Assembly: GCA_049966775.1 (NCBI GenBank)
Contig: JBMFTZ010000001.1
Span: forward strand, 21,167 to 85,166
Direction of reading: 5' to 3'
Origin: Candidatus Micrarchaeia archaeon
GTDB lineage: Archaea; Micrarchaeota; Micrarchaeia; Micrarchaeales; Micrarchaeaceae
Length of the DNA: 64,000 bases
This document shows positions 1 through 64,000 of this stretch, in pieces; the first letter of the stretch is position 1; each line of letters begins with the position of its first letter. The notes under the pieces are model-generated. The model worked only from the letters and a program-made list of their open reading frames with translations, was not told the DNA's origin and made no database searches. The translations under genes and the position numbers were made by a program.

Positions 1-1098
1 TATTATATTTGAGAGCAAGGACATAAAATCCATCTGCTCGCCTATCGACCTTGAGAAATCTACTATGAACGCGTCGACAATCGTGAAATTGAGGAATGGT
101 ATGAAAGTGAGCCCCGCAAGCAGGTAGCCAAAGATGTCAACGCCACCAGTTAGGCTGCCAACCAGGAATGACGACGGACCAGATCCGGTCACATACGCAA
201 AGAGCAGAGACAGGAGCGCACCAGCCATTGAAGGACCGCTGCATACAGAGCTCGGTATGCACACCGCAATCAGGTTTGTGTCTATAAAACCGTACGTGAT
301 AGTGGTCAAAAGCGGGTATACGAGGCCAAGACCTAGACCGAAGGCAATCATGGCGCCGCCGAACGTCCTAGTGAACCCGAATGTTCGCATCACCAAGCCA
401 AGTGTAAGGAAGACCGATAGGAAGAGCAGCGAGCCCGAGAGTATCAGCAGCTGCAGCTGGCTTATCATAAGCGCAAACATAAGCCCAGAGTAGGCAATCG
501 GGAGCAGGTTGTCGATTTCGCCAGGTAGCAGGGCCACGTTAAAACCTACCGATAGGTATTCGGGGGGCACGTCCGGCAGGGAAGCAGTAATCGATAGGGA
601 GGGCACTATGCCTGCCATGTAGGAAACCACATATGTAAATTCTGCGGCAGTTGATGCCACTCCATTGAAAAGCGAAAGGTCGCACACTGAGAGCTGGTAT
701 ATGTCGCTTGCTCCGGAGCAGCCGCTCTGCAGCGGCAGCTGGTAGCCCAGAATGTCCACCGCATAGCCCTGCGGCACTATGTTAAGCCCCTTCGGCCCGA
801 AGGCGCCCTGCGGGTTTATGAAGAACAGATACGAGAACGCGCCAAACACGAGTATCATCACTATGGACAACACTGCCTCATATATCTGCACGCGCGCCCA
901 CGACTTTGCGCCATCACTTGCTATTACGGTTGCAAGCATATATACGAGCGCAGCCACCAGCATGACCACAAGCACAGCAATGAATGCTATAGGCAGCCAT
1001 GTCAACGGCGTGAACATAAATCCCAGCAGGGGTGCGCTCATGGGGAACGCTGCAAAGAGGCGCGCAAGCGCAAGCATTGCAAATATGGCGATTACCAT
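1..1098 (-). CDS. polytopic membrane protein, tandem-family paralog 5 (C-terminus cut by window edge)
   Basis: I translated the minus strand by hand. ATG at 1096-1098 overlaps the TAA of the upstream gene (TAATG) and the frame stays open for 366 codons to position 1: MVIAIFAMLALARLF...SWARVQIYEAVLSIVMILVF...LVMRTFGFTRTFGGAMIAFGLGLGLVYPLL...DFSRSIGEQMDFMSLLSNII. It carries both family motifs. It is absent from the ORF track only because no stop lies in the window. Confidence 0.75.
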   Translation of the reverse strand, partial: MVIAIFAMLALARLFAAFPMSAPLLGFMFTPLTWLPIAFIAVLVVMLVAALVYMLATVIASDGAKSWARVQIYEAVLSIVMILVFGAFSYLFFINPQGAFGPKGLNIVPQGYAVDILGYQLPLQSGCSGASDIYQLSVCDLSLFNGVASTAAEFTYVVSYMAGIVPSLSITASLPDVPPEYLSVGFNVALLPGEIDNLLPIAYSGLMFALMISQLQLLILSGSLLFLSVFLTLGLVMRTFGFTRTFGGAMIAFGLGLGLVYPLLTTITYGFIDTNLIAVCIPSSVCSGPSMAGALLSLLFAYVTGSGPSSFLVGSLTGGVDIFGYLLAGLTFIPFLNFTIVDAFIVDFSRSIGEQMDFMSLLSNII

Positions 1099-2180
1099 TA
1101 CAACAGCCTCTTAAGGGTCCTAGACGAACTCAGGCTCTGGGCGCCGAGCAGGTCGCCCAGCACCTCCATGAAATTGTACGATATTATGAACGAAAGCACC
1201 ACGCTTATAACGTAGAAAAGCGACGGTTCCATCACGCTGCGTATGAAGCCTATCAAAATCCCTGAGCCCTTGGTGTTGCTCTCCACGATGCTTTGAAGCT
1301 GCGTGAGGGTGCCAGTAACGGAGCTGAAGCTTGATGCGGAAGCGGAGCCGCTCACAAGCGAACTGTATGATGAGCTGCTTGCGACCGGAGCGGATACAGT
1401 AAACGACGAAGTGAATACGTATAACATGAGGGGCAGCACTATGAAGAAACCGACGAACATCCCCAGGAACGCGCCTCCTGCAGCTCTGGTCCACGGGATG
1501 GTGCGCAGCACAATGCCTGCAAAAAAGAACAGCGGGAAGAGCTTGTATACTATCAACAGCACAAACATCGTGGCAAGAAGCAAGCCGAAGAACGCGCCGG
1601 TTATATTGAGCATCATCTTGATCACGCTGTTCACCACGGTAAGCCCGGCCCATGGCGAGAACGCAACGCCAAAGAATACTGGCTGTATCGTGACCTGCAC
1701 TGAAGCCAGGAACGATACCACCATTTCGTTTATGATAAGCTCTATGATAGGCACCACCATGCCAAGCGAGGTGCTGTAGAGCGCCTCGCAGTCGTACATG
1801 TATATGCCGCTTCCGAACGTGCCCTTGCCTATCGCCAGGAAATTACCGGGTGTTGAGACCGAAGTGACCGCAAACGCGCCCAAGAAGACAAATACTATAA
1901 GCAGCGTTATGACCACTTCGCCTATCTCGCTTTTTGCGAACCTGACGAGCTTATCCACTTTTATCGCGTAGCCGATGGCGTAGAGCATGCCTGCTATGAT
2001 GAGCATTATAAGCATCAATATCAGGGATATGGAAAGCAGCGTCGTTACGGAGGTGCCACCGGGCAGCACATTGCCTCCAGTGAAGAGATTGCTGCAGAAG
2101 GCGGCGGCATCTGCGCCAGATATGCTTGGCGCCGCTAACAGAAGCAGGGCAACCAGCAGCAATACGTTTTTGCGCATCAT
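1098..2180 (-). CDS. polytopic membrane protein, tandem-family paralog 4 (signal peptide plus multiple TM helices)
   Basis: 360-aa ORF. N-terminal MMRKNVLLLVALLLLAAPSISG. Motifs KSEIGEVVITLLIVFVF and VLRTIPWTRAAGGAFLGMFVGFFIVLP. Start/stop overlaps with both neighbours. Confidence 0.8.
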   Translation of the reverse strand: MMRKNVLLLVALLLLAAPSISGADAAAFCSNLFTGGNVLPGGTSVTTLLSISLILMLIMLIIAGMLYAIGYAIKVDKLVRFAKSEIGEVVITLLIVFVFLGAFAVTSVSTPGNFLAIGKGTFGSGIYMYDCEALYSTSLGMVVPIIELIINEMVVSFLASVQVTIQPVFFGVAFSPWAGLTVVNSVIKMMLNITGAFFGLLLATMFVLLIVYKLFPLFFFAGIVLRTIPWTRAAGGAFLGMFVGFFIVLPLMLYVFTSSFTVSAPVASSSSYSSLVSGSASASSFSSVTGTLTQLQSIVESNTKGSGILIGFIRSVMEPSLFYVISVVLSFIISYNFMEVLGDLLGAQSLSSSRTLKRLL

Positions 2181-3571
2181 ACCAGCCTCGCCAATCCCGC
2201 AAGCTCAGTGTCGCCTCCGAGCAGTGAGGAGACTCCGAGCACGGCTGACAGTGTAACCATAAGGTTTATGAGCGGCAGGAAATAGGCGGTCACGCCCATT
2301 ATGCCGTAGATCTGAAAGAGCATGTATGTGGCAGGCATCACGCTGCTCGGCGGGCACATCGCGGGCAGGTAGAAATACGGGGCCACGTTGCCGCTTTCTG
2401 CGGCTGAAAGCAAGCCGGCTCCAACGCTGTAGAAAGGTATGAGCAGCACGCCTACGTCTTCGGCCTCGCCTTCTAGTAAGTTGTCACCTGGGGGCATGCA
2501 GCCTAGATGGCCAAGCGCCTGCTGCACGCTTGGCATTGCGAAGAAGTTGAGGGTATATGTGCTTGTCGAGCTGGAAACACTGTTTGAAGGTATGGAGGTT
2601 ACTGTAGAATAGCCGAAGGCTGTGTTGTAGTAGGCGCTGCTGTTTGCAAGGGAAAGATACTCCATCGCGTATATGGCAGGCAGAAAGACGAGGAAACCCA
2701 ATGCAGCTGCAATCAAGAGACCGCCAATCTTCCTTGTAAAGAACACGGAACGGAGCAGCAGCCCGAAGAATATCAGGAACGGCCATACGTCTATCGCTAT
2801 GACGTTAATGGAGAGCTGCGCCACGAACGATTCGACAGCTGTCGTCATCAATGTCCCTAGCGGCGTGAGGAGCCTGTATATCATCGAGTAGCCTGAAAAC
2901 GGGGTAAACTGCACATGCAGCAGGAAATCGGGCACTGAAAGCGTGCCATACAAGGGTATTACGCACGGGCTCACCCACCCGGGGTAGACGCACACGTTAA
3001 CCTGCGGGCTCAGCTTTGAGAGGAAGCCTATCCACGCATCGAACAGAAAAGCGCCGTTGTAGTCTGCTACCGACTGGTTTGTGAGGTTTGCCATTATCAC
3101 GCTCGTGGCAGCAAGCGGATAATCCAGCTGCGCGGTAAGGCTCGGGCTTGAGCCGAGGTTCACCATGCTGCACAGCCCGCTGAAACCTGTAGACGGATTG
3201 CCGCCCAGGTAAGCACCGAGTATGTTGAACGGGTTTGATGTTGTGGATTCGTAGCCGTTTATGTTGTTGCACATTGTGGTTATAGCATTCGAGTTCATAA
3301 GTTTGGTGCTATTGAGGATTGAGATATAGGTGGAAGCTATCACGTACGCGGAGCCAACCACTATGGCTATGAGTATGGCGGTGCCTATGAGCTGGTAGAA
3401 CTCGTTCGTCGCTCCCGCCTTGACCGTGGGGTTGCCAAGGAGCGCGCCTATTATGTACCAAAGCGCTATGAATGCTGAATCGAGCAACAGGGCCATGAGC
3501 ACAAGCGGCATAAGCATGCTTTTCACTGACGTGAATCCGGCATTGAACAGGAACATGCTTATCGGTATCAT
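2177..3571 (-). CDS. polytopic membrane protein, tandem-family paralog 3
   Basis: 464-aa ORF. Motifs TNEFYQLIGTAILIAIV and LLRSVFFTRKIGGLLIAAALGFLVFLP. Ser/Thr/Asn-rich loops between TM blocks. ATGA overlap with the downstream paralog. Confidence 0.8.
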   Translation of the reverse strand: MIPISMFLFNAGFTSVKSMLMPLVLMALLLDSAFIALWYIIGALLGNPTVKAGATNEFYQLIGTAILIAIVVGSAYVIASTYISILNSTKLMNSNAITTMCNNINGYESTTSNPFNILGAYLGGNPSTGFSGLCSMVNLGSSPSLTAQLDYPLAATSVIMANLTNQSVADYNGAFLFDAWIGFLSKLSPQVNVCVYPGWVSPCVIPLYGTLSVPDFLLHVQFTPFSGYSMIYRLLTPLGTLMTTAVESFVAQLSINVIAIDVWPFLIFFGLLLRSVFFTRKIGGLLIAAALGFLVFLPAIYAMEYLSLANSSAYYNTAFGYSTVTSIPSNSVSSSTSTYTLNFFAMPSVQQALGHLGCMPPGDNLLEGEAEDVGVLLIPFYSVGAGLLSAAESGNVAPYFYLPAMCPPSSVMPATYMLFQIYGIMGVTAYFLPLINLMVTLSAVLGVSSLLGGDTELAGLARLV

Positions 3572-3579
3572 TAAGTCAC

Positions 3580-4740
3580 CTACAGATTGCCCCAGAATGT
3601 TGATGCGCCTTCCACGCCGCTGTTCAGGGCCTTTGCAACACCCATCGCAAGCCCCGCCGTGACTCCTATGTTTATCGCAAACATGAATATTCCCACAAAC
3701 ATGAACTTTGAAATCTCCTCTATTATGGTGTTTGTCACATACGGCGCTGTCAAAACGCTTGATGCCAGTGATCCAAGCTCTGCCAGGGGATTGAGACTTA
3801 TGCCGGCGCTGCTCACGAACGACTGCAAGTAAGATGGAGCAGTGCTCGGGTTGCCCGCTACGAGGCTGCTCGAAGGAAGCTCGGCAAAGAACGCGCTTGG
3901 CGAATAGGGCGTGAAGGTGTAAGCGTATGAAAGGTACTTGTATGAGGGGTTGTTTGCCGAAAATATCCAGCTCACCGCGTAACCGTCAAACCCCACCATG
4001 AGCGGGTATACGAGATACGCCGCTATCGCTATGGCAAGAAACGCGTTTGCGGTGTTCCTGAGGTTGCCGCCAACAAACGAGAGGGAGCGCATCACCAGCG
4101 CCACGGGAAGCACCACTATGAACGCGGTGTACTCAAGCAGAGGCAGCATCACCCACTGCAGGTAGAGGGCGCCGATCGTGGTTATGAGAACCATCGCGAA
4201 AACAGACATGTACACGTCGCTTAGTATCTTGAACACCTTGCCAAGGTTCATTCTCGTAGCGAACGAGACTGACAGGCCATTAAATTTTGCCGCAAACGCG
4301 AGCGGGTTATAGCCGTTTAGTATACTGCCGTACGACACCTCGAATATTGTGCTCTCTATGCTGTATTCAACTGACGTGAAGTACACCTTTGATAATAGGC
4401 TCAATCCGGAATTCATCGTAAGGTTTCCTATGTAATAATCAGCGAATTGGAACGGGCTGAGCGCCGATCCGGTCACTGTGCTGCTCATCGAAGTGGAGAT
4501 GCTGCAGGCGGCGCTAGCCATGCCGAGCAGCACCATAATTATTACTGCGCTGAGGAGCGCCTGGGTGAGCTCGGTTCTTACTGCGCTCGTCACCTTTCCG
4601 CTGAACCTTGAAGGCAGAATCCTAGAAATCGCAAGTATAAACGCACCTATAAGCAGGCTTACCAGTATTACGAGCAGGTTTATGCTAAGCCAGCTGTTCA
4701 CATATGTGGAGCCGCCCAATATCGCACATGCGTTTATCAT
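3580..4740 (-). CDS. polytopic membrane protein, tandem-family paralog 2 (most divergent motif)
   Basis: 386-aa ORF. Motifs RTELTQALLSAVIIMVL and VMRSLSFVGGNLRNTANAFLAIAIAAYLVYP. 7-8 nt spacers to neighbours. Confidence 0.8.
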   Translation of the reverse strand: MINACAILGGSTYVNSWLSINLLVILVSLLIGAFILAISRILPSRFSGKVTSAVRTELTQALLSAVIIMVLLGMASAACSISTSMSSTVTGSALSPFQFADYYIGNLTMNSGLSLLSKVYFTSVEYSIESTIFEVSYGSILNGYNPLAFAAKFNGLSVSFATRMNLGKVFKILSDVYMSVFAMVLITTIGALYLQWVMLPLLEYTAFIVVLPVALVMRSLSFVGGNLRNTANAFLAIAIAAYLVYPLMVGFDGYAVSWIFSANNPSYKYLSYAYTFTPYSPSAFFAELPSSSLVAGNPSTAPSYLQSFVSSAGISLNPLAELGSLASSVLTAPYVTNTIIEEISKFMFVGIFMFAINIGVTAGLAMGVAKALNSGVEGASTFWGNL

Positions 4741-4747
4741 ACCAACA

Positions 4748-6091
4748 CTACGTAAGCTTCATCTTCCCTATGCCCATCTTGCTCAGGCTCATCGTGCCGC
4801 CCAGCATCCTTGCTATCTGGTTCACCACGGCGAGCCCTATCACCAGGTCGAACACGAACAGGAAGAACTGGATCAGCAGGTAGCTTGTCTGGTTCACCAC
4901 AAAGTTTAGAATGCCCACTATGCTGCTTGACAGGGGCGAAAAAAATCCGGCATTTGAGCCGGCGTTAAACCCGTCTATCATTTGGGTACCGATATTCGGA
5001 TAGCCTTGCACTACCGGATTGCCGCCCATGACGAACGTGAGCAAAAAGCCCCCACGTATAAAATACAGGTCATTTTCGAAATATTGCACGACGTAATTGA
5101 TCAGTTGCCCTAGAAGACCGGGCGCCGGGGGTGCCGAGCTCACTGACACGATTTGCGAAGGCAGTATGCTGGACAGATAGTCGGATATGGGCTGGTTAAA
5201 GCCCACGAGCAGCACTGGATACACAAGCGAGGCGCCTATGCCGAGAGCAATAAACGTGCCGCCGATGCCACGCGTGAAAGGCAGCGCCCTGAGTATAATG
5301 CCGACAGGCAGCAGCCCGCCCAGGCCCAGCAACATGACCACGCCCAAGAAGTCGTACTGGAACTGGAACGCGTAGAGCATTGGGAATATGACAAGGGTGA
5401 ACATGTCCTTTATGAATGAGAACACCGCCGCAGAAGAGAGCGTCTCTATGTAGCTGCTAACGTAAATGTTAGCAAGGGAGCCAAACTGGATTGTCAGTAT
5501 GGGCACCGGCACTGGCGGTATCGGCAGCGGGAACCACGTGCCCAATGATATGCTCTTCAGCGCGGCTATGCCCTGCGACACGCCCATCATGGTAGCAAAG
5601 TCGACATACGACTGCGCAAGCCCGTATGCAAGGTAGCTTGTGGCGCCGTTGCACAGCCCCTGGAGGTTTGTGTTAAGGCTGCCCAATATGGATGATGAAC
5701 CGCTCGTTTGCAGCGACGCACTGTTGCCCACAAGCATGTTTGCTATGGCGCTTGCTATGACAATCGATGAGAACAAGACCACTATTATGATTACGCTTTT
5801 CGAAACTTCCCAGAGCTCCGTCCTATACCAGCCTTTCAGCGGGCCGTAGTTGAGCACCTCTCCAGCCATATAGGAAACCGCTATAAGGAGGAATGAGATG
5901 GCAATGCCGATTGCTGCGAGCCCGATGAACGTGGCGAAAGCTGAAGCGCCAAGAGTCATGCTGCATACGCTCTGCGCCGTGGACATGCCGGCAAGCGCGA
6001 GCAGCAAAAGCAGCATAAGCGGGGCGGCATGGCGCATACTGCGAGAGTAGCGTGCTGCAGCCTGCAAACCGCCCGGCCTTCGCTGCGTCAT
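4748..6091 (-). CDS. polytopic membrane protein, tandem-family paralog 1 (signal peptide)
   Basis: 447-aa ORF. Hydrophobic leader LMLLLLLALAGMSTAQS. Motifs RTELWEVSKSVIIIVVL and ILRALPFTRGIGGTFIALGIGASLVYP. Its start overlaps the stop of the small upstream ORF (ATGA). Confidence 0.8.
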   Translation of the reverse strand: MTQRRPGGLQAAARYSRSMRHAAPLMLLLLLALAGMSTAQSVCSMTLGASAFATFIGLAAIGIAISFLLIAVSYMAGEVLNYGPLKGWYRTELWEVSKSVIIIVVLFSSIVIASAIANMLVGNSASLQTSGSSSILGSLNTNLQGLCNGATSYLAYGLAQSYVDFATMMGVSQGIAALKSISLGTWFPLPIPPVPVPILTIQFGSLANIYVSSYIETLSSAAVFSFIKDMFTLVIFPMLYAFQFQYDFLGVVMLLGLGGLLPVGIILRALPFTRGIGGTFIALGIGASLVYPVLLVGFNQPISDYLSSILPSQIVSVSSAPPAPGLLGQLINYVVQYFENDLYFIRGGFLLTFVMGGNPVVQGYPNIGTQMIDGFNAGSNAGFFSPLSSSIVGILNFVVNQTSYLLIQFFLFVFDLVIGLAVVNQIARMLGGTMSLSKMGIGKMKLT

Positions 6092-6306
6092 GTGATCACT
6101 ACATAATGCAAACGATACGCATCTGCTTCACATATGAATGAAATCGCATCGCCTTGAAACCCTACAATAGATGCAACGGCGCTGCTTGCCTCGGGGCATT
6201 CATCAACAGGCATTCCATACCTATTGGGATGAAGCGCCCTTTCTGCTTTTGGAGGGCGTGCTGCAACAATATCTAGCCCGGATTTGCGCGCGACTGCAAG
6301 TTCCAT
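6088..6306 (-). CDS. small soluble hypothetical protein (72 aa), possibly the first, leaderless gene of the paralog operon
   Basis: In-frame ATG at 6306 inside track ORF 6088..6615: MELAVARKSGLDIVAARPPKAERALHPNRYGMPVDE.... An AT-rich TATA-like box (rc TAAGTATATATTATTG, about 6325-6340) sits about 27 nt upstream. The stop overlaps the start of the next gene. There is no homology support. Confidence 0.4.
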   Translation of the reverse strand: MELAVARKSGLDIVAARPPKAERALHPNRYGMPVDECPEASSAVASIVGFQGDAISFICEADAYRLHYVVIT

Positions 6307-6437
6307 CACATCCCTTTTGTTCTGCAATAATATATACTTATCGCTATTATTATTATCGTTATTTTTGGTTCCTGCGATTGATGTTTTGAAGCCCAGCACG
6401 GAGCGATAAACTTTCGCGGGTACCAAGCAGGAAAGGG

Positions 6438-7160
6438 CTATCGCTTGAGTAGTCTGAAGCGCTTCATGTACATCTCGCTCTGCAGCACCGCAAGGAAGGG
6501 CAGTATGAATAGGGAGTTGAATACGAGCATCGCGTACCTCGAGTAAACGGTGCCCGAAGCTGCTATGAACACAAAATCGAACAGCGTGATAAGCGCGATC
6601 GCAAGAAAGAGCCACAGTATGAAATAGTCGAAGCGCCTGAAGAAGAAGGAGACGCTTGCCCTGAAAGACCTTAGCACCTTGTTGTCATCTATCACAATGG
6701 AAGCGGGCGCGTAGAACACGAACGGCGTAACAACAAGTATTGCCACGCTGGTGATTATGCCTGAATAACCGGTGCCGAAGCTTAGCATGTCAACCAGTAT
6801 TATAACGGCGCTCAGCATCAGCAGCACTATGAAAACCTTGCTCGTATACCTTTCAAGGCCCCGCATTACCTCCCTTGTTATCTTTCTCTGGACGCGGCTG
6901 TGCTTTACTACCACGTTTATCGCAACGATTGCGAAGCTCAGGAAGAGGAGCGAGAAAAACAGCGACACGATTACCACCATGGATGAAAGCATGCTCATGT
7001 TGGAGAAGATGCTGCCGGTGCGCAGGAATATGCCGCCCGCATCATTGTAAGTTGGAAAGGCAGCAAATACAGGTATCAGGAACGCTATTACGAAGGCGAG
7101 CGAAAACGATAGTATTAGCTTTATGTTGCCCGCGTATGTGGACCATGCGTAAGAGAGCAC
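6438..7160 (-). CDS. integral membrane protein (about 6 TM), unknown function, operon partner of the pilin-like gene
   Basis: 240-aa ORF with alternating hydrophobic helices and basic loops (KHSRVQRKITREVMRGLERY, FFFRRFDY). It lies directly downstream of 7247..7627 on the same strand. Confidence 0.7.
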   Translation of the reverse strand: MLSYAWSTYAGNIKLILSFSLAFVIAFLIPVFAAFPTYNDAGGIFLRTGSIFSNMSMLSSMVVIVSLFFSLLFLSFAIVAINVVVKHSRVQRKITREVMRGLERYTSKVFIVLLMLSAVIILVDMLSFGTGYSGIITSVAILVVTPFVFYAPASIVIDDNKVLRSFRASVSFFFRRFDYFILWLFLAIALITLFDFVFIAASGTVYSRYAMLVFNSLFILPFLAVLQSEMYMKRFRLLKR

Positions 7161-7246
7161 ATTGGTTATGCCAGCACCTGCCGCTTTTTGGCTAAGCTAA
7201 ATAATAAGGGAAAGAAAAAGATAAAAGCCTTACATCGTAGCAGTAT

Positions 7247-7627
7247 TTAGGTGGCCTTGCAAGCGCTTGCAATGGAAGCGTTGCCCGTTATGACCTGGAG
7301 TATGTACGGCGCTATGACAGCTATGATCACGCCGATGACGCCGCCGAGGATCATTCCCATGCCGTAGCCCTGCACCTGCCCCTTCGTTTGGCCTGGTATT
7401 ACGTGCGCGCCGGCATAGAGGGCGCCTCCAAGTATTATAAGCACAAGGCCGAGTATGAATATGACGCTGACCACACCGTTATATACGCTGCATATCGCAT
7501 TTACTGCAGTAGTTGAGGATTGCCCATACGCAGCTGAAACAAGGCTCAGCAAAAGCAATAACGACATTGCGGGTCCGAGGATTCCCCTCGCGTTGAATAA
7601 CTTGCCGAACAATAAGCCCGTGTTCAT
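7247..7627 (-). CDS. VirB2/TrbC-like (CedA1/TedC-like) two-helix pilin-type protein
   Basis: 126 aa. Long leader ending LLLLLSLVSAAYG|QSS. It continues NAICSVY, then Gly-rich TM1 (VVSVIFILGLVLIILGGALYAG), a short basic loop (HVIPGQTKGQVQG), Gly-rich TM2 (MGMILGGVIGVIIAVIAPYILQVITG) and a short tail. This matches the architecture, and partly the sequence pattern, of Agrobacterium VirB2 as I recall it (..NNICTF..LAVLGIVAIGISWMFGRASLGLVAGVVGGIVIMFGASFLGKTLTGG). Confidence 0.6.
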   Translation of the reverse strand: MNTGLLFGKLFNARGILGPAMSLLLLLSLVSAAYGQSSTTAVNAICSVYNGVVSVIFILGLVLIILGGALYAGAHVIPGQTKGQVQGYGMGMILGGVIGVIIAVIAPYILQVITGNASIASACKAT

Positions 7628-7643
7628 GAAACCACTTCGCCTC

Positions 7644-7673
7644 TTTATATATACTAAAATACATTTAAATATG
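7644..7673 (-). promoter_or_regulatory. TATA-box region upstream of the pilin-like gene
   Basis: On the minus strand there is GTATATATAAAG (7644-7654) about 22 nt upstream of the ATG, and CATATTTAAATG (7662-7673) further up. Either gives a leaderless or very short-leader mRNA. Confidence 0.4.
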
Positions 7674-7836
7674 TATCGGTCGCACTGCTACGTATAAGCT
7701 GCCGACTTTATATTTTTGGCTCTGCAGCACGCGCATGCCATATGCAGAGCGCTTCACTTATGCGCCCCGGCCCACACATATAAATAGGATAATGTTGTAA
7801 TAAAGTTGCATATCGGGTGTGTAATAGGATGATCCT

Positions 7837-9531
7837 ATGAGGATATTGCAGCTTGACGTGGACAACATCACATACGAACTCGTAAAGCCAGAAGCGAGCG
7901 TGTACGAGGATTCGAACGAGAAAAAGGTGAGCGTAGACGATGCAATGGCTCTGCTCGTGAGCGTCGAGAAGGGCGACACGGAGAGCACCGCGGATCTGGC
8001 AGTGAAGGAAGCGGCAGAAACAATGGGCAAGCTGAAGAGGGAGCGCGTTGTGGTATACCCTTTCGCACACCTGAGCAACGACTTGGCTGAGCCGAAAGAG
8101 GCGATGCACATTATTGACTACATGTTCGACGCGCTGAACGGTCGCTTCGAAGCCAAAAAGGCGCCATTTGGCTGGAACAAGGCGCTCTCACTGAGCATAA
8201 AAGGGCACCCCCTGGCTGAGCAATCCAAGAGCTACGGCGCGGAAGGCGCAGGAGCCAAGCAGTATGCTAAGGCGAAGCCGGTGAGCGTAAACACTGCGAT
8301 AGTGAGGAAGAGCGATGTATCGGGCTTGCCCGCCAACGACCATAGAACCATCGGCGAGAAGCTTGACCTTTACAGCTTCCAGGAGGTATCGCCGGGCATG
8401 GTTTATTGGCACAGGAACGGCAACGTTATATTCAGGCAGCTCCTTGATTTTATGAGGGAGCTGCTCGACCACTACGACTACAGTGAGATAAGCACGCCGA
8501 CGCTTGCCAACATCGCACTCTGGCATGTGAGCGGCCACATAGAGCACTACAAGGACAACATGTTCATATTCGACAACAATGGGGAAAGCATGGGCATGAA
8601 GCCGATGAACTGCCCTTCTACAATACTGATATACAAATCGAGGAAATGGAGCTACAAGGAGCTGCCGTTCAGGACAGCCATATTCGACCATGTCTACAGG
8701 AACGAGATAAGCGGAGCGCTTACCGGGCTCTTTAGGGTGAGGGAGCTGACCCAGGATGACGGTCACATATTTGCCAGGGAGGATCAGATAGAAAACGAGG
8801 TGGCGCTGCTGCTCGAACTTGTAAACAAGGTGTACAGCACATTCGGCATGAAGTACAAGGCGAAGCTGTCGACGATGCCTGAAGACCACATGGGCGACGA
8901 GAAGCTGTGGGAAAAGGCGACCGAAGCGCTGAGGAAGGCACTCGATACCAACAAGATGGAATACGAGGTAAAAGAGAAAGAGGGCGCATTCTACGGGCCA
9001 AAGATTGACTTTGACGTGCTTGATTCTCTGGGCAGGTCGTGGCAGTGCGCCACCATCCAGCTCGATTACCAGCTGCCGCTCAGGTTTGGCATCACATATA
9101 CGGGTGAGGATGGAAAGGAGCACACGCCGGTGCTTATCCACAGGGCCGTACTCGGCACCATTGAGCGCTTCATGGGCATCATGATCGAGCATTTCAATGG
9201 AAGGTTCCCCACATGGCTGGCGCCCGTGCAGGTGCGCGTGATAACCATATCAGAGCATGAAAACGACTACGCCATGGAGCTATACAAGGCCCTGAAGAGC
9301 AACCACATAAGGGCGTACCTCGATGACAGCGACCGCACGCTTGAATACAAGATAAGGGAAGCCCAGACGCTAGAGGTGCCTTACATGCTTGTCGTAGGCA
9401 AAAAGGAAGCGGAATCGCATAGCGTGACAGTCAGGCAGAGGTCAGGCAGGCAGGAGCACGGCGTAAGCATAGACGCTTTCATAAAACGGCTATTGGGCGA
9501 GATAAAGGAGAGGAAGCTTGAGAGCGGATAG
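7837..9531 (+). CDS. thrS: threonyl-tRNA synthetase, archaeal type with N-terminal editing domain
   Basis: 564 aa. Class II core motifs (HRTIGEKLDLYSF, FRVRELTQDDGHIF, YGPKIDF, PVLIHRAVLGTIERF). C-terminal anticodon-binding domain. N-terminal MRILQLDVDNITYELV archaeal editing-domain-like start. Confidence 0.95.
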   Translation: MRILQLDVDNITYELVKPEASVYEDSNEKKVSVDDAMALLVSVEKGDTESTADLAVKEAAETMGKLKRERVVVYPFAHLSNDLAEPKEAMHIIDYMFDALNGRFEAKKAPFGWNKALSLSIKGHPLAEQSKSYGAEGAGAKQYAKAKPVSVNTAIVRKSDVSGLPANDHRTIGEKLDLYSFQEVSPGMVYWHRNGNVIFRQLLDFMRELLDHYDYSEISTPTLANIALWHVSGHIEHYKDNMFIFDNNGESMGMKPMNCPSTILIYKSRKWSYKELPFRTAIFDHVYRNEISGALTGLFRVRELTQDDGHIFAREDQIENEVALLLELVNKVYSTFGMKYKAKLSTMPEDHMGDEKLWEKATEALRKALDTNKMEYEVKEKEGAFYGPKIDFDVLDSLGRSWQCATIQLDYQLPLRFGITYTGEDGKEHTPVLIHRAVLGTIERFMGIMIEHFNGRFPTWLAPVQVRVITISEHENDYAMELYKALKSNHIRAYLDDSDRTLEYKIREAQTLEVPYMLVVGKKEAESHSVTVRQRSGRQEHGVSIDAFIKRLLGEIKERKLESG

Positions 9532-9537
9532 TGCAGC

Positions 9538-10887
9538 TCAGCGCCTTTCCCTGCTGGCTCCAAATTCCCTTACTGCGCTATGCGCGGGTACCTCCCTCCT
9601 TATGTAAGCTTCTATGCCCCTTACCATCTTTGCATTCCTGTATGCGTAGTACACAGCGCCTATGGCAAATATGAGCAGCGCCACCGCGAGGCTTTCCACC
9701 CCAAGGTAGAGCATCACGAGCAGTATCGTGGCAAAGCCCGAGAGCGGTATCAAAAAGAAGAGCCTGTGCCTTATCAGCGCCCTCTTGTCCTTCTCGAGCC
9801 TGAGCCAGAGGCTCAGGGCGGAGATGTTTATTATCGCGTATGCCGTCAATATGCCCGCGTTTGACAGCTCCACTATGGTCCTAAAAGAGACGAATAGTAT
9901 GAATAAAACCGCGAGCAGCGAAGACAGCAGTATGGCGTTTATCGGAGTTGAAAATTTGTCTATGTAGGAAAGCTTCTTTGGCAGCTCGCTGTCCCTGCCC
10001 ATAGCGAAGAAGACCCTTGAGACTCCGAGTATGCCAGTAAATATCACGCCCGCGGTGGCCACGACGCCGCCTATCGCCACCGCTATGTCGAGCGCGGTTA
10101 TGTGCAGCGAGCTAATCGCATAGGAGAGCGGCGCGGCGGAGTGCTCGAACTGCTGGTACGGCACAAGCCCCACGGCGCCCAAAGCGATGCAGATGTAGAG
10201 TAGAGATGAGATTATTATGGATACCATTATCGCCATGGGTATGGTGCTCCTGGGATTTTTCACCTCGTCGCCCACTGTTGTCACACGCGAGAACCCCGTA
10301 AATGCGAAGAATATAAGCGCAGATCCAGCAAGCACGCCATTGGCGCCATTAGGCGCGAAATTGGATATGTTTGCAACTTGGAAATGTGCCATCGAGAACG
10401 CCACAAAAAGCGCCAGTACCGCAAGATTTATGCCTACCATTATCGCAATTGTGCGGGCAGAATGCTTTATGCCCAGGATGTTTATTATCGCGAATGCTGC
10501 TATCGCCGCTATCGCATAGTATGCTGGATATATGCTCGTGCCTACGAGCAGGTTGAGATAGCTGCCGAAGCTGAGGCCGACTGCCGCCACGGCTATTATG
10601 TTACCTATGGTCCACATCCACCCGGCGAGAAATCCCGCGCTTGGTGCAAATGCATCCTTGGCGTATTCGTACACGCCGCCTTCCTTTGCCACGTGAAGTG
10701 CTATCTCGGAAAAGCTGAGGCCGCTCAGCACAGACACTATGGCAGCTATGGCTATTGATAAAACAACTGAAGGGCCCGCATCGCCTGCAGCAAGCCCTAT
10801 GATCACAAATATGCCCGCGCCGATTATGGCACCAAGGTTTATCATGAGCGCGTCGAAGAATGTGAGCGCGCGTTTCAGCTTGTACAT
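9538..10887 (-). CDS. APC-superfamily amino acid/polyamine permease
   Basis: 449 aa, about 12 TM. N-terminal LTFFDALMINLGAIIGAGIFVIIG is typical of APC transporters. Confidence 0.85.
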   Translation of the reverse strand: MYKLKRALTFFDALMINLGAIIGAGIFVIIGLAAGDAGPSVVLSIAIAAIVSVLSGLSFSEIALHVAKEGGVYEYAKDAFAPSAGFLAGWMWTIGNIIAVAAVGLSFGSYLNLLVGTSIYPAYYAIAAIAAFAIINILGIKHSARTIAIMVGINLAVLALFVAFSMAHFQVANISNFAPNGANGVLAGSALIFFAFTGFSRVTTVGDEVKNPRSTIPMAIMVSIIISSLLYICIALGAVGLVPYQQFEHSAAPLSYAISSLHITALDIAVAIGGVVATAGVIFTGILGVSRVFFAMGRDSELPKKLSYIDKFSTPINAILLSSLLAVLFILFVSFRTIVELSNAGILTAYAIINISALSLWLRLEKDKRALIRHRLFFLIPLSGFATILLVMLYLGVESLAVALLIFAIGAVYYAYRNAKMVRGIEAYIRREVPAHSAVREFGASRERR

Positions 10888-10950
10888 GATTTGAAATGCT
10901 CAGAAAAAATTATTAAGCCTGCACTGCCTGGCGAAAAAAGAAGGGAAGGC

Positions 10951-11304
10951 CTATCTGCGCACGTCAACCTCTAGAAGGCCTATTATGCTGCCGATGAACA
11001 CGAGCACAGCCCCGACGACAAAGCCGCCGCCGTCGACCATGCTTATTATGGAGGCAACAAGCGCCATGACCAGCCACATCTCGCTGCTTGCCTTCTTCTT
11101 GCCGAGCTCGCTTGCTGTGACAAGCACAAGAGCGCCGAGGAGCAGGCCGATTACCCCGAGAGTTCCGATGAAAACCCCTGAGCGGAACATCGTCAGCATC
11201 ATCGCGCCGACGCCCCCGAGCACAAGCGTGAAAAGCGCACCTATTATTATGAGAACGCCGCCTATGTAGAACAGCATCTTCGGTGCTATAAATCTGTTGG
11301 CCAT
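10951..11304 (-). CDS. small integral membrane protein, unknown function
   Basis: 117 aa, four hydrophobic Gly-rich helices. The overlapping alternative frame 10964..11317 is Arg-rich and implausible. Confidence 0.6.
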   Translation of the reverse strand: MANRFIAPKMLFYIGGVLIIIGALFTLVLGGVGAMMLTMFRSGVFIGTLGVIGLLLGALVLVTASELGKKKASSEMWLVMALVASIISMVDGGGFVVGAVLVFIGSIIGLLEVDVRR

Positions 11305-11358
11305 GTGTATTTTTCACTGTGAAAATCTAAAAAGCTTCCTATCAACTTTCGCTTTAAG

Positions 11359-11443
11359 TGCAGGGAGAGAGATTTGAACTCTCGCAGCCCTAAGGCACAA
11401 GGTCCTAAGCCTTGCGCGTTTGACCAGACTCCGCCATCCCTGC
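11359..11443 (-). tRNA. tRNA-Leu (anticodon TAG)
   Basis: rc reads GCAGGGA-TG-GCG..CGC-CAAGG-CTTAGGA-CCTTG, a long variable arm (TGCCTTAGGGCTG), then GAGAG-TTCAAAT-CTCTC-TCCCTGC-A. The cloverleaf folds by hand. TATA (ATATAAATA) lies about 30 nt upstream. Confidence 0.9.
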
Positions 11444-11648
11444 AAAACACCATTAATGCCTTATTGGCACGTATTTATATTCTTGAAACACATTTATAAA
11501 GAGAACGGAACGCCGCTTGCAAGCGTGCATGATGCAGAGCACAGAGCAGCTGCAGGCGCACGAGAAAAGTATATAAATATGAATTGCATAACGGATAGGT
11601 GTCTATATATCAGGTAATGCAGCTACGGTGCTGCGATAACATGATACT

Positions 11649-12947
11649 ATGATAACTACCAAATATGTGAGGGACAACCTGGAGGCGATAAGGAAGTCGC
11701 TTGAGACGAGAAAGGGCGGCTATCCGATAGAGGAGCTCCTGAAGCTCGACAAGGAGTGGCGCGAGAACAAGGCGAAGCTGCAGGAGCTGCAGTCGAGACG
11801 CAACAAGCTCAGCTTGGGGATAGCGGAGCTAAAGAAAAAGGGCGCCGACGAAGAGGCAAAAGACATGGCAGCTGAAGCGGCGCAGGTGAAGAGCGGCATA
11901 GACGAGCTGGGCGCCGAAACGGAAAAGCAAGAAGCCAAGATAGAATACCTCCTACTCAACCTACCAAACGTGCTGCACGAAACGGTGCCTTACGGCAAGG
12001 ACAGCAACGACAATGTCGAAATAAAGAGATGGGGCGAGCCATCAAATAGGAATGCATTAGGCCACGACGAGCTGCTTAAGAAGCTTGGTCTGCTTGACAC
12101 GGAGCAGGCGGCGGAAGTGGCGGGGGCGCGGTTCTACTATCTGAAGGGGGATCTCGCGCTGCTGCAGCATTCGCTTATGCGCTTTGCGATAGACGAGCTC
12201 ATCAAGAAGGGCTACGAGCTTATAGACCCGCCATTGCTCCTTAAGAAGCAGTACTACAAGGGCGTTACCGCCCTTGGTGACTTTGAGGAGATGCTCTACA
12301 GGGTTGGCGAGCCCGTGGAATCGAAAGGCAAGGGCATCGAGCATGTCGACGAGGATCTCTTCCTTATAGCGACATCGGAGCACCCGATCGCAGCAATGCA
12401 CGCCAACCATGTTTTCGCGGCGAAGGAGCTGCCAAAGAGGTATGTGGGATACAGCCCGTGCTTCAGGAGGGAAGCTGGCGCGCACGGCAAGGATACGAAA
12501 GGGATATTCAGAACCCACCAGTTCTACAAGGTGGAGCAGTTCATCTTTTCAAGACAAGAGGATTCGTGGAAGTACCACGAGGAGCTGCTACACAACGAAG
12601 AGGAGCTGTTCCAGAAGCTTAACATACCATACAGGGTCGTGAACATCTGCACCGGCGACATCGGCATCGTTGCCGCGAAGAAGTACGATATAGAGGCGTT
12701 CATGCCGGCACAGGGCGGCTACAGGGAAGTGACATCGTGCTCGAACTGCACCGACTGGCAGTCGCTCAGGCTGGACATAAAGTACGACGAGGGAAACCAG
12801 AGGAAATACGTGCACACGCTGAATGCAACCGCCATATCTGCGAACAGGGCGATGGTCGCAATAGTGGAGAACTACGCAATGGATAATGGAAAGATAAAGG
12901 TGCCCGACGTGCTCGTGCCGTATATGGGCAAAGATGTTATAGGGTAA
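11649..12947 (+). CDS. serS: seryl-tRNA synthetase
   Basis: 432 aa. N-terminal coiled-coil arm (MITTKYVRDNLEAIRKSLETRK..). Class II motifs (FRREAGAHGKDTKGIFRTHQFYKVEQF, TLNATAISANRAMVAIVENY). Confidence 0.95.
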   Translation: MITTKYVRDNLEAIRKSLETRKGGYPIEELLKLDKEWRENKAKLQELQSRRNKLSLGIAELKKKGADEEAKDMAAEAAQVKSGIDELGAETEKQEAKIEYLLLNLPNVLHETVPYGKDSNDNVEIKRWGEPSNRNALGHDELLKKLGLLDTEQAAEVAGARFYYLKGDLALLQHSLMRFAIDELIKKGYELIDPPLLLKKQYYKGVTALGDFEEMLYRVGEPVESKGKGIEHVDEDLFLIATSEHPIAAMHANHVFAAKELPKRYVGYSPCFRREAGAHGKDTKGIFRTHQFYKVEQFIFSRQEDSWKYHEELLHNEEELFQKLNIPYRVVNICTGDIGIVAAKKYDIEAFMPAQGGYREVTSCSNCTDWQSLRLDIKYDEGNQRKYVHTLNATAISANRAMVAIVENYAMDNGKIKVPDVLVPYMGKDVIG

Positions 12948-13040
12948 GGATGACGCAGCCGCTGGGGCGGCGCGCCATACCTGCATCTTTATCATTTTTG
13001 TTATTGCTTTTGGTTTTTACATTATTTCAGCGGCGAAAAA

Positions 13041-14246
13041 ATGAAGAAGGAATACGATATCAAGAAGGAGCTCAAGAGGCTTTCAAGCATAAGGGGCTCG
13101 GGCACTGAGCTTATCAGCGTTTATATACCGCCAGGATTCAACATTTCTGACGAAATAGGAAGGCTTAGGGACGAATATGGCCAGGCTTCCAACATAAAAT
13201 CGAAGACCACGCGGCTGAACGTGCAGGGCGCGATCGAGCGCATCATGCAGTACCTTAAGCTCTACAAGGAGCCACCCAAGAGCGGCCTTGCTGTTTTTGC
13301 AGGCAACATCTCCAGCATGCAGGCAAATCCCGACATAGAGCTGTTTTCGATAGAGCCGCCGATGCCGATAAAGGCCAACATATACAGGTGCGACTCCACG
13401 TTCCTTCTCGAGCCCATAGAGGAGATGCTCGAGGCCAAGGAGCAGTACATAATAGTGGTGATGGATGGCAGGGAGGCCACAATAGCACTGCTCAAGGGAA
13501 CGCACATAAACGTGGAGAAGAAGCTGCATTCTTTCGCACATGCAAAGGTCAGGAAAGGGGGCCAGAGCGCTGGAAGATATGAGCGCGCGATAAGCGAGAG
13601 CATCGAGGACTTCTACAAGCAGATAGGCGATTCCGTAAACGCGGTTTATGAAAAATACGGAGGCAAGATAAACGGCGCCATCATAGGCGGGCCAGGCCCG
13701 GCGAAGGACAACTTTGTCAAGGCCAAGACGCTAAACTACCAGATAAAAGTGCTGGGCGTGTTCGACACGGGCTATACCGACGAGCACAATGGCATAGACG
13801 AGCTGCTTGAAAAGGCGAAGGAGCTGCTTGCCGAGCAGGCGTCAGTGAAGGAGCGCCGGATCATGGACCGCTTCCTCAACGAGGTGTCAAAGAATGGCCT
13901 TGCGGCATACGGTTACGAGAAAGTGAAGGAGGAGCTTGAAAACAACAACGTGACGAGGCTTATAATAAGCGACGACATCGACCTAGCAAGGGTGTCATAC
14001 AGATGCAATTCGTGCGGCGCCGAGTTCACCGCGATAGAGCAGGGTAATACAAGGCAGCAGAAGCATTCGTGCGGCGGGAGCCTCACCATCACAAAGGAGG
14101 ACGATCCCATCAGGGAGCTTATAGACAAGGCCGACAAGGACGGCATTGAGGTTGTTTTCGTCTCTACGGACAGCCAGTACGGCAATGAATTGCTGCTTGG
14201 CTTCCAGGGCATAGGCGCCATGCTGAAATACAAGCACACCAGATAG
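13041..14246 (+). CDS. prf1: peptide chain release factor aRF1
   Basis: 401 aa. NIKS motif (QASNIKSKTTR), GGQ motif (RKGGQSAGRYER) and a C-terminal Zn-ribbon-like CNSCG...HSCGG. Confidence 0.95.
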   Translation: MKKEYDIKKELKRLSSIRGSGTELISVYIPPGFNISDEIGRLRDEYGQASNIKSKTTRLNVQGAIERIMQYLKLYKEPPKSGLAVFAGNISSMQANPDIELFSIEPPMPIKANIYRCDSTFLLEPIEEMLEAKEQYIIVVMDGREATIALLKGTHINVEKKLHSFAHAKVRKGGQSAGRYERAISESIEDFYKQIGDSVNAVYEKYGGKINGAIIGGPGPAKDNFVKAKTLNYQIKVLGVFDTGYTDEHNGIDELLEKAKELLAEQASVKERRIMDRFLNEVSKNGLAAYGYEKVKEELENNNVTRLIISDDIDLARVSYRCNSCGAEFTAIEQGNTRQQKHSCGGSLTITKEDDPIRELIDKADKDGIEVVFVSTDSQYGNELLLGFQGIGAMLKYKHTR

Positions 14247-14279
14247 TTGGGCTGCTTCTCGCATAAATCAAGCGCCGAA

Positions 14280-15473
14280 TCATACAGAGCATGCGCTGGT
14301 TATTGCCGATATTGAAGTGCCAGTTATAATCGAAAGCACGTACGGCGCCACCATCGCTATGATCACGCCGATGACGCCGCCGAGGATCATTCCCATGCCG
14401 TAGCCGAGCACAGGCCCGCGCTGCTGGCCCGGCAGCACATGACCGCCGGCATAGAGGACGCCGCCGAGGATCATGAGCGTAAGGCCTAGTATGAATATGA
14501 CACTCTCTATTGTGGTGTAAACGGAGCAGATGGCGTTCGTAGCTGCGCCAAGGTTGGCGATCGAGCCTGAGCCAAAGGTGGCCGAACTAGAACCTGAGCC
14601 AGAGCCTGAGCCAGAGCTCGAACCCCCAGTTGGGGGCGTGCCGCCGGAAAACACTGTGGTGGTAGACGTGCTGGTTGATGTTGTAGTGGTGGTGGTAAAT
14701 ATGTATGCTACAACCGCATAGCCGCCAGCCCCGTTAAGCGATCCCGAAACGGTATACGTTCCTGGCGATAAGTCTATGCACTGTGCTGCATAAGTGGTTT
14801 CATACGAATCGCCGCCGTTGTCGTAGAATAACTGGGTGCAACCGGGGGGCACAGTTATGCTCGAGCATTCAAACCAGCCGCATGACAGCGATAACACCAC
14901 GTCTGACGGGTTTGACACCGAGAAGGCCCAGTTGAACGAAGATGTGCCGCCGGACGCCGCGCCGCTCTCCGTAGTGTACGGGACAGACGAGTCAACAGCC
15001 ACGCCGCCGACAGCTATGTCCGAGTGGTCGGAAGCATCACTGCAGACGTTTGACCCCTGATTCCCTGCGCTTGCATAAGTTGAATATGAAGTGGCGTCGG
15101 GCGACCACGTATAGCTCCTTAGCGCGCCGTTGCCATCACCGCCATTGCAGAAGTAATAGTTGGCGCCGCTAGGCAGCGTGTAGCTGGCCGACCTGCTGCC
15201 CGTGGTCCCACCATACCCCACTATTGAAAATACAGATGTAGACGGTGAGCTTGAGCTCGCTGGGCAGCTGTAAGTTGACGAGCAGTAGCTAGAAGGGGCA
15301 GCACAGCCAACATAGCCGCCAACAACGCAGCAGCTTTCATAGCTCGGGCATGTTACGACACAGCCGCTGCCGGGGCATAATATGGTATAAGCGGTGGATG
15401 TATTAGAAACAAGCGAGAGGGCCGCAATGGCAAGCACCACCGATAGCATAATACTACTATAATGCTCGAACAT
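14280..15473 (-). CDS. modular surface protein: N-terminal anchor/signal, Cys-rich head, beta-rich Ser/Thr domain, Thr/Ser/Gly linker, C-terminal VirB2-like two-helix module
   Basis: Track ORF is 14280..15548. The likely start is M26 (ATG at 15473; MFEHYSSIMLSVVLAIAALSLVS). Cys cluster CPGSGCVVTCPSYESCCVVGGYVGCAAPSSYCSSTYSC. Linker TTTTTSTSTSTTTVFSGGTPPTGGSSSGSGSGSGSSS. The C-terminal ~85 aa is closely similar to 7247..7627 (NAICSVY..VIFILGL..LGG.LYAG.HV.PGQ..G...GYGMGMILGGVIGVIIA..APY.L..ITG). Confidence 0.75.
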   Translation of the reverse strand: MFEHYSSIMLSVVLAIAALSLVSNTSTAYTILCPGSGCVVTCPSYESCCVVGGYVGCAAPSSYCSSTYSCPASSSSPSTSVFSIVGYGGTTGSRSASYTLPSGANYYFCNGGDGNGALRSYTWSPDATSYSTYASAGNQGSNVCSDASDHSDIAVGGVAVDSSVPYTTESGAASGGTSSFNWAFSVSNPSDVVLSLSCGWFECSSITVPPGCTQLFYDNGGDSYETTYAAQCIDLSPGTYTVSGSLNGAGGYAVVAYIFTTTTTTSTSTSTTTVFSGGTPPTGGSSSGSGSGSGSSSATFGSGSIANLGAATNAICSVYTTIESVIFILGLTLMILGGVLYAGGHVLPGQQRGPVLGYGMGMILGGVIGVIIAMVAPYVLSIITGTSISAITSACSV

Positions 15474-15570
15474 GCTTCCAGCCTCGCCGAACGCTTTCCG
15501 GCAATATATTAAGCACCGAAAAGATATTAATAATGTGCGCGCATGCATAGGGCACGAGCGCCGTGCGCCT

Positions 15571-16125
15571 TTACGAGAGAGCAGGTGCTATGCCGCACTC
15601 GCCGAGGAACGCCGCATCGCCCTGCATTACGAGCTTGTCTGGCGTTATTATCGTGCTGTTCACGCTGCTGTAGTTTATGAACACGGAAGGCATGCTTTTG
15701 CTCACATTAATGCATTCGCTTACCGGCAGCTGCGTGGAATTGGATGCTTCCCCGAGCGCCTTGGAGCTCGTGAAGCATGCGGTCTGATTGATAACAAAGA
15801 AGTCAATAGTGGAAGCATTCCTGTGGTATTTGGCGCTCGAAACTATGTTCTCCACGATGCTTGTGGCGCAAGGCTCTGTGCTTGCAAACACCGTGCCGTT
15901 ATAGGCGGTCATGTATATCGCTACGCTCTTCGCTGAATGAAAGTTGCTTTCAAATGTGTAGAAGGGCTGCCCCGTGCTTGGATGATAGAAAAAGAGCAGC
16001 AGATCCAGCGCCACGAGCGCCGCTATCGCGTAATATGCAGCAGCATTGCCTTTTTCTGCTTGGCGCGCCGCGGCTCCAGCCTTCACGGCTTTGCCTGCAT
16101 TTCCATTGTTGTTGCTTCTCTGCAT
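15571..16125 (-). CDS. type II membrane-anchored protein with a 4-Cys ectodomain
   Basis: 184 aa. Basic N-terminus, one TM (AAAYYAIAALVALDLLLFFY), then a ~135-aa domain with 4 Cys and several N-x-S/T sites. The domain is homologous to the C-terminal domain of 16132..18189. Confidence 0.7.
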   Translation of the reverse strand: MQRSNNNGNAGKAVKAGAAARQAEKGNAAAYYAIAALVALDLLLFFYHPSTGQPFYTFESNFHSAKSVAIYMTAYNGTVFASTEPCATSIVENIVSSAKYHRNASTIDFFVINQTACFTSSKALGEASNSTQLPVSECINVSKSMPSVFINYSSVNSTIITPDKLVMQGDAAFLGECGIAPALS

Positions 16126-16131
16126 TGCTTT

Positions 16132-18189
16132 TCACCCTAGCAGCTTGCCAAGCGTGCAGCCGCTGCCATACGTCGCATTGCCCTGCGCGGAGAGCATGTT
16201 ACCGTACACGCCTTTGTAAGCGATATAGCTCGGCGAGCCGCTGCCGAGGTGTATTATGGGCGTGCCCGCAGCTAGCAGCTTGTTGAAGCACTGCACTCCC
16301 GAAAGCGATGCGTTGGCAGAAATGCACGAATAGTTCTGCGCTGCGAGTATCGCCACGCTCTTGCCTTCACTCTGCAGCGACTTCTGCAGCGAAGCTGCGC
16401 ACAGAAGCTGAGCCGCATTGAACGAGCCCGAATCGTTGACTATTATGGCAGCGCTGTGCGCGCTGTGGAGCCTGCTCGCAAACATCGAAAATGGTAGGAA
16501 CGCGTTAGCGCTCTGCGCCGCTGCGAACGTCGCATATGTATAGATGAGCACCAGTATGAACAGCACTATGAAAACGATGCTCCACGAGCGCCTCACCCGC
16601 CTGTTTAGCTTTATCTTCTTTCTCTTTTTGAACCTTGCATATGTTAGCGAGTATACGAGCAGCACTATTATTACGCCTATTATGAACGATAGAAGCGCCG
16701 CATATGCTGGCGATGCGGCGATCTTGGCGCTTACCGAACCGGTTGGGCTGTATAGCATGTAGCTTACTATGCCCCCGTCAAAATCCTTTACCAGTGCACC
16801 GAAAGTGAACGGCGTGCCGGAAAATGCGGCTATGCCTTTGCTCACGGCACTCTCGTTGGCAAGCATCGCCTGCAGCGAGGAGCTGCTCACGCCCTGCATG
16901 AGCTCAAGGGCAATGCCCTGCTGCTCCGCGGAGAGCTTTGCAAGCTCTGGTGGCACATGCCTGAAATCCAGCTGGTCCCTTATCGCGGCGACAGATGCGC
17001 TGCTTATGCTGGAGTTGAGCGGAGCGTAGAGCGCGTCAAGCTTCGAATACAGCCCGGTTACGTTAGAGATGCTGGCAAGCAGCTCTGTATTAGCAAGCGC
17101 TATGCTCTGGTTTATGCCCAGCTTCTTTATTGCTGCAAAAGTGGCTACTAGTTTAGACACGCTCTCATTTAGCGTTGCATTGTTTATTCTCGACAGCAGC
17201 GCCTGCGCATTGAAAAGCGTGGAGTTGTATTTTGGCATTGTCGCATTGAGGAAAGCGTCAAAAGCGGCGGTTTCCTTAGCCCTCACTACAGGCGCTATAT
17301 ACGCATATGCGAGGTTTGAGGCGTTTGCGCTGAGCTGCATGATGCTCGCATTGGAAAGCGGCAGCATCGAAAGCTGCTGCACCGTGTTCTGCATGCTTTG
17401 CAGCAAAGTGGAATTGAAAGTGGTGTATTCGCACATTCCTATGTCGACGCAGTACCACGGTTCCTGCGTTGGCGCCAGATAGCTTGGGCACGAAGAAAAG
17501 TTTGAAGCGGAGAAGTTCTGCGGCACTGGAAATATCGGGTTCTGAGGCAGCACCGTTGCTATGTGAGAGATGTTGCTGAGGGCGTTTTTCATTGCGGATA
17601 TGCTCGCATAAGGATCGACAGAAGCGTTGTGAAGAGCATTGTAGAACGCGCTGTAGTTTGCCACGAGGTTGCCGTATTTCGCAGAGAAGTTCATTATGCC
17701 AAGGCCCATTACGCCTGTCGGTCCACCGTAATCGGGGAGCCAGTATGAGCATATCGGCACGGTCTGGCACGAGAAGCAGCCGTTTGTGGCGTTGCACGTA
17801 TAATAGTTAAGCCCTGTTTCTATGCGGCAGTCGTCAAGCGGCGGCGCGGCCTGCGCCTCGTAATTGCTCATTGAAGCATTGAGAGATGCGAGCACTGACT
17901 TGCTCGGCGCATACACACTCAGCACATAAGGCCTAAGCGCCTTGTATATCTGCGTTGCGTTTGTGAGCATTGAGTAGTTGCCATGAGTGGCATTTACGAC
18001 AATGAAAGAGATGCCGTGCTGCATTATCGTGTATGCATTGCCGCCAATGCTTTCATTATGCATCGAATAGGAGCTTATCGTCGAATTGGGCATGTATATA
18101 TGAAGGTACTGCACAAGCGACGCATTGGCGCCCAGTGCGGTAGTTGCGAGGAGTGAAAGCATAATTGCAGCAAGAATTTCAACGCGCAT
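16132..18189 (-). CDS. large sequon-rich surface glycoprotein with two TM helices and a C-terminal 4-Cys domain
   Basis: 685 aa. Signal peptide MRVEILAAIMLSLLATTALGANAS. By my count roughly 25-30 N-x-S/T sequons. TM hairpin around ARFKKRKKIKLNRRVRRS. The C-terminal ~125 aa resemble 15571..16125. Confidence 0.8.
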   Translation of the reverse strand: MRVEILAAIMLSLLATTALGANASLVQYLHIYMPNSTISSYSMHNESIGGNAYTIMQHGISFIVVNATHGNYSMLTNATQIYKALRPYVLSVYAPSKSVLASLNASMSNYEAQAAPPLDDCRIETGLNYYTCNATNGCFSCQTVPICSYWLPDYGGPTGVMGLGIMNFSAKYGNLVANYSAFYNALHNASVDPYASISAMKNALSNISHIATVLPQNPIFPVPQNFSASNFSSCPSYLAPTQEPWYCVDIGMCEYTTFNSTLLQSMQNTVQQLSMLPLSNASIMQLSANASNLAYAYIAPVVRAKETAAFDAFLNATMPKYNSTLFNAQALLSRINNATLNESVSKLVATFAAIKKLGINQSIALANTELLASISNVTGLYSKLDALYAPLNSSISSASVAAIRDQLDFRHVPPELAKLSAEQQGIALELMQGVSSSSLQAMLANESAVSKGIAAFSGTPFTFGALVKDFDGGIVSYMLYSPTGSVSAKIAASPAYAALLSFIIGVIIVLLVYSLTYARFKKRKKIKLNRRVRRSWSIVFIVLFILVLIYTYATFAAAQSANAFLPFSMFASRLHSAHSAAIIVNDSGSFNAAQLLCAASLQKSLQSEGKSVAILAAQNYSCISANASLSGVQCFNKLLAAGTPIIHLGSGSPSYIAYKGVYGNMLSAQGNATYGSGCTLGKLLG

Positions 18190-18223
18190 GTGGTCGCCCT
18201 TTCCATATATTATTGAGTAGAAA

Positions 18224-18233
18224 TATTTAAATA
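18224..18233 (-). promoter_or_regulatory. TATA box (palindromic TATTTAAATA) for 16132..18189
   Basis: TATTTAAATA lies about 40 nt upstream of the ATG at 18189. Confidence 0.5.
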
Positions 18234-18344
18234 CGTGTTGCCAAAAGGCGACGATAAAAATCCGTATTTAAGGAAGAAGCGCGGGCATAGATTCAAGAGA
18301 AGGCTCGGCAACAAATAGGCATTGAGGATTGAAAACAGAATCAA

Positions 18345-18395
18345 AAAGGATCAGAAAAACCTAAAAGAGAAAGAAAAAAGAAAGAAAGAAAGGCA
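18345..18395 (-). terminator. oligo-T-rich terminator region after the S-layer-like gene
   Basis: The plus strand is a purine tract (aaaagagaaagaaaaaagaaagaaagaaagg). On the minus strand this gives several T-runs immediately 3' of the stop at 18403, which is the archaeal intrinsic-termination style. Confidence 0.45.
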
Positions 18396-18402
18396 AGCAG
18401 GT

Positions 18403-21400
18403 TTAGCTGCTTGCTGCCTTTGCATATAGCTGCTGTATGAATGCGTTTGCCGCTGCGGTTGTCTGGTTGGCGTAGTAGCCCGCTATCAGTATGCGGTTTG
18501 TTCCATACGCCTGGTCTATCTGCGTTGTGGGCGTCATTGAGATGTTGTATGCCTTCTGCAGCTGTGCGCTCAGCGTGTTGACGTAGCCGCTTCCCACCAG
18601 TATCAGGTTGCTCGCCGGGTTTGCCTGTGAATCAAGCACTACTAGCGGGCTTGTTGGCAAGCTGCTCAGCAATACTGGCTGGTCTGACGTGCTGACTGAC
18701 GGAGTTGCCGTTATGTTGCTTATGCCCGATATGGAGTAGTGCGATGCCTGAATGCCCGATGCTGTTATGTTGGCTATGCTTACGTTCGGTAGGTTTGTTG
18801 CTTCACCTATAGTGTAGCCTGGGCCTGATGTTGGGTATATCTTGTAGCTCTTTGTTATTGTGGTTGTTGATGGACCTGCCGCGAACTGGAGCATGTCTAC
18901 GCTCTTCGCAAGGTTCAGTGTTACTGCTGTTGTGCCAATCGATGCCACTTCGCTGCCGCGCTCTGTTATGAAGCCCTGAGGCACATTGAATGGGCTGTTG
19001 TAAGTGTATCCTGAAGGCGTGTATGTGACGTTGTTAGAGAGCGATGACGGTGTTCCTGAAGGCGCTGTTGCATTGAGGTAGTACAGAGGCGTTGCAGAAA
19101 TGCCTCCCGTAGAGTTGGTTATGCCCACTGTTAGTGTGTCTGGCGCCGAGTTTACTCCTGGTACGGGATATTCTGGTATAGAGTAAGTGAAGTACTCATT
19201 CCTTACTCCTGGCGTTGACACGCTTGTTGGTGCCAAAGTGAATGTCTGCTGAAGCTGCCCGGGCTGCTGGTATGTAACGCTTGATCCTGAAGTGAGCAGG
19301 TCATAATTCTTTCCTGCCTGGGTGTACATTATTTCTGGTGATGAGTATGGAGACAGTGTTGCAAGAGTTAAGTAGTTGCCTGACGTGGGTGCGTTTGATG
19401 ATGTATATTCACCAGCGGATAATCCATTCACGTTTATCACATCCATAACATTGGCTGTGAACCCTGGATTTGGCACTGCTGCATGAGAGCTGAGGTACAT
19501 GTTTATGTTTGTGACGTTGTTGAATGGGGCCGACACTGGCAGATAGTAATAATAGTCACCAGCTGGGCTGGCCGTATCGAATGTTGCTGTTTGTGTTGTC
19601 AGGGAGTTTTGCGTTGTGTACCCTGTTACTGCCACAGTAAGTGGGTATGTGCTGGATACAAAGCTGTTTGCTGGCGCGGCTGACACTACTTCTACCACAA
19701 TGGCGTTCGCGCCGGATAGCGAGCTTGATATATAATTTGCAGTTTCTGTAAGCTCATACGGGTTAAGGTTGTATGTTAGCGTTGAGGTTCCTGCTCCTGC
19801 CACCGTGAATGCGTTTGGTATCTGGCTTGTCACTGTGAAGAGGTTTGCCGGCTCTGTTATTGCTGTGTCGTTTACTCCGTAGCTTGAACTACTGCCTGCA
19901 AGGTTCTGGTATGTCACGCTGCTTTGTGTTGAAGTCGCAAGCTGCAGTGCGTCGAAGTCAGTAGATCCCGGGCTTAATGTCTGGCCTAGGAATGTGAGCT
20001 TCCATACCGCTGGGCTTGTCATGAGCTCCATGCTATGGTCTGGAAGTAGAGTCTGGGAGTTTGCGCTTGTGCCATATATTGTTATGCCCTGAAGCTCGTT
20101 TGCAGAGCCACTGCTGGTTGCGTTTGTTGTCCACTGAAGCTGCACGTCGTAGTTGGGGTTTGCGCTGTTGAATGCACTGCCGCTTGAAAGGTTTACTATG
20201 TTGGAGAACAGCTGTATGCGCGCCCACCTCTGGTACGAATACAAACCTGCGAATGTCTGACCCACTTTCACATAAAGCGTGTGGCCGCTGACATTGAACT
20301 CAGTTGTGTTGAACCTTCCTATTGATGTCTCGTTTGTCAGTACTCCGTTGTAGTAAACGCCTATTGCCGCTGGTGTTCCGCTAGGATAGCTAAGGTCCTG
20401 CAGCTTGACCGTGAAGTTGCCTGCCGATATAGAGTGGCTTACATTTACGATTGTTGACGGTGTCATCGCTTGCGCCAGTGAGATTTTGCCTCCTGTGACG
20501 AAATTGCCTGAATTGACGGTTATAGATGGCGGACTAAAGTTGTATGTGGTATAGTTTGCGCCTAAAAGACTGAAGGCCTGGTTTGTGGGCGCGTTGCTTG
20601 TCTTCACATTTATTGGGGAACCGAATATTACCTGGTATGCGAGGTTGGCGTCAACCAGCGCAAGGCTCTTTGCATTTTGGTCGTATACTGGGAATCCTGT
20701 AACCCAAAGGCTTTCTGTTTCACTTGTTGGGCCGCTGCTTGATAGAAGTCCTGCTGGCGCTACTTTGAGTATGTTGTCATATGCTGGGTTGGTGCCCGAT
20801 GAAAATGACGAGAACGCAACGCCACCTCCGTTCTGTGTTGCAGTAACGCTAGTTGCAAGCGGAACGCCTATGTTCACGTAGGGGCTTTCTGCTGTATATG
20901 GTGACGACGCAACTATTGAATATTGCTCAGGATAAACGTATGGGCTGCTAGAACCCTGCAAGGACTTTGTTGAAGTGGCTGCACCTGGATTCTGCGGTAC
21001 TGCTCCGTTGAGCACCGAGCCTATCAGCGCGCTGAAGCCGTATGTTCCGCTTGATATCGCGGTTCCTGACTCGTTGAGCCAAACCTGCGGGTTTACAAGC
21101 GCGTGGCTTGACGAATTCGACACTGACACAACGTGCAGCACGCTTGCCGCCTGTGTCGCATTGACACTCGCGGTTACAGGCACGCTAGTGAATGCAAGGT
21201 TGCCTATCGCAGCTGCGATGTTTGCCGCTGCAACGCCGTCGCTTGGCTTGGCAGCGCTTCCCACAACGATCTGCACCTGTGGCGCTCCTGCGTTGCTTAT
21301 TATTGGCACGTTCTGGAATGTTACAGGGCTTGCGAACGCAAGGCCGAGTCCTAACAATGCCGCGCCTGCTGTTATCGCGGCTATCTTCTTTGCATTTATG

Positions 21401-21408
21401 CTATTCAC
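18403..21408 (-). CDS. S-layer-like surface protein
   Basis: 1001 aa, GTG start with AGGTGA 5 nt upstream. Signal peptide AAITAGAALLGLGLAFA. N-terminal QIVVGSAAKPSDGVAAANIAAAIGNLAF and C-terminal NLILVGSGYVNTL...RILIAGYYANQTTAAANAFI resemble archaeal S-layer N/C-terminal domains. Very Ser/Thr/Asn-rich with many sequons. Strong TATA. Confidence 0.7.
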   Translation of the reverse strand: MNSINAKKIAAITAGAALLGLGLAFASPVTFQNVPIISNAGAPQVQIVVGSAAKPSDGVAAANIAAAIGNLAFTSVPVTASVNATQAASVLHVVSVSNSSSHALVNPQVWLNESGTAISSGTYGFSALIGSVLNGAVPQNPGAATSTKSLQGSSSPYVYPEQYSIVASSPYTAESPYVNIGVPLATSVTATQNGGGVAFSSFSSGTNPAYDNILKVAPAGLLSSSGPTSETESLWVTGFPVYDQNAKSLALVDANLAYQVIFGSPINVKTSNAPTNQAFSLLGANYTTYNFSPPSITVNSGNFVTGGKISLAQAMTPSTIVNVSHSISAGNFTVKLQDLSYPSGTPAAIGVYYNGVLTNETSIGRFNTTEFNVSGHTLYVKVGQTFAGLYSYQRWARIQLFSNIVNLSSGSAFNSANPNYDVQLQWTTNATSSGSANELQGITIYGTSANSQTLLPDHSMELMTSPAVWKLTFLGQTLSPGSTDFDALQLATSTQSSVTYQNLAGSSSSYGVNDTAITEPANLFTVTSQIPNAFTVAGAGTSTLTYNLNPYELTETANYISSSLSGANAIVVEVVSAAPANSFVSSTYPLTVAVTGYTTQNSLTTQTATFDTASPAGDYYYYLPVSAPFNNVTNINMYLSSHAAVPNPGFTANVMDVINVNGLSAGEYTSSNAPTSGNYLTLATLSPYSSPEIMYTQAGKNYDLLTSGSSVTYQQPGQLQQTFTLAPTSVSTPGVRNEYFTYSIPEYPVPGVNSAPDTLTVGITNSTGGISATPLYYLNATAPSGTPSSLSNNVTYTPSGYTYNSPFNVPQGFITERGSEVASIGTTAVTLNLAKSVDMLQFAAGPSTTTITKSYKIYPTSGPGYTIGEATNLPNVSIANITASGIQASHYSISGISNITATPSVSTSDQPVLLSSLPTSPLVVLDSQANPASNLILVGSGYVNTLSAQLQKAYNISMTPTTQIDQAYGTNRILIAGYYANQTTAAANAFIQQLYAKAASS

Positions 21409-21454
21409 TTGCTCACCTAAACATTTTTTGTTGTTCTATTAGTCAATTGAAAAG

Positions 21455-21464
21455 TATTTAAATA
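21455..21464 (-). promoter_or_regulatory. TATA box (TATTTAAATA) for the S-layer-like gene
   Basis: The perfect palindromic TATTTAAATA lies about 50 nt upstream of the GTG start at 21408. Confidence 0.55.
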
Positions 21465-21660
21465 CATATGTTACGTATAATAATTTTTTTATAAATAAAC
21501 TTTTATACTTCGCCATTTGTCAAATTTCCCATCTTTTATTGACATAGCCCTCCGACGCAAGTTCGCTGATACACGTTATGTGCGTTATGCTGCTGCACAC
21601 CCGCGCGCATGCTTCCAGACGCGCCGGCCATGCCAGTCAGGGCACCTATAATATAGTATA

Positions 21661-21680
21661 ATAGGCTTAAATAGGCTTAA
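21661..21680. repeat. tandem direct repeat 2 x ATAGGCTTAA
   Basis: ataggcttaa ataggcttaa, read directly. It overlaps a TATA-like TTAAATAGG on the plus strand and abuts an A5 (T5 on minus) run. Confidence 0.9.
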
Positions 21681-21689
21681 AAACCTTTC

Positions 21690-21945
21690 TGGTTCGTGCA
21701 GCAACCCCAACCAAAGGGCTGACTGACTTTCTGCCGGAAAACCAGATTAACCGGGGCACCATGACATAAGGCAACACCGCGGGACCAAGCAGCCCGCTTC
21801 CCGCGCTAAAGCTTATCCCATGCCTGGTGTGAGCATACGGTTTGGAAGGCAGCAGACGCGCGCACCAGGCCTGCAAGAGTGTGCGCATTCGCCTGAAGAA
21901 AGGCGGCCTGCATCGCCCGCCTACGGATGACGCATTCCGATACTC
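21690..21945. ncRNA. candidate structured RNA, class and strand unresolved
   Basis: GC-rich block in an otherwise AT-rich ~540-nt noncoding gap. Hand-found helices: 21688-21694/21740-21746, 21757-21760/21826-21829, 21766-21770/21812-21816, 21778-21784/21799-21805, 21842-21850/21932-21940 (8 of 9 bp), 21860-21865/21881-21886, 21890-21894/21901-21905. The only ORF here (73 aa, minus) looks spurious. Confidence 0.4.
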
Positions 21946-21957
21946 AAAGCCCAGGAT

Positions 21958-22281
21958 TCAGCTGCATATGCCGTTCGAAGCCTGTGAGGAAAGCTTTGCC
22001 ATGTTGACCTTGAGGTTGTAACGCGCAAGAACACCGCTTGAATTATACGCTCTTATCGCGGTGATTGCGCTGCTGCTGCCGTTGTAGGCCATGCCTATGA
22101 AAGAGAACACCTGCTGCTTTGTAGGATTTGAAGGTATGTTAAAGCAGCCTGATTGCACGATTGTGGTGCTTACCCGGCGCTGGGGCGCGATCCTGCCGAT
22201 GGCGAAAAGCGCCAATGCTGCTACCACCATCACAGCCAGCGCAACCGTAATGTAAGCGAGTGATTTAGCCTTGCCGTTCAA
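21958..22281 (-). CDS. small N-terminally anchored secreted protein
   Basis: 107 aa. MNGKAKSLAYITVALAVMVVAALALFAIG, then a Ser/Asn-rich domain with 2 Cys. Confidence 0.55.
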   Translation of the reverse strand: MNGKAKSLAYITVALAVMVVAALALFAIGRIAPQRRVSTTIVQSGCFNIPSNPTKQQVFSFIGMAYNGSSSAITAIRAYNSSGVLARYNLKVNMAKLSSQASNGICS

Positions 22282-22420
22282 TCTGAACGCCCCTTATTTC
22301 GCTTCTAGCAGTGAAGGCATTCAGCTGTTCGCCAGAGCCTGCTTTCCAGTGCGCCAGGTTCTTCTGCAATAAGCGTATGTGGTGCAAAACTTTTATATTG
22401 GATTGCAAATAAATTCCGTG

Positions 22421-23293
22421 ATGGACGTATCAAAAAGCGCGCAGACGCGCGCGCGCTTGTACAACCTTATAAAAGAAGGCTATGCGTCTGCGCTGCTGCT
22501 AAGGCCGGAATTGCTCGAGCATAAGGAGAGCGCCAGGCTTATGGACAGGCTTGAGGAGCTGCTCGACAGGAACGGCTTTACAGTAGTTGCAAAATACAGG
22601 CTTGAGCAGAGGCGCGAGTTCATCGACGCGCACTACATGGGCGTTTCTGAGAGCGGGATGACAAGCAAGCTTGCCGAAAGCGGCATAAAGATACTGCTGC
22701 TGCTGGGCTACGAGAAGCTGAACATAGCGGATGTAACTGAAAGGCTTAAGGCATATCATTATATTAGTGACACAGATGCGCAGGCGGTTGCGGGGAGCAT
22801 GCCGCTCCTGAAGAGGCTCGCCGCGGAGCTATTGAATAGCGGGCGCAAGGACATGAATGGGATGGTCACGCTTCTTGGCATTTTTGACAGGGAAGAGCGC
22901 GGCGCCGCCATAAGGGCTCTCGAAGCGCTGGGCTCGGCGCTGCTTAACGTGGAATACAGGAACATAGGCAGCGCGCTAGAGCTATGGGTCGTGTGCAGCA
23001 AGGAGGGCAACGCAAGCTCAAGGCTTTATGCACTGAGGGGCGGCACCGATCCGCTCCTTGCAAACCCAAACAGTATGCGCGGAGCCCTGAAAGAGGTAAG
23101 CGAAGGCAAGAGCCTGGCGTGGAATCTGCTCAACAGGGGCGTTGTCTGCCAGATTGTGCATACGGAGCCCAGCGCCGAGGGCATAATAGACATGCTGGAA
23201 AGGTTCGCCAAGCACGGGCTTATGAGCGCGGGTGACATGGATGCGCTTGCTGAAAAGCTTAATAATCTGCTTGGCAAAGAATCAATGCGGTGA
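22421..23293 (+). CDS. nucleoside-diphosphate-kinase-like protein with a large insertion or partial duplication
   Basis: Track ORF is 22379..23293; ATG at 22421 fits a TATA (CTTTTATATTGG) about 26 nt upstream and would be leaderless. NDK-like blocks: ALLLRPELLEH.., RLEELLDRNGFTVVAKYRLEQRREFIDAHY, LRGGTDPLLANPNSMRGAL, CQIVHTEPSAEGIIDMLERF. About 100 extra residues lie between them. Confidence 0.5.
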   Translation: MDVSKSAQTRARLYNLIKEGYASALLLRPELLEHKESARLMDRLEELLDRNGFTVVAKYRLEQRREFIDAHYMGVSESGMTSKLAESGIKILLLLGYEKLNIADVTERLKAYHYISDTDAQAVAGSMPLLKRLAAELLNSGRKDMNGMVTLLGIFDREERGAAIRALEALGSALLNVEYRNIGSALELWVVCSKEGNASSRLYALRGGTDPLLANPNSMRGALKEVSEGKSLAWNLLNRGVVCQIVHTEPSAEGIIDMLERFAKHGLMSAGDMDALAEKLNNLLGKESMR

Positions 23294-23297
23294 CAAT

Positions 23298-23762
23298 ATG
23301 CGCGCTTACATAGAGATGGAGGCTGGATCGAGGGTAAAGCACGTCTTCAACGAGAAGAAGAAAGAGCTGCTCATGCATAGATTGCTTAAGGAACCGCTCA
23401 TAGAGCCTTTCTGCTACGGCTTCATAAAGGGCACAAAGAGCGGGGACGGCGACGCGCTTGACGTGTTCGTTATGAGCAGCAGGCACATAAGTGCTGGCGA
23501 TGAGGTGGACGCCGAGCCGATAGGCGTACTCTACTCAGAGGACGAGATGGGCGAGGACAACAAGATCATCGCGGTCGAGAAATACGACAAGTCATATGGC
23601 GGTATGCTGGACATATCGCAGGTAGACAAGAGGCTGCTCTATGCGCTGCTCTACCAGATAGAGCACAACAAGGACGGCCTTGAAGGTAGGTTCACAAAGA
23701 TAAAAGGCATCGGCAACGCGAAAGAGGCCAAAGACGCGATAGAAAAGGCTTCGGCGCAATAG
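23298..23762 (+). CDS. ppa: inorganic pyrophosphatase (family I)
   Basis: Start at ATG 23298, just after the upstream stop; the track ORF begins at 23232. Motifs EMEAGSRVKHVF, PFCYGFIKGTKSGDGDALDVFVM, DEMGEDNKIIAV. Confidence 0.85.
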   Translation: MRAYIEMEAGSRVKHVFNEKKKELLMHRLLKEPLIEPFCYGFIKGTKSGDGDALDVFVMSSRHISAGDEVDAEPIGVLYSEDEMGEDNKIIAVEKYDKSYGGMLDISQVDKRLLYALLYQIEHNKDGLEGRFTKIKGIGNAKEAKDAIEKASAQ

Positions 23763-23904
23763 CACTTATGGCAATTTCACGAAGTTGTCCGTTGCCGCTA
23801 TTCTGTATGCATTTGTTCATATATTTTTGTTAATTGATGCATACGTTTTAGGAAAAGAGCAAAAAACAAGAAGTAATTTAAAGACGGAATAAAAAACCAG
23901 ATAG

Positions 23905-24717
23905 ATGGAAAGCATAAAGGTAAAAGGCGTAGATCTAACCATAGAGATGAAGCTCAAAGACACAAAGAATGCAACTGCAAGGCTCAGGAATGGAGTTATA
24001 CTTGTTACGCTGCCGGTGCGCCTTGGCGAAGAGCACAGGAAAGAGATATACGAAAAGCTCAAGTCAAGAATGATAAGAAGAATAGAAAAAAGAGGCATAA
24101 GCGAATTCCAAAGCGGTGGCATTGAAATCAAGGACGGCCAGTCTATAAGCGCAATGGGAAGAAGCTTCACAGTCAGCATAAGGCATTGCAATAACAAGCG
24201 CTATTCCGGCGCAAGAGTGAGGGGCAACGAGATAGAGATAAGGCTTGCGAGCGTTGTTGGCAAGGAGCTTGAAGGCAGGGTTGCTTCCATGCTTGCGATA
24301 AAGGCAATCTCAAGGGCTTTGCAGATGAGCATTGAAAAAAGAGTAAGAGAGCTCAACGCGGCGCATTTCAAAGCCCAAATAAACAGGGTGCGCATAAGGG
24401 ACAACACAACGCTATGGGGCAGCTACAGCATGAAGAGCGGGAACATAAGCATCAACTTCAAGCTTCTTCTTGCTCCTTCCGATATGTTGGACTATGTGAT
24501 AATACACGAGCTTGCCCATACAAGAGTGCACAATCACAGCAGGAGATTTTGGGCCCTTGTTGCAGGCGCAATGCCTAACTACATGGAAAAGAGAAGATGG
24601 CTCAGGAGGAACGGTGGCCTGCTTGGCATGGCGGCAAGCGCAGGGGCAAGCGCTGCCGGAGCGGGGCCCAAATGCCTGGGCGGACCAGAAAACACGGTAG
24701 AGCACAGCAAGATATAG
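23905..24717 (+). CDS. YgjP/DUF45-type (M48/SprT-like) metal-dependent hydrolase
   Basis: 270 aa. LDYVIIHELAHTRVHNHSRRFWALVAGAMPNYMEKRRWLRRNG contains the HExxH motif and is typical of DUF45. Confidence 0.8.
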   Translation: MESIKVKGVDLTIEMKLKDTKNATARLRNGVILVTLPVRLGEEHRKEIYEKLKSRMIRRIEKRGISEFQSGGIEIKDGQSISAMGRSFTVSIRHCNNKRYSGARVRGNEIEIRLASVVGKELEGRVASMLAIKAISRALQMSIEKRVRELNAAHFKAQINRVRIRDNTTLWGSYSMKSGNISINFKLLLAPSDMLDYVIIHELAHTRVHNHSRRFWALVAGAMPNYMEKRRWLRRNGGLLGMAASAGASAAGAGPKCLGGPENTVEHSKI

Positions 24718-24773
24718 ATACTTTTCTGGTCATATTTAGCTGATTCTCAAAGTTGTGCGGATGTGTGCTTTCA

Positions 24774-27482
24774 ATGCGTTATTCAGAAGCTAAGAAGCTC
24801 TTCGACCTGAGCAACAGGTATGTTTTCATAGCGGCAGTGGTAATCATACTTGCCATTGGCGTATTCGAAAGAACCGGCATGATGAGATTCCAGGGCTTGT
24901 ATGAGCCGGACGGCTTTTATTACTACAGCATAATAACGCAGACCATCGCAAACCATTATATAAGGCCCCAATACTCGGCGCTTTCGGGTTTCCCCACACA
25001 CAACATCGTCGCAGAATCACCAGGGCTTGAGTATATTACAGTGATACCGTACATGCTACTTCATTATTTTGGGATCACTGCGCTTCAGATAATGCGCATC
25101 ATGCCCATTGTGTTTGCGCTGCTTGAGATTATCACGGCATATTACCTTACAAGGTTCATCGTTGACAGCAGGCTGGCTGGGCTTCTCGCCATGTTCTTCA
25201 TCGCGGTGTCTAGCGGGAACATAGCAAGAACCGCCGCGCTTGTATACAGGGGGGACAGCTTCATAAGCCTCTTCTTAATGCTCGCACTTCTCTTCATGCT
25301 TATGGCGCTGCGCGATGCAGACATGCTGTATAGGGAGAAGAACGCGCTGAGGCGCCGCATGCTTAGGGAGCACGTAGGCAGCGAGCTCGTGCGCATGCAC
25401 CAGCGCGACGAGAGGGAGCTCGGGCGCAGGCACAGGGCGGAGCTTGCCGTTATAAGCGGTCATGAAAGCACCGAGGTGGAGAAGCTGAGGTCGCTGCACG
25501 AGGAAGAGGAGAGAAAGCAGCTAGAGATGCATCTTGAAGAGGAAGAAGCGCTTTACGGGCGCACCGCAGATATGCACGCGCGTGAAGCCAGGGAGCGCGC
25601 GCCAAGCATATGGAAGCCTATTTCATACCTGCTCATATCGGCGTTCATGCTGAGCATGGGCGTGGTGATATGGACAGGATCGCCGTACATTGTCGTGGTT
25701 TACATGTTCGCCATATTATTCATGCTCGTCTATGCGTTTCTTGCAGGCGACGAGCACCTGCTGCTTTCTGATGTGCTTCTCAGCGTTGGCCTGCTTGTGG
25801 CGTATCTGCTTGAAAGGCTTTTCATGCTCATGCACTTTGCTCCGGCAGGCATTACGCTCACGGGCAGCAAGTTCTTCGTTTTCTACGCGCCGCTTCTTGT
25901 GGGCACGATTGCTGCATGGTATCTTGTAAGCAGGAACTTCAGGATCGCAAGGGATCCAATAAGCAGGCTGTCGCTGCTCGGCATAATAGCGGTGATAGTG
26001 CTCGCACTCTCCTTTACGGTATTGCTCCCGTTCGTAAACGCGATGACAAGTACCGTCGGCATACACCTCATACCGCTCCCTTCAAGCATAACAAACACGA
26101 TCACATACGCGGTGGGCCAGACAACGCAGGAGCTCCAGAGGCCCACATGGGCCTTCCTGTTCGGCAGCTTCCATGTGCAGCTGGTGCTTGCCCCGCTCGG
26201 CATAATACTCTTCCTGCTTGTTGGCGGCAGGGTGGGCGCCACAAGAAAGCATAAAGCGGGCGTATACTTCAACTTCAACGAAGGCATGCTTGTGATGCTC
26301 GCATACTTCACTGTCACAGCGTTCCTGCAGTATGCAGCGATAAGGTACAACGCGCTTTTCTCTATACCTATCGCGATATTCGCCGCGTACGGCACGTACG
26401 CGCTCTGGGCGCTGCTCAGGGGGAGATTCCTGACCCAGAAGGTGGTGATAGCGTTCGTGACTGTGGTTTTCGATATAGCAATAGCCTACGAGCTGGCGGC
26501 GAAGGTGTACCCGCTATTTGCCACGGGGCTCGCAATGCTTGTGGTTAGTGCGGTGATGGTAAACCTGCTGCTCGTATATGTATTCGCATACAGTATCTAT
26601 GCAACGGTGAAAAGCAGGCTCAGCCTGCAGAGCGTGTTCATCGGGCTTATGGCAGCGCTGCTCGTGATGAACTTCTATTCGACGTATGTGCAGAGCATCT
26701 CTTCAAGCCAGGCTGACGGCATCAACGCGCAGTTCCTGCAGGCCATGGCTTGGATGCGCAGCAACACGCCAAGCAACGCAACGGTGCTCACCATGTGGCC
26801 CGACGGCTCTGTTGTCGAGGCGTGGGCGCATAGGCAGAGTTATACAGATAGCGTTGGCGGCGAGAACGCTTCCAGGATCTACCCGTTCGCCAGCTTTCTC
26901 TTCAACATGACTCCCGCGAGCCTCTCTTATATAGGCAGGGTGCATCCCGATTACATCGTGGCAAGGAGCTTCTGGTTCGACGAGCTGGGCGGCGTCGCCG
27001 TTGAGGGCCTCGTGCAGAACGCGAGCGCGTACGGCTATGACATACTAACGTCGCTCAAGACGAACAGGAATGCTACAGCAAGCTTCTATCTCTTCAACTC
27101 TTCGCTCTACAGGGCAGAGATGATAATACAAAACGTGAACGGCACAACCAAGCTTTATGCATACATAGGGCCGTCTTCATCTACGCTGCTTGCGCCAATA
27201 GCAAGGGTGCTCTTCTACAACGTTTCGAGCTATACCTACTCTATAGTGAACACGAGCACGAGGCCCGCGGCAAACGAAACGCTCATGGTATCATACTCCC
27301 AGAGAGGCATAACAGGCGCCACAATATTAGGGCAGAAGCTCTTTGGAAGCAACATCTTCAAGCTCGTCTATCTATGCGATTATGAAGGCTGCCCGTACAA
27401 CGGCTCCATAAGGATGCGCGACGTCTACATGAACAACGACACGCGCATCATTGCTGTGTATTACAACGTTTCCACAACATGA
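24774..27482 (+). CDS. STT3/AglB-like GT-C oligosaccharyltransferase candidate with a charged coiled-coil insertion
   Basis: Track ORF starts at 24753 (TTG); ATG at 24774 is more likely. Many TM helices. First-loop YEPDGFYYY. WWDYG-like MWPDG at 26793-26807. Large C-terminal sequon-rich soluble domain. Glu/Arg-rich insert at about 25320-25605. Confidence 0.55.
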   Translation: MRYSEAKKLFDLSNRYVFIAAVVIILAIGVFERTGMMRFQGLYEPDGFYYYSIITQTIANHYIRPQYSALSGFPTHNIVAESPGLEYITVIPYMLLHYFGITALQIMRIMPIVFALLEIITAYYLTRFIVDSRLAGLLAMFFIAVSSGNIARTAALVYRGDSFISLFLMLALLFMLMALRDADMLYREKNALRRRMLREHVGSELVRMHQRDERELGRRHRAELAVISGHESTEVEKLRSLHEEEERKQLEMHLEEEEALYGRTADMHAREARERAPSIWKPISYLLISAFMLSMGVVIWTGSPYIVVVYMFAILFMLVYAFLAGDEHLLLSDVLLSVGLLVAYLLERLFMLMHFAPAGITLTGSKFFVFYAPLLVGTIAAWYLVSRNFRIARDPISRLSLLGIIAVIVLALSFTVLLPFVNAMTSTVGIHLIPLPSSITNTITYAVGQTTQELQRPTWAFLFGSFHVQLVLAPLGIILFLLVGGRVGATRKHKAGVYFNFNEGMLVMLAYFTVTAFLQYAAIRYNALFSIPIAIFAAYGTYALWALLRGRFLTQKVVIAFVTVVFDIAIAYELAAKVYPLFATGLAMLVVSAVMVNLLLVYVFAYSIYATVKSRLSLQSVFIGLMAALLVMNFYSTYVQSISSSQADGINAQFLQAMAWMRSNTPSNATVLTMWPDGSVVEAWAHRQSYTDSVGGENASRIYPFASFLFNMTPASLSYIGRVHPDYIVARSFWFDELGGVAVEGLVQNASAYGYDILTSLKTNRNATASFYLFNSSLYRAEMIIQNVNGTTKLYAYIGPSSSTLLAPIARVLFYNVSSYTYSIVNTSTRPAANETLMVSYSQRGITGATILGQKLFGSNIFKLVYLCDYEGCPYNGSIRMRDVYMNNDTRIIAVYYNVSTT

Positions 27483-27527
27483 CACCAAGGCAGCGCGCTT
27501 TAATAAATATCGCAGTGATATTAGATT

Positions 27528-29084
27528 ATGCTCGGGTATGTGCTGCCGTTGCTCATAGACACTTCGTTCTCGTGGGTGCGGATGTTCATCGCACTCGGCC
27601 TATCGATGGCACTCGGCATCGGCATAGGCATATACGCGGCGATAAACCAGAAGGCTGAGAAGGTTGTCATACCTGTTGTTGACATACTGCAGACCCTGCC
27701 CATACTCGCGTTCTTCCCGTTCGTGATCTTCGTGATAGTGGCAACGCTGCCCGGCTTCATAGGCATAAACGCGGCCGTAATATTCCTGATAATAACAAGC
27801 ATGCTCTGGAATATAATATTCGGCGTGTACGAGGCGGTGAAGAGCCTGCCCAAAGAGTTCATGGAGCTCGCCGAGCTTTACGGCATGAGCGCATCCGACA
27901 AGCTCAGGAAGATATTCATACCTGCGAGCATGCCAAAGGTTATGGAGCAGTCGACGCTCTCGTGGGCCATAGGGCTTTTCTACCTTGTTACAAGCGAGAT
28001 ATTCTCAACATCGAACGCAAATTATGCGGTAAAGCATGGCATTGGCGTCGCGCTGACAGCGCTCGCAATAGGAAGCAACTTCGCGGAATACGCGGTGGGC
28101 ATACTCATCTTCATAGCGTTCGTAATAGCGACAAGGCTTCTCTTCTTCGCGCCATTGGAGAGGTACGTTAACAGGTATAACGAGGGCAGCCCAAAGCTCG
28201 GCGCGGTAGGAAGGGCTAGGATGCTTGTATCGAGGCTGGGCCATGCGCACATGCTTGCTCTACACAGGCACAGGATGCACAAGGTCGCGCTCGCCCATGC
28301 AGTCACAGCGGCGCAGTTGCAGCGCACGCCCATCGTGAAAAAGCGCTTAGGCGCGGAGCGCATCACATACGCGCTACTTGCAATATCAGCTATAGCGGCG
28401 CTCATCTTGAGCAAGCAGCTCATGCGCGACGAGCTCTTCGTGCTTGCTTCGCTCGCCGCTTCTTTCGTGCGCGTGTGGCTCGCGTTCGTAGCGATAGTGG
28501 TAGTGGCAGTGCCCATAAGTGTATACCTGATCTTCATGACAAAGAAGCCTGGAGCCTATGTGCTCCTCTTCCAGGTTATTGCTTCAATACCGGCTACGAT
28601 ACTGCTGCCACTGGTTGTGCTGAGCCTAAGGAACGCTCCGATGCACAGCGAGCTTGTCGCCTTCGTGATATTCTTCCTTAGCGGCATCTGGTATGTGGTG
28701 TTCAGCATACTCTCGCACAGGGCTTATATACAGCAGAGCGTTTTCGAGGTGAAGAAGATTTTCGGCGTTAAAGGCGTGCAGGCATGGAAGAAGATATACA
28801 TATACGCAATACTTCCCGGTTTACTCACCGGCGCCGTAACCGGCATAGCAGCGGAATGGAACGCGAGCATAGTGGCAGAGTACTTTACCACCACGGCCAT
28901 AGGCAGCGGCGCCGTAGTAACTTCAGTATCGATCGGCATAGGCAAGCTTCTGGATACCGCGCTTGATTCGGGCAACATGCCGCTCATGGTGCTCGGGCTG
29001 GTAAACCTGACTGTGATGATTATTGTAATAAATAGGTTTGCATGGAAAAGATTTTATGACAGGATAGGCGCAGTGTACAGATAG
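27528..29084 (+). CDS. ABC transporter permease, fused double permease (NitT/TauT-like)
   Basis: 518 aa. Two permease halves, the first with an EAA-type loop (LPKEFMELAELYGMSASDKLRKIFIPASMP; the second half reads VFEVKKIFGVKGVQAWKKIYIYAILPGL). Confidence 0.8.
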   Translation: MLGYVLPLLIDTSFSWVRMFIALGLSMALGIGIGIYAAINQKAEKVVIPVVDILQTLPILAFFPFVIFVIVATLPGFIGINAAVIFLIITSMLWNIIFGVYEAVKSLPKEFMELAELYGMSASDKLRKIFIPASMPKVMEQSTLSWAIGLFYLVTSEIFSTSNANYAVKHGIGVALTALAIGSNFAEYAVGILIFIAFVIATRLLFFAPLERYVNRYNEGSPKLGAVGRARMLVSRLGHAHMLALHRHRMHKVALAHAVTAAQLQRTPIVKKRLGAERITYALLAISAIAALILSKQLMRDELFVLASLAASFVRVWLAFVAIVVVAVPISVYLIFMTKKPGAYVLLFQVIASIPATILLPLVVLSLRNAPMHSELVAFVIFFLSGIWYVVFSILSHRAYIQQSVFEVKKIFGVKGVQAWKKIYIYAILPGLLTGAVTGIAAEWNASIVAEYFTTTAIGSGAVVTSVSIGIGKLLDTALDSGNMPLMVLGLVNLTVMIIVINRFAWKRFYDRIGAVYR

Positions 29085-29098
29085 CGCCGCGTGTTACG

Positions 29099-29839
29099 AT
29101 GCACATGCTCGATGTTGAAAACGTCTCTTATTCAATAGGGCAGGCAAACATAATAGACGGCATAGGCTTCAGCGCTGACAAGGACGATTTCGTTTCGGTA
29201 ATAGGCCCTTCTGGTTGCGGAAAGAGCACCCTGCTCAGGATTATGGCGGGGCTTATCAAGCCCAGTAGGGGCAGGATACTCTACAACGGCGCAGAGGTGC
29301 TGGGCCCCAACCCGGAGATATCGTTTGTATTCCAGGATTTCGGCCTACTACCATGGCTCACTAACATAGAGAACGTCAAGATAGGGCTGTCGCTGCTGGA
29401 TCTAAGCGAAGAAGAAAAAAGGAAGCGCGCCGCCGCCATATTTGGCACCATGGGCTTGGAGGGCTTCGAGAACGCGTATCCGAACATGCTCAGCGGGGGT
29501 ATGAAGCAACGCGTTGGCATTGCGCGTGCGCTTATCTCAAACCCCAAGGTGCTGCTGATGGACGAGCCGTTCAGCTCGCTCGATGAGCTAACCGCAGAAA
29601 CATTAAGAACAGACATAGTTGGCATGCTAAAAAGCACAGATGTGCCAGTAAGCTGTGTGCTAATGGTAACACACAACGTCGAAGAGGCTGTGGAGCTCTC
29701 GAGCAAGATCGTGATACTGTCGCAGAGGCCATCGATTGTGAAGGAGGTAAAAGAAGTCAATATGGGCTATCCGAGGAACAGGCACAGCCAAGAGTTCATG
29801 GACATGGTCGATTACGTCTATAGCGTGCTTACTAGATGA
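29099..29839 (+). CDS. ABC transporter ATP-binding protein (nitrate/sulfonate/taurine type)
   Basis: Walker A GPSGCGKST, signature LSGGMKQRVGIARAL, Walker B LLMDEPFSSLD. Confidence 0.9.
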   Translation: MHMLDVENVSYSIGQANIIDGIGFSADKDDFVSVIGPSGCGKSTLLRIMAGLIKPSRGRILYNGAEVLGPNPEISFVFQDFGLLPWLTNIENVKIGLSLLDLSEEEKRKRAAAIFGTMGLEGFENAYPNMLSGGMKQRVGIARALISNPKVLLMDEPFSSLDELTAETLRTDIVGMLKSTDVPVSCVLMVTHNVEEAVELSSKIVILSQRPSIVKEVKEVNMGYPRNRHSQEFMDMVDYVYSVLTR

Positions 29840-29899
29840 TTCACAGCTCCAAACGCTTTTGCAGCAAACTGCGCGAGTTATGAAAGCGCATATGCTATC

Positions 29900-30397
29900 T
29901 CACTGTTTTGCCGGCAGGGACCACACGTCATTGCTCCTGCTGTATGAAACTAGCTTGAGGCGCAAGCCCCACTTGAGCAGCAGGCCCCTTAACAGCTCAA
30001 TGTTTGTAATGTCATCTGCATAGAGCGTTATGTTCCTGCTTTTCAGTGCCGCGGCAAGCTCTGACGAATTGCGCGGACCTTGCGAAAGCACCGCAAAAAC
30101 GGTCTTGAAAGGGTCTAGACCGGAAAGCGCCTTGCCCAATACCTGAGTGACGTTGCGCGGGTTGAGGCTTGCCCCGAGCGCAGTGAGCTCCACGATGCCG
30201 TTTTCCACCGTGCAAAGCTGGAGCATCTCCGCGGCATCGAGCAACGGCAGCAGCTTGTCCACCTCCTCTTTGGCTTCCTTGGCAAGCTTTGATAGACTGA
30301 GGGAGTTGCCATTCTCCTTTACGAGCTCTACGATGCCGCGAACCTCGCTTATCCCTACATTAACAGGAAATTGCCCCATCTTCTCCACATATTCCAT
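29900..30397 (-). CDS. AAA-associated (NitT/TauT ATPase C-terminal-like) winged-helix domain protein
   Basis: 165 aa. NVGISEVRGIVELVKENGNSLSLSKLAKEAKEEVDKLLPLLDAAEMLQLCTVENGIVELTALG matches, from memory, the stand-alone/fused AAA_assoc_C domain of this ABC family. Confidence 0.5.
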   Translation of the reverse strand: MEYVEKMGQFPVNVGISEVRGIVELVKENGNSLSLSKLAKEAKEEVDKLLPLLDAAEMLQLCTVENGIVELTALGASLNPRNVTQVLGKALSGLDPFKTVFAVLSQGPRNSSELAAALKSRNITLYADDITNIELLRGLLLKWGLRLKLVSYSRSNDVWSLPAKQ

Positions 30398-30821
30398 GAC
30401 CCTGGCATTATGCCTGCAAACCGCGCAGGCTTCCAGCGCCTATTCCGCAATGTATGATTACCTGTTCAGCAACTACTGCCCCATCTGCATGGGGCCTTAC
30501 ACTCTTTTCCTGGGCGCGGCTTTTCTATTGCATGAAGCAGCGCTCTCATTCACGCACCAACCATCATTCTATTTATGGGATTTTCCCCGTCATACACAAC
30601 CGGCACTTTCAGCCTTGTTGCGGGGCATACCTTAATACATCTATATCCCACTTTTGTATTTTTATGCGTTGCGGTGGACCCGTATGCCAGGATGTTGACT
30701 TTTATATTATGGCAATCTACACCCTTTAAATGTTCCCAATTATTTCACCCGTGCATGCTGCACCAGATGGCACCCCTGTGATGCTTACCACTTGCGCGCT
30801 TTGCGCCAAGCGCCAACGCCA

Positions 30822-31571
30822 TCAGAGCTGTTCCATGCTTGTATAATCTTCTGCTATTTTCTTGTTACCAAAGTCGCTTGCGGCCTTGTAAATCTCGCCT
30901 TTTTCCAGGCCTTTCATGCATATTAGTAGCTGGTTGCCGAGATTGTATACACTTACTACGCCAACATTGAAATAACCTTTGAGCCTGCCCAAATAGCCTT
31001 CGGAATAGGCCGTGCCTGGGCCGCGTATGTGGTTTACTGCCAGGATGCCCTTTTGCCTAAGCGCCTTGTAAGCGCTTTGCACAAACTGCTCGCTCAGGAA
31101 CGCGCTAGGCATCATCGCGTTTACATATGCGTCAAGTATGATAAGATCGTAGGCGTTGCTCGCTCTCTGCACAAACTCTGCGCCGTCGCCTATGATTATA
31201 CGCGCCTTCAGGCTGCGCGGGAGTAACACCTTTGATATGCTTACTATGTTTGGATCTATCTCTACAACGTCTATGCTTATGTCATGGTAGAGCGTCTCAA
31301 GCTGGTATGGCACGGTGCCGCCGCCGAGGCCGATAACAAGCACATTTGCGCTGCTGAAAACACGCGGCAGCGGCATGAAATAGTCCCAGTAGCCTAGCGT
31401 GAACAGCGTGCCATCCCTTATTCTGGAAAAGGTAATTCCGTTATACAGCAGCTTGCGTTCCCCGTTGCGCTCGCGCACCTCTATATATGCTGAAGGCTCG
31501 CGTATCGAGGCTATTAGCCTGCCCTTTAGGAGCGCGTCTATACCCTCGATGAGTTTCATATGCACTACCAC
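30822..31571 (-). CDS. spermidine-synthase-family / SAM-dependent transferase
   Basis: 249 aa. VLVIGLGGGTVPYQL, DVVEIDPNIV, IIIGDGAEFV, YDLIILDAY. Confidence 0.7.
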   Translation of the reverse strand: MVVHMKLIEGIDALLKGRLIASIREPSAYIEVRERNGERKLLYNGITFSRIRDGTLFTLGYWDYFMPLPRVFSSANVLVIGLGGGTVPYQLETLYHDISIDVVEIDPNIVSISKVLLPRSLKARIIIGDGAEFVQRASNAYDLIILDAYVNAMMPSAFLSEQFVQSAYKALRQKGILAVNHIRGPGTAYSEGYLGRLKGYFNVGVVSVYNLGNQLLICMKGLEKGEIYKAASDFGNKKIAEDYTSMEQL

Positions 31572-32074
31572 GGCACATCCTTGAGCCTGAGCCTGTGGGC
31601 GCCCACGTTTGTAACGAGGTGAAGCAGCCCGGTGAGCACTATTATGAACACGTACCCGTATATGTCCGGCAGGTGGCCCAGCGGCATGGAAAAAAGCACG
31701 GCAAAGACGAAGAAGCTGTACTGGTCCATTACGGGAAGGCTTGCCCCCTCGCGCATGCCCAGCCTGCGCTTGACAAAGCTGCCCAGAAGGTCTCCGAATA
31801 TGGCTCCTGCAGACATGAGCACCGCTATGGCAAGCATGTAATTGCGGAACGGGTATTCCGCTAAACCAACCACGATGCCGCCCGCAAGCATCGCAATTGT
31901 GCCCCTTACTGTCTTGTGATCCCCGAATATGCGCTTGCCGAGGAAGCTCTTGCCCATGTCAAGAGGCGCTCCGCCGCCGAAAAGCACAGGGGCGCCGTTT
32001 GCGATGTAGGCTGGTAGTATGTAGAGCAGCGGGTATGCGAATACCGTGTATAGAAACGCATATGGCACATGCAC
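31565..32074 (-). CDS. carS: CDP-archaeol synthase (CarS, DUF46)
   Basis: LYILPAYIANGAPVLFGGGAPLDMGKSFLGKRIFGDHKTVRGT. The track ORF extends to 32251 with an Arg-rich overlap into alaS. GTG at 32074 (or 32068) directly after the alaS stop is more plausible. Confidence 0.8.
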   Translation of the reverse strand: MHVPYAFLYTVFAYPLLYILPAYIANGAPVLFGGGAPLDMGKSFLGKRIFGDHKTVRGTIAMLAGGIVVGLAEYPFRNYMLAIAVLMSAGAIFGDLLGSFVKRRLGMREGASLPVMDQYSFFVFAVLFSMPLGHLPDIYGYVFIIVLTGLLHLVTNVGAHRLRLKDVPW

Positions 32075-32076
32075 AC

Positions 32077-34722
32077 CTATACCAGCTTGCCTTCGGCTAT
32101 GCGCGCCGCGCCGCCGCCCCTGAATGACTTTCCTGCGCTTGCTGCAAATCTTTTGAGCTCTTCCACGGCGCTCTTGCCGCAGCCCGATACCGCCACCACT
32201 TCGCCCTGCTTGTTGTACAGCACGGCAACGCCGCCTGCAAGATCCGCGCACTTAGTCGCTATCTTCCTAAGCGTGAGCCTGTCGTATTCGAGCTCCTTTA
32301 CCACGCTCTTGCCGTTCGCTGCAAGCTCACCGGCGACATAATCAGAAAGCTTATCTGCCAGCTCTTCGTAGCGGGCCCTATAGCGTTCCAGCTCACTGAG
32401 CTTTGCCTCTATGCCAGCGCTCAGCTTGTCCCTGTCTATGCCCGCAAGCTTTGCAAGGCTATCTATGCCGTGCATCACGCCGGCTATGTAATCGAGCACT
32501 GCGGGTCCTGCCACATACTCCAATCTGTCTATCCCGTCGTGTATGCGGTACGAGCCTATGATCTTTATTATGCCAAGGCTTGATTCCAGCCCCTCAAGAT
32601 GCAACCCGCCGCATGCCTCTGCGTCTATAAGCTTGCCGTCCAGGTCGTATATCTGCACTATCCTGAGCCGCTTTGACGGCACCCCGTGGCCCTGGTAGAT
32701 GGAAAAGCCGAATGCGGCTTCTGCCTCGCTCCTCTCCATCTCCTCGACTTTGACGCGTATGCCGTGCATTATGTAGGAATTGGCTTTCTCTTCTATTTCC
32801 TGGACCTGCTCGCTAGAAAGCCTTTCATAGTGCGCTATGTCGATATGCGCCTTGTCGGAGCTTTTTCGCGCGCCCTCCTGCCAAGCGTGGCTGCCAAGAA
32901 CGCTGCGCACGGCAGCGCTAACGATGTGCGTTGCGGTGTGGTGCGCCATCAGCCTGAGCCTGCGCTCCCTGTCTACGCTGCAGTGCACTGTGGCGCCGCG
33001 CTTGAATTCCGGCTTCCTTGAAAGCACGTGCGCTATCACGCCGTTCGCCTGCTGCACATCCACAACTGCGTAGTCGCCGATGCTGCCGCGATCGGCCTCC
33101 TGACCGCCGCCCTCCGGGTAGAAAGGAGTAGCGTCAAGTATCACGATGACACCTTGCACCGAAAGCACCTTTGCATCACATTCCGAATAGCCCTTGTAGT
33201 AAAGCTTCTCAGTGGGCTTAATGCCTTCAATGCTAAACTCGAGCCTCTGCTCCTTCTGCCTTGCCGCGAAGTCGCCCTTGATGATGCGCTCGTACGCGTT
33301 GTCAGGCATGCTGATGCTCACGTGCCTCTGCTCCGCTGCCCGCTCTATCATGTCGGGGGTTATCCCGTTGCTTTCGTACAGAACGGAAAGCCTCTCCGCG
33401 GTGATGGGCTCCTTCTTTTCAAGCATCGATGCGATGAGCTTTGAGGCGGCGCCCTTCGTTGCGTCGTAGCGCTTTTTCTCGATATCTATGACCTTCTCTA
33501 TGTCGCTCAGGTCCGTGCCTATGCTCGGATATATGGCGCTCAGGTCCTTCACGTGTAGCTCCATCACTTTCATCAGATCGAGGCTTCCGTACACATCGAT
33601 GAAATCAAAAACGCGCCTCAGGAGTATGCGCAGGTTGTAGCCGCCGCCCACGTTGCTGGGAAGCGCGCCATCGGTCACCGCGAAGAGCAGCGACCTCGTG
33701 TGGTCTGCTATGGCGTAGGCAGCCTGCATCGGCCTTATAATTGAATGGTATTCTTCGGCGCTTATGCCGGCCTTGCTTATTATCTTTGCCTCGGCGTCGC
33801 TCCCGCCAGAGCGCTCTGCAAGGTCTATCGTGCCCAGCACGCCCGCTATCTTCGCGTAAAGCCTTTCGTCAGGCTTTATGCCCATCGACTTGTATATGTA
33901 GTGCAGCTCGTTTCCGAGCGCGGCGTCGTAAGCCGTCTGCGCTCCGCTGTAATGCCAAAGCAGGCGCTCGAATCCCCAGCCCACGTCCACCACCTTGCCC
34001 TTGAGCTCTTCAATCCTGTTGTTGCTGTAGCTGAACTGCGTGAACACGCTGTTGACGAGCTCCAGCCCGTGCGCGAAGCTTTCCAGGCAAGGCCCGAATT
34101 CCGAAAAATCGCCCATGGCCCATACGTCTTCTATGTATGTTATGTCCTTCTTGTCTATGCCGAGGAGCGACGTAAGCACCTTAAAGTTGAGCTCTATGGT
34201 GCGATCACGCCAATAGCCCTCCTTGGGATAGTTGAAGGCGGTCTGGTTCGCCATCATGAACGAAGTGAAATGCCTGCCCGTTACGCCGGTATTTGGTATG
34301 TCGTTGAAGCGCAGGCACATCTGCGGAACGAGCAGCGGGTTGGCCGGATATTCGAAACTCATCACCCCGTTCTCGATTCGCTGGAAATCCTGTATGCCAG
34401 CTATGGTAAAATAGAGGTCCTGACGCCACCTGCTTACGACAGGATAGCTTTCTATTATGGCGTGCCCGGCGTCGCCAAAAAGCTTCGAGAAGCGCTTCCA
34501 GAACTCCGCGTAAGAAACGCTCTTCGGCTTCTCTTTCATGAACGAATACGGTTCGTGCGAAGGGTCGCCGCATAGTTCCCTATCTGGATCTGCAGTCCAG
34601 AAATTCTTGCCGCATATCTTGCACTTCTTTCTCATGAAGCCCTGCTCCTTGAACAGGTTCGTTGAATAGTACTTATCCGGTTCTTTCGAAAACTCCTCCC
34701 TGAGCGAATCCTTGCTAAGCAT
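32077..34722 (-). CDS. alaS: alanyl-tRNA synthetase (archaeal type)
   Basis: MLSKDSLREEF..KCKICGKNFW archaeal N-terminus. Editing-domain HHTATH motif. C-terminal DHHA1-like domain. ATG at 34722 overlaps the TGA of the upstream gene (TGATG). The track ORF starts at 34791. Confidence 0.95.
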   Translation of the reverse strand: MLSKDSLREEFSKEPDKYYSTNLFKEQGFMRKKCKICGKNFWTADPDRELCGDPSHEPYSFMKEKPKSVSYAEFWKRFSKLFGDAGHAIIESYPVVSRWRQDLYFTIAGIQDFQRIENGVMSFEYPANPLLVPQMCLRFNDIPNTGVTGRHFTSFMMANQTAFNYPKEGYWRDRTIELNFKVLTSLLGIDKKDITYIEDVWAMGDFSEFGPCLESFAHGLELVNSVFTQFSYSNNRIEELKGKVVDVGWGFERLLWHYSGAQTAYDAALGNELHYIYKSMGIKPDERLYAKIAGVLGTIDLAERSGGSDAEAKIISKAGISAEEYHSIIRPMQAAYAIADHTRSLLFAVTDGALPSNVGGGYNLRILLRRVFDFIDVYGSLDLMKVMELHVKDLSAIYPSIGTDLSDIEKVIDIEKKRYDATKGAASKLIASMLEKKEPITAERLSVLYESNGITPDMIERAAEQRHVSISMPDNAYERIIKGDFAARQKEQRLEFSIEGIKPTEKLYYKGYSECDAKVLSVQGVIVILDATPFYPEGGGQEADRGSIGDYAVVDVQQANGVIAHVLSRKPEFKRGATVHCSVDRERRLRLMAHHTATHIVSAAVRSVLGSHAWQEGARKSSDKAHIDIAHYERLSSEQVQEIEEKANSYIMHGIRVKVEEMERSEAEAAFGFSIYQGHGVPSKRLRIVQIYDLDGKLIDAEACGGLHLEGLESSLGIIKIIGSYRIHDGIDRLEYVAGPAVLDYIAGVMHGIDSLAKLAGIDRDKLSAGIEAKLSELERYRARYEELADKLSDYVAGELAANGKSVVKELEYDRLTLRKIATKCADLAGGVAVLYNKQGEVVAVSGCGKSAVEELKRFAASAGKSFRGGGAARIAEGKLV

Positions 34723-35588
34723 CAAAGCACCTTTTGAGGCCACCACACCTTGCACTCCTTGCCGTAAAAGCCACAGAACCTGCACTTCCAACTCTCTTCC
34801 TTGGGCACCGGCAGCGCCTCGCGCTCGCCGTTCCAGTATTTCATCACGTATTGCAGTATTCCGGCCATCTCCGCGCCGTCATATTTGAACTTGTAAACCT
34901 TTATCTCTTTGCCTGTGAACTGGTTTATGTAGCGTATTGTCAGCACGTCGCTCACCTCGGGCAGCGCCTTGATCTCTTCGAAGTACGCAACCGCTATGCC
35001 CTCCATGCTGCGCACGCGCTTCTCCACCTTGAGCGCGTCCAGCTGCCTCATGAACTCATCTGTGAGCACAAGCCTGCTGGCGTGGTACGCACCCTCGAAG
35101 TTCCTGAAATCATAGCTGCTGTCCTTTATGTCCCTGAGCAGCTTGTGGTAGAGCATCACCTGGATTTTGTGGGTGAGCTGCTGGGCCGAAGAGGGTATGT
35201 TATCGTTAGAGCGCGTCTTGTCCTCGACGATCCCCACCATGCCCCCCTTGAGCTCGAGCATGTCTATCTTGCCGACGAGCTTGTAGCCATTTGCGGAGCC
35301 GTAGACTTGCACCTCCCTTGTCTTGCTGTTCTCTTCAAGCGCCTTGAGCGCCATGTAGCTGGTATATATGCTCTTGTAGAGCGCATCCGCATAGCTTTTG
35401 GGCTGCAGTATTATCGGCACGTTGACCTCTTCTTCTAGCTCCTCGTGAAGCGCGCTGCCCTTCCTTATGCTCTCGTTGATGCGCTTGCCGTACCTGTAGT
35501 TCAGCTCCATCTGCAACTCACACCAGTACTGCGAAGCTATGTCAGTTATGCTGATGCTGCTCTTGTGCAGCTTTTCGAGCACACTCAT
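34722..35588 (-). CDS. Cas4-family PD-(D/E)xK nuclease with 4-Cys cluster (orphan, no CRISPR context)
   Basis: 288 aa. N-terminal Cys (QYWCELQ). GKIDMLE...IVEDKTR (D..ExK). C-terminal CRFCGFYGKEC. Confidence 0.7.
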   Translation of the reverse strand: MSVLEKLHKSSISITDIASQYWCELQMELNYRYGKRINESIRKGSALHEELEEEVNVPIILQPKSYADALYKSIYTSYMALKALEENSKTREVQVYGSANGYKLVGKIDMLELKGGMVGIVEDKTRSNDNIPSSAQQLTHKIQVMLYHKLLRDIKDSSYDFRNFEGAYHASRLVLTDEFMRQLDALKVEKRVRSMEGIAVAYFEEIKALPEVSDVLTIRYINQFTGKEIKVYKFKYDGAEMAGILQYVMKYWNGEREALPVPKEESWKCRFCGFYGKECKVWWPQKVL

Positions 35589-35819
35589 TTATACACCATT
35601 TCTTGTCACGCCTTTCAGCCCGCCTACTTGTCTTCATCGCAAAAAGCTCAGCGATCACCTTATTCATCACACCATATTATTTCTGCAAAAGCGTATAAAA
35701 AGCATTCCTTTTGGAACCGGCGCGCAATGCGAAATTGCTTTACGCTAGCGCCCAAAAAAATCAGGCAGATTTTTGTATCTTTCGCGCGCATCTTATGTGG
35801 AGAAGCGAAAGGTGAAAAG

Positions 35820-36101
35820 ATGAGGTTCATAAGACACGAAAGGGACCATCCGTTTGTAGTAAAGCTTGGCGATCTGCCTGGATTTTCCAATATCGCGGGC
35901 GACGCGGAAAAAACGAAGAATTACGAGGTGCACCTCTGCGCCTGCGGCCTTTCAGGGCACAAGCCCTTCTGCGACGGCTCACACGCGCACGTGCAGAATG
36001 AGGAGCAGGGCAAGATCTTCGCCTACGACAAGGAGAAGCAGAGGATTGACGCAACCAAGGAGCTTTCCGAGCTTGCCGAAAAGGTGCCAAACGAGTACTA
36101 G
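35820..36101 (+). CDS. CDGSH iron-sulfur domain protein
   Basis: 93 aa from the internal ATG at 35820. CACGLSGHKPFCDGSH matches the C-x-C-x2-S-x3-P-x-C-D-G-S-H signature. The upstream part of track ORF 35445.. is antisense to the nuclease gene. Confidence 0.85.
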   Translation: MRFIRHERDHPFVVKLGDLPGFSNIAGDAEKTKNYEVHLCACGLSGHKPFCDGSHAHVQNEEQGKIFAYDKEKQRIDATKELSELAEKVPNEY

Positions 36102-36117
36102 CACCGCTGGCGGTTTT

Positions 36118-36225
36118 ATGCGATGCATCGTATGCGGCTGCGAGATGACGTGCATACGCGCCTGCCATCTGAAGTGCATGAATTGCGGCGCAGAAGCGGA
36201 CTGCAGCGATTGGATAGAAGAGTGA
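36118..36225 (+). CDS. tiny zinc-ribbon protein (35 aa)
   Basis: MRCIVCGCEMTCIRACHLKCMNCGAEADCSDWIEE has two CxxC pairs. It lies 16 nt after the CDGSH stop and 4 nt before the next gene. Confidence 0.45.
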   Translation: MRCIVCGCEMTCIRACHLKCMNCGAEADCSDWIEE

Positions 36226-36229
36226 GCAT

Positions 36230-36760
36230 ATGCAGGCTTGGCTCGAATGCAACGACCTTTTCATAAGGGCCAAAAACGCCCTCTACGGCCGCGCGCTTGA
36301 TCTCTTTGACGAGGAACTGAAAGAAGGCAATATCGCGGTCAACGGCAAGTTTGTTAAATTCGAGGAAAATGGGATGCAGGGCAGGAACGAATACCTGATG
36401 CTAAACATGCTGCAGAACAAAGATGACATTGCGGATTTTTTCGAGAAAAATCAAAAAGATGCGGGCGAGAAATTGGTTAATAGGGTTTCCGCATTCATAG
36501 AAAAGATCAACACAATAGAGAGGCTTGTGGCGCTTAGCAAGGTCTTTGATGAGTGGGCCGAGGAGGCGTTGCTTATGGTGAAAGAGGACAGCGCAGAGGC
36601 GCTGGTGCGCAAGGGGATCGATGAGCAGCCCATCAGGAATGATGCAATAGCCGCATTGCTTGACATAGAGGTAAGCGCAAAAGAAGGCGATCGCTCGCTC
36701 TCAAATGATGAAGTTGCCCTGCTTGAAAGCACGATTTCGTACAGGCGAGGCACTGCCTAG
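36230..36760 (+). CDS. acidic helical hypothetical protein
   Basis: 176-aa ORF in an operon-like position. I recognise no family. Confidence 0.55.
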   Translation: MQAWLECNDLFIRAKNALYGRALDLFDEELKEGNIAVNGKFVKFEENGMQGRNEYLMLNMLQNKDDIADFFEKNQKDAGEKLVNRVSAFIEKINTIERLVALSKVFDEWAEEALLMVKEDSAEALVRKGIDEQPIRNDAIAALLDIEVSAKEGDRSLSNDEVALLESTISYRRGTA

Positions 36761-36780
36761 GCGGCGAGCGCGACAGTGCG

Positions 36781-37026
36781 CTATCTTTTGCCCTTCTCGA
36801 AATCGAGCCACCTCTGGTAGAGTGTGGCGTCACGCTCCTTGAGCCTGTCCAGCACTTCGCTGCGAATCTCGCTGCTCGTCAGCATGTCCCTGCCGCTGAA
36901 CTTCTTCTCCACGGAATCCGCTATGGCCCTCGCAGAATCTACGTCGAGGCCGTTCTTTACCAGTGCCACCGTTATTTTCTCTCTTACGAATTCCTCCTCC
37001 CTGCCGTCAGTTTTTTTCACTCTCAT
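36781..37026 (-). CDS. stand-alone ATP-cone domain protein
   Basis: MRVKKTDGREEEFVREKITVALVKNGL...SSEIRSEVLDRL is the ATP-cone pattern. Start at M8 of the track ORF. Confidence 0.75.
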   Translation of the reverse strand: MRVKKTDGREEEFVREKITVALVKNGLDVDSARAIADSVEKKFSGRDMLTSSEIRSEVLDRLKERDATLYQRWLDFEKGKR

Positions 37027-37115
37027 GCTTTCACCCCAAATATGCAACGAAACAAAATATTAAACAACTTTGCGCTACATATTTAACCCTGTTTGCGCAT
37101 ATTGATACTTCAGTG

Positions 37116-37736
37116 ATGAACCTGGCAGGCATAATAAGCATTGCTCTCTCACTTGTGGGCAGCTCCTATGCTACAATAAGCGTGCTCGTGAAGGATTACG
37201 GCTATGCGGCAATATTCTTGCTCATGCTTCTAGAAGGCTCTTCAGTGCCGGTGCCAAGCGAGGTGGTGCTACCGCTCACCGGCCTGTTTGCACGGCAGGG
37301 TCTGTTGAGTATCTACTGGGGCGTGCTGGCCGCTCTGCTCGGAAGCATTGTGGGCCTGGCGGTCGACTATTATATTGGCTACTTCATAGGCAAGGACATC
37401 GTATATAAGCACCTTAAAAGGCTGCACATAAGGCAGGAGGCGCTAGACTCGTTTGACAGGTGGTTTGAAAGGAACGGCATGGCGGCCGTTTTCATATCCA
37501 GGCTTATACCTGTGCTTCGCACGCTCATGAGCTTCCCAGCGGGGTTTGCAAAGATGCCTCCACGGGAGTTCTTCGCCTATTCTGTGGCTGGCTCCCTCAT
37601 ATGGGACATTGTGCTCGCCCTCTACGGCTACTACGCGCTGGCATCAAGCAATGCGGTTCTCCTCATGGCAAGCATTGGTGCGTTCGCGCTTGTGCTCTAT
37701 GTGATATACGCTATCGCTAGAAAGCACCTCAGATGA
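37116..37736 (+). CDS. DedA/SNARE-associated family membrane protein
   Basis: YGYAAIFLLMLLEGSSVPVPSEVVLPLTG and FISRLIPVLRTLMSFPAG. ATG at 37116; the track ORF begins earlier, overlapping the divergent gene. Confidence 0.8.
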   Translation: MNLAGIISIALSLVGSSYATISVLVKDYGYAAIFLLMLLEGSSVPVPSEVVLPLTGLFARQGLLSIYWGVLAALLGSIVGLAVDYYIGYFIGKDIVYKHLKRLHIRQEALDSFDRWFERNGMAAVFISRLIPVLRTLMSFPAGFAKMPPREFFAYSVAGSLIWDIVLALYGYYALASSNAVLLMASIGAFALVLYVIYAIARKHLR

Positions 37737-37782
37737 TTACAGACAAAACGCATATAAGCGTTGAGATTGAAAATCTACTGCT

Positions 37783-38139
37783 ATGAAAACAGGCACGCGC
37801 TTTGAGGACCGTAGCGCAGCAAAGGCCAGAAGCGCATCAAAGAATATAAGGCGGGCCGCAAAGATGCAGAGGCTTCTGGAGCGCATCGCGTACTATTCAA
37901 TCTTTATAGACTTTGGGATAACCATAGTCACGCTGATATCAATAAACGAGCACATAAGCCTGCATTCGATAACGCTGCTTCTGAACATCATGCTTTCCGC
38001 AGTTGTAATAGTGTCGATGGTGCTCTTCGCGATAATCTTCTTCCTCTCGCACTATGATAAGATCATAGACAGGTTTGCCCTTAGATATGCAAATAACACC
38101 GGCTCCAAAAAAGAACGACGGCGGGGAAGGCGCATCTAA
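37783..38139 (+). CDS. small two-TM hypothetical protein with basic termini
   Basis: 118-aa ORF with two hydrophobic helices. No homology recognised. Confidence 0.4.
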   Translation: MKTGTRFEDRSAAKARSASKNIRRAAKMQRLLERIAYYSIFIDFGITIVTLISINEHISLHSITLLLNIMLSAVVIVSMVLFAIIFFLSHYDKIIDRFALRYANNTGSKKERRRGRRI

Positions 38140-38157
38140 ATAGCATGCAGAAGTTTC

Positions 38158-38563
38158 TACTTTTTTCAATCGAGAAGGAGCCGTCATCCTGCGGGTATCT
38201 CAGCGACTTGTACCTATCGATTGACCTGAAACGAGGAAATCCCGCTTTTACTTTCCTGCCACGCCTGCTCTCGTTCACTCTTCTGAAGAAGTTCTGGAAC
38301 GCCCTCTGGAGCCTTATGAATACATCCTGTCTTGTCTGTGAATAGAGTTTTGAAAACTCTTTGTTTTCTTTTATCGCCTCGTTCATGTACCTGTTGAGAG
38401 TCGATATGTTTACCTTTGAATTTGTGTCCTTTTTGTATTCTTCTCTGGTCTTCTCGAGAATTTTGTTGTAGAGCTGTTGCGCAAGTGCCAGCATATTGTC
38501 TATCTCTTTTCGCCTTTTTTCGTCAGGATAGACGGCGAATTTGTATGCTCTTATGCACTCCAC
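38158..38563 (-). pseudogene. IS200/IS605-family TnpB (OrfB) N-terminal fragment
   Basis: MECIRAYKFAVYPDEKRRKEIDNMLALAQQLYNKILE...SQTRQDVFIRLQRAFQNFFRR...GFPRFRS..YKSLRYPQDDGSF is the TnpB N-terminal pattern. Only about 135 aa remain, with no RuvC or Zn-finger part, and the tail runs into the neighbouring gene. Confidence 0.7.
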
Positions 38564-38630
38564 AATATTATACTAAAATCAACATTTATATACTTATCTG
38601 CAAATGCTTAAATGCAGCCGCGCGATTCAT

Positions 38631-38650
38631 CCACGACTTAAAAGTCGTGG
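38631..38650. repeat. 9-bp-stem palindrome upstream of the TnpB fragment (possible IS left-end hairpin)
   Basis: ccacgactt-aa-aagtcgtgg, read directly, about 70 nt upstream of the tnpB start. Confidence 0.5.
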
Positions 38651-38702
38651 TATTCTTGCCCTACGAATAAAGACAAAAAGAAAAATAAAACAAACACCTG
38701 TC

Positions 38703-39086
38703 TTATGCCTTGTAGTAGGACAGTATTACGCCAATGAAGGCGATTATGAAGCCTATCAGTGCCAGCGCGAGATAGCTAGCGTTTGCAAATGTCAGCGCAA
38801 CAAGCGTTAGGCCTGCTACGACTGTGGCAAACAGGTCTGCAGTGCATCCGGACAGCTTCATTTCAACTTTGCTTGATGCTAGGTACGTAAAGCTGTAGAA
38901 GAACAGTATCACTGAAGTAAGCACTGCAAGGCTCGCAAACACTGGCAGCCAGAACGCGCCAGTACCGCTGAACAGTACGTTCATACCTACTGCGCCGCTT
39001 ATCAGTTCGTACACAACGAATAGGTAGAACAAGCTACCTATGAACTCCAATGCGAAAACCCCTCCATTAGCTGATTTCTTCGCCAT
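38703..39086 (-). CDS. four-TM hypothetical membrane protein
   Basis: 127-aa hydrophobic ORF. Confidence 0.6.
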   Translation of the reverse strand: MAKKSANGGVFALEFIGSLFYLFVVYELISGAVGMNVLFSGTGAFWLPVFASLAVLTSVILFFYSFTYLASSKVEMKLSGCTADLFATVVAGLTLVALTFANASYLALALIGFIIAFIGVILSYYKA

Positions 39087-39225
39087 TTTTTTTCACCACT
39101 AGATACTAAAAAGTATAGCTTTTTAAATCTAACTACGCTATTTGACACTAAAAGTAAAATATAGGGACACTTGTAAACTAAAGTGTCACGCACCTTTGAT
39201 ACCTTTGCACCACTTGGCGATCATA

Positions 39226-40683
39226 ATGTATGCCAAAGATTTAGGCAGTAGAGAAAAATTCATAATAATAGCAATAGCAGCTATCAGCCTGCTCGCAATA
39301 ATATTATGGTACTTGCTAATAGGCGCTGGCTGGGATCTTATAGCGCATATGCTTAATGCGAAAAGCATGATGGATCTGCATTTATACCATTGCATGGCTA
39401 ATCCAAATTGCGGCATCATAAACGGCAAAAGAAGCTTTTATTATTCAACGTATTTCGAACCCCAGAGGGCGCCAATGGTAAGCATCATGTTAATGCCTCT
39501 CTATCTTATTTTTGGGGATTGGAGCACGCTCGCGTATGCGCTCCTGGTTTTCTCATGCTACCTTGCTGCAATATATTATATAGCTAAGAATTTTGGCATA
39601 AGCAGGATTGCCGCATATGCGGCCATGGCAAGTCCGTACTTTGTTCTGTTCTTGTTCGTAAATGGGGCGGAATTGCTCTCTCTAGTATTTGTAATTATCG
39701 CGCTTGCTTTTCTAAGCAGGAAAAGCGCATATTCTGGACTTTTTCTCGGCCTTGCATTTGTAAGCAAATATACGACCATGCTGCTTCTTCCTATGCTGCT
39801 GTTGCTGATAAAGCCAAAAAAGATAGCATTAGCGGTAATACTTGCGCTCGTACCATCATTGCCCTGGATTGCATTCCAGCTTATATTCATGCATGGCGCC
39901 TTGGCAAGCTATCTGATGTCTATCCAGCTTGCTGCTGATAATTTTACATATTCAGGATTGAGCGTCAAATATTTGATGGTCGTTATAAGTTACCCTCTGC
40001 TTATACTCGCCGCCGCGCTAATTCTACTTAGGAAACACGTTCTAAAAGTTTCAAGAAATTTAAGCCTTAATCTTAAAAAAATGCTCCACAGCCTAAAGAC
40101 AAAAACGGAAACAAACACCCGAGTGCACATATGGGCGATAGCGGCCATGTTCGTGGCCCTTTCAATAATCGAGTATGCGATATTGATAAACTCTGCGCCA
40201 TTTGCACAAGCAAGGCTTGGATACCTGCTGGCTTTCTCGCTCTCTCTTTTCGTTGCGCTCGCCTTTACATATGCGCTCAGGAATAGGAAGGATGCAAGGA
40301 AAATAGAGGTAGGATTTGGGTTTGCATTTATTATATTTTTGGTTTTATGCTATGCTTTTTTCGTAATTAATGCGAACGCTGACAAAGTGTACTCGGTTAG
40401 AAATGTAAATATCACTGATAGTGTGGCAAAGCTTTATGAGCTTGGATATGGCGGTTGTAGGGTTGTATCAAATGATTGGATTTATCTTCTTTACTATGGA
40501 GTTAATGCGTTCCCGCAGTATTATCCGAATTCCACAAACATGCAGTATCCGATAATTGTATTCTATAACGCAAGCGCGCTCACGAGCAATGCCAGCATAC
40601 AGGGGATTAATTCATCTTCGGTCGTGTACAGTTCAAAGAGCTTCTCGATCATGCTGCCAAAAGGTTACAAATGCTACAAGTAA
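39226..40683 (+). CDS. GT-C-fold membrane glycosyltransferase candidate (PMT_2/ArnT-like)
   Basis: Polytopic N-terminal region with FLSRKSAYSGLFLGLAFVSKYTTMLLLPMLLLL and a C-terminal soluble sequon-rich domain. ATG at 39226; the track ORF starts with TTG at 39142. Confidence 0.45.
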   Translation: MYAKDLGSREKFIIIAIAAISLLAIILWYLLIGAGWDLIAHMLNAKSMMDLHLYHCMANPNCGIINGKRSFYYSTYFEPQRAPMVSIMLMPLYLIFGDWSTLAYALLVFSCYLAAIYYIAKNFGISRIAAYAAMASPYFVLFLFVNGAELLSLVFVIIALAFLSRKSAYSGLFLGLAFVSKYTTMLLLPMLLLLIKPKKIALAVILALVPSLPWIAFQLIFMHGALASYLMSIQLAADNFTYSGLSVKYLMVVISYPLLILAAALILLRKHVLKVSRNLSLNLKKMLHSLKTKTETNTRVHIWAIAAMFVALSIIEYAILINSAPFAQARLGYLLAFSLSLFVALAFTYALRNRKDARKIEVGFGFAFIIFLVLCYAFFVINANADKVYSVRNVNITDSVAKLYELGYGGCRVVSNDWIYLLYYGVNAFPQYYPNSTNMQYPIIVFYNASALTSNASIQGINSSSVVYSSKSFSIMLPKGYKCYK

Positions 40684-40709
40684 CTACAGCATAGTTCACG
40701 CCGGACAAG

Positions 40710-40783
40710 CGCCCTTGCCGGGATTTGAACCCGGATTACAGGCTCCGCAAGCCCGCGTTCTATCCAAGTTATACTACAAGGGC
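40710..40783 (-). tRNA. tRNA-Arg (anticodon GCG)
   Basis: rc reads GCCCTTG-TA-GTAT..GAAC-G-CGGGC-TTGCGGA-GCCTG-TAAT-CCGGG-TTCAAAT-CCCGG-CAAGGGC-G. The cloverleaf folds by hand. Confidence 0.9.
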
Positions 40784-40829
40784 ACGCACATAGTATTTAA
40801 ATTTAAGCACATATATTAAGATAACCTTT

Positions 40830-41903
40830 TTGGATGGTAAAGTGTACCATACATACCTGACGATACTGATACCTGCGATAGTAACCTTTGTTGTAACAGT
40901 AATTGCTATCCTGTTTGTAAAAGGGTACATGCTAGAATCAGGCGTTGTGTCTATAGACCATAACAAGAAAAACAAGCCGATTGTGCCTAGCAGCGCGGGC
41001 ATTGCGGTGGCATTTGGATTTGCTACCGGATTGCTCATTTATATATTCGGAGCCAGCTTTCCAACACCAGCGCACCCGTTTTATGTACCTGTGGCATCAC
41101 TTGTCTACATATATGCGACCATACTCGCCGTGATACTGATATCGCTAGGGGGATTGCTCGACGACATTAACGTAAAGAGCAAGATGGTAAAGACCACAGG
41201 CATGAAGGATATAAGGAGAGGCCTGAAGCAATGGCAGAAGCCACTGCTCTCATTCCTGGGTGCCATGCCATTGATGGCTGTCAACGCAGGCAACGCCTTT
41301 GTGGATGTGCCATTTGTGGGAATGGTTAATTTTGGTGTATTCTATCCGCTTGTAATAATACCTCTTGCCGTGATTTTCGCCGCAAACGCCTTCAACCTGC
41401 TCGGCGGGTTTGACGGCATTGCTGGGGGCTCTGCATTGGTGATGATGCTTGGCTTTTTCATATATAGCACGTTATACGGCACCTATACTGGAGCGCTAAT
41501 ATCTGCCATAACGATAGCCGCGCTCGCCGCTTTCCTGATTTTCGGGGTGTTCACAAAGAAAAGCGTCCTTCCGGGGGATAGTTTTTCTTATACGGTAGGC
41601 GCCATAATCGTGGCTCTGATGATTATCGGCAACATGGAAGCATTTGGCGTGATAGTCTTCATACCATGGTTTGTAGAATTTATACTTCATGCGAGAAAAA
41701 AGTTCAACACGACAGATTTAGGCGTGCTACAGCCTGATGGCACCATGAAACCGCCATACGGCAAAAAGATATACAGCTGGACCCACCTGATAATGAATTT
41801 CAAGCGCTGCAAGGAACGGGAAGTTTCGGCATACATGTGGCTTATTGAAGCGGGCTTTGTCGTGCTCGCGTTTGCATTAAAGCTTGCCCACCTACTTATC
41901 TAG
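40830..41903 (+). CDS. UDP-GlcNAc:dolichyl-phosphate GlcNAc-1-phosphate transferase (MraY/WecA/AglH family)
   Basis: 357 aa, polytopic. GGLLDDINVKSK and ANAFNLLGGFDGIAGG motifs. TTG start in the track. Confidence 0.85.
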   Translation: MDGKVYHTYLTILIPAIVTFVVTVIAILFVKGYMLESGVVSIDHNKKNKPIVPSSAGIAVAFGFATGLLIYIFGASFPTPAHPFYVPVASLVYIYATILAVILISLGGLLDDINVKSKMVKTTGMKDIRRGLKQWQKPLLSFLGAMPLMAVNAGNAFVDVPFVGMVNFGVFYPLVIIPLAVIFAANAFNLLGGFDGIAGGSALVMMLGFFIYSTLYGTYTGALISAITIAALAAFLIFGVFTKKSVLPGDSFSYTVGAIIVALMIIGNMEAFGVIVFIPWFVEFILHARKKFNTTDLGVLQPDGTMKPPYGKKIYSWTHLIMNFKRCKEREVSAYMWLIEAGFVVLAFALKLAHLLI

Positions 41904-42225
41904 CGCTAACTTTATGCACACCGAACGCTGCGTACCTACGCAACTTTTTGGGGCTTTTAAGAAGAACCACACCGTTGAGCCGGCCATGCTTTGAATTTAC
42001 AAGCTCTATATCGCTGCATTTTATTAAGCTTCTCCTGCCAGCATGATTAGCATAGACCGATGCACCATTTACTATATCTTCAACAGTTTCTTCCAGTTCC
42101 TTCTCAAAGCTTATCAGCGCCTTCTCGTTTACCCGCTCGGCACCCGCTTCTTTAAGGTATTCCTCTATATCATAAAGGCTGAATCCTCTCTTCTTAGCAG
42201 CACAAACCAAGCGAACACACCCCAA
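41896..42225 (-). CDS. archaeal histone with a basic C-terminal tail
   Basis: EAGAERVNEKALISFEKELEETVEDIVNGASVYANHAGRRSLIKCSDIELV aligns with the HMf-type histone fold (AGAERV...HAGRKT.K..DIEL). There is an extra ~35-aa Lys/Arg-rich tail. Confidence 0.8.
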   Translation of the reverse strand: MGCVRLVCAAKKRGFSLYDIEEYLKEAGAERVNEKALISFEKELEETVEDIVNGASVYANHAGRRSLIKCSDIELVNSKHGRLNGVVLLKSPKKLRRYAAFGVHKVSAR

Positions 42226-42301
42226 TGCAGATTAATATAAAAGTAACATTTTTAAATAAAGCCCTATTTAAACGATTAGTGGCACTCCTATATGTGATTC
42301 C

Positions 42302-43156
42302 ATGCGCGCAAGATTCGGATTCCATCTCTCGATAAGAGGCGGTGTGCTTAGTGCGGCAAGCGAGGCGGCGCGCAAAAATTATAGGGCGTTCCAACTTTTT
42401 GTCTCAAACCCTAGATCGTGGAGCGTAACGCATTCACCATCAGAGCAGGCAACGCGCTTCGCGGAATCGAATAGCACGCACAACATCATGGCTTTTGCAC
42501 ATATGCCTTACTTGTGCAATCTCTCATCCCCAAGAAAAAACATAGCTGCGAAAAGCATCGAAAGCGCAATAGAAAACATCAACGAGTGCAACGCGCTCAA
42601 TGTGAGATATCTTGTATTCCACATGGGGTCGCACCTGGGCGCTGGCAGAAGCGTAGGCATGGCAAATATAATAAAAGCGCTCGGAAGCATATTGGACAGG
42701 AGCAAGCATTGCGATTTGCTGCTCGAAAACTCTGCAGGCTATAACAATAGCATGGGCTCTAAAATAAATGAGATGGCAGAAGTGCTAGAAGCCATAGATT
42801 CGAAAAGATTGGGGATATGCCTTGACACGTGCCACCTTTTTGCAGCCGGCTACGACCTCAGGGATGAAAAGGCTGTGGCAAGGCTGGATGGTGAGTTCAT
42901 GAGGCTCATAGGTGCCAAAAAGCTCAAATTGGTGCACTTAAACGATTCGCGGTTTGGACTTGGCAGCGGCCTTGACAGACACTGGCACATAGGTCGGGGT
43001 TATATAGGCAGAGCGGGTTTCATAAACGTCTTTAAGAGCAAGGTGCTTGGAAACGGTCCCTTTATTATGGAAACACCTTATGAGAACGAACGCTCTGAGG
43101 AGATGAACCTATCGGCTGCGCTGAACTTCTATAGGGAAGCCAATGCTTTAGAATAG
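42302..43156 (+). CDS. nfo: endonuclease IV (AP endonuclease family 2)
   Basis: 284 aa. GFHLSI, YLVFHMGSH, LLENSAG, CLDTCHLFAAGYD, VHLNDS. Confidence 0.9.
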   Translation: MRARFGFHLSIRGGVLSAASEAARKNYRAFQLFVSNPRSWSVTHSPSEQATRFAESNSTHNIMAFAHMPYLCNLSSPRKNIAAKSIESAIENINECNALNVRYLVFHMGSHLGAGRSVGMANIIKALGSILDRSKHCDLLLENSAGYNNSMGSKINEMAEVLEAIDSKRLGICLDTCHLFAAGYDLRDEKAVARLDGEFMRLIGAKKLKLVHLNDSRFGLGSGLDRHWHIGRGYIGRAGFINVFKSKVLGNGPFIMETPYENERSEEMNLSAALNFYREANALE

Positions 43157-44161
43157 GACATAAAACAGGGCAATGAGCGCTGCGGGCACAGTGACATTGT
43201 CGTCAAAACGCGAGCTTACGCTTTCTACAAAAGCGACCACAATGGCCAGCACAATGCTGAGTACAGCTCCTTCGCCGATAGCGTAGAACGAAACGGCGCC
43301 CACAAGAGCGAAAGCCAGGAAGCCTCCAAGCGTTTTTCTACTAACATATGGCAGCTTTGCGAAGCCGAAACGCATGCCGAATATTGTGGCGAGCGCATCA
43401 CCAATGAACAGTATCGCAATTGACACTTCGAGAAATGCAGCGCCACTTATAAACCCGACAAGCATGGCGGTACCTGCTAGTATGTATATCGCACCAGAAC
43501 CGTACGTGCTACCCCGCCTTTCAAAACGCCTAAGCATGGAGTACAAGGCACCGTGGCGCTTTAGGTTAGGCAGTGAATTGTTTAGGGCATACGCTGCTAT
43601 GATCAATACGACAAGCATAGGCACGCCCATCCTGCCGAGGGCGAGCACAAGCATTACTATGACTCCCAACCCTATCTGCAGGACATCCCTGCTTGTCTCT
43701 ATGCCAACTTCATACGTTTTTTTGTTTCTATTGCTTCCTTTGGCAGCAGCGCTTTCCCTGTACATCTGCCCGTATGCGGTGCCTATCCCGAAAACGCCTA
43801 TGCCATAAGCAAACCTGCCCATGGCGCCATAAATGAACAACCCGTATATGAGCAGGAGCATAAGCCCAATGAAAAGGCAGGGCCTGCTAACGTAGGAATA
43901 GGCCAGCATAAACGCGATCAGCACTGTGCCGATCGAAGCCACGAGCAGCGGATAATAGTAACCGTTGTAGAAGCCGCCGCCGGGCACATTATATGCTCCA
44001 AGAAACAGCAGCATAAATATGGAAGTAAGCACGCCAAGGGCGAGCGCCGCGCCAAGCAGATAGCGCCTGCCTGCATTGCGGCGCATGAATATCATGCCGA
44101 TAATTACTGATATTGCCACAAGCTGCAGGAGCGAAAGCCCTAGCAGCACAAAATAATACAT
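43148..44161 (-). CDS. polytopic membrane protein, dolichol-kinase / CTP-transferase (CdsA-like) family
   Basis: The C-terminal half, FIGDALATIFGMRFGFAKLPYVSRKTLGGFLAFALVG...FDDNVTVP, resembles dolichol/phytol kinase family motifs. Confidence 0.6.
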   Translation of the reverse strand: MYYFVLLGLSLLQLVAISVIIGMIFMRRNAGRRYLLGAALALGVLTSIFMLLFLGAYNVPGGGFYNGYYYPLLVASIGTVLIAFMLAYSYVSRPCLFIGLMLLLIYGLFIYGAMGRFAYGIGVFGIGTAYGQMYRESAAAKGSNRNKKTYEVGIETSRDVLQIGLGVIVMLVLALGRMGVPMLVVLIIAAYALNNSLPNLKRHGALYSMLRRFERRGSTYGSGAIYILAGTAMLVGFISGAAFLEVSIAILFIGDALATIFGMRFGFAKLPYVSRKTLGGFLAFALVGAVSFYAIGEGAVLSIVLAIVVAFVESVSSRFDDNVTVPAALIALFYVLF

Positions 44162-44169
44162 CGGCCCAC

Positions 44170-45522
44170 TTACGGCTTGATTCTATTTATCATCCTTGGG
44201 AATGGTATCGCATCCCTTATGTGGTCAAGGTTAAGCAGCCACTTGAGCACGCGCTCGACGCCCATGCCGAATCCGGCGTGCGGCACAGAGCCGTACCTTC
44301 TTAGGTCTATATACCACGAGTAATTATTGACATTCATTTTCAGCTCGTTCATGCGCTCCAGGAGCTCTTCCAGCTTCCATATCCTTTCGCTTCCTCCTAT
44401 GATCTCTCCATGCCCATGCGGCGCCTGCAAGTCGGCGCAGAGCACTGTCCGGGGATCTTTTGGATTCACTGGCATATAAAAAGCCTTTATCTCCTTTGGC
44501 CAATTGTAGATAAATATTGGTTTGTCCTCATCGCTCGTTAGCAGGCGCTCTTCTTCAACGCCAAAATCGTCACCCCATTTTATCTTGCTGCCTTTCTGAT
44601 TCAGTATGTCTATCGCTTGCTCGTAGCTTATGCGCTTAAATGGCGACCTCACCTTCTTGATGCTTTCAACATCCACGTTTAGCTTGTGCAGTATTTCCTC
44701 ATCGTTCTTGGCAAGCTTGGACGCTATGCCGCTTACAAGCGATTCCTGAAATTTCATGTTGCGCTGGTTGTCAAAATACGCCATTTCAGGCTCAAGGTGC
44801 CAATATTCCGCAAGGTGCTTTGTTGTTCTGGATTTTTCAGCCCTATAGGATGGCGCAAACGAATATACCTTTTCCAGCGCGTATATCAGCGCCTCTACGT
44901 AAAGCTGTGAAGATTCTGTAAGGTATGCTTTGCTGTCAAAATAGTTGACTTCGAAAAGATTCGCCCCTGTTTCCCCTCCTGCAAGTGTTATAAGAGGGGG
45001 GGTCACCTCATAGAAGCCGTTCTTGTCCATGTGCTCCCTTATGTACCTGAAAAGGTGCGATCTTGCCTGCATTATATACTTCATCTTCTCGCTCCTGAGC
45101 CACAAGTGCCTCACATCAAGCAGGAACTCAGTGCTCTGGTATTCCGTTATTGGAAACTGCTCGCCGCTGTGCAGTACCATGAGATTGCTCACTTCGAGCT
45201 CCTTGCCGCCTGGAGCCCTTTCGTCACTTTTTACAACCCCCTCTAGCACTATGCTTGATTCAAGGTACGCTTTGTCTATGCTCCCCCACTCCTCACTGCT
45301 TACCTTGCTCTTGTCTACTACGCACTGCATGGTGTCGCTTACATCCCGCACTACGCAGAAGATCTTGCCGCCGCTGCTCCTCTTCCTGTATATCCATCCC
45401 TTTACCAGCACACGCTTGCCCACGCTTTTCATTGCTTCGCTTATGTGCTTGCCCTTTGAGTATACATCCAGCATATTTATCACGCGCCCTATTTTGTCAA
45501 ACATGCTTTTTATACTTTTCAA
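44170..45522 (-). CDS. asnS: class IIb aminoacyl-tRNA synthetase, most like asparaginyl-tRNA synthetase
   Basis: OB-fold N-terminus (RVLVKGWIYRKRSSGGKIFCVVRD). Motif 2 FAPSYRAEKSRTTKHLAEYWHLEPEMAYF is AsnRS-like. C-terminal HAGFGMGVERVLKWLL..IRDAIPFPR. An AspRS assignment is not excluded. Confidence 0.65.
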   Translation of the reverse strand: MKSIKSMFDKIGRVINMLDVYSKGKHISEAMKSVGKRVLVKGWIYRKRSSGGKIFCVVRDVSDTMQCVVDKSKVSSEEWGSIDKAYLESSIVLEGVVKSDERAPGGKELEVSNLMVLHSGEQFPITEYQSTEFLLDVRHLWLRSEKMKYIMQARSHLFRYIREHMDKNGFYEVTPPLITLAGGETGANLFEVNYFDSKAYLTESSQLYVEALIYALEKVYSFAPSYRAEKSRTTKHLAEYWHLEPEMAYFDNQRNMKFQESLVSGIASKLAKNDEEILHKLNVDVESIKKVRSPFKRISYEQAIDILNQKGSKIKWGDDFGVEEERLLTSDEDKPIFIYNWPKEIKAFYMPVNPKDPRTVLCADLQAPHGHGEIIGGSERIWKLEELLERMNELKMNVNNYSWYIDLRRYGSVPHAGFGMGVERVLKWLLNLDHIRDAIPFPRMINRIKP

Positions 45523-45530
45523 CTTAGCTG

Positions 45531-47375
45531 CTATATCACTAATATTATAAGCGATGCTATTATAAATGCGCTTGCTATCAGGAGCGGCACCAGCACTTTT
45601 GCTATTTCGTAGACTGATCCAAGTATCGCGCTGATGCGCTCCCTAGCGTTCGGACCCCATATCCTAAAGTTCTTTATCGCATGCATATTATGGGCTACGG
45701 ATGCGATTTCCATGTTTGATAGCGCCTCTTTTAACGCCCAGTCAACATTCTTCATTATCGCGCGATGACTCGAGTATACGCCGAGCACGTTCGAAGCATC
45801 GAGATCCAAGGTGTTTACCGCGTGGGTGTCAGTAGTGCATACTTCTGCGTCCATGCCAAACTCTTTTTTAATGTGGACCACTAGCTCTTCACGGAGCTGC
45901 GGTTGCATGTTGTTGGCATTGAACTGCAGCAGGGCATACTTGAAGCCGTTGAATCCAAATAGGACCACGTTTAGGTTGCCGTTTGCAAGATCCTTCGGCC
46001 TCCCAAGTGCATCGAACAGGTCTATTGAAGAAGAGCCTATTTTGATACTGCGCGTCCTGTGCGACGGCTTGGAAATGCGGTCTATTGCGCCGATGTACTC
46101 CTTTGCAGCATCAGAGCCCATCGATACCCCTGAAAGCTCGCTCTTGCTAGCGCTTTCGTAGCGGGAGTTGTGGGCATCTATTAGGGCTACGCCGCTAAAC
46201 ATGCGCTCCAGCTTGCTTTTCAAAAGTCTTGCAACACCAGGATCTATGTCTTCCGTCACTTTCGGCGCCCTGCTCAGTATCGCAAGCGAGGAATCCCCGA
46301 AAGAGAGCACTGACACCTTTGAATTGCCGTATGCGCTTGAATAAAAGGCAGCCTCGCTCGAGCCACGCGCCCTACTGCATTTTTCCACTGCAGAATTTAG
46401 CACCCCGCTAAGCAGTGCAAGTTGCGATGGTGCAACCGGATTGTTGTCTATATTTACTGCGGTGTGCATGATAAAGGTGGGCGCGCCATACGCAGAATGC
46501 GCGCGCCGCTCTAGCAGATACGGAAAATTGCTGCCCCCCAAAGTGCCCAGCGGACCGTAGTGCACCTCTGGTATGAAGAGTATGGCTTTTATCGCGGAGC
46601 CGTGCTTGAAAACAAAGGTATCGGTGCCGATCTCAGCGCTCACGCCTATGTTCGAGATACCTAGCGGGGGATTGACATCTATATTGAAGAGCCAGTTCTG
46701 CACAACCTGGGACATTGTATCTATCGCTTGCATACCCATGTTCTTCCGGAACGGCCTGTTGAATATGTACAGTATCATGTAGCTCATTACCAGGAATATG
46801 AACATGGCAGCATAGAGCTTGAAAAGAAGCACACGCAGCGGAACCGAAAACGTGAATATGAACTTGCTATAAGGCACGTATATGAGCACATTCAGGGTTG
46901 GCTGCACCAGAGACAATGTCAGGCCGCCTTTCTGCTTGCCGAGCAATATCTTTGTTATGAAAAACCACCAGCCAAATATGCTCGCGTCGCCAACGAGGAT
47001 TATGACAGACGAGATCGCATAGCTATGGCTGAGCGCGTAGATGGCGTTGCCCAGCAGCATGAACACAGCATAGCTACCGGCACCCACAAGCGCTATGAAA
47101 AGGATATGCTTAAGCTGTACGTACCTTTTCGCCGCCTTGAATATGATCGTGGTAAACAAAGATGGCACGACCAACACGAGCGTGCCTGTTATTACACCGA
47201 TTACTATCTCGCTTGACAGCTTGTATGCTACTGTTCGACCCATTATAGCTACAGCGCCCAAACCTGCGGCAAAGCCCACTATGAGGAGCACTGCAAGCAG
47301 GATGTATGTCGGCGGAATGCTTTTTAAAAAAATGCTCTTGTTTTTGAGTGGGTCTTCAGTACTTTTGGGCATCAA
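45531..47375 (-). CDS. membrane protein with N-terminal ~7 TM region and a large C-terminal soluble domain (DUF2070-like?)
   Basis: 614-aa ORF. The family assignment is from memory only. Confidence 0.6.
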   Translation of the reverse strand: MMPKSTEDPLKNKSIFLKSIPPTYILLAVLLIVGFAAGLGAVAIMGRTVAYKLSSEIVIGVITGTLVLVVPSLFTTIIFKAAKRYVQLKHILFIALVGAGSYAVFMLLGNAIYALSHSYAISSVIILVGDASIFGWWFFITKILLGKQKGGLTLSLVQPTLNVLIYVPYSKFIFTFSVPLRVLLFKLYAAMFIFLVMSYMILYIFNRPFRKNMGMQAIDTMSQVVQNWLFNIDVNPPLGISNIGVSAEIGTDTFVFKHGSAIKAILFIPEVHYGPLGTLGGSNFPYLLERRAHSAYGAPTFIMHTAVNIDNNPVAPSQLALLSGVLNSAVEKCSRARGSSEAAFYSSAYGNSKVSVLSFGDSSLAILSRAPKVTEDIDPGVARLLKSKLERMFSGVALIDAHNSRYESASKSELSGVSMGSDAAKEYIGAIDRISKPSHRTRSIKIGSSSIDLFDALGRPKDLANGNLNVVLFGFNGFKYALLQFNANNMQPQLREELVVHIKKEFGMDAEVCTTDTHAVNTLDLDASNVLGVYSSHRAIMKNVDWALKEALSNMEIASVAHNMHAIKNFRIWGPNARERISAILGSVYEIAKVLVPLLIASAFIIASLIILVI

Positions 47376-47387
47376 AACACTTGACAG

Positions 47388-48113
47388 CTACTTTCCAAAC
47401 CTTCGCTCCCTCTCGCCGAAGTCTTTTATGGCGCTCACTAGGTCATTCCTATCAAAGTCGGGCCAGTATTTTTTTGCAAAGTAGAGCTCAGAATAGCCCG
47501 TTTGCCATGGCAATAATCCGGATAGGCGCATCTCACCTGAGGTCCTTATGACAAGATCCACATCAGGAACCTTGGACGTTATGAGGTGCTTGACCAGCGC
47601 TTCTTCGCTAGGCGGCTCCTTAGAAGTTGCGTAGCCCTTTAGGGCGTGCACTAGGTCGTCCCTTCCGCCATATCCGATAAGCAGATTTATGGTAAATGTT
47701 TTGTATGTTCTGGTCTTCTGTTGAAGAGAGGCAAGCGCCATTTTCACATTTGCTGGTATCAGGCTTAGATTGCCTATAACATTGATTCTTGTATCGTTTT
47801 CCTTGAGCATTTTCAGTATATCTTTGTCGTTTGCTGCTTTGACGTATATATTGTAAAGTATGCTAAGCTCCCTCTTGCTTCTATTATGGATGTTTTCAAC
47901 CGAGAGAGCCCATACGGTGAGCATCTTTATCCCGAGCCCCTTGGCCCATATGCTAAATTTTATGAATTTCTTTACGCCAAGATTATACCCGCGAAAAAAG
48001 TCAAGCCGGTGCTGCCTTGCCCATCTCCTATTGCCATCTGGTATGAGCGCCACGTGGTATGGCACCTTTCCTTCTATACTGTTATGTGATCGCATATGCG
48101 CACCAATATTCAT
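47388..48113 (-). CDS. uppS: undecaprenyl/di-trans,poly-cis-prenyl diphosphate synthase (cis-prenyltransferase)
   Basis: HVALIPDGNRRWA signature, and the RTSGEMRLSGLLPWQ C-terminal motif. Confidence 0.95.
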   Translation of the reverse strand: MNIGAHMRSHNSIEGKVPYHVALIPDGNRRWARQHRLDFFRGYNLGVKKFIKFSIWAKGLGIKMLTVWALSVENIHNRSKRELSILYNIYVKAANDKDILKMLKENDTRINVIGNLSLIPANVKMALASLQQKTRTYKTFTINLLIGYGGRDDLVHALKGYATSKEPPSEEALVKHLITSKVPDVDLVIRTSGEMRLSGLLPWQTGYSELYFAKKYWPDFDRNDLVSAIKDFGERERRFGK

Positions 48114-48237
48114 AAGCCATATCTGCCTTCTTGCCGGGCTTTTTGCTGCTTTAAATAATGCAAATTAATATGAGTAATATACAAATATTAATATTGAATA
48201 GGTATAAATATAAATGCGGTGCGCTCCAGCGGTCACT

Positions 48238-49476
48238 ATGGTACGTACATCTCAGTCTGCAAATGGCTTGTATGAAGTAAAGCGCCTAGACGACTTGATG
48301 GGCAACGACAATGCGATAAAGCAGATGGAACTATACGCTTCTGACATAAGAAGCGGCAAGAAGCGCAGGCCGCTCCTGCTATATGGCCCATCTGGCACCG
48401 GGAAGACCACGGCCGCACTTTTGCTTGCGAATATGGAAGACTGGAACGTAATAGAATTCAATGCCAGCGACTACAGGGACAGCGAATCGATAGCGGCAAA
48501 ACTCCTGCCTGCTGCCACTTCCACTACGCTTTTCCACAGACATAGCCTCATCCTGCTTGACGAGATAGACGAGCTTGCAATGCACTTCGACAAAGGCGCA
48601 AGCTCCGCTGTGCTCGAGCTCATAGAAAAATCAAAGCACCCGATAATATTCACAGCTAATGACAGGTGGAGCCAGAAGATATCCTTCTTAAGGGAGAAAG
48701 TCGATTATGTCGAATTCCTTAAGATAAGCAATGATGACATTCGCAGGCTCCTCGAGGCACTAGCAAAGAAGAACTCCTTACGCATAAGCGCCGAAAACAT
48801 AAAAGCGATTGCTTACATGTCGAATGGTGACGCAAGAAGCGCGATAAACGATCTATTTACTATAGCCGGCCTTGACGGCGACGCGACAGAGCTTCTCGGA
48901 GTGAGGGATAGGAAGATTGACATCTTCAACTTCCTGGATCACGTGTTTTTAGCCAACAGCTTTGCAGGGCCGCTCCGGGCGCTGGCTGAAGTGGATATTC
49001 AGAACGACATGCTACTCAACTGGCTGGAGGAGAATATACCCGCAAGATATGTACATAGCGAAGACGTATCCAGCGCATACAACGCGCTTGCTGCTGCCTC
49101 AATGTTCTACAACTGCGCCTCTAGGAGCCAGTATTATACGTATTGGAGGTATGCAAATTCGTTCATGTCGAGCGGAGTGGCGCTTGCCAAAAGGCACAAG
49201 CCGGACACAATGCACAGGTATACTTTCCCGCGGGTGATTAAGCAGCTGAGCGCCACAAAGTCGGGCAGGGGTCGCGCAATAGTAATAGCGGCAGAGCTTC
49301 AGCACACATTCCACTCAAGCAAGCGCCATATAATCAACAACGAGATGCACATGATAGCTAATGAGGCAAGGTGGGCGCGCAAGAACGGCATCAGCGATGG
49401 TGAGATCCATGACAACATGACGTACATGTACGGCCTGACCACTGACGAGCAGGATTATATAATAGAAAATTTCTGA
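48238..49476 (+). CDS. rfcL: replication factor C large subunit-like AAA+ protein
   Basis: LLLYGPSGTGKTTAALLLA (Walker A), LILLDEIDEL, sensor region TANDRW. The track start at 48214 abuts the TATA (GTATAAATATAAATG), so ATG 48238 is likely a leaderless start. Confidence 0.7.
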   Translation: MVRTSQSANGLYEVKRLDDLMGNDNAIKQMELYASDIRSGKKRRPLLLYGPSGTGKTTAALLLANMEDWNVIEFNASDYRDSESIAAKLLPAATSTTLFHRHSLILLDEIDELAMHFDKGASSAVLELIEKSKHPIIFTANDRWSQKISFLREKVDYVEFLKISNDDIRRLLEALAKKNSLRISAENIKAIAYMSNGDARSAINDLFTIAGLDGDATELLGVRDRKIDIFNFLDHVFLANSFAGPLRALAEVDIQNDMLLNWLEENIPARYVHSEDVSSAYNALAAASMFYNCASRSQYYTYWRYANSFMSSGVALAKRHKPDTMHRYTFPRVIKQLSATKSGRGRAIVIAAELQHTFHSSKRHIINNEMHMIANEARWARKNGISDGEIHDNMTYMYGLTTDEQDYIIENF

Positions 49477-49500
49477 TGCTATGCACAAGCACAGCACGGA

Positions 49501-50892
49501 TCACGCTTCTTCTCCGATTAGGTCGAGCAAGCGTGCAAGCACGCGCTCCATGCCGGCTTCGCTGGCCTTGATGCTCGCGGCTTCCATGTGGCCGCCACCG
49601 CTAACCGCGCCGCCTGTTTCAACGCGCAACCTGTTTATTTTTGCTAATATATTAATGCTGGGACCGATCTCCTTGCTAAGCCTTATTGATGCAAAATTCC
49701 CATAATGCACTATCGTTATGGTATTCGGCCCATTTAGCGTTTCAAACTTTCGCTGCATGGCTGAGCTGAAGCGGCCAGGCAGCGGGTAATCATTGTCGGG
49801 GCTCGAAATGTGCTTAAAATCCACAACATGCACGGTTATGGAGCCGACATTGTGCGTTTTCACCGCGCGTAGACCCGCATCTATGGCTTCAGACATGAGG
49901 TTTTTAGCGTGTGTATACACGCTTTCGAGCTCTTCACTGCTGCTTATTATGGAATCTATCCGGCTAGGCGACACGCCCTTGCCGCTGGGCTTGGTGGACG
50001 TAAGGTAATCAAGCACAACCGCTATCTTTTCGGCAAGCGAACCCACAGTGAAGTCTGCAAAGCTGCTGAAATCGCTTATGAATGATGCTTTTTCGAACAC
50101 GCTTAATTCTAGTCCTGAGATCAATTCCGCGAATACCGAGGCAAGCGCACCTGCCGTGAAATTGGAATCGCCACCAAAATCCCACGGATTGATGTAGTGC
50201 GCAGGCTTTACAGATTCGAAGCCAACGTATGGCATGTGATGGTCCAGCATTATAATATCGCAAGCATCGCGCGCCTGCGTAATGCCGCTTTCGCTCTCTT
50301 GGTTGGTTCCAAAATCAATGATCAACACTATTGGCTTCTCGACGCTTTTGCAGCCTTCGAAGAAGATCCGGTCAAAGTAGAAGTCCTCAATGGTATAAGC
50401 TATGCTCCGGTTCATGCGCCAGCTAATTACCGGCTCGATGCCCAAAATTTCACTGATATGCATTGCAGCTTTATAGAGTGCAGTGGCACCGCTAGCCCCG
50501 TCGCCGTCATTATGGAAGCGCACCACAATTGGAGCACCGGAGAGCAGAGCCTTTAGGAACACTCGAGCTGCGGCGTCAAGTGGTCGTAACATAGCCACTG
50601 CGGCGCTCAGCACTGTCCCGCTATAGCGCTTTTTAAGCGCTCGAATGTTTTTTGAACTGTATATGCTTTCAAGCATTTTGGCCATCATTTCTTCATAGAT
50701 TTGCACCACGCCTGCGCCTGAATCCACGGTTACCATACCTGAGTCGCTAACTTCGACCAGGTCCCCAACTTCGACCTTGTCACCGTTTCTCTTGCGGTAT
50801 AGCACATGCGAAGAGACTATTGTACACAGGTCATCGGAGGGATTCTCTTCGTATTTTACTGAGGTAAGAATACCTTTGTTTTTTTCAAGCAT
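49501..50892 (-). CDS. DHH/DHHA1 phosphoesterase (archaeal RecJ/GAN-like)
   Basis: VRFHNDGDGASGATAL, LIIDFG, IIMLDHHMP, GGGHMEAASI. Confidence 0.8.
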   Translation of the reverse strand: MLEKNKGILTSVKYEENPSDDLCTIVSSHVLYRKRNGDKVEVGDLVEVSDSGMVTVDSGAGVVQIYEEMMAKMLESIYSSKNIRALKKRYSGTVLSAAVAMLRPLDAAARVFLKALLSGAPIVVRFHNDGDGASGATALYKAAMHISEILGIEPVISWRMNRSIAYTIEDFYFDRIFFEGCKSVEKPIVLIIDFGTNQESESGITQARDACDIIMLDHHMPYVGFESVKPAHYINPWDFGGDSNFTAGALASVFAELISGLELSVFEKASFISDFSSFADFTVGSLAEKIAVVLDYLTSTKPSGKGVSPSRIDSIISSSEELESVYTHAKNLMSEAIDAGLRAVKTHNVGSITVHVVDFKHISSPDNDYPLPGRFSSAMQRKFETLNGPNTITIVHYGNFASIRLSKEIGPSINILAKINRLRVETGGAVSGGGHMEAASIKASEAGMERVLARLLDLIGEEA

Positions 50893-50904
50893 GAGAATCT
50901 ACGC

Positions 50905-51957
50905 TCACTTTACACTGCCATAACAGGCGTCCATTGCTGTGCTGTTGAGTATATAGCCGCAGTAAGAGGACTGGTTGTATTCGTATGCAAGCGTATATAT
51001 GCAATTGTCCTTGTATGTTTCATTGCTTATGGTAAGGCATTGGGATACGTTGTCTTCCTTAAGCGCCTCATCGCTTGCATATGAATATTCGCAAATGTCC
51101 TTAAGGTAACTGGGCACATTGCTGCAGATAGCAGATTCGTTGACTGTGACATTTGCGGTACGATTTGCGAACATGCCTTTGCATATTTCACTGGTAATGC
51201 CCGTGGTGAAAGAGCACAGAGAGCTGTTTTTGGTCTCGTTTGCAAGCTGCAGGTAGCAGTACTGCCTTGGGGTAATGTTGAGGCTTGAAAGCTCCATTCC
51301 TACCCCTAGCGGGTAATTCGAATTCTGCGGCAGCATGTACGATTCCACAGTGCTATTGACAACATCTGGCAGGTAGCCACAATAGCTCTGATTTTTATAC
51401 AGTATAGCGCGCCTATAGTAGTATAGGTATGAGCACTCAGCAGAAAGCGTCGAATTGCTTATATCGCTGCATCTGCCTATGCTGCTGAAGTTAGTGCTCT
51501 TGGCGTAATTGTATAAACATTCTGACCTGTACGGCTCTTCCAGCGTTTTGCACGCCGTCTCGTTTGAAGTGCTGTTTGCTACAGTATATGCGCATTCTTC
51601 ATACGCTTGCGTATTGTTTAGATAGCCGCATAGCGCTATGCTGTCTTTGGCGCTCGCTATTCCTAGTATGCAAGCGTATTCATCGCTTTTGCTCGATATA
51701 AACTTGCAGATGGTAGCATTGCTGGTGGAGCCAGCAAGGTTGGCGAAGCAGCTGTCCCTCTGCTGCGATAGCACTATGCTCCTGCATTCCTGCAACGCGC
51801 CCTTCCTCTGACCTAAGAGTAGTATTGCAGCTACAATAAGAAGTATTACGGCAACTGATAGGTATAGTATCCGCTTATCCTTTTCGGTGAGCACTATCGA
51901 ATAGCCTTTTTCCTGCTTGCTACCGGCAGCGCTACTGCTCTGCTTTCCACCGAACAT
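50905..51957 (-). CDS. N-terminally anchored protein built of about 10 Cys-pair repeats
   Basis: 350 aa, one TM (LSVAVILLIVAAILLL). There are then repeated ~26-30-aa units C-x(10-12)-C-x(12-16), e.g. CRSIVLSQQRDSCFANLAGSTSNATI, CKFISSKSDEYACILGIASAKDSIAL and CSNVPSYLKDICEYSYASDEALKEDNVSQ. Many sequons. Confidence 0.7.
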   Translation of the reverse strand: MFGGKQSSSAAGSKQEKGYSIVLTEKDKRILYLSVAVILLIVAAILLLGQRKGALQECRSIVLSQQRDSCFANLAGSTSNATICKFISSKSDEYACILGIASAKDSIALCGYLNNTQAYEECAYTVANSTSNETACKTLEEPYRSECLYNYAKSTNFSSIGRCSDISNSTLSAECSYLYYYRRAILYKNQSYCGYLPDVVNSTVESYMLPQNSNYPLGVGMELSSLNITPRQYCYLQLANETKNSSLCSFTTGITSEICKGMFANRTANVTVNESAICSNVPSYLKDICEYSYASDEALKEDNVSQCLTISNETYKDNCIYTLAYEYNQSSYCGYILNSTAMDACYGSVK

Positions 51958-51966
51958 TTGCTCTGC

Positions 51967-52692
51967 CTACTCCCCTGCAAATATCCTAAAACCGTCTTCT
52001 GTTATCTCGTATGGGGACAGCATCCAGCTGTGGTTGCTGCCACGCATTTTAAGCACCTCCATTGTGGGTATCCTCCGATCTTCCTGACCATTGGCGTATA
52101 GCGCGATGATCCCGTCGAAGATAAAGAACTCCTGAGTAAACTTCAGATTGGTTCTTTCTGTCGAGGATATGTCTGAAGTTATGATGCTCGTTATGCCTAA
52201 TCTTCGGAGATTTGACACCAGCGCAATCATCGATTTTCTGTACACGAACGGATCGCCGATCATGAGTTTTATTATTGATATCGAATCTATGGCTATTACC
52301 TTTGCACCGTTCTCCTTGACTATCGCCTCTATATCTGAAAGCATATTGCCGAAAGAGTACATCTGAGAATCAGAAGGGGTCGTAACCCGCAGGGCTGGAT
52401 CCTCGCCATCAACAATAAGCGCTTTTCTTGATATCAGCTCATCAATATCTGGGAACTTGGCAAATGTGATTTTCGCATTTCTTACCACCGTACTTGGCTG
52501 CTCTTCCAGCGCTATGAACGCTGAGGGTATACCGCTCTTGGCACAATGGTAAAGGATCTCGAAACTCATAAGTGTTTTGCCCGTACCCGGACCTCCTGCG
52601 ATTAGCACCTGGTTGCTTACGGGTATGCCGCCGAAAAGCAGATTGTCGAGCCCTTCTATGTCGGTTTTGATCCGCTCTACCTGGTCTTCCAT
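51967..52692 (-). CDS. KaiC/RecA-superfamily ATPase (single KaiC-like domain)
   Basis: MEDQVERIKTDIEGLDNLLFGGIP..IAGGPGTGKTLMSFEILYH (Walker A), VIAIDSIS (Walker B-like). ATG at 52692; the track ORF extends to 52746. Confidence 0.85.
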   Translation of the reverse strand: MEDQVERIKTDIEGLDNLLFGGIPVSNQVLIAGGPGTGKTLMSFEILYHCAKSGIPSAFIALEEQPSTVVRNAKITFAKFPDIDELISRKALIVDGEDPALRVTTPSDSQMYSFGNMLSDIEAIVKENGAKVIAIDSISIIKLMIGDPFVYRKSMIALVSNLRRLGITSIITSDISSTERTNLKFTQEFFIFDGIIALYANGQEDRRIPTMEVLKMRGSNHSWMLSPYEITEDGFRIFAGE

Positions 52693-52972
52693 ACTATCAC
52701 AGACATGGGATATATAGTAAATCACAAATAAAAACTTATCTAACACACAGGTCCGATTCTCCGCGCGGGCATCTTGTAAAGTTATAAGTATTAAAAACCT
52801 TTACACGAGCGGGTCTTTTCCGAAAGCTCACACTTTCGGTATCCCCACTCAATCAATATGGCAACTTTTACCCAACAATTTCAGATACGTCTTGTTTTCC
52901 TATGTTTTACAGTTGTTTCTTCTGTTGCAGGGCCAACTTTTCAATATCTACACCGCCTTTGCAACAGACAAC

Positions 52973-53212
52973 CTATTTGGGGTATTCACTTCCATGTGTA
53001 TGAGCATAATCATCGCCAAAGGCAGATTCCTTTATTTCAATGCCATTTGCCGAGGCAATTTTATAGATTGCAGTTTTTATTATTCGCTGCGTCTTCAGAT
53101 TTTTGAACACCTTGAACCCGTATTTCGAAACTAAGACAATATGCTGCCGATTGTACCTATGACCATAGGTATCTTCACTCAGGTTTTTATTTTTATAGTT
53201 CACACTATACAT
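52973..53212 (-). pseudogene. IS200/IS605 TnpA (Y1 HUH transposase) N-terminal remnant
   Basis: HIVLVSKYGFKVFKN and IEIKESAFGDDYAHTHG resemble the TnpA blocks (HIVF.TKYR..VL; IEI.E..V..DHVHLL). It is truncated before the catalytic Tyr helix. A 7-bp hairpin ccgaaag-ctcaca-ctttcgg lies at 52820-52839. Confidence 0.5.
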
Positions 53213-53387
53213 GATTACACTTCGATGGCAGAACACCGGCAATAGCAGATCCTGCTGCGCACTGCCACCAAGAAAATATTGACAGGAAAAGATATGATTA
53301 TTGTGCCAATTCATCCCCAACAAGATTGGGGGGATTCTTGGCTAACATATTAAATACCTGATAAACAAACTATAAAATGCCAGTGAT

Positions 53388-54107
53388 TTGATGAGAAAGA
53401 GAGTAGTATATGCAGGGCTTCTGCTGCTAGTGATAGCGATAGCTGTGCTTGCCGTATCAAATGGGGAAGCCCAGAATGCCATAAAGAAAAACATCAGCAT
53501 AACTAATGTAACAGTACTTAATGACAGCTTTTACGCAATGCCTTTGCACGCCATTAATACTACGTACATAACCTACGTTTCGGTGGATGCTAACAATGCG
53601 CTCAATGAATATTTATTCAATGCCAGCACGTTTGGCCTGTGGAAGACTGCCATGCTTGGCAATAGCTCTGCAAGTGGCATTCACTATGCAAGGCTGCTGG
53701 ATATCGGGAACAGATCGCTTATATATACCAACAACGCTGTGATGAGCGCCATACTGCAGCAGAACTCTAGCAGCGCATATGCTTATCTGGTGGTAGACAA
53801 CACGCCTGGAAGCAATTCATCTGCGATGAAGGTGCCTGTCAGGATTATGGTGCTCCCAGCTTCGGAAAGCATGCTCTTCCCGTATGCTGCAGGGGATGTT
53901 ACTGGTGTTATAATACTGCTTGCAAGCATCGTAATAATCATTTATGGGCTTATAAGGAAACAGAAAGCTTACGCACAGCAAGAGGGTAGTACCGCAACTA
54001 GCACCAAGGGCGCGTCTGACGAGAGCGCATACATAGAAAACCTGTACAAGAGCATAGAATCCAAGAAGAAAAGCAGAAAGGGTAAACGGGCTGATAGCAA
54101 TGGATGA
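53388..54107 (+). CDS. bitopic surface protein (N-terminal signal/anchor, C-terminal TM, basic tail)
   Basis: 239 aa with several N-x-S/T sites. C-terminal VTGVIILLASIVIIIYGLIRKQK. Confidence 0.65.
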   Translation: MMRKRVVYAGLLLLVIAIAVLAVSNGEAQNAIKKNISITNVTVLNDSFYAMPLHAINTTYITYVSVDANNALNEYLFNASTFGLWKTAMLGNSSASGIHYARLLDIGNRSLIYTNNAVMSAILQQNSSSAYAYLVVDNTPGSNSSAMKVPVRIMVLPASESMLFPYAAGDVTGVIILLASIVIIIYGLIRKQKAYAQQEGSTATSTKGASDESAYIENLYKSIESKKKSRKGKRADSNG

Positions 54108-54786
54108 ACTAAAAGAGAAGATTGCTGGGGAGATAGCACTGTCTGAGAGCCCAGGCAGCACGATGAAGAAATGGAGGGAGCTTTTTGGAATAACACAGAC
54201 AGAGCTTTCAAAACAGATAAAGATATCCGCCTCAACGATAAGCGACTACGAGAGCAATAGAAGGCTGAGCCCTGGCGTAGGCGTGATAAGGCGCTTTGTG
54301 GACGCCCTCTTCACAATAGACGAGAAAAGAGGAAGCGGCGTGATTAACAGCTTTAACAAGCTCAGCAACGAGGAGACACCGCCATTTTACCAGATACACG
54401 ACTTTACCGCGCCGCTAAGCGGGGTTGACTTCAATAGGATTATAGAGGGCAAGGTTGTGGCCAACCCTTCGTATCTTGACAGCATAAAGCTCTTTGGCTA
54501 CACGCAGCTCGACAGCCTTAGGGTGATACTCGAGATGTCTCCCGCAGAATATCCCAAGCTTTTCGGATCAACGACAGAGCGCGCCTTCATATTCGAGCAC
54601 GTGTCCACGGGCAGGTCTCCCATGGTTGTGATAAGAGTGGCGCCAATAAAGCCGAAGCTCGTAGTGCTACATAATCTCGCCAACGTAGACAAGCTGGCGG
54701 TGAAAATTGCACAGGTGGAGCATATACCGCTGCTCACTACAAAGCTCTCTCTTGAAGAATTGTATAACAGGTTAGGCAAGATATGA
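54100..54786 (+). CDS. XRE-type HTH transcriptional regulator (archaeal COG1395-like)
   Basis: MKKWRELFGITQTELSKQIKISASTISDYESNRR HTH plus a C-terminal domain. 8-nt overlap with the upstream gene. Confidence 0.8.
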   Translation: MDELKEKIAGEIALSESPGSTMKKWRELFGITQTELSKQIKISASTISDYESNRRLSPGVGVIRRFVDALFTIDEKRGSGVINSFNKLSNEETPPFYQIHDFTAPLSGVDFNRIIEGKVVANPSYLDSIKLFGYTQLDSLRVILEMSPAEYPKLFGSTTERAFIFEHVSTGRSPMVVIRVAPIKPKLVVLHNLANVDKLAVKIAQVEHIPLLTTKLSLEELYNRLGKI

Positions 54787-54797
54787 CCGCGCGCAGC

Positions 54798-55529
54798 TCA
54801 GCCCCATACGTCAGCCTTTAGCTTCGATCTGTCTATCCCGAGAGCTTCGGCCGCATCATTCATGGCTTTGACAAAGCCCAGCGGACCGCATATGTACACT
54901 GTGCGTTCCGCGAAATCTGGCGCATATTTCTTTATCATATTGGCATCTATATGACCCTTTTCCCCGCTCCAGCCGTCGCCTTCCTGCGGCCTTGTAACCG
55001 TTACGGCTAGTTTGAGCTTTAGCGCCTTCTCAAGCTCACCGAGCTCTGCTTTCCTTATTATCTCTGTAGGGTACTTGACACTGTATATAAGCACTATGTC
55101 GTCATCCATGGCAAGATCGCGTATGTGCCGCAGCATTGACATAAATGGCGCTAGGCCAGTACCACCAGCCAGGAAAAGAACCTTTTTATCGACACCGGGA
55201 ACGAACCTGAATTGGCCATAGGGGCCTGTGATGTAATACAGGTCTCCTTCCTTGGCGGTGTCAAGATGCGAAGTAAACCTGCCATGGATCATGCTTATGA
55301 AAAATTCCAAATAGGGCTGCGATGGCGATGAAGCAATGGAAAACGCCCTGCTTATCTTTTCGCTCGTAGTCGGGTTCGCGTATTCTACCATGACAAACAT
55401 TCCTGGATCGAATGCTATCTTTGCGCCGTCCTTGGCACTGAAGCGGAAGAGCGTCACCTCCGGAGTTTCTTTGCTTATATATGTTATAGTATAGGGTTTT
55501 TCTTTTATCTGCACTGGAACAGTTGCCAT
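54798..55529 (-). CDS. ferredoxin-NADP reductase-type FAD/NAD(P)-binding oxidoreductase
   Basis: RAFSIASSP (RxYS-type FAD motif) and LFLAGGTGLAPFMSML (NAD(P) motif). Confidence 0.8.
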   Translation of the reverse strand: MATVPVQIKEKPYTITYISKETPEVTLFRFSAKDGAKIAFDPGMFVMVEYANPTTSEKISRAFSIASSPSQPYLEFFISMIHGRFTSHLDTAKEGDLYYITGPYGQFRFVPGVDKKVLFLAGGTGLAPFMSMLRHIRDLAMDDDIVLIYSVKYPTEIIRKAELGELEKALKLKLAVTVTRPQEGDGWSGEKGHIDANMIKKYAPDFAERTVYICGPLGFVKAMNDAAEALGIDRSKLKADVWG

Positions 55530-56330
55530 TTATTCACCTACACCGTTTTGAACACCTTCCGCATTAACAAAATTTATTATCTGCAGATAAACCTCTTCGG
55601 GATTATCGTAATGCGGGTTATGCCCTGAGCCCTTTATAAATTTTAGAGTACTACCATTTATGTGTTTTGATATCACACCCGAAAACTTTGGATCTATCAC
55701 ATTGTCGCTTTCTCCCCAAAGTATGAGTACTCTCGCATGAATGCCGCTAAGGCGTTCTGCACTCAGTTGCTCTTCACCGAAGTCGTTGTCCACAATACTC
55801 TTCAGCACGTACTCTTTGTTGTTATTGAGCCGCATTGCAGTGCTTACCATCTTTTGCTTGTACTCTTCAACATTTCCATCGCGCAGAATCTCATCAAAAT
55901 TCTCTTTTATGCCCGCTGGATCCTCTAATACAAGACCTTTCAAAGGATTTGCATGCGCGTAGTAGGCCCCAATCCAACCACCGTAGGAATGGCCAAATAT
56001 ATACGGCTCGGTGTGAATGGCCTTATTTATAAATTCACCGATACTGTTGCTTTGCGCAGAAACTGTATATTGTATGTGCGGTGCCGATGATAATCCATGG
56101 CCCAAAAGATCGATAGTATATATGTCAAAATTTTCATTAAAATAAGCAAATAGTCGCTGCCATACCATCAGGTCTGCGCCAAAACCGTGCAGAAAAAGAA
56201 TTGGTGCAGAATCGCCGGCATGGTGCATAAAATGTATGTATCCCAGCTCGGTATCTTGGTAGCCTTCCTCAAAATCTTTTGAATAATCCACGTCATCACT
56301 TGCCATAGAAAAAGTGTATAGGCCTGTCAA
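55530..56330 (-). CDS. alpha/beta hydrolase
   Basis: PILFLHGFG, nucleophile elbow FGHSYGG, C-terminal GSGHNPH. The start may instead be M9 (56306). Either way it overlaps the E3 stop. Confidence 0.85.
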   Translation of the reverse strand: MTGLYTFSMASDDVDYSKDFEEGYQDTELGYIHFMHHAGDSAPILFLHGFGADLMVWQRLFAYFNENFDIYTIDLLGHGLSSAPHIQYTVSAQSNSIGEFINKAIHTEPYIFGHSYGGWIGAYYAHANPLKGLVLEDPAGIKENFDEILRDGNVEEYKQKMVSTAMRLNNNKEYVLKSIVDNDFGEEQLSAERLSGIHARVLILWGESDNVIDPKFSGVISKHINGSTLKFIKGSGHNPHYDNPEEVYLQIINFVNAEGVQNGVGE

Positions 56331-57660
56331 GTGCTGCCTCTGCTGCTTCCTGAACTGCTTCGCTATAGGTAGGATGCGGATGTATGGTATCCGCTATATC
56401 CTCGACGCTAGCACCCATCTCAATGGCCAATGCGGCTTCCGATATCATCGAATCGGCCTCATCTGACACTATCTCTATGCCCTTGACAGAATTACTTGAA
56501 TCATATGCTATCTTAACGAAGCCGTCGGTAGTGCCGAGCGCTATGCTCCTGCCAAGCGCCGTAAGAGGAAACTTCTTTACACTTATACCTTCCTTTTCTG
56601 CGATGTCCCCCGCTATAGCTATCACGGGATCGGAGAAAATCACAGCGGGCACTACAACATTGTCGTATACGGAATTTAGGCCGCTCGCAACTTCACCTGC
56701 AATTACGCCCTGGCGTATCGCCTTATGCGCCAGCATGGGCTCGCCTATCACGTCGCCAACCGCGAGTATATCTGGATTGCTTGTACGAAGCGCACTGTCC
56801 ACCTTTACGAAGCCCCTTTCGTCAAGCTGCACATGGGCATTTTCAAGGCCCAAATCCTGGGTGTACGGCTTCAGCCCAACCGCAACCACAACGATTTCAG
56901 CATCTATCACAGAACCATCGCTGAGGGTGAGCTTACCGGCCTCATAAGACCGCGGCGTGGAAGCTGTATATATCTTTATCCCGAGCGCGTTCATCTTCTT
57001 CTTTATTACTGAAACCGCGTCTCTATCAAAGTGAGAAAGCACATCTGACCTCGCTATTATGCTCACGTTAGTACCAAGCTTGACGTAAAGCGTGCCTATC
57101 TCGACAGCAACATATCCTGCGCCTATAATGGCCATAGACTTCGGTATGAAGTCAAGCATCAGCGCCTTCTTGTAATCTAGTATTGAGCCATTGAATTCAA
57201 AGCCGTTTAGCACGGTCGGATCAGAACCGGTGGCGATTATCGCCTTCTTAAATTCTATTGAAGTGCCGTCCGTAAGTTGGAGGGTATGCTCCCCTACAAA
57301 TGTTGCAGTGGCATGGATAGTCTCTACGCCGTGCGAATCGCACAAAAATTTGACTCCGTTCTCGAGCTTGCTTGAAACCGAAAGGCGCCATGAAAGCATC
57401 TCTTTCGGGTCTACGCTTATGGAATTCGTGTGGATGCCAAACTTTTCAGAATGCTGCGCCTTATAGTATATATCGGATATTTTTATTAGCGTTTTTGAAG
57501 GTATGCACGCATAGTTGAGGCAGTGCCCGCCGAGCTTCTCCTTCTCTATGAGCACAACACTTTTGCCGCATTCTGCCGCGCGTATCGCCGCAACATAGCC
57601 GCCTACGCCTGCACCTATCACTGCGATATCGGTATTTTCAGGTGTAAATCCCATTACCAT
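56296..57660 (-). CDS. lpdA: dihydrolipoamide dehydrogenase (E3)
   Basis: GAGVGGYVAAIRAAE, redox-active LGGHCLNYACIPSK, C-terminal HPHPTYSE. Confidence 0.95.
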   Translation of the reverse strand: MVMGFTPENTDIAVIGAGVGGYVAAIRAAECGKSVVLIEKEKLGGHCLNYACIPSKTLIKISDIYYKAQHSEKFGIHTNSISVDPKEMLSWRLSVSSKLENGVKFLCDSHGVETIHATATFVGEHTLQLTDGTSIEFKKAIIATGSDPTVLNGFEFNGSILDYKKALMLDFIPKSMAIIGAGYVAVEIGTLYVKLGTNVSIIARSDVLSHFDRDAVSVIKKKMNALGIKIYTASTPRSYEAGKLTLSDGSVIDAEIVVVAVGLKPYTQDLGLENAHVQLDERGFVKVDSALRTSNPDILAVGDVIGEPMLAHKAIRQGVIAGEVASGLNSVYDNVVVPAVIFSDPVIAIAGDIAEKEGISVKKFPLTALGRSIALGTTDGFVKIAYDSSNSVKGIEIVSDEADSMISEAALAIEMGASVEDIADTIHPHPTYSEAVQEAAEAALDRPIHFFYGK

Positions 57661-57678
57661 CCAAACACCAGCACCAAA

Positions 57679-58914
57679 CTATAACATATCTAGGAACTCT
57701 GGATCCTCCAGGTATTTTATCAGCGAATTCCCGAATTTTACGGCCTCTGCGCCATCCACAACCCTGTGGTCGAAGCTTATCGAGAAAGGAAGCACCTTCC
57801 CAACCACTATATTGCCGTTCTTGACGACAGGCATATCGCGAATTAGGTGAATGCCAAGTATTGCGACATCTGGATAGTTGATCATCGGCACGGAAAGGAA
57901 GCCGCCACCAAGGCTGCCTATGTTTGTTATGGTGAAGGTGCTGTCCCTCATCTCGTCAAGCGTTATGGTGTTGTCTCGTATTTTCTGTGAAAGCTGCTGC
58001 ACCTCCTTGGCTATGTCTATTATGCTTTTCTTGTCGGCATTTTTTACAACGACGACTTTGAGGCCGTCTGGCGCTTCCGCGGCAAGACCTATATTGTAAT
58101 AGTTCTTTCTTATTATCTCCATCTTATCCTTGTCGTAGCTGGAATTGAAGTTTGGATTTTCCTTTAGCGCTTCTATGGTGGCTTTTATTATGAAGGGCAG
58201 GTAAGTAAGCTTTGTTCCAAATTCCTTTTCCATGCGCTCCTTCTCCCTATCCACTATGTTGTACAGGCTTGTAGCGTCAAGTATGTCCATGTGTACGGCC
58301 CTTGGGATGGTCCATGATGCTTCCATGTTTCTCGCTATCGCTTTTCTGGTTGCCGAAAGCGGAATCCGCTCCACCTCGCCGCTATGCTGCGCTTCGAGCG
58401 ATTCAGAATAGCCTTGCGGCCTCTGCTGCGCTTGCGGTGCTACCTGACTTGACACTGATGCGAGCGCCCTTACGTCAGATTCAAGTATCCTGCCGCCAGG
58501 GCCGCTGCCTTTCACTTTTGCAATGTCGACATTCAAGTCTCTCGCAAGCTTACGCACGGCAGGCGTCGCAATTACAGTCTGCTGTGGAACCGAAACTGGA
58601 ACCGGTTGCGGTGGCTGCTGGATTGCACCTGCAGCGCCTGACTGGCCTGCGCTTGGTGTCTGGATATTCCTGAGCTCTTCTGGCGTGCCGACAGCCGCGA
58701 CAAGGTCTCCGAGATGCACATCTGTGCCTTCCTTTGCAACAATCTTCACAGCGCCATCGATAGGCGCCGGAATGTTTACAACCGCCTTGTCGGTCTCTAT
58801 CTGAAAAAGGGGCTGGTCCTCGCTCACATGATCTCCGTCCTTAACGAGCCACTTTACTACGTGGCCTTCTGTAATGCCCTCGCCAACATCCACGAATCTT
58901 ATCTCTTTTACCAT
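57679..58914 (-). CDS. dihydrolipoamide acyltransferase (E2)
   Basis: Lipoyl domain IETDKAV, subunit-binding domain ATPAVRKLARDLNVD, catalytic SFDHRVVDGA. Confidence 0.95.
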   Translation of the reverse strand: MVKEIRFVDVGEGITEGHVVKWLVKDGDHVSEDQPLFQIETDKAVVNIPAPIDGAVKIVAKEGTDVHLGDLVAAVGTPEELRNIQTPSAGQSGAAGAIQQPPQPVPVSVPQQTVIATPAVRKLARDLNVDIAKVKGSGPGGRILESDVRALASVSSQVAPQAQQRPQGYSESLEAQHSGEVERIPLSATRKAIARNMEASWTIPRAVHMDILDATSLYNIVDREKERMEKEFGTKLTYLPFIIKATIEALKENPNFNSSYDKDKMEIIRKNYYNIGLAAEAPDGLKVVVVKNADKKSIIDIAKEVQQLSQKIRDNTITLDEMRDSTFTITNIGSLGGGFLSVPMINYPDVAILGIHLIRDMPVVKNGNIVVGKVLPFSISFDHRVVDGAEAVKFGNSLIKYLEDPEFLDML

Positions 58915-58935
58915 ATCATCATCTTTCAGCTTGCA

Positions 58936-59901
58936 TCATGATGAGAGCAGCTTGTCTATTGCTATTGATATCTTGCTCTCGTTTGGGGTATAATACTGCT
59001 CATAGCCAGGGAACGGATATGGGAAGCTCGGCCCGGCGACGCGCATGACCGGAGCTGAAAGCTCAAACATCGCCTTCTCTGCTATCCTGGCTGCAACTTC
59101 AGCGCCAACCCCAAAGCTAAGCGGCGCCTCGTGCACTACAAGCGCCCTTCCGGTCTTCTTAACGCTGTTCAATATTGCTTCCTCATCTAACGGATTTATG
59201 GTGCGCAGGTCTAATATGTCTGCAGAAACATTCTTCTTTTCAACTGCGCTCTGCACCACAGGCACCATTGTTCCGTATGTTATTATGCTAAGCTGGTCCC
59301 CTTCTTTAACCAATGCTGCTTTGCCTATTGGCACTTCGTATGCGTCTTCCGGAACGTCCTGCTTGAACAGCCTGTACAGCTTGGTGGGCTCTAGGAATAC
59401 CACAGGATCATCCATATGCGCCGCCCTCAGGAGCAGCCCTTTCGCGTCGTACGGGCAAGAAGGCTCTACCACAACAAGCCCACCCACATGGGCATAGAAA
59501 GCCTCGGGGCTTTCTGAATGGTGCTCAAGCGCCTTGACACCGCCACTCACTGGGGTCCTTACCACCATGGGCACCTTGAACCTGCCGCGCGACCTGCTCC
59601 TGAACCTCGCAGCGTGGTTTATGAGCTGCTCGAAAGATAGGAACATGAAGCCCGCGAACTGTATCTCAGGTATAGGCCTAAGCCCCGCTATTGCCATACC
59701 TATAGAAGCGCCGAGTATTGCAGATTCGGCAAGCGGCGTATCTACAACACGCTCTGGGCCGAACTTGTCATATAGCCCATCGGTAACCCTAAATACGCCG
59801 CCGTCTTTACCAACGTCTTCTCCGAGTATTATTGCGTTTTCATTTTCTTCTAGTATAAGCCCAAGGGCGTTGTTGAGCGCCGAAACCATGTTCATCTGCA
59901 T
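58936..59901 (-). CDS. 2-oxoacid dehydrogenase E1 beta subunit
   Basis: 321 aa. ILGEDVGKDGGVFRVT, RVVDTPLAESAI, HHSESPEA. Confidence 0.95.
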   Translation of the reverse strand: MQMNMVSALNNALGLILEENENAIILGEDVGKDGGVFRVTDGLYDKFGPERVVDTPLAESAILGASIGMAIAGLRPIPEIQFAGFMFLSFEQLINHAARFRSRSRGRFKVPMVVRTPVSGGVKALEHHSESPEAFYAHVGGLVVVEPSCPYDAKGLLLRAAHMDDPVVFLEPTKLYRLFKQDVPEDAYEVPIGKAALVKEGDQLSIITYGTMVPVVQSAVEKKNVSADILDLRTINPLDEEAILNSVKKTGRALVVHEAPLSFGVGAEVAARIAEKAMFELSAPVMRVAGPSFPYPFPGYEQYYTPNESKISIAIDKLLSS

Positions 59902-59919
59902 TTTATCACCTTCTAATGC

Positions 59920-60990
59920 CTACTGGTAGAAGCCATTGCCTATCGCGTCGTCAAGCTCCTCCTTCAGCGTCTGTGGTATATAGCTATACACATTGTCAAA
60001 CATGCTCCTTGGATCGGGCTTAAAGGCTTCGGCCTTTGCAACAGCTTCATCGATCTCTGCCTTCTGCTCCTCAGCCATCTCCTCTTCGAGCTTGCTACTC
60101 CACAAGCCCTTCGACGTAAGGTACTTGCTGAGCCTGAGCAACGGGTCTTTGGCTTTCCACTTTTCTACCTCTTCGTCAGACCGGTACTTTGTGGGATCGT
60201 CTGAAGTGGTGTGCATGCTAAGCCTGTATGTGACACATTCTATCAATGATGGCCCATCATGCGAATTGGCTATTGCGTCCTTTGTGGCCTTGTACACCGC
60301 TATCACGTCATTGCCGTCAACTTGCAATATGCTCTTGAAACCCGCAGCAAAGCCTTTCTGCGCAAGGGTCTCCGCAGCGCTCTGCCTGCTCCTCGGCACC
60401 GATATTGCCCACTGATTGTTTTCTATTATTACTACGAGAGGCAGCTTGAACACGCCGCTAAAGTTGAGCGCCTCGTAGAACTCGCCTTCCGATGTGCCGC
60501 CATCACCCACATATGCTACCACCGCCCTGTCCTGCTTCTTGTACTTGAAAGCGTAGGCTATGCCGGCCGCATGTGGCATCTGCGTGCCAACAGGCACCGC
60601 AACGGTAAGACCGTTGACACTTTCTGGTATGGCGCCACCCTCTTCCATGCCGCGCCAGTATACGAAGAACAACTCCAAAGGCAAACCCCTTACAAGGTAT
60701 ACACCGTGCTGCCTAAAATTCGGCACGAAGAAATCGCTGGCCCTCATCGCGAACGCGCTTCCTATTTGCGTTGCTTCTTCTCCTATGAGCGGCGCGTACG
60801 TAGCGGCCCGGCCCTGCCTCTGCAGGCTTAAAACCTTTGCATCTAGGGCCCTGGCAAAAGACATGCTTTTGTACATTTCAACAAGCTTCTGATCGTCAAC
60901 ATCGCTGGGCACAAGCGACTGGTCGATGTTGCCATTTTCATCAAGTATCTGCATATAGCTTACTGAGCCGCTGAATACCTGCTTCATCAT
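59920..60990 (-). CDS. 2-oxoacid dehydrogenase E1 alpha subunit (TPP-binding)
   Basis: 356 aa. YVGDGGTSEGEFYEALNF, IIENNQWAIS, YRLSMHTTSDDP. Confidence 0.95.
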   Translation of the reverse strand: MMKQVFSGSVSYMQILDENGNIDQSLVPSDVDDQKLVEMYKSMSFARALDAKVLSLQRQGRAATYAPLIGEEATQIGSAFAMRASDFFVPNFRQHGVYLVRGLPLELFFVYWRGMEEGGAIPESVNGLTVAVPVGTQMPHAAGIAYAFKYKKQDRAVVAYVGDGGTSEGEFYEALNFSGVFKLPLVVIIENNQWAISVPRSRQSAAETLAQKGFAAGFKSILQVDGNDVIAVYKATKDAIANSHDGPSLIECVTYRLSMHTTSDDPTKYRSDEEVEKWKAKDPLLRLSKYLTSKGLWSSKLEEEMAEEQKAEIDEAVAKAEAFKPDPRSMFDNVYSYIPQTLKEELDDAIGNGFYQ

Positions 60991-61113
60991 TCAATCACGC
61001 TATACTATGAGCTGATTTATTTATTAACATTTCTAATTGCACCGCATAATTCACTACAATAATAGATATATATAAAAAATAGGGCTACAATAGTTGTATG
61101 CGATGGTGTCTAT

Positions 61114-61392
61114 ATGGGATACATAGAAAGCAATGTTGATGAGGAAACTGCAAACCTTTCGAGGGCCAGGCAGTCGCTTATAGAAGAGCTCCAAGCACAG
61201 ATGTGGTATGATGAGCGCATCAGCGCCACAAAGGATAAGAGCCTCAAGGCGGTGCTCGCCCACAATAGGGATGACGAAAAGGAACACGCTACACTGCTTC
61301 TGGAATGGCTAAGGAGGCATGACGCTCCGCTAGACAAGGAGCTGAAGGAAATACTCTTCAAGAACAAGGAGCTAAAAGACCTTTGGGACTAA
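61114..61392 (+). CDS. half-ferritin (EncFtn-like) two-helix protein
   Basis: 92 aa. ELQAQMWYDERI ... HNRDDEKEHATLLLEWLRR gives a Glu plus ExxH metal-site pattern, like encapsulated ferritins. No recognisable C-terminal encapsulin targeting peptide. Confidence 0.5.
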   Translation: MGYIESNVDEETANLSRARQSLIEELQAQMWYDERISATKDKSLKAVLAHNRDDEKEHATLLLEWLRRHDAPLDKELKEILFKNKELKDLWD

Positions 61393-61458
61393 CACGGGTT
61401 GCGGCGATACCGGTGCTGCTGAAGCCAGTATTGCCGATGCCAGTATCTATAAAAATGC

Positions 61459-62709
61459 CTATAGGTACGCCTTTGGCTTATATGTGGTAGCTATTCCTAT
61501 GCTGGATATTATGTTTGTAAAGAGTATGAGCATGAACACCATATCAACGAAGTATGGTATGCTTATGCCCAATGCAAGCGGCAGCGTAGCGACTATCGCT
61601 GGCGATAACCCACGCGCGACATCGAAGCTCACAAGGCGCTTTTCTATTCGCTTTTTCTTCGCTCCCCGGGACATGAAATTTTTGAGTAATGGAGCAAATA
61701 AAACTCTGAAAGGTATTATGAGTAGAGACAACACAAGCGCAATGCCTATGCTTAATGCGGTTACCTGCTGCACGTTGAACAGCAGGCCTATATAAACGAA
61801 GAAGAAGGTGCTTACGAAAAACACTATCTCCTTTTGATAGGTTATCACGTGCCCTACGTCATTGCCTATTGCAAAATATTTCGCTATAATGTCTTTGCTC
61901 GTTATCGCTTTCTTTTCGTAAACACCTAGATTGTAGAACAGAAGGCCGAACACAAACACGGTTATGGCGCCATTTAGGGCAAGCTGGGTGGCTATGCCAT
62001 ATGTTGCTATTATCATTGTAACGGTAAGTATCCATCTGTAGCCCCGGCTATAATACTCGAACCTGCGCATTATGTACAGCCAAAAAAGGGCGGATACGCC
62101 GCCAAGCACCACAGAGCCCAGTATTATGGTAAACACAAAAGAGCCGATATAAGAGGCTGTTATTATTTTCGAGTTTACCATGAAGCCGAGGAGCAGTATG
62201 GGCACGATAAGCTCAGCTATGTCGGTAACCACGCTTTCATACATGAGCGATACCTTTAGTCTCTTTGGGACTTTTACCACGTCTATGAGCACGGGCACTA
62301 TTATGGTGCTTGGACCAGATACCGCAAAGCCGAATATAAATGCTTCGATGAGGCTCCACCTGAATATATAGAACGCGATTATTGAAAGTGTGGTACCTAT
62401 GGTGACTTGCGTTAGGAATGTGAACGCTGAAGCTTTTCCTACTACGCTTTTGAGTTCTTTGAATTTTATGCTCATTCCTATGTCAAAAAGCACGAACGCA
62501 ATTGCTATCGCGGTAACATACGGCGTCAATTCTGCCACAATGCTCTGCGGGCCCACATTAACGAGCTTGAGAACTGGCCCTATAAGTAGACCTATAAACA
62601 TCAGGGGCAGCACATCCGTAAACTTTAGCTTGGCGAAAAGGGCGTTTATAATAAATCCGAGAAAGGCAATAGCTGCTACTGCAATGAACAGGATCCCAAC
62701 GCCTAGCAT
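61459..62709 (-). CDS. monovalent cation:proton antiporter (CPA family, Na+/H+ exchanger-like)
   Basis: 416 aa, about 12 TM. LMFIGLLIGP.., VLFDIGMSIKF, and VTDIAELIVPILL with a conserved Asp in a TM helix. Confidence 0.75.
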   Translation of the reverse strand: MLGVGILFIAVAAIAFLGFIINALFAKLKFTDVLPLMFIGLLIGPVLKLVNVGPQSIVAELTPYVTAIAIAFVLFDIGMSIKFKELKSVVGKASAFTFLTQVTIGTTLSIIAFYIFRWSLIEAFIFGFAVSGPSTIIVPVLIDVVKVPKRLKVSLMYESVVTDIAELIVPILLLGFMVNSKIITASYIGSFVFTIILGSVVLGGVSALFWLYIMRRFEYYSRGYRWILTVTMIIATYGIATQLALNGAITVFVFGLLFYNLGVYEKKAITSKDIIAKYFAIGNDVGHVITYQKEIVFFVSTFFFVYIGLLFNVQQVTALSIGIALVLSLLIIPFRVLFAPLLKNFMSRGAKKKRIEKRLVSFDVARGLSPAIVATLPLALGISIPYFVDMVFMLILFTNIISSIGIATTYKPKAYL

Positions 62710-62856
62710 GAAACCACCAATAGCTAGGGTTATTTGGAAGCAAATACTTAAATTATTAACTTACAGGAGCGAGAGATTCTTGCGCAAGCGGATTCGTCAA
62801 TCAAAGAGTGCGAGCTAAATTATTTATATTTAAGTGCGCTTGAATCAAACGATTAC

Positions 62857-63096
62857 ATGACCTATCAAGCAACAAAAGATAAGGAGGGCAACAAAAACAA
62901 GGAAGCGGTTGATGTCAATCCATTGAGCAGTAGCGAGTTGATCGGCTATCATCGCCATTTTGAAGCACCCAAACCAGGAAATGGGCTAGGTGCCGCAGAG
63001 ACCGGCACGAGGAGCAGGAATAAAAAAAATGGGGAGAAGGAAGATTTAACTGAAGAAGAGGCACTTCTGCGGGACTTCCACGAAGACCGCATCTAA
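62857..63096 (+). CDS. hydrophilic hypothetical protein
   Basis: 79-aa ORF, Lys/Glu/Asn-rich. No homology recognised. Confidence 0.3.
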   Translation: MTYQATKDKEGNKNKEAVDVNPLSSSELIGYHRHFEAPKPGNGLGAAETGTRSRNKKNGEKEDLTEEEALLRDFHEDRI

Positions 63097-63305
63097 TTTT
63101 TTCCTTGTTATTTATGTTGTCTTATTATGGCAGCAGGCCACAGCAGCATTGAGAGTGTACATTTGGGACCTTAATACCGGCACGCGGGAAGCGCGCACAA
63201 TATGCCACATGCGAGCTCCCTGTGCTATTTGGTAGGTATCTGAACTGCGAATGCATCCTGACCCGCTTGGAGTTTTGCCGCTTAAATTTGCTTCTGCTTC
63301 TTGAT

Positions 63306-63328
63306 AAAACTTCTTCCCAAGAAGTTTT
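63306..63328 (-). terminator. hairpin plus T4 immediately 3' of tRNA-Ala
   Basis: aaaacttctt-ccc-aagaagtttt is a perfect 10-bp stem. On the minus strand the 3' arm ends in TTTT. Confidence 0.4.
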
Positions 63329-63329
63329 G

Positions 63330-63441
63330 TGGACTCGGCGGGGATCGCACCCGCGACCTTCCGCTTTTTTGGTTCTTGCTTAAGCTTCTTCTGAAGAAGC
63401 TTACTTGCAAAGCGGACGCTCTACTACTGAGCCACGAGCCC
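63330..63441 (-). tRNA. tRNA-Ala (anticodon TGC) with a 40-nt canonical-position intron
   Basis: rc reads GGGCTCG-TG-GCTC-AGTAGTA-GAGC-G-TCCGC-TTTGCA[intron]A-GCGGA-AGGTC-GCGGG-TGCGATC-CCCGC-CGAGTCC-A. The G3:U70 Ala identity pair is present. The intron (about 63366-63405) lies between nt 37 and 38. UUUG/CAAA can form the central 4-bp helix flanked by 3-nt bulges (CAA, AAA). Confidence 0.8.
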
Positions 63442-63507
63442 TTCGTTAACAAGTATTAAGAGAACAATGTATAAATATGCAGCGCTACTGCACTTGCGCT
63501 GCCTGCG

Positions 63508-63888
63508 CTATTTCCTCGCGCGCCTTTTGCTGCCCTTGCTCGCCGGCTTGCTTTTGCCTCGCTTTTTGCTTTGGGCTTTCTTCAGCGCTTTGGCGCCGCG
63601 CGAAGTTTTTGACAGCCTCACTGCACCCTCGCCGGTGGTAAGCCTCTCTATGGCTTCAAGCCCCCTCTCGCCAGGATGCTTTATGTCCTCTTCCATGATC
63701 TGGCCTAGGAGCTTGTCCACATTCCCAGTGCGCGCGGATTCTGAATCGCGCTCTATCTCGCTTATCAGGGCGCTTTCAACATCACTCCTCTTTATTATCC
63801 TGCTTATGTTGCTGAGTGCCCTTATACGCTCAAGCTCTGCCGCATACTTGCCCTTTGCGTGCGCGCTTGCCTGAGGCTTCTTCGCCAT
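63508..63888 (-). CDS. hypothetical protein with Lys/Arg-rich termini
   Basis: 126-aa ORF. Basic N- and C-terminal tails (KKAQSKKRGKSKPASKGSKRRARK) and an acidic helical core. The antisense ORF 63467..63874 looks like a shadow. Confidence 0.5.
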   Translation of the reverse strand: MAKKPQASAHAKGKYAAELERIRALSNISRIIKRSDVESALISEIERDSESARTGNVDKLLGQIMEEDIKHPGERGLEAIERLTTGEGAVRLSKTSRGAKALKKAQSKKRGKSKPASKGSKRRARK

Positions 63889-64000
63889 TGCACTACCTCA
63901 CATGGTATCTTTAATTTAATAGGAAGATTATTAAGGCTTGTGCATCAGTGAGGTTGTCCAATAATTAGCACAGTTCCACTATTCTGAAATGGATAAAAAC

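Follow-up and report, generated by a model that had tools for sequence, protein, structure and literature searches.

Does the minus-strand gene string at the left end of the contig stretch studied here encode a conjugation-derived machine in a lineage for which none is described? The window, a stretch of 64,000 nucleotides from a Candidatus Micrarchaeia archaeon (GCA_049966775.1 JBMFTZ010000001.1:21167-85166), had been read from its sequence alone, and positions 1-7673 were proposed to pair a VirB2/TrbC-like pilin with five tandem polytopic membrane paralogs. We consider it likely that this segment is the promoter-proximal half of a 15-gene operon, a domesticated derivative of a type IV secretion system (T4SS) akin to Ced and Ted, and we propose for it a pilus or channel function. 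A literature search found no published description of the Micrarchaeota cluster, in agreement with the sequence-only reading.

Gene string and pilin

Every gene and junction between positions 7627 and 1 was found where it had been placed. All on the minus strand, the pilin-like gene (7627-7247, 126 aa) is followed by a gene for a polytopic protein of the type called tm213 in relatives (7160-6438, 240 aa from a GTG) and by par1 (6091-4748, 447 aa from the first ATG, about 429 aa from 6037), par2 (4740-3580, 386 aa), par3 (3571-2177, 464 aa), par4 (2180-1098, 360 aa), and par5 (1098-1, 366 aa), the last of which is complete, with its stop codon just beyond the window edge. Gaps of 7 nt (4741-4747) and 8 nt (3572-3579) lie upstream of par2 and par3, respectively; par3 and par4 overlap by 4 nt (2177-2180), and par4 and par5 share 1 nt (1098). 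As had been noted, the operon runs on past position 1, with par6, an ATPase gene, and others on the same contig.

One proposed coupling, the ATGA at 6088/6091, is doubtful because the ORF upstream of it, ACP5UH_00135 (6306-6088, minus strand, 72 aa), is probably spurious and outside the system. This "small soluble ORF" is a singleton cluster, without a counterpart in 80 related loci by tblastn or blastn, which matched only the end of tm213. The spacer of about 345 nt that holds it (6092-6437) is unique to this genome, close relatives having a 55-nt gap. The start of par1 may be the internal ATG at 6037.

Two possible expression signals were read from the sequence, both on the minus strand. A TATA-like box, TATATATAAAG (7643-7653), is a putative archaeal promoter of the operon; its center is about 21 nt 5′ of the pilin ATG, suggesting a leaderless or very short-leader mRNA. 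A T-rich tract, GGCTTTTATCTTTTTCTTTCCCTTATTATTT (7199-7229), 18 to 48 nt past the pilin stop, could be an oligo-T attenuator giving an excess of pilin over the downstream genes.

The pilin, identical to MGC8651653.1, does have the VirB2/TrbC/TraA architecture that was claimed for it: a signal peptide, likely cleaved at ...AAYG|QSS, and then two Gly-rich hydrophobic helices (residues ~40-79 and 85-119). H75 and K82 of the inter-helix loop are near-invariant, C123 is invariant, and C46 is found in 65 of 82 homologues; AF2 folds the protein as a helical hairpin (pLDDT 79). Searched alone against Pfam, the window protein gave no significant match to PF04956 (TrbC/VirB2), only PF18895 at E 0.62, whereas PF04956 was matched by 38 of the 82 family members (best E 1.3e-8), among them the closest orthologue (L008, E 6.8e-4), and by the family consensus, which scored 35.4 bits (gathering cut-off, 27.9) over profile positions 3-97 of 98. 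Judged by these matches, the pilins truly belong to the TrbC/VirB2 family. That assignment is made at the family level and not from the local likeness to Agrobacterium VirB2 (NNIC versus NAIC) pointed out earlier, which found no pairwise support (BLASTP E 0.15; an hhalign probability of 0.4% with the single sequence). Neither a profile search of the PDB nor Foldseek recovered the solved VirB2, TraA, CedA1, or TedC pilins.

Beyond positions 1-7673, a second pilin-domain protein of 422 aa is encoded at 14280-15548 (minus strand; pilin HMM E 3.4e-35). In this protein, a signal anchor precedes an ectodomain rich in Cys, Ser, and Thr, from which a linker of Thr, Ser, and Gly leads to a VirB2-type hairpin at the C-terminus (residues 331-421); the signal region and the mature domain match the pilin HMM separately. 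Similar pilin fusions, of 177 to 838 aa, immediately precede the operon in loci L020, L023, L036, L039, L058, L060, and L062, and each locus has one to three pilin paralogs. We regard the 422-aa protein as a candidate pilus-borne adhesin or minor pilin.

Polytopic proteins and the motor

The 240-aa protein has about six hydrophobic segments, and its long GTG-started N-terminus agrees with the family consensus. The order pilin-tm213-par1 is kept in 56 of the 60 loci with room for tm213. The tm213 consensus matched no T4SS family, its sole match being the NCBIfam BPSS1780 membrane-protein family (E 1.7e-5).

The tandem paralogs are truly homologous, but they number six rather than five, the sixth lying just left of position 1. 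Mutual identity among par1 to par5 is 20-26%, with a common motif, LR-x3-(F/W)TR-x2-GG...P; par4 carries the motif LRTIPWTRAAGGAF. By hhalign all six families are homologous to one another (probabilities 96-99.6%; par1 versus the others, 98.7-99.6%). They share a topology in which a signal helix and two TM helices precede a large outer loop, biggest in par3, and a TM bundle. The AF2 model of par5 (pLDDT 88.8, pTM 0.83) combines a signal helix and a 2-TM hairpin with an outer domain of mixed alpha/beta fold and a helical bundle; par5 is 100% identical to MGC8651646.1, and its profile matches 920 representative clusters. The N-terminal hairpin of par2 (residues 32-97) aligned with the pilin family (hhalign probability 69%, E 4.4e-5), a likeness that is suggestive only, as TM composition can inflate such scores.

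The paralogs had been likened to VirB6 and CedA, and only the second comparison found some support. PF04610 (TrbL/VirB6) matched none of 217 paralog members, the paralog profiles gave no VirB6/TrbL match in the PDB, and hhalign against Agrobacterium VirB6 found nothing significant. Nor did Foldseek (E >= 0.5); R388 TrwI/VirB6 chains stood at ranks 3, 14, 17, and 38 (E 0.6-3, TM <= 0.34). NCBIfam Ced_CedA (NF041796) was matched by 5 of 112 paralog members (best E 2.6e-7) and by the par4-family consensus (E 0.0027; residues 188-295 on profile positions 103-213 of 259), all far under the curated cut-off (17 bits versus 330), and par4 of the window itself gave no CedA match. A link of the par4 family to CedA, the archaeal VirB6 equivalent, is partly borne out by those five members and the consensus match.

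The window holds no ATPase, as had been noted, but the recommended look to the left of position 1 found one of T4SS type four genes away on the same 85,170-bp contig, a 505-aa P-loop protein (MGC8651642.1). It matches DUF87 (4e-16), AAA_10 (1e-12), and P-loop_TraG (3.5e-8) in Pfam; its NCBIfam matches are, in order, CedD (E 7.9e-20), CedB (3.9e-17), the monoderm VirB4-like ATPases of CD1110 and Mycoplasma ICE type (2.5e-16 and 5.6e-15), and HerA helicases, against which it also scores well. The family profile spans the whole P-loop domain of the VirB4 structure 4ag5 (E 1.3e-9), the Walker A and B motifs do not vary, and members from across the phylum are 62-89% identical. The protein is the C-terminal motor domain alone, without an N-terminal domain or TM segment. 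Directly before it lie x278 and x277, two membrane-anchored proteins that are paralogs (hhalign, 97%). In an 894-aa VirB4 model, residues 27-282 align with the x277 consensus (E 0.001) and residues 512-808 with the ATPase, the product of the next gene; a profile search of the PDB with x277 gave nothing. From that single consensus match, x277 and x278 appear to resemble the N-terminal half of VirB4, in the manner of TrsD.

A phylum-wide chromosomal operon

The operon comprises, in order, the VirB2-type pilin, tm213, and the six polytopic paralogs, an ancient set (genes 1-8); x278, x277, and the VirB4/CedB-type ATPase (genes 9-11); a small copy of the ATPase tail and a Zn-ribbon membrane protein (genes 12-13); and a coiled-coil/winged-helix protein followed by a large membrane protein of glycoprotein-like character (genes 14-15), which has 780 aa and is rich in N-glycosylation sequons. 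Relatives of par5 were found in 121 species representatives, and the best 80 of these, on which our locus counts are based, are all Micrarchaeota contigs, including that of the cultured A_DKE. The complete 15-gene order is present in 41 of the 80 loci (A_DKE among them), the ordered series of six paralogs in 66, and the order par6-x278-x277-ATPase in 62 of 70 loci with enough sequence. Because the gene order recurs over 80 species-level genomes, the arrangement is far beyond chance. In 43 loci the far end borders on a housekeeping gene, that for topoisomerase VI B; at the near end, this genome and its close relatives have ThrRS, SerRS, and eRF1. No relatives were found on 2.9 million viral contigs, and plasmid homologues reach 22-28% identity at most. 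The synteny check thus bears out a cluster that characterizes the Micrarchaeota, a DPANN phylum, and is chromosomal, not mobile. The window also encodes an S-layer protein about 11 kb off, and glycoprotein-like surface proteins lie nearby. The A_DKE culture paper does not mention pili or a secretion system; in the only Micrarchaeote imaged by cryo-ET, intercellular tubes were attributed to the host, not the symbiont (PMC11329633).

Could the same T4SS-derived pilus serve only for adhesion or host recognition, to a Thermoplasmatales host or in a biofilm, with nothing passing through? We consider this rather unlikely. The pilin-domain proteins, up to three per locus, have large, variable ectodomains rich in Cys, Ser, and Thr and are adhesin-like, surface-protein genes are close by, and a family search of the cluster proteins found no relaxase or VirD4/coupling protein, nor is there a DNA-processing enzyme. 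However, type IV pili already serve archaeal adhesion, and six channel-type paralogs with so conserved a motor seem excessive in a genome of about 1 Mb. Ced, Ted, and probably the Patescibacteria T4SS, moreover, move material (PMC9905601, PMC11868833, PMC12102498).

The absence of a TrbL/VirB6 signal in the paralogs, the HerA match of the ATPase, the sequon-rich last protein, and the S-layer gene would also suit a membrane complex that does not work as a T4SS, for instance one for envelope biogenesis or for protein or glycan export (S-layer or surface glycoprotein) driven by a HerA/FtsK-type ATPase, in which the small two-helix subunit merely resembles VirB2; wide conservation and a chromosomal site fit a housekeeping envelope role. 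Yet the pilin leads to PF04956, the ATPase to CedD, CedB, and VirB4, and a paralog family to CedA, and this reading is improbable because there is a very small chance that three unrelated proteins of a single operon would match partner components among 18,950-24,736 models. It is very hard to credit that the genes are what remains of an integrated conjugative element, or of a plasmid, that sends its own DNA into other cells through its T4SS: VirB2, VirB4, and VirB6-like genes do form a mating-pair formation core and occur on archaeal conjugative plasmids (PMC9905601, PMC12102498), and the cluster has a winged-helix/coiled-coil protein, but dozens of species share the gene order together with the housekeeping flanks (TopoVI-B, ThrRS), the region matches its surroundings in GC, the cluster has no relaxase, integrase, or VirD4 and no viral-contig relatives, and its components diverge in step with the species (par5 identity, 35-75%; ATPase, highly conserved).

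Relation to known systems and a proposed mechanism

As a probable domesticated T4SS derivative, the operon invites comparison with Ced of the Sulfolobales and Desulfurococcales, a chromosomal T4SS-derived DNA importer (CedA/CedE, CedA1, CedA2, and CedB/CedD). Both are chromosomal, domesticated, and without a relaxase, and both combine a VirB2-like pilin of two helices and a HerA/VirB4-type ATPase with one or more polytopic VirB6-like proteins that have paralogs (in Ced, CedA and CedE); CedD and CedB are the best NCBIfam matches here, and par4 relatives lead to CedA. VirB4 functions also appear to be spread over more than one protein in both, CedB and CedD each holding part of the VirB4 N-terminal domain (PMC11868833). 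However, the scores are far under the curated Ced cut-offs (71 versus 600, 62 versus 700, and 17 versus 330), so the cluster is not an orthologue set of Ced. CedA1 is reported to be unprocessed, whereas the Micrarchaeota pilin has a predicted cleavable signal peptide and matches the bacterial PF04956. Ced has one or two paralogs rather than six fixed ones, and the N-terminal domain and TM segment missing from the Micrarchaeota ATPase would be supplied by two separate genes. The Micrarchaeota genes all lie in one operon, in a DPANN lineage rather than the Thermoproteota, and without a known UV-inducible type IV pilus partner.

Ted of the Thermoproteales (TedA, TedB, and TedC), by its published description, has a VirB2-like pilin whose N-terminal signal sequence is cut off by signal peptidase I (PMC9905601), which is likely paralleled here at AAYG|QSS. 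It too is chromosomal and pairs a VirB4-like ATPase with a VirB6/CedA-like protein of 7 TM segments (PMC9905601), but it is minimal, with one channel protein, and its ATPase is a full VirB4.

Among bacteria, the MPF-FATA-related T4SS of Patescibacteria/CPR (VirB4, TrsD, PrgI/VirB3, VirB6, and VirB2-like pilins) offers a parallel in lifestyle: nearly all of these ultrasmall, biosynthetically poor episymbionts have it on the chromosome, and it lacks a relaxase. Its VirB2-like pilins often come as several paralogs, and a separate protein, TrsD, is homologous to the VirB4 N-terminus (PMC12102498). The system is essential for epibiotic growth in the single species tested (PMC12102498), and tubular structures, possibly T4SS pili, have been seen at one parasite-host interface (bioRxiv 10.64898/2026.06.21.733656). 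That system is bacterial, however, with a full-length VirB4 and without six-fold VirB6 paralogy, and the likeness may be a convergence of lifestyle. The rvh T4SS of Rickettsiales, also an obligate host-associated lineage with reduced genomes, has five tandem VirB6 paralogs (RvhB6a-e) adjoining virB3-virB4. These are about 80% divergent from one another, each being conserved between species (PMC2653234), much as the Micrarchaeota paralogs have 20-26% mutual identity and a fixed order. The rickettsial copies nevertheless have a recognizable PF04610 domain, undetected here, and large flanking extensions, and they are part of a diderm P-type T4SS that includes VirB7-11 and VirD4, whereas the Micrarchaeota cluster has no outer-membrane or VirB8-11 components. 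With Agrobacterium VirB/D4 and other conjugative T4SS it shares the triad of a VirB2 pilin of the same Pfam family, a VirB4-type motor, and a polytopic inner-membrane platform, but it lacks VirB1, B5, B7-B11, D4, and a relaxase, and the Agrobacterium VirB2 and VirB6 proteins, compared pairwise or as single sequences, gave nothing significant.

In the mechanism that we infer, including the pilus itself, its subunit stoichiometry, its cargo, and the direction of transport, the pilin would enter the membrane and lose its signal peptide. The six distinct paralogs would form a membrane platform or pore of fixed stoichiometry, one possibility being a six-subunit hetero-ring beneath a hexameric ATPase. 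The ATPase, tethered by the two VirB4-N-like proteins, would pull pilin and lipid from the membrane, and these would polymerize into a hollow pilus, which pilin-adhesin fusions such as the 422-aa protein (14280-15548) may decorate or cap. The tube or channel would then touch a Thermoplasmatales-type host or a sister cell and carry macromolecules.

The best reading of the operon is that of a third archaeal lineage of domesticated T4SS, next to Ced and Ted. The machine probably makes a pilus or channel joining the symbiont with other cells, and its function would be uptake, transfer, or adhesion. By analogy with import by Ced and Ted and with the essential, relaxase-less T4SS of Patescibacteria, we favor uptake, and the likeliest cargo would be nucleic acid taken up by a biosynthetically poor symbiont.

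A minus-strand operon that continues past position 1

The minus-strand operon (7627 to 1) is best taken to encode a new and more elaborate branch of domesticated archaeal T4SS, one like Ced and Ted, since three of its components each lead to the corresponding part of a single known machine. Within the window, the operon begins with the genes for the 126-aa pilin (7627-7247; 100% identical to MGC8651653.1, ACP5UH_00145) and for tm213, a polytopic protein of 240 aa (7160-6438), and goes on with five polytopic paralogs, all on the minus strand: par1 (6091-4748; 447 aa), par2 (4740-3580; 386 aa), par3 (3571-2177; 464 aa), par4 (2180-1098; 360 aa), and par5 (1098-1; 366 aa, complete). The tight junctions noted in the sequence-only reading are as claimed: two pairs of genes are separated by 7 and 8 nt, and two overlap by 4 and 1 nt. 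The apparent ATGA coupling at 6088/6091 is void as evidence because it rests on a PGAP-annotated 72-aa ORF (6306-6088, minus strand) that is a singleton and lies in a spacer without counterpart in relatives; on the same grounds, we rejected this ORF as one of the system's genes. The spacer (6092-6437, about 345 nt, between tm213 and par1) was seen in this genome only, with relatives having about 55 nt. It contains an A-rich low-complexity stretch (AATAACGATAATAATAATAGCGATAAG) along with the ORF, and it may be an insertion remnant or encode a regulatory RNA. The start of par1 may be at 6037 instead of 6091.

Read directly from the sequence, a TATA-like element (TATATATAAAG) precedes the pilin ATG by about 21 nt, and a T-rich tract lies downstream of the pilin stop codon. 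We infer only that these might fit a leaderless operon mRNA, attenuated after the major subunit. GC content is even over the region (0.49-0.53), and the neighbors are archaeal housekeeping genes, encoding ThrRS with an archaeal editing domain, an amino-acid permease, SerRS, and eRF1. Elsewhere in the window, 38001-42000 and 52001-54000 have a GC content of 0.42-0.45, compared to about 0.52 for the remainder; these stretches may be foreign or otherwise unusual DNA. The 117-aa Gly-rich protein encoded at 10951-11304 (minus strand), with four hydrophobic helices, is kept beside the permease in relatives (117 aa in the related locus L001) and did not match the pilin HMM.

The operon had been expected to continue past position 1, and it does. 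Its left part was reconstructed from syntenic relatives (75% protein identity, same flanks), and for this genome consecutive NCBI accessions on the 85,170-bp contig bear the reconstruction out. In the relatives, par5 is followed by a sixth paralog, par6 (420 aa, same motif), then by x278 and x277, two proteins of 277-278 aa, each with N-terminal TM helices, that are mutually paralogous (hhalign probability 97%), and then by a 505-aa ATPase (14108-15625 in L008, a locus of a related Micrarchaeota). Directly downstream, a 102-aa protein (L008:15618-15926) is a stand-alone duplicate of the last ~80 ATPase residues (hhalign 98.2%, L008). A Zn-ribbon membrane protein, a coiled-coil and winged-helix protein, and a membrane protein of 780 aa whose large ectodomain is rich in sequons come next, and past these lies the gene for topoisomerase VI-B, on the opposite strand. 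The ATPase orthologue in the window's genome is MGC8651642.1; because par5 and the pilin have the accessions ending in 646 and 653, the ATPase gene is exactly four genes to the left of par5, as in relatives. A VirB4-type ATPase is present on the same contig, outside the window. The proposal of five tandem paralogs was right as to the paralogy of the five, but the operon in relatives adds the sixth.

Motor, pilins, and polytopic paralogs

The ATPase matches the DUF87/HerA central domain, AAA_10 (1e-12), and P-loop_TraG in Pfam. Its best NCBIfam models, with all scores under the equivalog cutoffs, are CedD (7.9e-20), CedB (3.9e-17), VirB4-like CD1110 (2.5e-16), and the Mycoplasma ICE VirB4 (5.6e-15), followed by HerA (4.5e-13), TraC (8e-12), and VirB4_CagE (1.2e-8), so that the search for a VirB4/CedB-type motor left of position 1 ended with CedD and CedB as the top matches. 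When the family profile was compared with the PDB, the whole P-loop domain aligned to the VirB4 structure 4ag5 (1.3e-9), while HerA structures matched the C-terminal half only. Walker A (GxxGxGKS) and Walker B (hhhhDEAW) are invariant in the family. By these sequence comparisons, the P-loop motor is homologous to the VirB4 C-terminal domain, with Walker A/B intact; some of the cluster ATPases are auto-annotated as "VirB4 component" or "HerA-like."

In every VirB4-type model, the ATPase aligned solely to the C-terminal motor. It may be x277 and x278 that provide the N-terminal part which the ATPase lacks. These two families found nothing in Pfam or the PDB; the x277 consensus gave a weak, positionally coherent match to the Mycoplasma VirB4 model (E 0.001; residues 27-282 of its 894). 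There are two precedents for such a division: in Ced, complementary parts of the VirB4 N-domain are borne by CedB and CedD (PMC11868833), and the T4SS of Patescibacteria has a separate TrsD protein (PMC12102498).

The pilin has the architecture of TrbC/VirB2 proteins, with a long signal peptide and two hydrophobic helices joined by a short polar/basic loop. Hydropathy segments are at residues 13-35, 40-79, and 85-119; the AF2 model is a helical hairpin (helices 17-73 and 81-114). H75 and K82 are near-invariant in the family. The suggested relationship to PF04956 (TrbC/VirB2) was borne out for the family but not for the window protein alone, which had no PF04956 match and only a subthreshold one to PF18895 T4SS_pilin (E 0.62). 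The family consensus scored 35.4 bits (E 1.3e-8, profile positions 3-97 of 98), above the gathering score of 27.9 bits, and 38 of 82 homologues matched at E <= 0.01 (best E 1.3e-8); the L008 orthologue scored 20.2 bits. Foldseek of the model against the PDB returned generic helical hairpins only, and the family profile found nothing relevant among PDB sequences, which is no surprise for such a simple fold. A comparison with the single Agrobacterium VirB2 sequence by hhalign was uninformative, and the proposed likeness of NNIC to NAIC in that protein was rejected as evidence. C123 is invariant in the family, and C46 is found in 65/82 homologues; it is speculation that a disulfide of the C46-C123 type could staple the pilin ends, mimicking the head-to-tail cyclization of some VirB2/TrbC pilins.

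In a second pilin-domain protein (14280-15548, minus strand; 422 aa), a signal anchor, an ectodomain rich in Cys, Ser, and Thr, and a Thr/Ser/Gly linker are joined to a C-terminal VirB2-type pilin domain, which closely resembles the mature portion of the 126-aa pilin. In other species, fusions of this sort (177-838 aa) lie immediately upstream of the operon. These proteins have the look of adhesins carried on a pilus, and such ectodomain-pilin fusions are not known to us from described VirB2 families. Between the pilin fusion and an S-layer gene is a surface-protein neighborhood (15571-21408, all three genes on the minus strand): a 184-aa sequon-rich protein (15571-16125), a 685-aa protein with dense N-x-S/T sequons, two C-terminal TM helices, and a cytoplasmic tail (16132-18189), and the 1001-aa protein named "S-layer protein" by NCBI (18403-21408). 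None of the three matched the HMM of the cluster gene v780 or other cluster HMMs.

That leaves the polytopic paralogs, which are probably distant relatives of CedA/VirB6 and are the least secure link of the system. Pairwise identity among par1-par5 is 20-26%, with an invariant Arg-x5-Arg...Pro core, LR-x3-(F/W)TR-x2-GG, and all pairs of paralog families align by hhalign with 96-99.6% probability. Of the proposed similarity to VirB6 or CedA, the VirB6 part found little in the searches. PF04610 (TrbL/VirB6) was not matched by 105 par5 members (E <= 0.05), by 112 members of par1-4 and par6 (E <= 0.1), or by the six family consensus sequences (E <= 1); the paralog profiles found nothing among PDB sequences, single-sequence hhalign against Agrobacterium VirB6 was uninformative, and tblastn on plasmids for VirB6/TrbL reached only Rhizobiales. 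Foldseek with the par5 AF2 model (pLDDT 88.8) gave no neighbor at E <= 0.001 among 350,542 PDB chains; R388 TrwI/VirB6 chains were at ranks 3, 14, 17, and 38 (E 0.6-3, TM 0.16-0.34). CedA fared better: NCBIfam CedA (NF041796) was matched by 5 of 112 paralog members (best E 2.6e-7), and the par4-family consensus matched it at E 0.0027 over the motif-bearing region (profile positions 103-213 of 259), with no match for the window's own par4. Because these scores are far under the equivalog cutoff of 330 bits, the paralogs would be at most relatives of CedA, not CedA orthologues. A par5 profile search of 1.84 billion representatives gave 920 clusters, the best 150 of which were orthologues only.

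The par2 N-terminal hairpin has a weak pilin-like signal (hhalign 69%) that transmembrane composition could also explain; par5 compared with the pilin family by hhalign gave nothing. The par2 signal recalls the relationship reported for CedA/CedA1 and VirB6/VirB2 (PMC9905601). Since each paralog is kept in fixed order across the phylum, the six are not redundant, and a hetero-oligomeric platform is the simplest reading. The parallel drawn earlier with Rickettsiales is real, and it comes from another reduced, host-dependent lineage: five arrayed, mutually divergent VirB6 paralogs lie there beside virB3-virB4 (PMC2653234).

Conservation across Micrarchaeota

Among genomes scanned at one per GTDB species, 121 had a par5 relative. 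The best 80 of the 121, which the locus counts cover, are all Micrarchaeota contigs, a few with obviously wrong bin labels; the cultured Ca. Micrarchaeum A_DKE, with its closed genome, is among them. Gene orders were counted by iterative HMM searches on all ORFs of the 80 loci. Synteny, proposed earlier as a check, is there: a complete, fixed 15-gene order was found in 41/80 loci, par1-par6 in that order in 66/80, par6-x278-x277-ATPase in 62 of the 70 with enough downstream sequence, and pilin-tm213-par1 in 56 of the 60 with enough upstream sequence, with TopoVI-B at the far end in 43 loci. Identity across the phylum is 62-89% for the ATPase, compared to 35-75% for par5.

Origin as a plasmid or ICE was rejected. 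The chromosomal flanks are conserved among relatives, no relative was found on 2.9 million viral contigs, and the L008 cluster genes include no relaxase and no VirD4/TcpA coupling-protein family; plasmid-borne ATPase homologues are only 22-28% identical. Given this evidence, together with the gene order and the identities, the cluster is a chromosomal system of long standing that is passed on vertically and strongly selected, rather than a mobile element.

In some lineages the operon is rearranged or split, since in five species (L056, L063, L071, L074, and L078) the block from x278 to the cluster gene z140, including the ATPase, was not found after par6; the cluster genes w243 and v780 are inverted in the first four. 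In the closest relatives, a 140-aa soluble gene lies between ThrRS and the pilin gene, as in L008 (3335-3757) and also in L001-L007 and L010; the window is without it, and its pilin and ThrRS start codons are 209 nt apart. Several cluster-bearing contigs (L036, L069, and those of protein matches P0004, P0375, and others) are deposited as Candidatus Marsarchaeota, Acidiferrales bacterium, Methanothrix sp., or Baltobacteraceae; these are probably misbinned or mislabeled MAG contigs.

A possible conduit between DPANN symbiont and host

We infer a function by analogy, from DNA import by Ced and Ted, from the essential, relaxase-less T4SS of Patescibacteria as a lifestyle analogue, and from the adhesin-like pilin fusions. 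Cryo-ET of ARMAN/Micrarchaeota has shown bridges and pili-like links, as well as an ARM-1 symbiont envelope with a 21-nm docking barrel (PMC4110969, PMC11329633). The ARM-1 tubes were attributed to the host, not the symbiont (PMC11329633), and no genes have been assigned to DPANN bridges, tubes, or the docking barrel (PMC4110969, PMC11329633).

One can envision, as a tentative idea that we consider rather unlikely to be correct as a whole, that the cluster is the symbiont-side conduit of cytoplasmic exchange between DPANN archaea and their hosts. Six different CedA/VirB6-like subunits, one of each, would assemble into a single hetero-oligomeric ring that sits over a hexameric motor of the split-VirB4 type, and the ring would extrude a lipid-lined VirB2 tube with the pilin-adhesin fusions at its tip. 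Alternatively, the ring would be the barrel at which nanotubes from the host dock, such as the ARM-1 21-nm barrel (PMC11329633). Nucleic acids of the host, and possibly its lipids, would be imported by the symbiont through such a conduit. If this conduit reading is true, the cluster would be the phylum's essential feeding organelle, the archaeal counterpart of the T4SS of Patescibacteria.

Our literature searches found no T4SS-like or VirB2/VirB4/VirB6 system described in Micrarchaeota or other DPANN, and the A_DKE culture, Micrarchaeota comparative-genomics, and Ced/Ted papers mention no such system. Systems of this kind are known already; what appears new is the lineage, the architecture, and the conservation throughout the phylum. 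With Ced and Ted as the other two, this would be the third independent archaeal domestication of conjugation machinery and the first in DPANN. For T4SS mechanism generally, the fixed set of six CedA-like paralogs, the apparent division of VirB4 between a motor and two N-terminal-like proteins, and VirB2 pilins fused to large ectodomains are each informative. Patescibacteria and Micrarchaeota are unrelated radiations of ultrasmall episymbionts, and both keep a chromosomal, relaxase-less T4SS-like system. A central question is how DPANN archaea acquire from their hosts such building blocks as nucleotides and lipids, and the cluster, conserved across its phylum and present in the cultured A_DKE, provides a concrete candidate for the structures of this exchange.

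Follow-up and report, generated by a model that had tools for sequence, protein, structure and literature searches.

The window analysed here is a stretch of 64,000 nucleotides of a Candidatus Micrarchaeia archaeon. It opens with five genes on the minus strand (6091..1) that encode homologous proteins, each displaying five predicted TM helices and the two motifs reported by an earlier reading of this DNA from its sequence alone (the sequence-only reading). These genes are the members P1 to P5 of an anciently duplicated family of six paralogs, the last of which (P6) is localized past the window start. The features of the region are the following:

1..1101, minus strand: P5, at least 367 aa (frame open over 367 codons, 3' end cut by the window edge)
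1098..2180, minus strand: P4, 360 aa, identical to NCBI ACP5UH_00115
2177..3571, minus strand: P3, 464 aa
3580..4740, minus strand: P2, 386 aa, the most divergent position
4748..6091, minus strand: P1, 447 aa, identical to NCBI ACP5UH_00130
6088..6306, minus strand: possible soluble ORF of 72 aa, read from the sequence, in the 346-nt spacer between m213 and P1
6438..7160, minus strand: membrane protein "m213", about 245 aa and some six TM helices, encoded after the pilin and before P1
7247..7627, minus strand: precursor of a VirB2/TrbC-like pilin, 126 aa, opening the operon
7628..7836, no strand: divergent intergenic region separating the operon from the threonyl-tRNA synthetase gene

Between neighbouring paralog genes there is either a gap of 7-8 nt or an overlap of 4 nt. 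The overlap of P4 and P3 is an ATGA, and P5, which starts with GTG, overlaps the stop codon of P4 by 4 nt. The shortness of P5 is due to the cut at the window edge and not to decay. From the alignment of orthologs, P1 may start at M19 (position 6037) instead of 6091.

All ten motif strings quoted by the sequence-only reading were found verbatim in the translations of the window. The pairwise protein identity between P1 to P5 is 20-25%, and pairwise BLASTP among them is weak (E 7e-5 to 1.4 with dbsize 1e8). HMMs built from the orthologs of a single position recovered the other positions with a median E of 1e-6 to 1e-14 (Z=1e6) and gave zero matches with shuffled sequences; P2 was joined to the family solely by the P1 HMM. 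The homology proposed for the five copies is thus real, and it is old, not recent. As neither the five copies nor 80 relatives gave a match to Pfam or NCBIfam, the description of an unnamed polytopic family also holds. Searched against NCBIfam at E<1, the window paralogs gave chance-level matches to unrelated families and none to a model of a known T4SS or Ced component. The family contains 2,897 representative clusters at 50% identity.

The sixth paralog P6, more divergent, was observed in the syntenic locus L001 (16031-17293), and its presence in the window's own genome is implied by the locus tags ACP5UH_00105..00130; the array is made up of six members and not of the five initially counted. 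All 40 Micrarchaeota loci with intact flanks contain six paralogs of characteristic sizes in one order, and no loss of any position was detected among the sampled genomes. In 99.9-100% of 9,359 comparisons between genomes, the best match is to the same position. The sequence-only reading had described a tandem amplification. Understood as a lineage-specific or ongoing expansion, this does not agree with the data, where each position has orthologs in every genome examined and the order is constant. A recent or ongoing amplification under diversifying selection on the surface loops (antigenic or host-range variation) would fit loops that are variable and rich in Ser, Thr and Asn. However, the orthologs are position-specific across 40 species-level genomes (median identity of 32-41% against approximately 28% between paralogs), the copy number is constant, and paralogs sharing 20-25% identity are far too diverged. 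This explanation is already refuted by the position-specific orthology and we give it hardly any credence.

The predicted topology, obtained from hydropathy, AF2 helices, charge bias and sequons, is N-out with five TM helices, of which TM2 and TM3 are joined by a large loop, and with the C-terminus inside. For P1, the predicted layout is composed successively of a signal peptide, TM1, cytoplasmic loop 1 (KGWYRTELWE), TM2, extracellular region 1, TM3, cytoplasmic loop 2 (LRALPFTRGIGG), TM4, extracellular region 2, TM5 and a Lys-rich C-tail; its AF2 model is of moderate quality (pLDDT 66, pTM 0.63). Lys and Arg residues number 46 in the 1001 aa assigned to non-extracellular segments against 17 in the 1023 aa assigned to extracellular ones, and seven of the eight sequons are placed outside by the prediction. 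P3 has the longest extracellular regions, with four N-x-S/T sequons in them. According to this topology, the two motifs of the sequence-only reading would be the two short cytoplasmic loops, and the variable Ser/Thr/Asn-rich regions would be extracellular. The cytoplasmic motifs of the family are a Glu in loop 1 and R-x5-R-x2-GG-x13-P in loop 2, and the residues R268 and P292 are invariant across 245 sequences from all six positions.

Conservation is highest in the cytoplasmic loops, TM4 and the C-tail. The contrast between a conserved core and variable exposed loops, suggested previously, is borne out by the comparison of the window proteins with 40 orthologs, where identity reaches 70% for cytoplasmic loop 2, 59% for TM4 and 56% for the C-tail but is 30% and 23% for the two predicted extracellular regions. 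The TM helices and the cytoplasmic loops have a near-fixed length (TM3, TM4 and cytoplasmic loop 2 being almost invariant) and the extracellular regions vary from 41 to 241 aa. In relatives, Ig, PKD or SprB domains are found N-terminal to the core, in agreement with the N-out prediction, and the Ig/PKD extensions have been gained by different positions in different lineages.

Concerning P2, the sequence-only reading considered the copy at 3580..4740 as degenerate. The loss of the G..GG motif is common to the P2 of all 41 genomes (the window and 40 loci), and the P2-specific residues are kept in 41/41 orthologs. This protein lacks a signal peptide, and six additional residues lengthen its cytoplasmic loop 2, where the GG is missing. 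As judged from its sequence, P2 is a conserved specialised paralog and not a decayed copy. P2 and P5 each lack certain family-wide residues in a position-specific manner.

The sequence-only reading missed the genomic context of the family, an operon of the type IV secretion/Ced-like type. The order of the genes is pilin - m213 - P1..P6 - D1 - D2 - ATPase, and this map is the same in more than 40 loci. P6, D1, D2 and the ATPase are all situated beyond the window: D1 is present on the window's own contig (ACP5UH_00100), and P6, D2 and the ATPase are deduced for this genome from syntenic loci with 70-85% identity and from the gap in the locus tags. The pilin is built of a long leader and two hydrophobic helices separated by a basic loop, and its mature part carries one conserved Cys close to either end; this pair of Cys is found in 58/58 members. 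The pilin of the window aligns over its full length with Pfam T4SS_pilin, but weakly (E=0.62), and its ortholog in L001 matches TrbC/VirB2 at E=0.0016. In the family of 58 members, TrbC is matched by 25 sequences (best 8e-6) and T4SS_pilin by 13 (best 1e-6), and no other family recurs comparably. In 59 of 64 loci, m213 is encoded between the pilin and P1. Its mean column identity of 49% exceeds that of every paralog and of any other membrane protein in the operon, and m213 matches no Pfam family.

The ATPase was analysed on the ortholog from L001. It passes the Pfam cut-offs for DUF87/HerA (60 bits), AAA_10 (48 bits) and P-loop_TraG (33 bits). Its best NCBIfam matches are CedD (8e-20), CedB (4e-17) and the VirB4-like CD1110 (2.5e-16), all sub-threshold and far under the equivalog cut-offs (71 bits vs 600; 62 vs 700). 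It also aligns with the C-terminal domain of VirB4 (4ag5, residues 59-327), and HerA is among the PDB matches. These matches indicate a soluble ATPase of the CedB/CedD/VirB4/HerA type. D1 and D2 are paralogous, each consisting of a hairpin of two TM helices and a cytoplasmic domain. With the AF2 model of D1 (pLDDT 78), the best eight Foldseek matches in the PDB are all R388 TrwK/VirB4 (E from 7e-3 to 0.17, probability 0.51-1.00, TM-score 0.28-0.30); no support for a relation of D1 to VirB4 was found at the sequence level. The cytoplasmic domain of D1 and D2 may thus represent the N-terminal domain of VirB4 (the VirB4 region aligned in the fold search is not reported), and D1, D2 and the ATPase would behave as a VirB4 split into three genes. 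The likeness of D1 to the N-terminal part of VirB4 had been predicted before the structural search was run. Neither a relaxase nor a coupling protein nor VirB8 was seen.

The operon is placed in a T4SS context because of three independent components, the pilin, the ATPase and D1. Our preferred reading, held with slightly better than even confidence, is that the paralogs are subunits of a channel at the VirB6/CedA position of a chromosomal Ced/Ted-like apparatus derived from T4SS, probably assembled as a hetero-oligomer. A point against this reading is that m213 could instead be the true VirB6 analogue. That no homology to any T4SS membrane component was found is what one would expect of an ordinary solute transporter, or another membrane family, merely located beside a HerA-type ATPase and devoid of T4SS-like function. 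However, the paralogs match no transporter family, in more than 40 genomes they invariably keep the pilin, D1, D2 and the ATPase as syntenic neighbours, and five TM helices with two large extracellular regions do not form a transporter-like architecture. We regard this explanation as very improbable.

The comparison with VirB6 was carried out at several levels. VirB6 of A. tumefaciens and TrwI of R388 are polytopic proteins of the cytoplasmic membrane encoded with a VirB2 pilin and VirB4, as are the paralogs. The topology published for VirB6 (N-out, five TM helices, TM2 followed by a large external loop, and the C-terminus in the cytoplasm; PMC6120205) equals the one predicted for the paralogs. 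The N-terminal hairpin of VirB6 resembles the cognate pilin, and a weak resemblance of the same kind is observed in the paralogs. Contrary to VirB6, which is one gene, the Micrarchaeota array contains six distinct paralogs, which differ from it by signal peptides, a second large external region and their own cytoplasmic motifs (the Glu of loop 1 and the R-x5-R-x2-GG-x13-P of loop 2). At the sequence level, none of the five window copies or 80 members matches PF04610 (TrbL/VirB6) at E<1, and the family profile has no match among PDB sequences, TrwI/VirB6 included. The hhalign comparison of A4 with an alignment of 29 Agrobacterium-type VirB6 sequences gave a probability of 0.1% (E=0.46) with a narrow VirB6 profile (Neff 3.5), and a control, the pilin family against a single At VirB2 sequence, also failed. 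In the Foldseek search of the P1 model (pLDDT 66) against the PDB, no T4SS chain, and so no solved TrwI (7o3v or 8rtb), was found among the best 50 of 92 matches, the first being TTYH2 (E=0.17).

The resemblance to the pilin leads to another explanation. The paralogs could derive from a pilin, as a VirB2-like hairpin (leader, Cys, TM1, basic loop, TM2) extended at its C-terminus, and serve as the pilus base, as an assembly platform or as minor or tip subunits, with m213 as the true channel. The best profile alignment of pilin and paralogs spans exactly the TM1-loop-TM2 hairpin (hmmsearch E of about 1e-3 in a tiny database; hhalign E=0.02), the same relation has been reported for CedA/CedA1 and VirB6/VirB2 (PMC9905601), and m213 is more conserved than any paralog. 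Nevertheless, the similarity of pilin and paralogs is not significant (hhalign probability of 2.4%), and VirB6 and CedA are related in the same way to their own pilins, so that a VirB6-like role is not really excluded by it. No relation of m213 to VirB6 was detectable either. We consider a pilin origin with this division of roles unlikely.

For the channel that we prefer, we infer the role, stoichiometry and substrate as follows. In the cytoplasmic membrane, the six paralogs would form a hetero-oligomer of pseudo-symmetric arrangement, probably with one copy of each, that acts as a channel or platform. Their invariant cytoplasmic loops (the Glu of loop 1 and the R-x5-R-x2-GG of loop 2) and their basic C-tails would dock the ATPase ring anchored by D1 and D2. 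The variable and glycosylatable extracellular regions, together with the N-termini, would line the pilus base or support it, and would be in contact with the S-layer or a partner cell. In the manner of Ced and Ted, the machine would then transfer DNA, or macromolecules of another kind, between the symbiont and a second cell.

Within a T4SS-like system, each paralog could instead form its own homo-oligomeric channel or receptor, giving six alternative conduits or partner specificities, an idea already raised for the VirB6 paralogs of Rickettsia (PMC2653234). The extracellular regions that differ strongly between paralogs and between species, and the Ig/PKD extensions present at different positions in different lineages, are in line with it. 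Against it, no sampled genome has lost a position, the invariant order and the tight or overlapping genes fit an equimolar co-expression, one ATPase and two D proteins serve six paralogs, and the position-specific losses of residues in P2 and P5 are those expected for non-equivalent subunits of one complex. Independent homo-oligomers appear rather unlikely. A more precise version of the hetero-oligomer is a hexameric ring containing one of each paralog, matched to a hexameric split-VirB4 motor (ATPase6 and three D1-D2 pairs) and representing, as a machine universal to Micrarchaeota, the envelope complex that links these symbionts to their hosts; we advance it as a speculative model with a low probability. 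Cryo-electron tomography of the cultivated Micrarchaeon ARM-1 revealed a 21-nm barrel docking intercellular nanotubes, and thin pili (PMC11329633), either of which would be a candidate for such a complex.

Among the closest known systems are Ced of Sulfolobales (CedA/CedE, CedA1, CedB/CedD) and Ted of Thermoproteales (TedA, TedC, TedB), chromosomal archaeal derivatives of T4SS without relaxase or outer-membrane complex. Both have a VirB2-like pilin and a multi-TM channel protein, as would the Micrarchaeota operon. In Ced, CedA and CedE are VirB6-like paralogs and the function of VirB4 is shared between CedB and CedD (PMC11868833). The N-terminal domain of VirB4 is there spread over two proteins and fused to the ATPases, whereas D1 and D2 are separate genes. 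The Micrarchaeota have six paralogs at the channel position against one or two in Ced, and the host lineage is DPANN instead of Thermoproteota.

The closest analogue is found in Rickettsiales, where rvh virB6a-e consists of four to five tandem diverged paralogs with a conserved order and large variable extensions, in a genome-reduced and host-dependent lineage. In Rickettsia, five tandem virB6 genes, approximately 80% diverged, are located beside virB3-virB4 (PMC2653234). These proteins have a genuine TrbL/VirB6 domain, belong to a Gram-negative T4SS and result from an independent bacterial duplication, whereas those of Micrarchaeota have no TrbL domain. Patescibacteria (CPR), which are ultra-small episymbionts, have kept a minimal chromosomal T4SS of monoderm type (VirB4, VirB6, VirB3 and VirB2-like), in one case essential for epibiotic growth (PMC12102498). 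This system is bacterial, its VirB6 is recognised by standard HMMs, and it contains no six-paralog array. No description of the six-paralog array or of its operon was found in the searchable literature.

The T4SS-derived apparatus was present in 58/58 species-level Micrarchaeota genomes recovered by a search based on P1, a sample of the phylum that is not free of bias. The cluster adjoins housekeeping genes, is not on a mobile element and is kept despite genome reduction. To our knowledge, DPANN depend on contact with host cells, and we know of no molecules assigned to their cell-to-cell connections. The housekeeping neighbours and the retention despite genome reduction make the operon a concrete and testable candidate for the connecting machinery, and a strong candidate for the machine that Micrarchaeota use to exchange material with other cells. 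If this is true, the Ced/Ted class of conjugation-like systems would extend to DPANN, VirB4 would be split into three genes, and a second independent host-dependent lineage, after Rickettsiales, would have fixed a multi-paralog array at the VirB6 position. If the hetero-hexamer is also true, archaea would have in this machine their counterpart of the T4SS on which episymbiosis depends in Patescibacteria.

Two minor features are found upstream of the array. The stop codon of the possible 72-aa ORF overlaps the annotated start of P1 (ATGA). No homolog of this ORF was detected in 64 related loci by phmmer or tblastn, nor any Pfam match, and the spacer between m213 and P1 is only 54 nt long in L001; the ORF, if real, would be specific to the window's genome. 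Finally, the divergent intergenic region (7628..7836) probably carries a promoter, with a TATA-like A+T-rich box (tatataaa) 16 nt upstream of the ATG of the pilin.

The reading of the ORFs reveals a single, tightly packed operon on the minus strand, between positions 1 and 7627 of the window, composed of the following genes:

7627..7247, minus: two-helix pilin-like protein, 126 aa, first gene of the operon
7160..6438, minus: protein with about six transmembrane (TM) helices, 240 aa
6091..4748, minus: P1, 447 aa
4740..3580, minus: P2, 386 aa; 7-nt spacer after P1
3571..2177, minus: P3, 464 aa; 8-nt spacer after P2
2180..1098, minus: P4, 360 aa; overlaps P3 by 4 nt
1101..1, minus: P5, at least 367 aa; overlaps P4 by 4 nt, cut by the window edge

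The sequences of P1 and P4 are those of ACP5UH_00130 and ACP5UH_00115, both annotated as hypothetical. The spacer between the six-TM protein and P1 is 346 nt long, versus 54 nt in the syntenic locus L001 of another genome. The interval 6088..6437 (minus strand) contains a possible 72-aa ORF (6306..6088) that is preceded by a TATA-like box and whose stop overlaps the annotated start of P1; this ORF displays no homolog in the related loci and no Pfam match.

The sequence-only reading had described the membrane proteins P1 to P5 as an unclassified family, sharing two motifs and produced by a five-fold tandem amplification. Every quoted motif string was found in the window sequence. The pairwise identity among the window paralogs is 20-25% and pairwise BLASTP is marginal, but the homology of the five copies and the similarity of their motifs hold with profiles: HMMs built from a single position (40 orthologs each) match the other positions with median E-values of 1e-6 to 1e-14 (computed for a database of a million sequences), and shuffled control sequences gave zero matches to these position-specific HMMs. 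P2 is the outlier of the family and is linked to it through P1. Over 245 sequences (P1 numbering), R268 and P292 are invariant, R274 is conserved in 95% of sequences, E92 is conserved at all positions but P5, and G264, G277 and G278 are conserved at all positions but P2. The loss of these glycines, for which the copy at 3580..4740 had been called degenerate, is common to all P2 orthologs; P2 is therefore a conserved, specialised paralog. The paralogs are indeed unclassified, without any match in Pfam or NCBIfam, and the family profile matches no PDB sequence. The family contains 2,897 representative clusters at E<=1e-3.

The tandem amplification, on the other hand, has to be abandoned. L001, which is 70% identical, contains five orthologous paralogs and a sixth, more divergent one (P6) that bears both motifs. 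The locus tags of the window genome leave exactly one gene (00105) between P5 (00110) and ACP5UH_00100 (recovered as P0345), which encodes D1, one of two paralogous proteins (D1 and D2) found downstream of P6. A scan of one genome per species recovered 58 loci. Micrarchaeota is the label of nearly all of them, and the few exceptions seem to reflect mis-binning or differences in naming. In every locus with enough flank there are six paralogs, of characteristic sizes and in constant order, and where all six genes are intact (40 loci) the best inter-genome match is the same position in 99.9-100% of cases. The array, with its six members, its fixed order and its position-specific orthology, is old and fixed. 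A complete copy of the operon, L032 (DATLRT010000039.1), was deposited as 'Candidatus Acidiferrales bacterium' and a D-family protein, P0371, under 'Methanothrix sp.'; both probably come from mis-binned Micrarchaeota contigs.

A topology model of the paralogs was obtained from three agreeing lines, which are the hydropathy, the helices of the AF2 model of P1 (pLDDT 66) and the charge distribution. The predicted elements, from the N- to the C-terminus, are:

signal peptide, except in P2 and P3
short external N-terminus that bears a conserved Cys
TM1
basic cytoplasmic loop, with the conserved Glu (motif 1) at its end
TM2
large external region
TM3
nine-residue cytoplasmic loop R-x5-R (motif 2), where GG runs into TM4 and the invariant Pro ends the motif
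TM4
second external region
TM5
basic C-tail

The composition of the predicted external regions supports this model, since they contain seven of the eight N-glycosylation sequons and only 17 of the 63 Lys/Arg, and their Ser/Thr/Asn content is 26%. Moreover, in other genomes the expanded members are longer by 200-900 residues, with Ig-like, PKD or SprB repeats. The additions are always on the N-terminal side of the core, which speaks for an external N-terminus. These extensions (Ig_3, PKD or SprB) were gained at P1, P2, P5 or P6 depending on the lineage (L038 14843-17359, L031 15124-18837, L058 11048-13498, L048 2140-4797 and L035 4070-6451), and they are reminiscent of the VirB6 paralogs of Rickettsiales, which carry large extensions as well. 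Between the window proteins and 40 orthologs, identity is 70% in cytoplasmic loop 2, 59% in TM4 and 56% in the C-tail, versus 30% in external region 1 and 23% in external region 2. The length of the TM helices and cytoplasmic loops hardly varies (it is almost invariant for TM3, TM4 and cytoplasmic loop 2), whereas the external regions vary from 41 to 241 residues. The proposal that exposed loops diversify around a conserved core is thus correct, and motifs 1 and 2 are the cytoplasmic face of the paralogs. This comparison of regions was realized at the amino-acid level, in place of dN/dS; identity is only about 70% even to the closest orthologs, so that synonymous sites are saturated.

The genes downstream of P5 are described from the syntenic loci, where the conserved order is pilin-like protein(s), six-TM protein, P1 to P6, D1, D2 (277 aa each), an ATPase (about 505 aa) and, last, two small proteins. 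In L001, D1 and D2 are found at 17334-19004, downstream of the array, and the ATPase is followed (20550-21285) by a soluble protein of 102 aa and a protein of 140 aa with a CxxC zinc-ribbon and TM segments. The pilin-like protein of the window aligns end to end, but weakly, with the Pfam family T4SS_pilin. Within its family, 25 of 58 proteins match TrbC/VirB2 and 13 match T4SS_pilin, and no other family recurs comparably. All 58 (the window protein and 57 orthologs) have one Cys about 10 residues ahead of the first hydrophobic helix and a second one at the C-terminus or within a few residues of it. VirB2/TrbC pilins undergo head-to-tail cyclisation, and a disulfide between the N- and C-terminal Cys could be functionally analogous to it. 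In several Micrarchaeota, one to four large proteins (500-1280 aa) are encoded upstream of the pilin gene (L023 2193-8275, L030 847-6765, L040 563-7376 and L050 1730-8113). About 100 C-terminal residues match the pilin profile in most of them, and a longer stretch in a few. These proteins, of which the window contains none, could consist of adhesin-like domains joined to a VirB2-like membrane hairpin.

The ATPase matches HerA-central/DUF87, AAA_10 and P-loop_TraG above the Pfam thresholds, and in NCBIfam it is closest to CedD, CedB and monoderm VirB4-like ATPases. Its whole NTPase domain aligns with the C-terminal domain of VirB4 (4ag5), and it contains neither an N-terminal domain nor a TM segment. 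D1 and D2 each start with a two-helix hairpin, after which comes a cytoplasmic domain of about 210 aa. In the Ced system, CedB and CedD possess N-terminal domains similar to distinct parts of that of VirB4, one part each (PMC11868833), a precedent from which D1 and D2 were predicted to be detached VirB4 N-terminal modules. For the model of D1 from the window genome (alignment of 61 sequences, pLDDT 78), the eight best PDB matches are all TrwK/VirB4 of plasmid R388, with E-values of 7e-3 to 0.17, and nothing else is comparable. The D1 profile matches no VirB4 among PDB sequences, and no other support for the relation was found at the sequence level. Because these E-values are modest and have no such counterpart, the structural match is supportive of the prediction but not conclusive. 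For D1 and D2, a TadB/C-like platform, suggested by a lone Spore_III_AB (GspF-like) match, was dropped as it concerned 1 of 52 members.

The paralog array lies between the pilin and the ATPase, in the same place as VirB6, CedA or TedA, which are encoded between the pilin and VirB4 in T4SS and Ced/Ted systems (PMC9905601). The published topology of Agrobacterium tumefaciens VirB6 (PMC6120205) is that predicted for the paralogs. Nevertheless, none of 80 family members matches PF04610, and hhalign of the paralogs against an alignment of pTiC58 VirB6 and 28 relatives gives a probability of 0.1%. It is also negative for the six-TM protein against VirB6 and for the paralogs against the six-TM protein. 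The Foldseek search with the P1 model includes no T4SS chain among the matches listed; the candidates TTYH2 and heliorhodopsin were considered as noise. According to the literature, sequence similarity is not recognisable even between Ced and Ted components, so these negatives weaken the proposal that the paralogs are VirB6 proteins more than the proposal that they work like VirB6. The pilin profile aligns best, though not significantly, with the TM1-loop-TM2 hairpin of the paralogs, and a resemblance between pilin and hairpin has been reported for CedA1/CedA and VirB2/VirB6.

We propose that the six non-equivalent subunits, of which the tightly spaced or overlapping genes would provide equal amounts, would form a single hetero-oligomeric channel or platform. 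The conserved cytoplasmic loops and C-tails would bind both the ATPase ring and the D1/D2 modules anchored in the membrane, while the external regions would hold up the pilus and face the S-layer or a partner cell. The substrate could be DNA, as in Ced, or other macromolecules. As a conjecture, the numbers of six paralogs, two D proteins and one ATPase fit a hexameric motor.

Full-text literature searches did not turn up any account of the cluster or the family in Micrarchaeota or DPANN. The nearest analogues of the system are Ced and Ted, together with the T4SS of Patescibacteria, and that of the array is the virB6a-e genes of Rickettsiales. In a cultivated Micrarchaeon, cryo-ET revealed thin pili and an unidentified 21-nm barrel docking intercellular nanotubes (PMC11329633); the cluster is a candidate for either structure.

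The cluster is surrounded by the housekeeping genes ThrRS, SerRS and aRF1, its G+C content is that of its surroundings and neither integrase nor relaxase was observed. The system is therefore chromosomal and domesticated, and not a mobile element. The organism is an archaeon; in the window it encodes a ThrRS whose editing domain is of archaeal type, together with aRF1, AglB and an S-layer protein. Other features of the window include:

14280..21408, minus: S-layer-like protein of 1001 aa (S_layer_C), then three proteins without Pfam family (685, 184 and 422 aa)
24753..27482: AglB/STT3
63330..63441, minus: 112-nt tRNA (Rfam, 54.7 bits; missed by ARAGORN), probably an intron-containing archaeal tRNA
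38081..38563, minus: 160-aa ORF in which an IS605 OrfB/TnpB transposase is represented by its N-terminal HTH only, likely an IS remnant

This last ORF is located within a low-GC stretch (38000..42000, GC 0.42-0.45 versus about 0.52), near a tRNA-Arg at 40709..40783.

Follow-up and report, generated by a model that had tools for sequence, protein, structure and literature searches.

Probable gene conversion between two old pilin-like modules in the chromosome of a Micrarchaeia archaeon

Two paralogous pilin modules encoded on the minus strand of a Candidatus Micrarchaeia chromosome share a tract of 50 nt that is identical base for base, and this patch is very probably the footprint of a recent, short and non-reciprocal gene conversion between modules that had duplicated long before. 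The genome is a single metagenome-assembled genome (MAG), and the window referred to throughout is the whole 64-kb stretch of its DNA that was analysed. Gene conversion, an ordinary process, was also the reading preferred in the original prediction, and it is the best explanation because the flanks of the patch group with their respective orthologues while the patch itself groups within the genome. The tract is overlong, its synonymous sites vary freely in other lineages, the duplication precedes the split of those lineages, and the phylogenetic signal of the tract conflicts with that of its flanks.

The exact 50-mer (GCTATGATCACGCCGATGACGCCGCCGAGGATCATTCCCATGCCGTAGCC) occurs twice in the window, at 7320-7369 and 14356-14405. 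Both copies are on the minus strand, share orientation and reading register, and lie 7,036 bp apart; no third copy was present in the 64 kb when up to three mismatches were allowed, and shuffled sequence is expected to contain no match. The two copies specify the same 17 residues, GYGMGMILGGVIGVIIA, which correspond to codons 87-103, in the second helix (TM2), of a free-standing 126-aa protein (termed FREE), and to part of the C-terminal pilin module of a larger fusion protein (FUS). Thus the identity of the two tracts and of the peptide that they encode was as predicted. The patch is embedded in a homologous core of 220 nt (7282-7501 and 14318-14537, minus strand), whose copies are 75% identical when the patch is included and ~66% identical across the remainder, in agreement with the earlier view that the flanks are only moderately similar. 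Mismatches lie immediately adjacent to both ends of the tract. A second identical run of 14 nt (agtatgaatatgac), which had likewise been pointed out, is present in register at 7452-7465 and 14488-14501. A tblastn search for additional copies of the module, a check proposed at the outset and made here across the 64 kb, returned only these two.

The FREE gene (7247..7627, minus strand; ACP5UH_00145 at NCBI, 100% identity, Candidatus Micrarchaeia) is the first gene of a membrane-protein operon. Its product consists of a leader, a hydrophobic helix 1 (TM1), a short basic loop and the hydrophobic helix 2, and AlphaFold2 predicts a helical hairpin (helices 17-76 and 81-114, mean pLDDT 79) in which residues 51-100 have pLDDT values of 89-96. 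The small size, leader, paired hydrophobic helices and short basic loop apparent in both sequence and model are features of VirB2/TrbC pilins, as is the VirB4-type ATPase found in orthologous operons. When FREE was compared with Pfam the sole match was PF18895 (E=0.62; 10.6 bits against a cut-off of 26.6), whereas 35 of 52 relatives matched PF04956 (TrbC/VirB2) at E<=1, the best at 1.3e-8, and 9 of the 52 matched PF18895; precomputed PF04956 matches are also listed for several relatives. Judged from sequence, the label 'pilin-like' that the original prediction applied appears to be supported for the protein family, by these PF04956 matches and the VirB4-type ATPase, and not for FREE by itself, which falls below the Pfam threshold. 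A profile of the family detected no pilin at E<=10 among PDB sequences, a set to which the solved chains of CedA1 and TedC should belong, a bare helical hairpin carrying little signal. Similarly, Foldseek comparison of the FREE model with the PDB yielded nothing at E<=0.001, and the non-significant matches were simply helical, with no pilin among the best 50; a hairpin is a weak query, and this model-based result would speak neither for nor against a pilin fold. Matches to NCBIfam, for example to lipoprotein signal peptidase, were weak and spurious and were rejected.

The FUS gene (14280..15473, minus strand; P0121, ACP5UH_00180) encodes 397 aa, or 389 aa from the NCBI start at 15449, and its open frame extends to 15548. 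The protein comprises a signal peptide, a Cys-rich surface domain, a Ser/Thr/Gly linker and the C-terminal pilin module. The module (14280..14543, minus strand), delimited by tblastn and alignment, contains ~87 aa and is paralogous to residues 41-126 of FREE, with which it shares 70% amino-acid identity. It is preceded by the low-complexity linker (14544..14699, minus strand), which terminates, directly before the module, in the conserved motif N[LI]G[AGP]A[TQ]NAIC. The N-terminal surface domain (14700..15473, minus strand) is variable, ranging from ~110 to 590 aa among lineages, and shares 67% identity over ~215 aa with the C-terminal domain of P0122, a protein whose own N-terminus resembles a type-IV-pilin signal. 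A homologue search with the whole of FUS yielded only two matches, low-complexity words having swamped the query.

Five consecutive genes for polytopic membrane proteins lie 3' of FREE on the same minus strand (1098..7160; individually 6438-7160, 4748-6091, 3580-4740, 2177-3571 and 1098-2180), the operon being cut by the start of the window. The interval between the two repeats (7837..14246) is occupied by ThrRS (7837-9531, plus strand), an amino-acid permease (9538-10887, minus), a tRNA (11359-11443, minus), SerRS (11649-12947, plus) and aRF1 (13041-14246, plus). Upstream of FUS, all on the minus strand, are genes for a 184-aa protein (15571-16125), a 685-aa membrane protein (16132-18189) and an S-layer protein (18403-21408), an order (15571..21408) that is kept in three related lineages (L001, L007 and L018). 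The order FUS, aRF1, SerRS, permease, ThrRS, small ORF, FREE and operon is kept in L001-L004, L007 and L014. Across lineages the pilin gene is followed by five to seven polytopic membrane proteins per operon, and in L001, L004, L007, L014 and L015 the operon terminates in a 505-aa ATPase with precomputed matches to DUF87, AAA_10 and the TraG P-loop domain (PF01935, PF12846 and PF19044). It should be emphasized that the VirB4-type ATPase is known from these sister operons, as the start of the window cuts the operon before that gene. The membrane proteins of the operon belong to a family that, in a homologue search, was confined to Micrarchaeota and lacked Pfam domains. They had no match in Pfam at E<=1 and no sequence match in a profile search of the PDB, hhalign found no significant relationship to the pilin profile, and a low-confidence AlphaFold2 model (pLDDT 61) had no significant fold match in Foldseek; by none of the Pfam, PDB-profile and fold-model routes was similarity to VirB6 detected. 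The locus is chromosomal and lies off mobile elements, as is typical of Ced/Ted-type systems, among housekeeping genes that include ThrRS, SerRS, aRF1, S-layer, AlaRS, AspRS, STT3/AglB and 2-oxoacid dehydrogenase. These comparisons show that FREE heads an operon resembling a type IV secretion system (T4SS), and that FREE and FUS form a conserved pair.

The sister genomes retain both genes in the same order, with the same peptide, GYGMGMILGGVIGVIIA. The duplication is thus old, preceding the divergence of several Micrarchaeia lineages, because the gene order is conserved among them. In L001 and L004 the two paralogues encode the identical peptide, yet across the 50 positions their DNA shows 10 and 8 differences, respectively, every one of them synonymous. 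Elsewhere paralogue pairs differ at 4-10 of the 50 positions, the lowest value coming from one tandem pair, against none in the window, and the unconverted paralogues of L007 and L016 are 64% identical with a longest shared run of 11 nt. The comparison with orthologues that had been proposed as a check therefore supports conversion: sister pairs are not identical in the patch (8-10 of 50), and the flanks group by orthologue. Indeed, in helix 1 and the tail the window's FREE is nearest to FREE of L001 or L007, and its FUS to FUS of L001 or L007. The window copies differ from their own orthologues at 18-19 positions in helix 1 and at 11-12 in the tail, against 28 and 13, respectively, between each other. 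In the patch region, by contrast, they do not differ at all, the next best sequence being seven differences away. Consistent with this switch, comparisons of four sequences place the sites that support orthology at the ends of the core and those that support within-genome identity in the middle. The patch differs from FREE of L001 at 7 positions and from FUS orthologues at 8-10, and the diagnostic sites for donor direction are mixed.

Exchange between the paralogues appears to recur, because independent tracts of identity occur in further lineages at different places within the module. In 26 pairwise comparisons unusually long identical runs were seen solely in within-genome pairs, namely the 50 nt of the window (0 of 20,000 permutations) and 25 nt in L001 (P about 0.006). 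The loop of the L001 lineage contains 9 differences between paralogues, compared with 13 to the next closest sequence. In the K5/L017 lineage both paralogues carry the lineage-specific residues VSIAVAAPWVI, and in helix 2 the FUS gene of K5 differs from the FREE gene of L017 at a single one of the 50 positions, while the loop between the helices groups by orthologue. A further MAG, GCA_049966495.1, displays perfect identity over 75 nt of helix 1, and the assembly breaks there. Scaffold WOZZ01002199.1 (L014/L017) contains an apparent tandem duplication of 7.5 kb whose junction falls where helix 2 ends. At first sight a product of unequal crossover, this scaffold was given little weight: it has runs of N, its repeat is perfectly identical over 4.8 kb, and the copies of aRF1 and SerRS in its left part are only 74% identical to the others. 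The apparent duplication may instead have arisen because the assembler traversed a genuine repeat two times, or because the scaffold is chimeric. In practical terms, repeats of this kind interrupt or mislead metagenome assembly at the locus.

It could be argued that the patch is itself an artefact of assembly or polishing, in which collapsed similar paths or mis-mapped reads homogenized the consensus. The window is a metagenome-assembled contig, and related assemblies struggle at this point, with contig breaks in GCA_049966495.1 and, in GCA_023270075.1, runs of N and a perfect 4.8-kb repeat. Such an origin is, however, improbable. The ~66%-identical flanks on both sides of the 50 nt provide no shared anchors for bubble collapse, both open reading frames are intact and in frame, and independent ENA, JGI and NCBI assemblies agree exactly on the paralogue pairs of L001 and L004. 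The breaks in the sister MAG are what would be expected of real repeats at least as long as the k-mer, whereas a 50-nt repeat assembles through. A comparably small probability attaches to the proposal that a whole module was recently replaced and then diverged rapidly outside the patch, or that the same foreign fragment was imported twice. The locus encodes a putative DNA-transfer apparatus, and homologous foreign DNA could conceivably be available to the cell. The modules were not replaced as a whole, however, because their flanks are closer to orthologues than to each other, and one intragenomic conversion is a more economical explanation than two imports of an identical 50-nt fragment. Furthermore, the exact 50-mer was absent from 185,579 species-representative genomes and from the JGI metagenome collection; a scan of metagenome contigs with a degenerate pattern of the peptide also returned nothing.

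The original prediction offered, as an alternative to conversion, strong constraint at the nucleotide level on TM2, the helix said to line the lumen of conjugative pili. On this view the 50 nt would be preserved in both genes as a DNA or RNA element, whether by enclosing an RNA, by serving in regulation or by setting a rhythm of codons for insertion into the membrane. The patch does sit in the best-conserved part of the protein family, and it contains several minor codons. Nevertheless, this alternative was rejected as highly improbable, as other Micrarchaeia (including L008-L011) write the 17-residue peptide in no fewer than 8 DNA versions, and sister pairs that encode it are 8-10 of 50 positions apart. 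In all other pairs degenerate codons differ as often inside the patch (38-71%) as outside it (43-64%), and no Rfam family matches the patch.

Chance, aided by codon bias under a shared amino-acid constraint, is the least probable explanation of all; codon bias is appreciable (GGC 63%, ATA 73%) and beyond the patch 20 of 39 conserved degenerate codons agree as well, but no between-genome pair contains a comparable run, and both codon usage and run tests agree with the original judgement that such bias is unlikely to account for 50 nt. Given the window's own codon usage, 16 codons would match with a probability of 1.4e-5; if the match has to be in just these codons, with the minor ATC used three times and the minor GTC and GGA also present, the value falls to ~9e-7. 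When the 58 differences were placed at random over the 222-nt core, none of 200,000 permutations produced a run of 50 nt or more (P<5e-6). A conservative test, which considered only the same or different state of conserved degenerate codons, returned P=0.0028 and thus, taken alone, gives only a P of about 0.003. Synonymous differences affect 0 of 14 codons inside the patch and 19 of 39 outside it (Fisher P=0.0008), a contrast confined to the window pair.

Gene conversion, the preferred reading, could have begun when one module had suffered a break or a gap, or held a stalled fork, and the other served as template for its repair by non-crossover homologous recombination; the heteroduplex would have been short, or its mismatches corrected in short stretches. 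If the direct repeats were to cross over, ThrRS, SerRS and aRF1 would be lost, and therefore only the products of conversion (or duplication) would be expected to survive. The conserved helices may be the sole stretches that are still similar enough for recombination. The shortness of the tract counts against conversion, as the identical runs that preceded it would have been only ~8-17 nt, which offers little homology for an exchange to start. Short-patch, unidirectional conversion is a documented mode of homologous recombination in the archaeon Sulfolobus acidocaldarius (PMC3367456). Both copies in the window genome likely encoded the same 17 residues before the event, which would therefore have been neutral, and it is most likely that the conversion was silent at the protein level. 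Over time, amino-acid changes would also spread to both paralogues, as in the K5/L017 lineage, and spreading of this kind could preserve the fit between the major pilin and a decorated minor subunit.

Gene conversion underlies the antigenic variation of type IV pilins in Neisseria, where silent, promoterless pilS cassettes donate variable segments to one expressed gene, pilE. The micrarchaeal exchange resembles that system in that short tracts pass non-reciprocally from one pilin gene to another on the same chromosome, but the pilins here are of the VirB2 type. Cassette variation in the manner of Neisseria does not describe this locus. Whereas the cassettes generate diversity, here both copies are complete open reading frames with their own starts, and it is the most conserved, invariant helix that is homogenized.

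Recurrent concerted evolution of prokaryotic paralogues has been described for tuf, the flagellin gene fla and mtrA, among others (Wang & Chen 2018, PMC6053082). As in those cases, the paralogues are older than the species split, their products would be subunits of one assembly or homopolymer, and homogenization within the genome is both synonymous and non-synonymous, repeated and found in several lineages. In contrast with the whole-gene events of that study, the tracts here are short (25-75 nt) and mosaic, and exchange is limited to the C-terminal module; only this module can exchange because one of the paralogues bears an unrelated N-terminal domain. No pilin is among the 26 genes of the survey, and all seven of its archaeal cases are from methanogens, whereas the host here is a DPANN archaeon (PMC6053082). 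In S. acidocaldarius short donor tracts, sometimes discontinuous, were moved without crossover (Mao & Grogan 2012, PMC3367456), which is mirrored by the sharp-ended 50-nt tract and by the two-tract mosaic of K5/L017, in which helix 1 and helix 2 are converted and the loop is not. Those experiments used exogenous DNA in a crenarchaeon, whereas the events described here are deduced from chromosomal paralogues of an uncultured micrarchaeon.

The archaeal DNA-import systems Ced and Ted contain the VirB2-like pilins CedA1 and TedC (Beltran et al. 2023, PMC9905601), sequence similarity between the two systems being reported as unrecognizable; DPANN archaea are not mentioned in that study. The Micrarchaeia locus is, like Ced and Ted, chromosomal and non-mobile, and in it too a small pilin-like protein of two helices adjoins polytopic membrane proteins and an ATPase of the VirB4/HerA type. 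It departs from both in its six or seven consecutive polytopic membrane proteins and in having a second pilin fused to a surface domain. The rvh T4SS of Rickettsiales is bacterial, belongs to diderm cells and has membrane components of established VirB6 homology, in contrast with the membrane proteins described here, which have no detectable VirB6 similarity. As a system with multiplied components (PMC2653234), rvh nevertheless provides a parallel: it is chromosomal and T4SS-like, is kept by an obligate symbiont with a reduced genome, and includes several paralogues in tandem of a polytopic membrane protein as well as multiple pilin-like genes.

It is tempting to propose, though the full scenario is speculative and rather unlikely to hold as a whole, that FREE and FUS co-assemble into one conjugation-type pilus that mediates contact with a Thermoplasmatales host or the exchange of DNA or other molecules. 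FUS would be a minor or tip subunit whose hypervariable N-terminal domain recognizes the host, recurrent conversion of the two helices would keep this fast-evolving adhesin matched to the major pilin, and the apparatus would represent an undescribed DPANN branch of Ced/Ted-like systems. To our knowledge, the recombination biology of DPANN archaea, organisms with tiny genomes, is essentially unstudied, and the patch provides a clean, datable footprint of intragenomic homologous recombination in such an archaeon. It also marks its carrier, a conserved chromosomal Micrarchaeia operon in which a VirB2-like pilin is combined with a series of paralogous membrane proteins and with an ATPase of the VirB4 type, a second pilin being fused to a hypervariable surface domain. 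In the literature searched no paper described this gene cluster or linked Micrarchaeota with such a secretion-like system, and the operon is therefore a candidate apparatus for the pili-like contacts and DNA exchange proposed to occur between symbiont and host.

The 50-mer at 7320-7369 recurs exactly at 14356-14405, 7,036 bp away and in direct orientation, as the original prediction held; no further occurrence was found in the window, even when up to three mismatches were allowed. One copy lies in the 126-aa pilin-like gene FREE (7247-7627, reverse strand) and the other in FUS (14280-15473, reverse strand), a 397-aa fusion whose final ~87 residues share 70% identity with FREE residues 41-126. 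The two copies are in register within a 220-nt homology block (7282-7501 versus 14318-14537), which displays an overall identity of 75%, or 66% when the patch is removed from the cores. Both encode the same peptide, GYGMGMILGGVIGVIIA, and the 14-nt identical run reported earlier was also found, in register in the two modules. A tblastn search of the 64 kb did not find a third pilin module.

Both modules were extracted from each of the orthologous loci fetched from sister Micrarchaeia genomes. In helix 1 of the module the window copy of FREE is closest to its orthologue at locus L001 (19 differences, versus 28 to the window FUS), while the window FUS is closest to the L001 FUS (18 differences); in the C-terminal tail, too, each is nearest its own orthologues. 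Within the patch, located in helix 2, the two window copies show no differences and the next nearest sequence is seven away. When site patterns were compared across four sequences, those supporting orthology fell towards either end of the core and those supporting within-genome identity in its middle. A young identical island within an old duplication is what gene conversion characteristically leaves behind. The flanks group by orthologue and the patch groups within the genome, which supports the proposal that the patch very probably reflects recent gene conversion between old paralogous pilin modules.

It could be argued that the identity was produced during assembly, but this is unlikely as the diverged flanks give no anchor for collapse. 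That both loci took up a foreign fragment is not a parsimonious account, and no donor was found when 185,579 species-representative genomes and metagenome contigs were scanned. The alternative raised originally, that nucleotide-level constraint on TM2 keeps the patch identical, is contradicted by the cross-genome data and is excluded. The same 17-residue peptide occurs in both paralogues of L001 and of L004, but across the 50 positions the paralogues' DNA differs at 10 in L001 and at 8 in L004, every change being synonymous. A degenerate peptide pattern, scanned across the 185,579 genomes, recovered more Micrarchaeia copies; the peptide is encoded by at least eight DNA versions, 4-11 differences apart, and only the window's own pair has zero differences. 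In all other pairs synonymous sites are no more conserved in the patch than in the remainder of the module; they vary as freely, and thus there is no nucleotide-level constraint. The same data exclude codon bias, and with it the possibility that the identity arose by chance given such bias. When the 58 differences were placed at random in the 222-nt core, none of 200,000 permutations yielded a run of 50 nt or longer. As the peptide is conserved, synonymous choice provides a fairer test: none of 14 conserved degenerate codons differs in the patch, against 19 of 39 outside it (Fisher P=0.0008; P=0.0028 when same-codon and different-codon states were shuffled). Under the window's own codon usage the probability of 16 codons agreeing is 1.4e-5, and that of matching the patch's particular codons, which include the minor codons ATC (three times; ATA accounts for 73% of Ile codons), GTC and GGA, is about 9e-7. 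Because the flanks are those of the respective orthologues, replacement of the entire module is ruled out.

The data establish that the two modules form direct repeats separated by 7 kb, that their duplication is old and that the identical tract is young and silent; the mechanism behind the preferred reading, gene conversion, is inferred. Damage in one copy may have been repaired from the other through homologous recombination without crossover, and the tract would be short because of a short heteroduplex or patchwise mismatch resolution, a mode shown experimentally in Sulfolobus acidocaldarius (PMC3367456). A crossover between the direct repeats would delete ThrRS, SerRS and aRF1, and thus only conversion or duplication products should survive. 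The helices are probably the sole parts still similar enough for recombination, which would confine tracts to them. Most likely the window event altered no amino acid, since both paralogues of the nearest relatives encode the identical peptide, and it needs no selective explanation. The FUS codon immediately before the patch (14406-14411, reverse strand), at which the putative tract ends exactly, encodes Leu (CTC); the corresponding FREE position 86 is Gln, invariant in 52 aligned family members. The window FUS loop (PGQQRGPVL) is the most divergent among the FUS orthologues.

Exchange between the two modules recurs. Among 26 pairwise comparisons, unusually long identical runs were confined to within-genome pairs: 50 nt for the window pair, and for the L001 pair 25 nt and a further 17 nt, in and beside the loop (P about 0.006 before multiple-test correction). 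In the loop the L001 paralogues are each other's nearest relatives, with 9 differences versus 13 for the next closest. In MAG GCA_049966495.1 (K5), FREE and FUS share a perfect 75-nt stretch over helix 1, where the contig ends exactly, and the adjacent contig boundary lies at the end of helix 2. The K5 assembly breaks within both pilin genes at the very borders of the paralogue-shared blocks (locus L018, 3571-3888, contig end; locus L019, 1-51 and 7115-7326, contig end), and its contigs 57 and 35 share a 51-nt overlap within the tail of FUS. Between K5 FUS and the FREE gene of its close relative L017 there are 10 differences over 84 positions in helix 1 and a single one over 50 in helix 2. The inter-helix loop of this lineage still groups with its orthologues; the lineage-specific residues VSIAVAAPWVI are common to both paralogues. 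The L007 and L016 pairs (64% identity, longest run 11 nt) gave no sign of exchange. Scaffold WOZZ01002199.1 of GCA_023270075.1 contains an apparent 7.5-kb tandem duplication (period 7,501 nt) with its junction at the end of helix 2 (L014 1-2813 versus 7502-10314; L017 5512-10338 versus 13013-17839; perfectly identical over 4.8 kb). The repeat comprises a 116-aa ORF, a permease, ThrRS, a 132-aa ORF and the first 314 nt of the pilin gene, generating a hybrid pilin, P0124, with a FREE front and a FUS tail. This is either the product expected of unequal crossover between the two modules or an assembly problem. That an assembler passed twice through a genuine repeat is no less probable than crossover, given the scaffold's N runs, the perfect 4.8-kb repeat and a second aRF1 and SerRS (left part) only 74% identical to the others.

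The FREE protein is identical (100%) to hypothetical protein ACP5UH_00145 of a Candidatus Micrarchaeia MAG, and its more than 150 relatives, many of them extended (148-221 aa), derive essentially all from Micrarchaeota-type MAGs and metagenomes. The window protein itself falls below every Pfam threshold; among 52 aligned relatives, 35 match TrbC/VirB2 pilin (PF04956) at E<=1 (best 1.3e-8) and nine match T4SS_pilin. An AlphaFold2 model predicts a confident helical hairpin with the patch in the second helix, while PDB fold and profile searches were uninformative. In sister genomes the FREE orthologue is the first gene of a conserved operon, followed by a 213-243-aa membrane protein, approximately six consecutive polytopic membrane proteins (355-473 aa), two ~277-aa proteins and a 505-aa ATPase with DUF87, AAA_10 and TraG P-loop matches. 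The comparison covered L001, L004, L007, L014, L015 and L016, from about 10001 onward, and window positions 1098-7627 (reverse strand), which include the first five membrane-protein genes (1098-7160, reverse strand) before the start of the window cuts the operon. Three window membrane proteins share an R..P(F/W)TR..GG-type motif; tests of the operon's membrane proteins for likeness to VirB6 were negative or uninformative. The operon is located on the chromosome amid aminoacyl-tRNA synthetase genes. Archaeal housekeeping genes surround the locus (ThrRS with an archaeal editing domain, SerRS, aRF1, S-layer protein, AlaRS, AspRS and STT3/AglB), which is therefore part of the chromosome rather than of a mobile element. 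Taken together, the family matches and the gene context make 'VirB2-like pilin of a T4SS-like, Ced/Ted-like system' a sensible provisional name, one that is putative for FREE itself.

FUS has a signal peptide followed by a Cys-rich surface domain and a Thr/Ser/Gly linker that leads into the pilin module. All sister genomes examined carry it between a 180-192-aa ORF and aRF1 (L016 6979-9042; L001 1145-1993; L007 about 2338-3000). This position and the C-terminal module are conserved despite N-terminal parts of ~110 aa (L007), ~170 aa (L001 and L004), ~290 aa (window) and ~590 aa (L016). Directly preceding the module in all FUS orthologues is the motif N[LI]G[AGP]A[TQ]NAIC (window 14544-14580, reverse strand; L001 about 1700-1735; L007 about 2700-2740; L016 about 8720-8750; L018 about 3620-3650), while linkers and N-terminal domains are unrelated. 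The motif could be a processing site; if so, the large N-terminal domain would not decorate the pilus but would be removed as a leader or released as a protein. Approximately 215 aa of the surface domain (14700-15473, reverse strand) share 67% identity with the C-terminal domain of P0122, a 467-aa protein that carries PF18998 and whose N-terminus (MHYKAQSAIEFLSTYLWALIIIAIV) resembles an archaeal type-IV-pilin (class III) signal; two unrelated filament scaffolds thus display one surface domain. Upstream of FUS (15571-21408, reverse strand) are a 184-aa ORF, a 685-aa membrane protein and a 1001-aa S-layer protein (PF05124, TIGR01564), and as this order recurs in sister genomes FUS could be one of a set of neighbouring cell-surface genes. 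In FK1.bin29 two tandem pilin modules lie ~1 kb apart (L011 7885-8000 plus L010 1-145; L010 894-1223) and differ at 4 of 50 nt in the patch region; one is extended C-terminally, not N-terminally, by a Thr-rich linker and a Cys-rich domain.

Recurrent gene conversion of prokaryotic paralogues is established and considered rare; a survey listed 26 genes, mostly encoding subunits of complexes or homopolymers, of which the seven archaeal examples all came from methanogens, and which included flagellin but no pilin (PMC6053082). The FREE/FUS case is of the same kind, yet its tracts are short and restricted to one domain. In contrast with Neisseria pilE/pilS variation, both genes are complete and it is the invariant part that is exchanged. 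Similar to archaeal Ced/Ted systems (PMC9905601), the Micrarchaeia locus contains a pilin, membrane proteins and a VirB4-like ATPase, and is chromosomal and non-mobile. The Ced/Ted paper is silent on DPANN (PMC9905601), and the paper on the Mia14 genome, which refers to type IV pili and to possible conjugative islands, does not use the term 'VirB' (PMC5498576); the searchable literature yielded neither a description of the Micrarchaeia operon nor a link between Micrarchaeota and VirB2. Where a tract brings amino-acid changes with it, as seen for K5/L017, the two subunits evolve together, which would be useful if FREE and FUS pack into one filament. The conserved pilin-plus-fusion locus is a more interesting lead than the patch itself.
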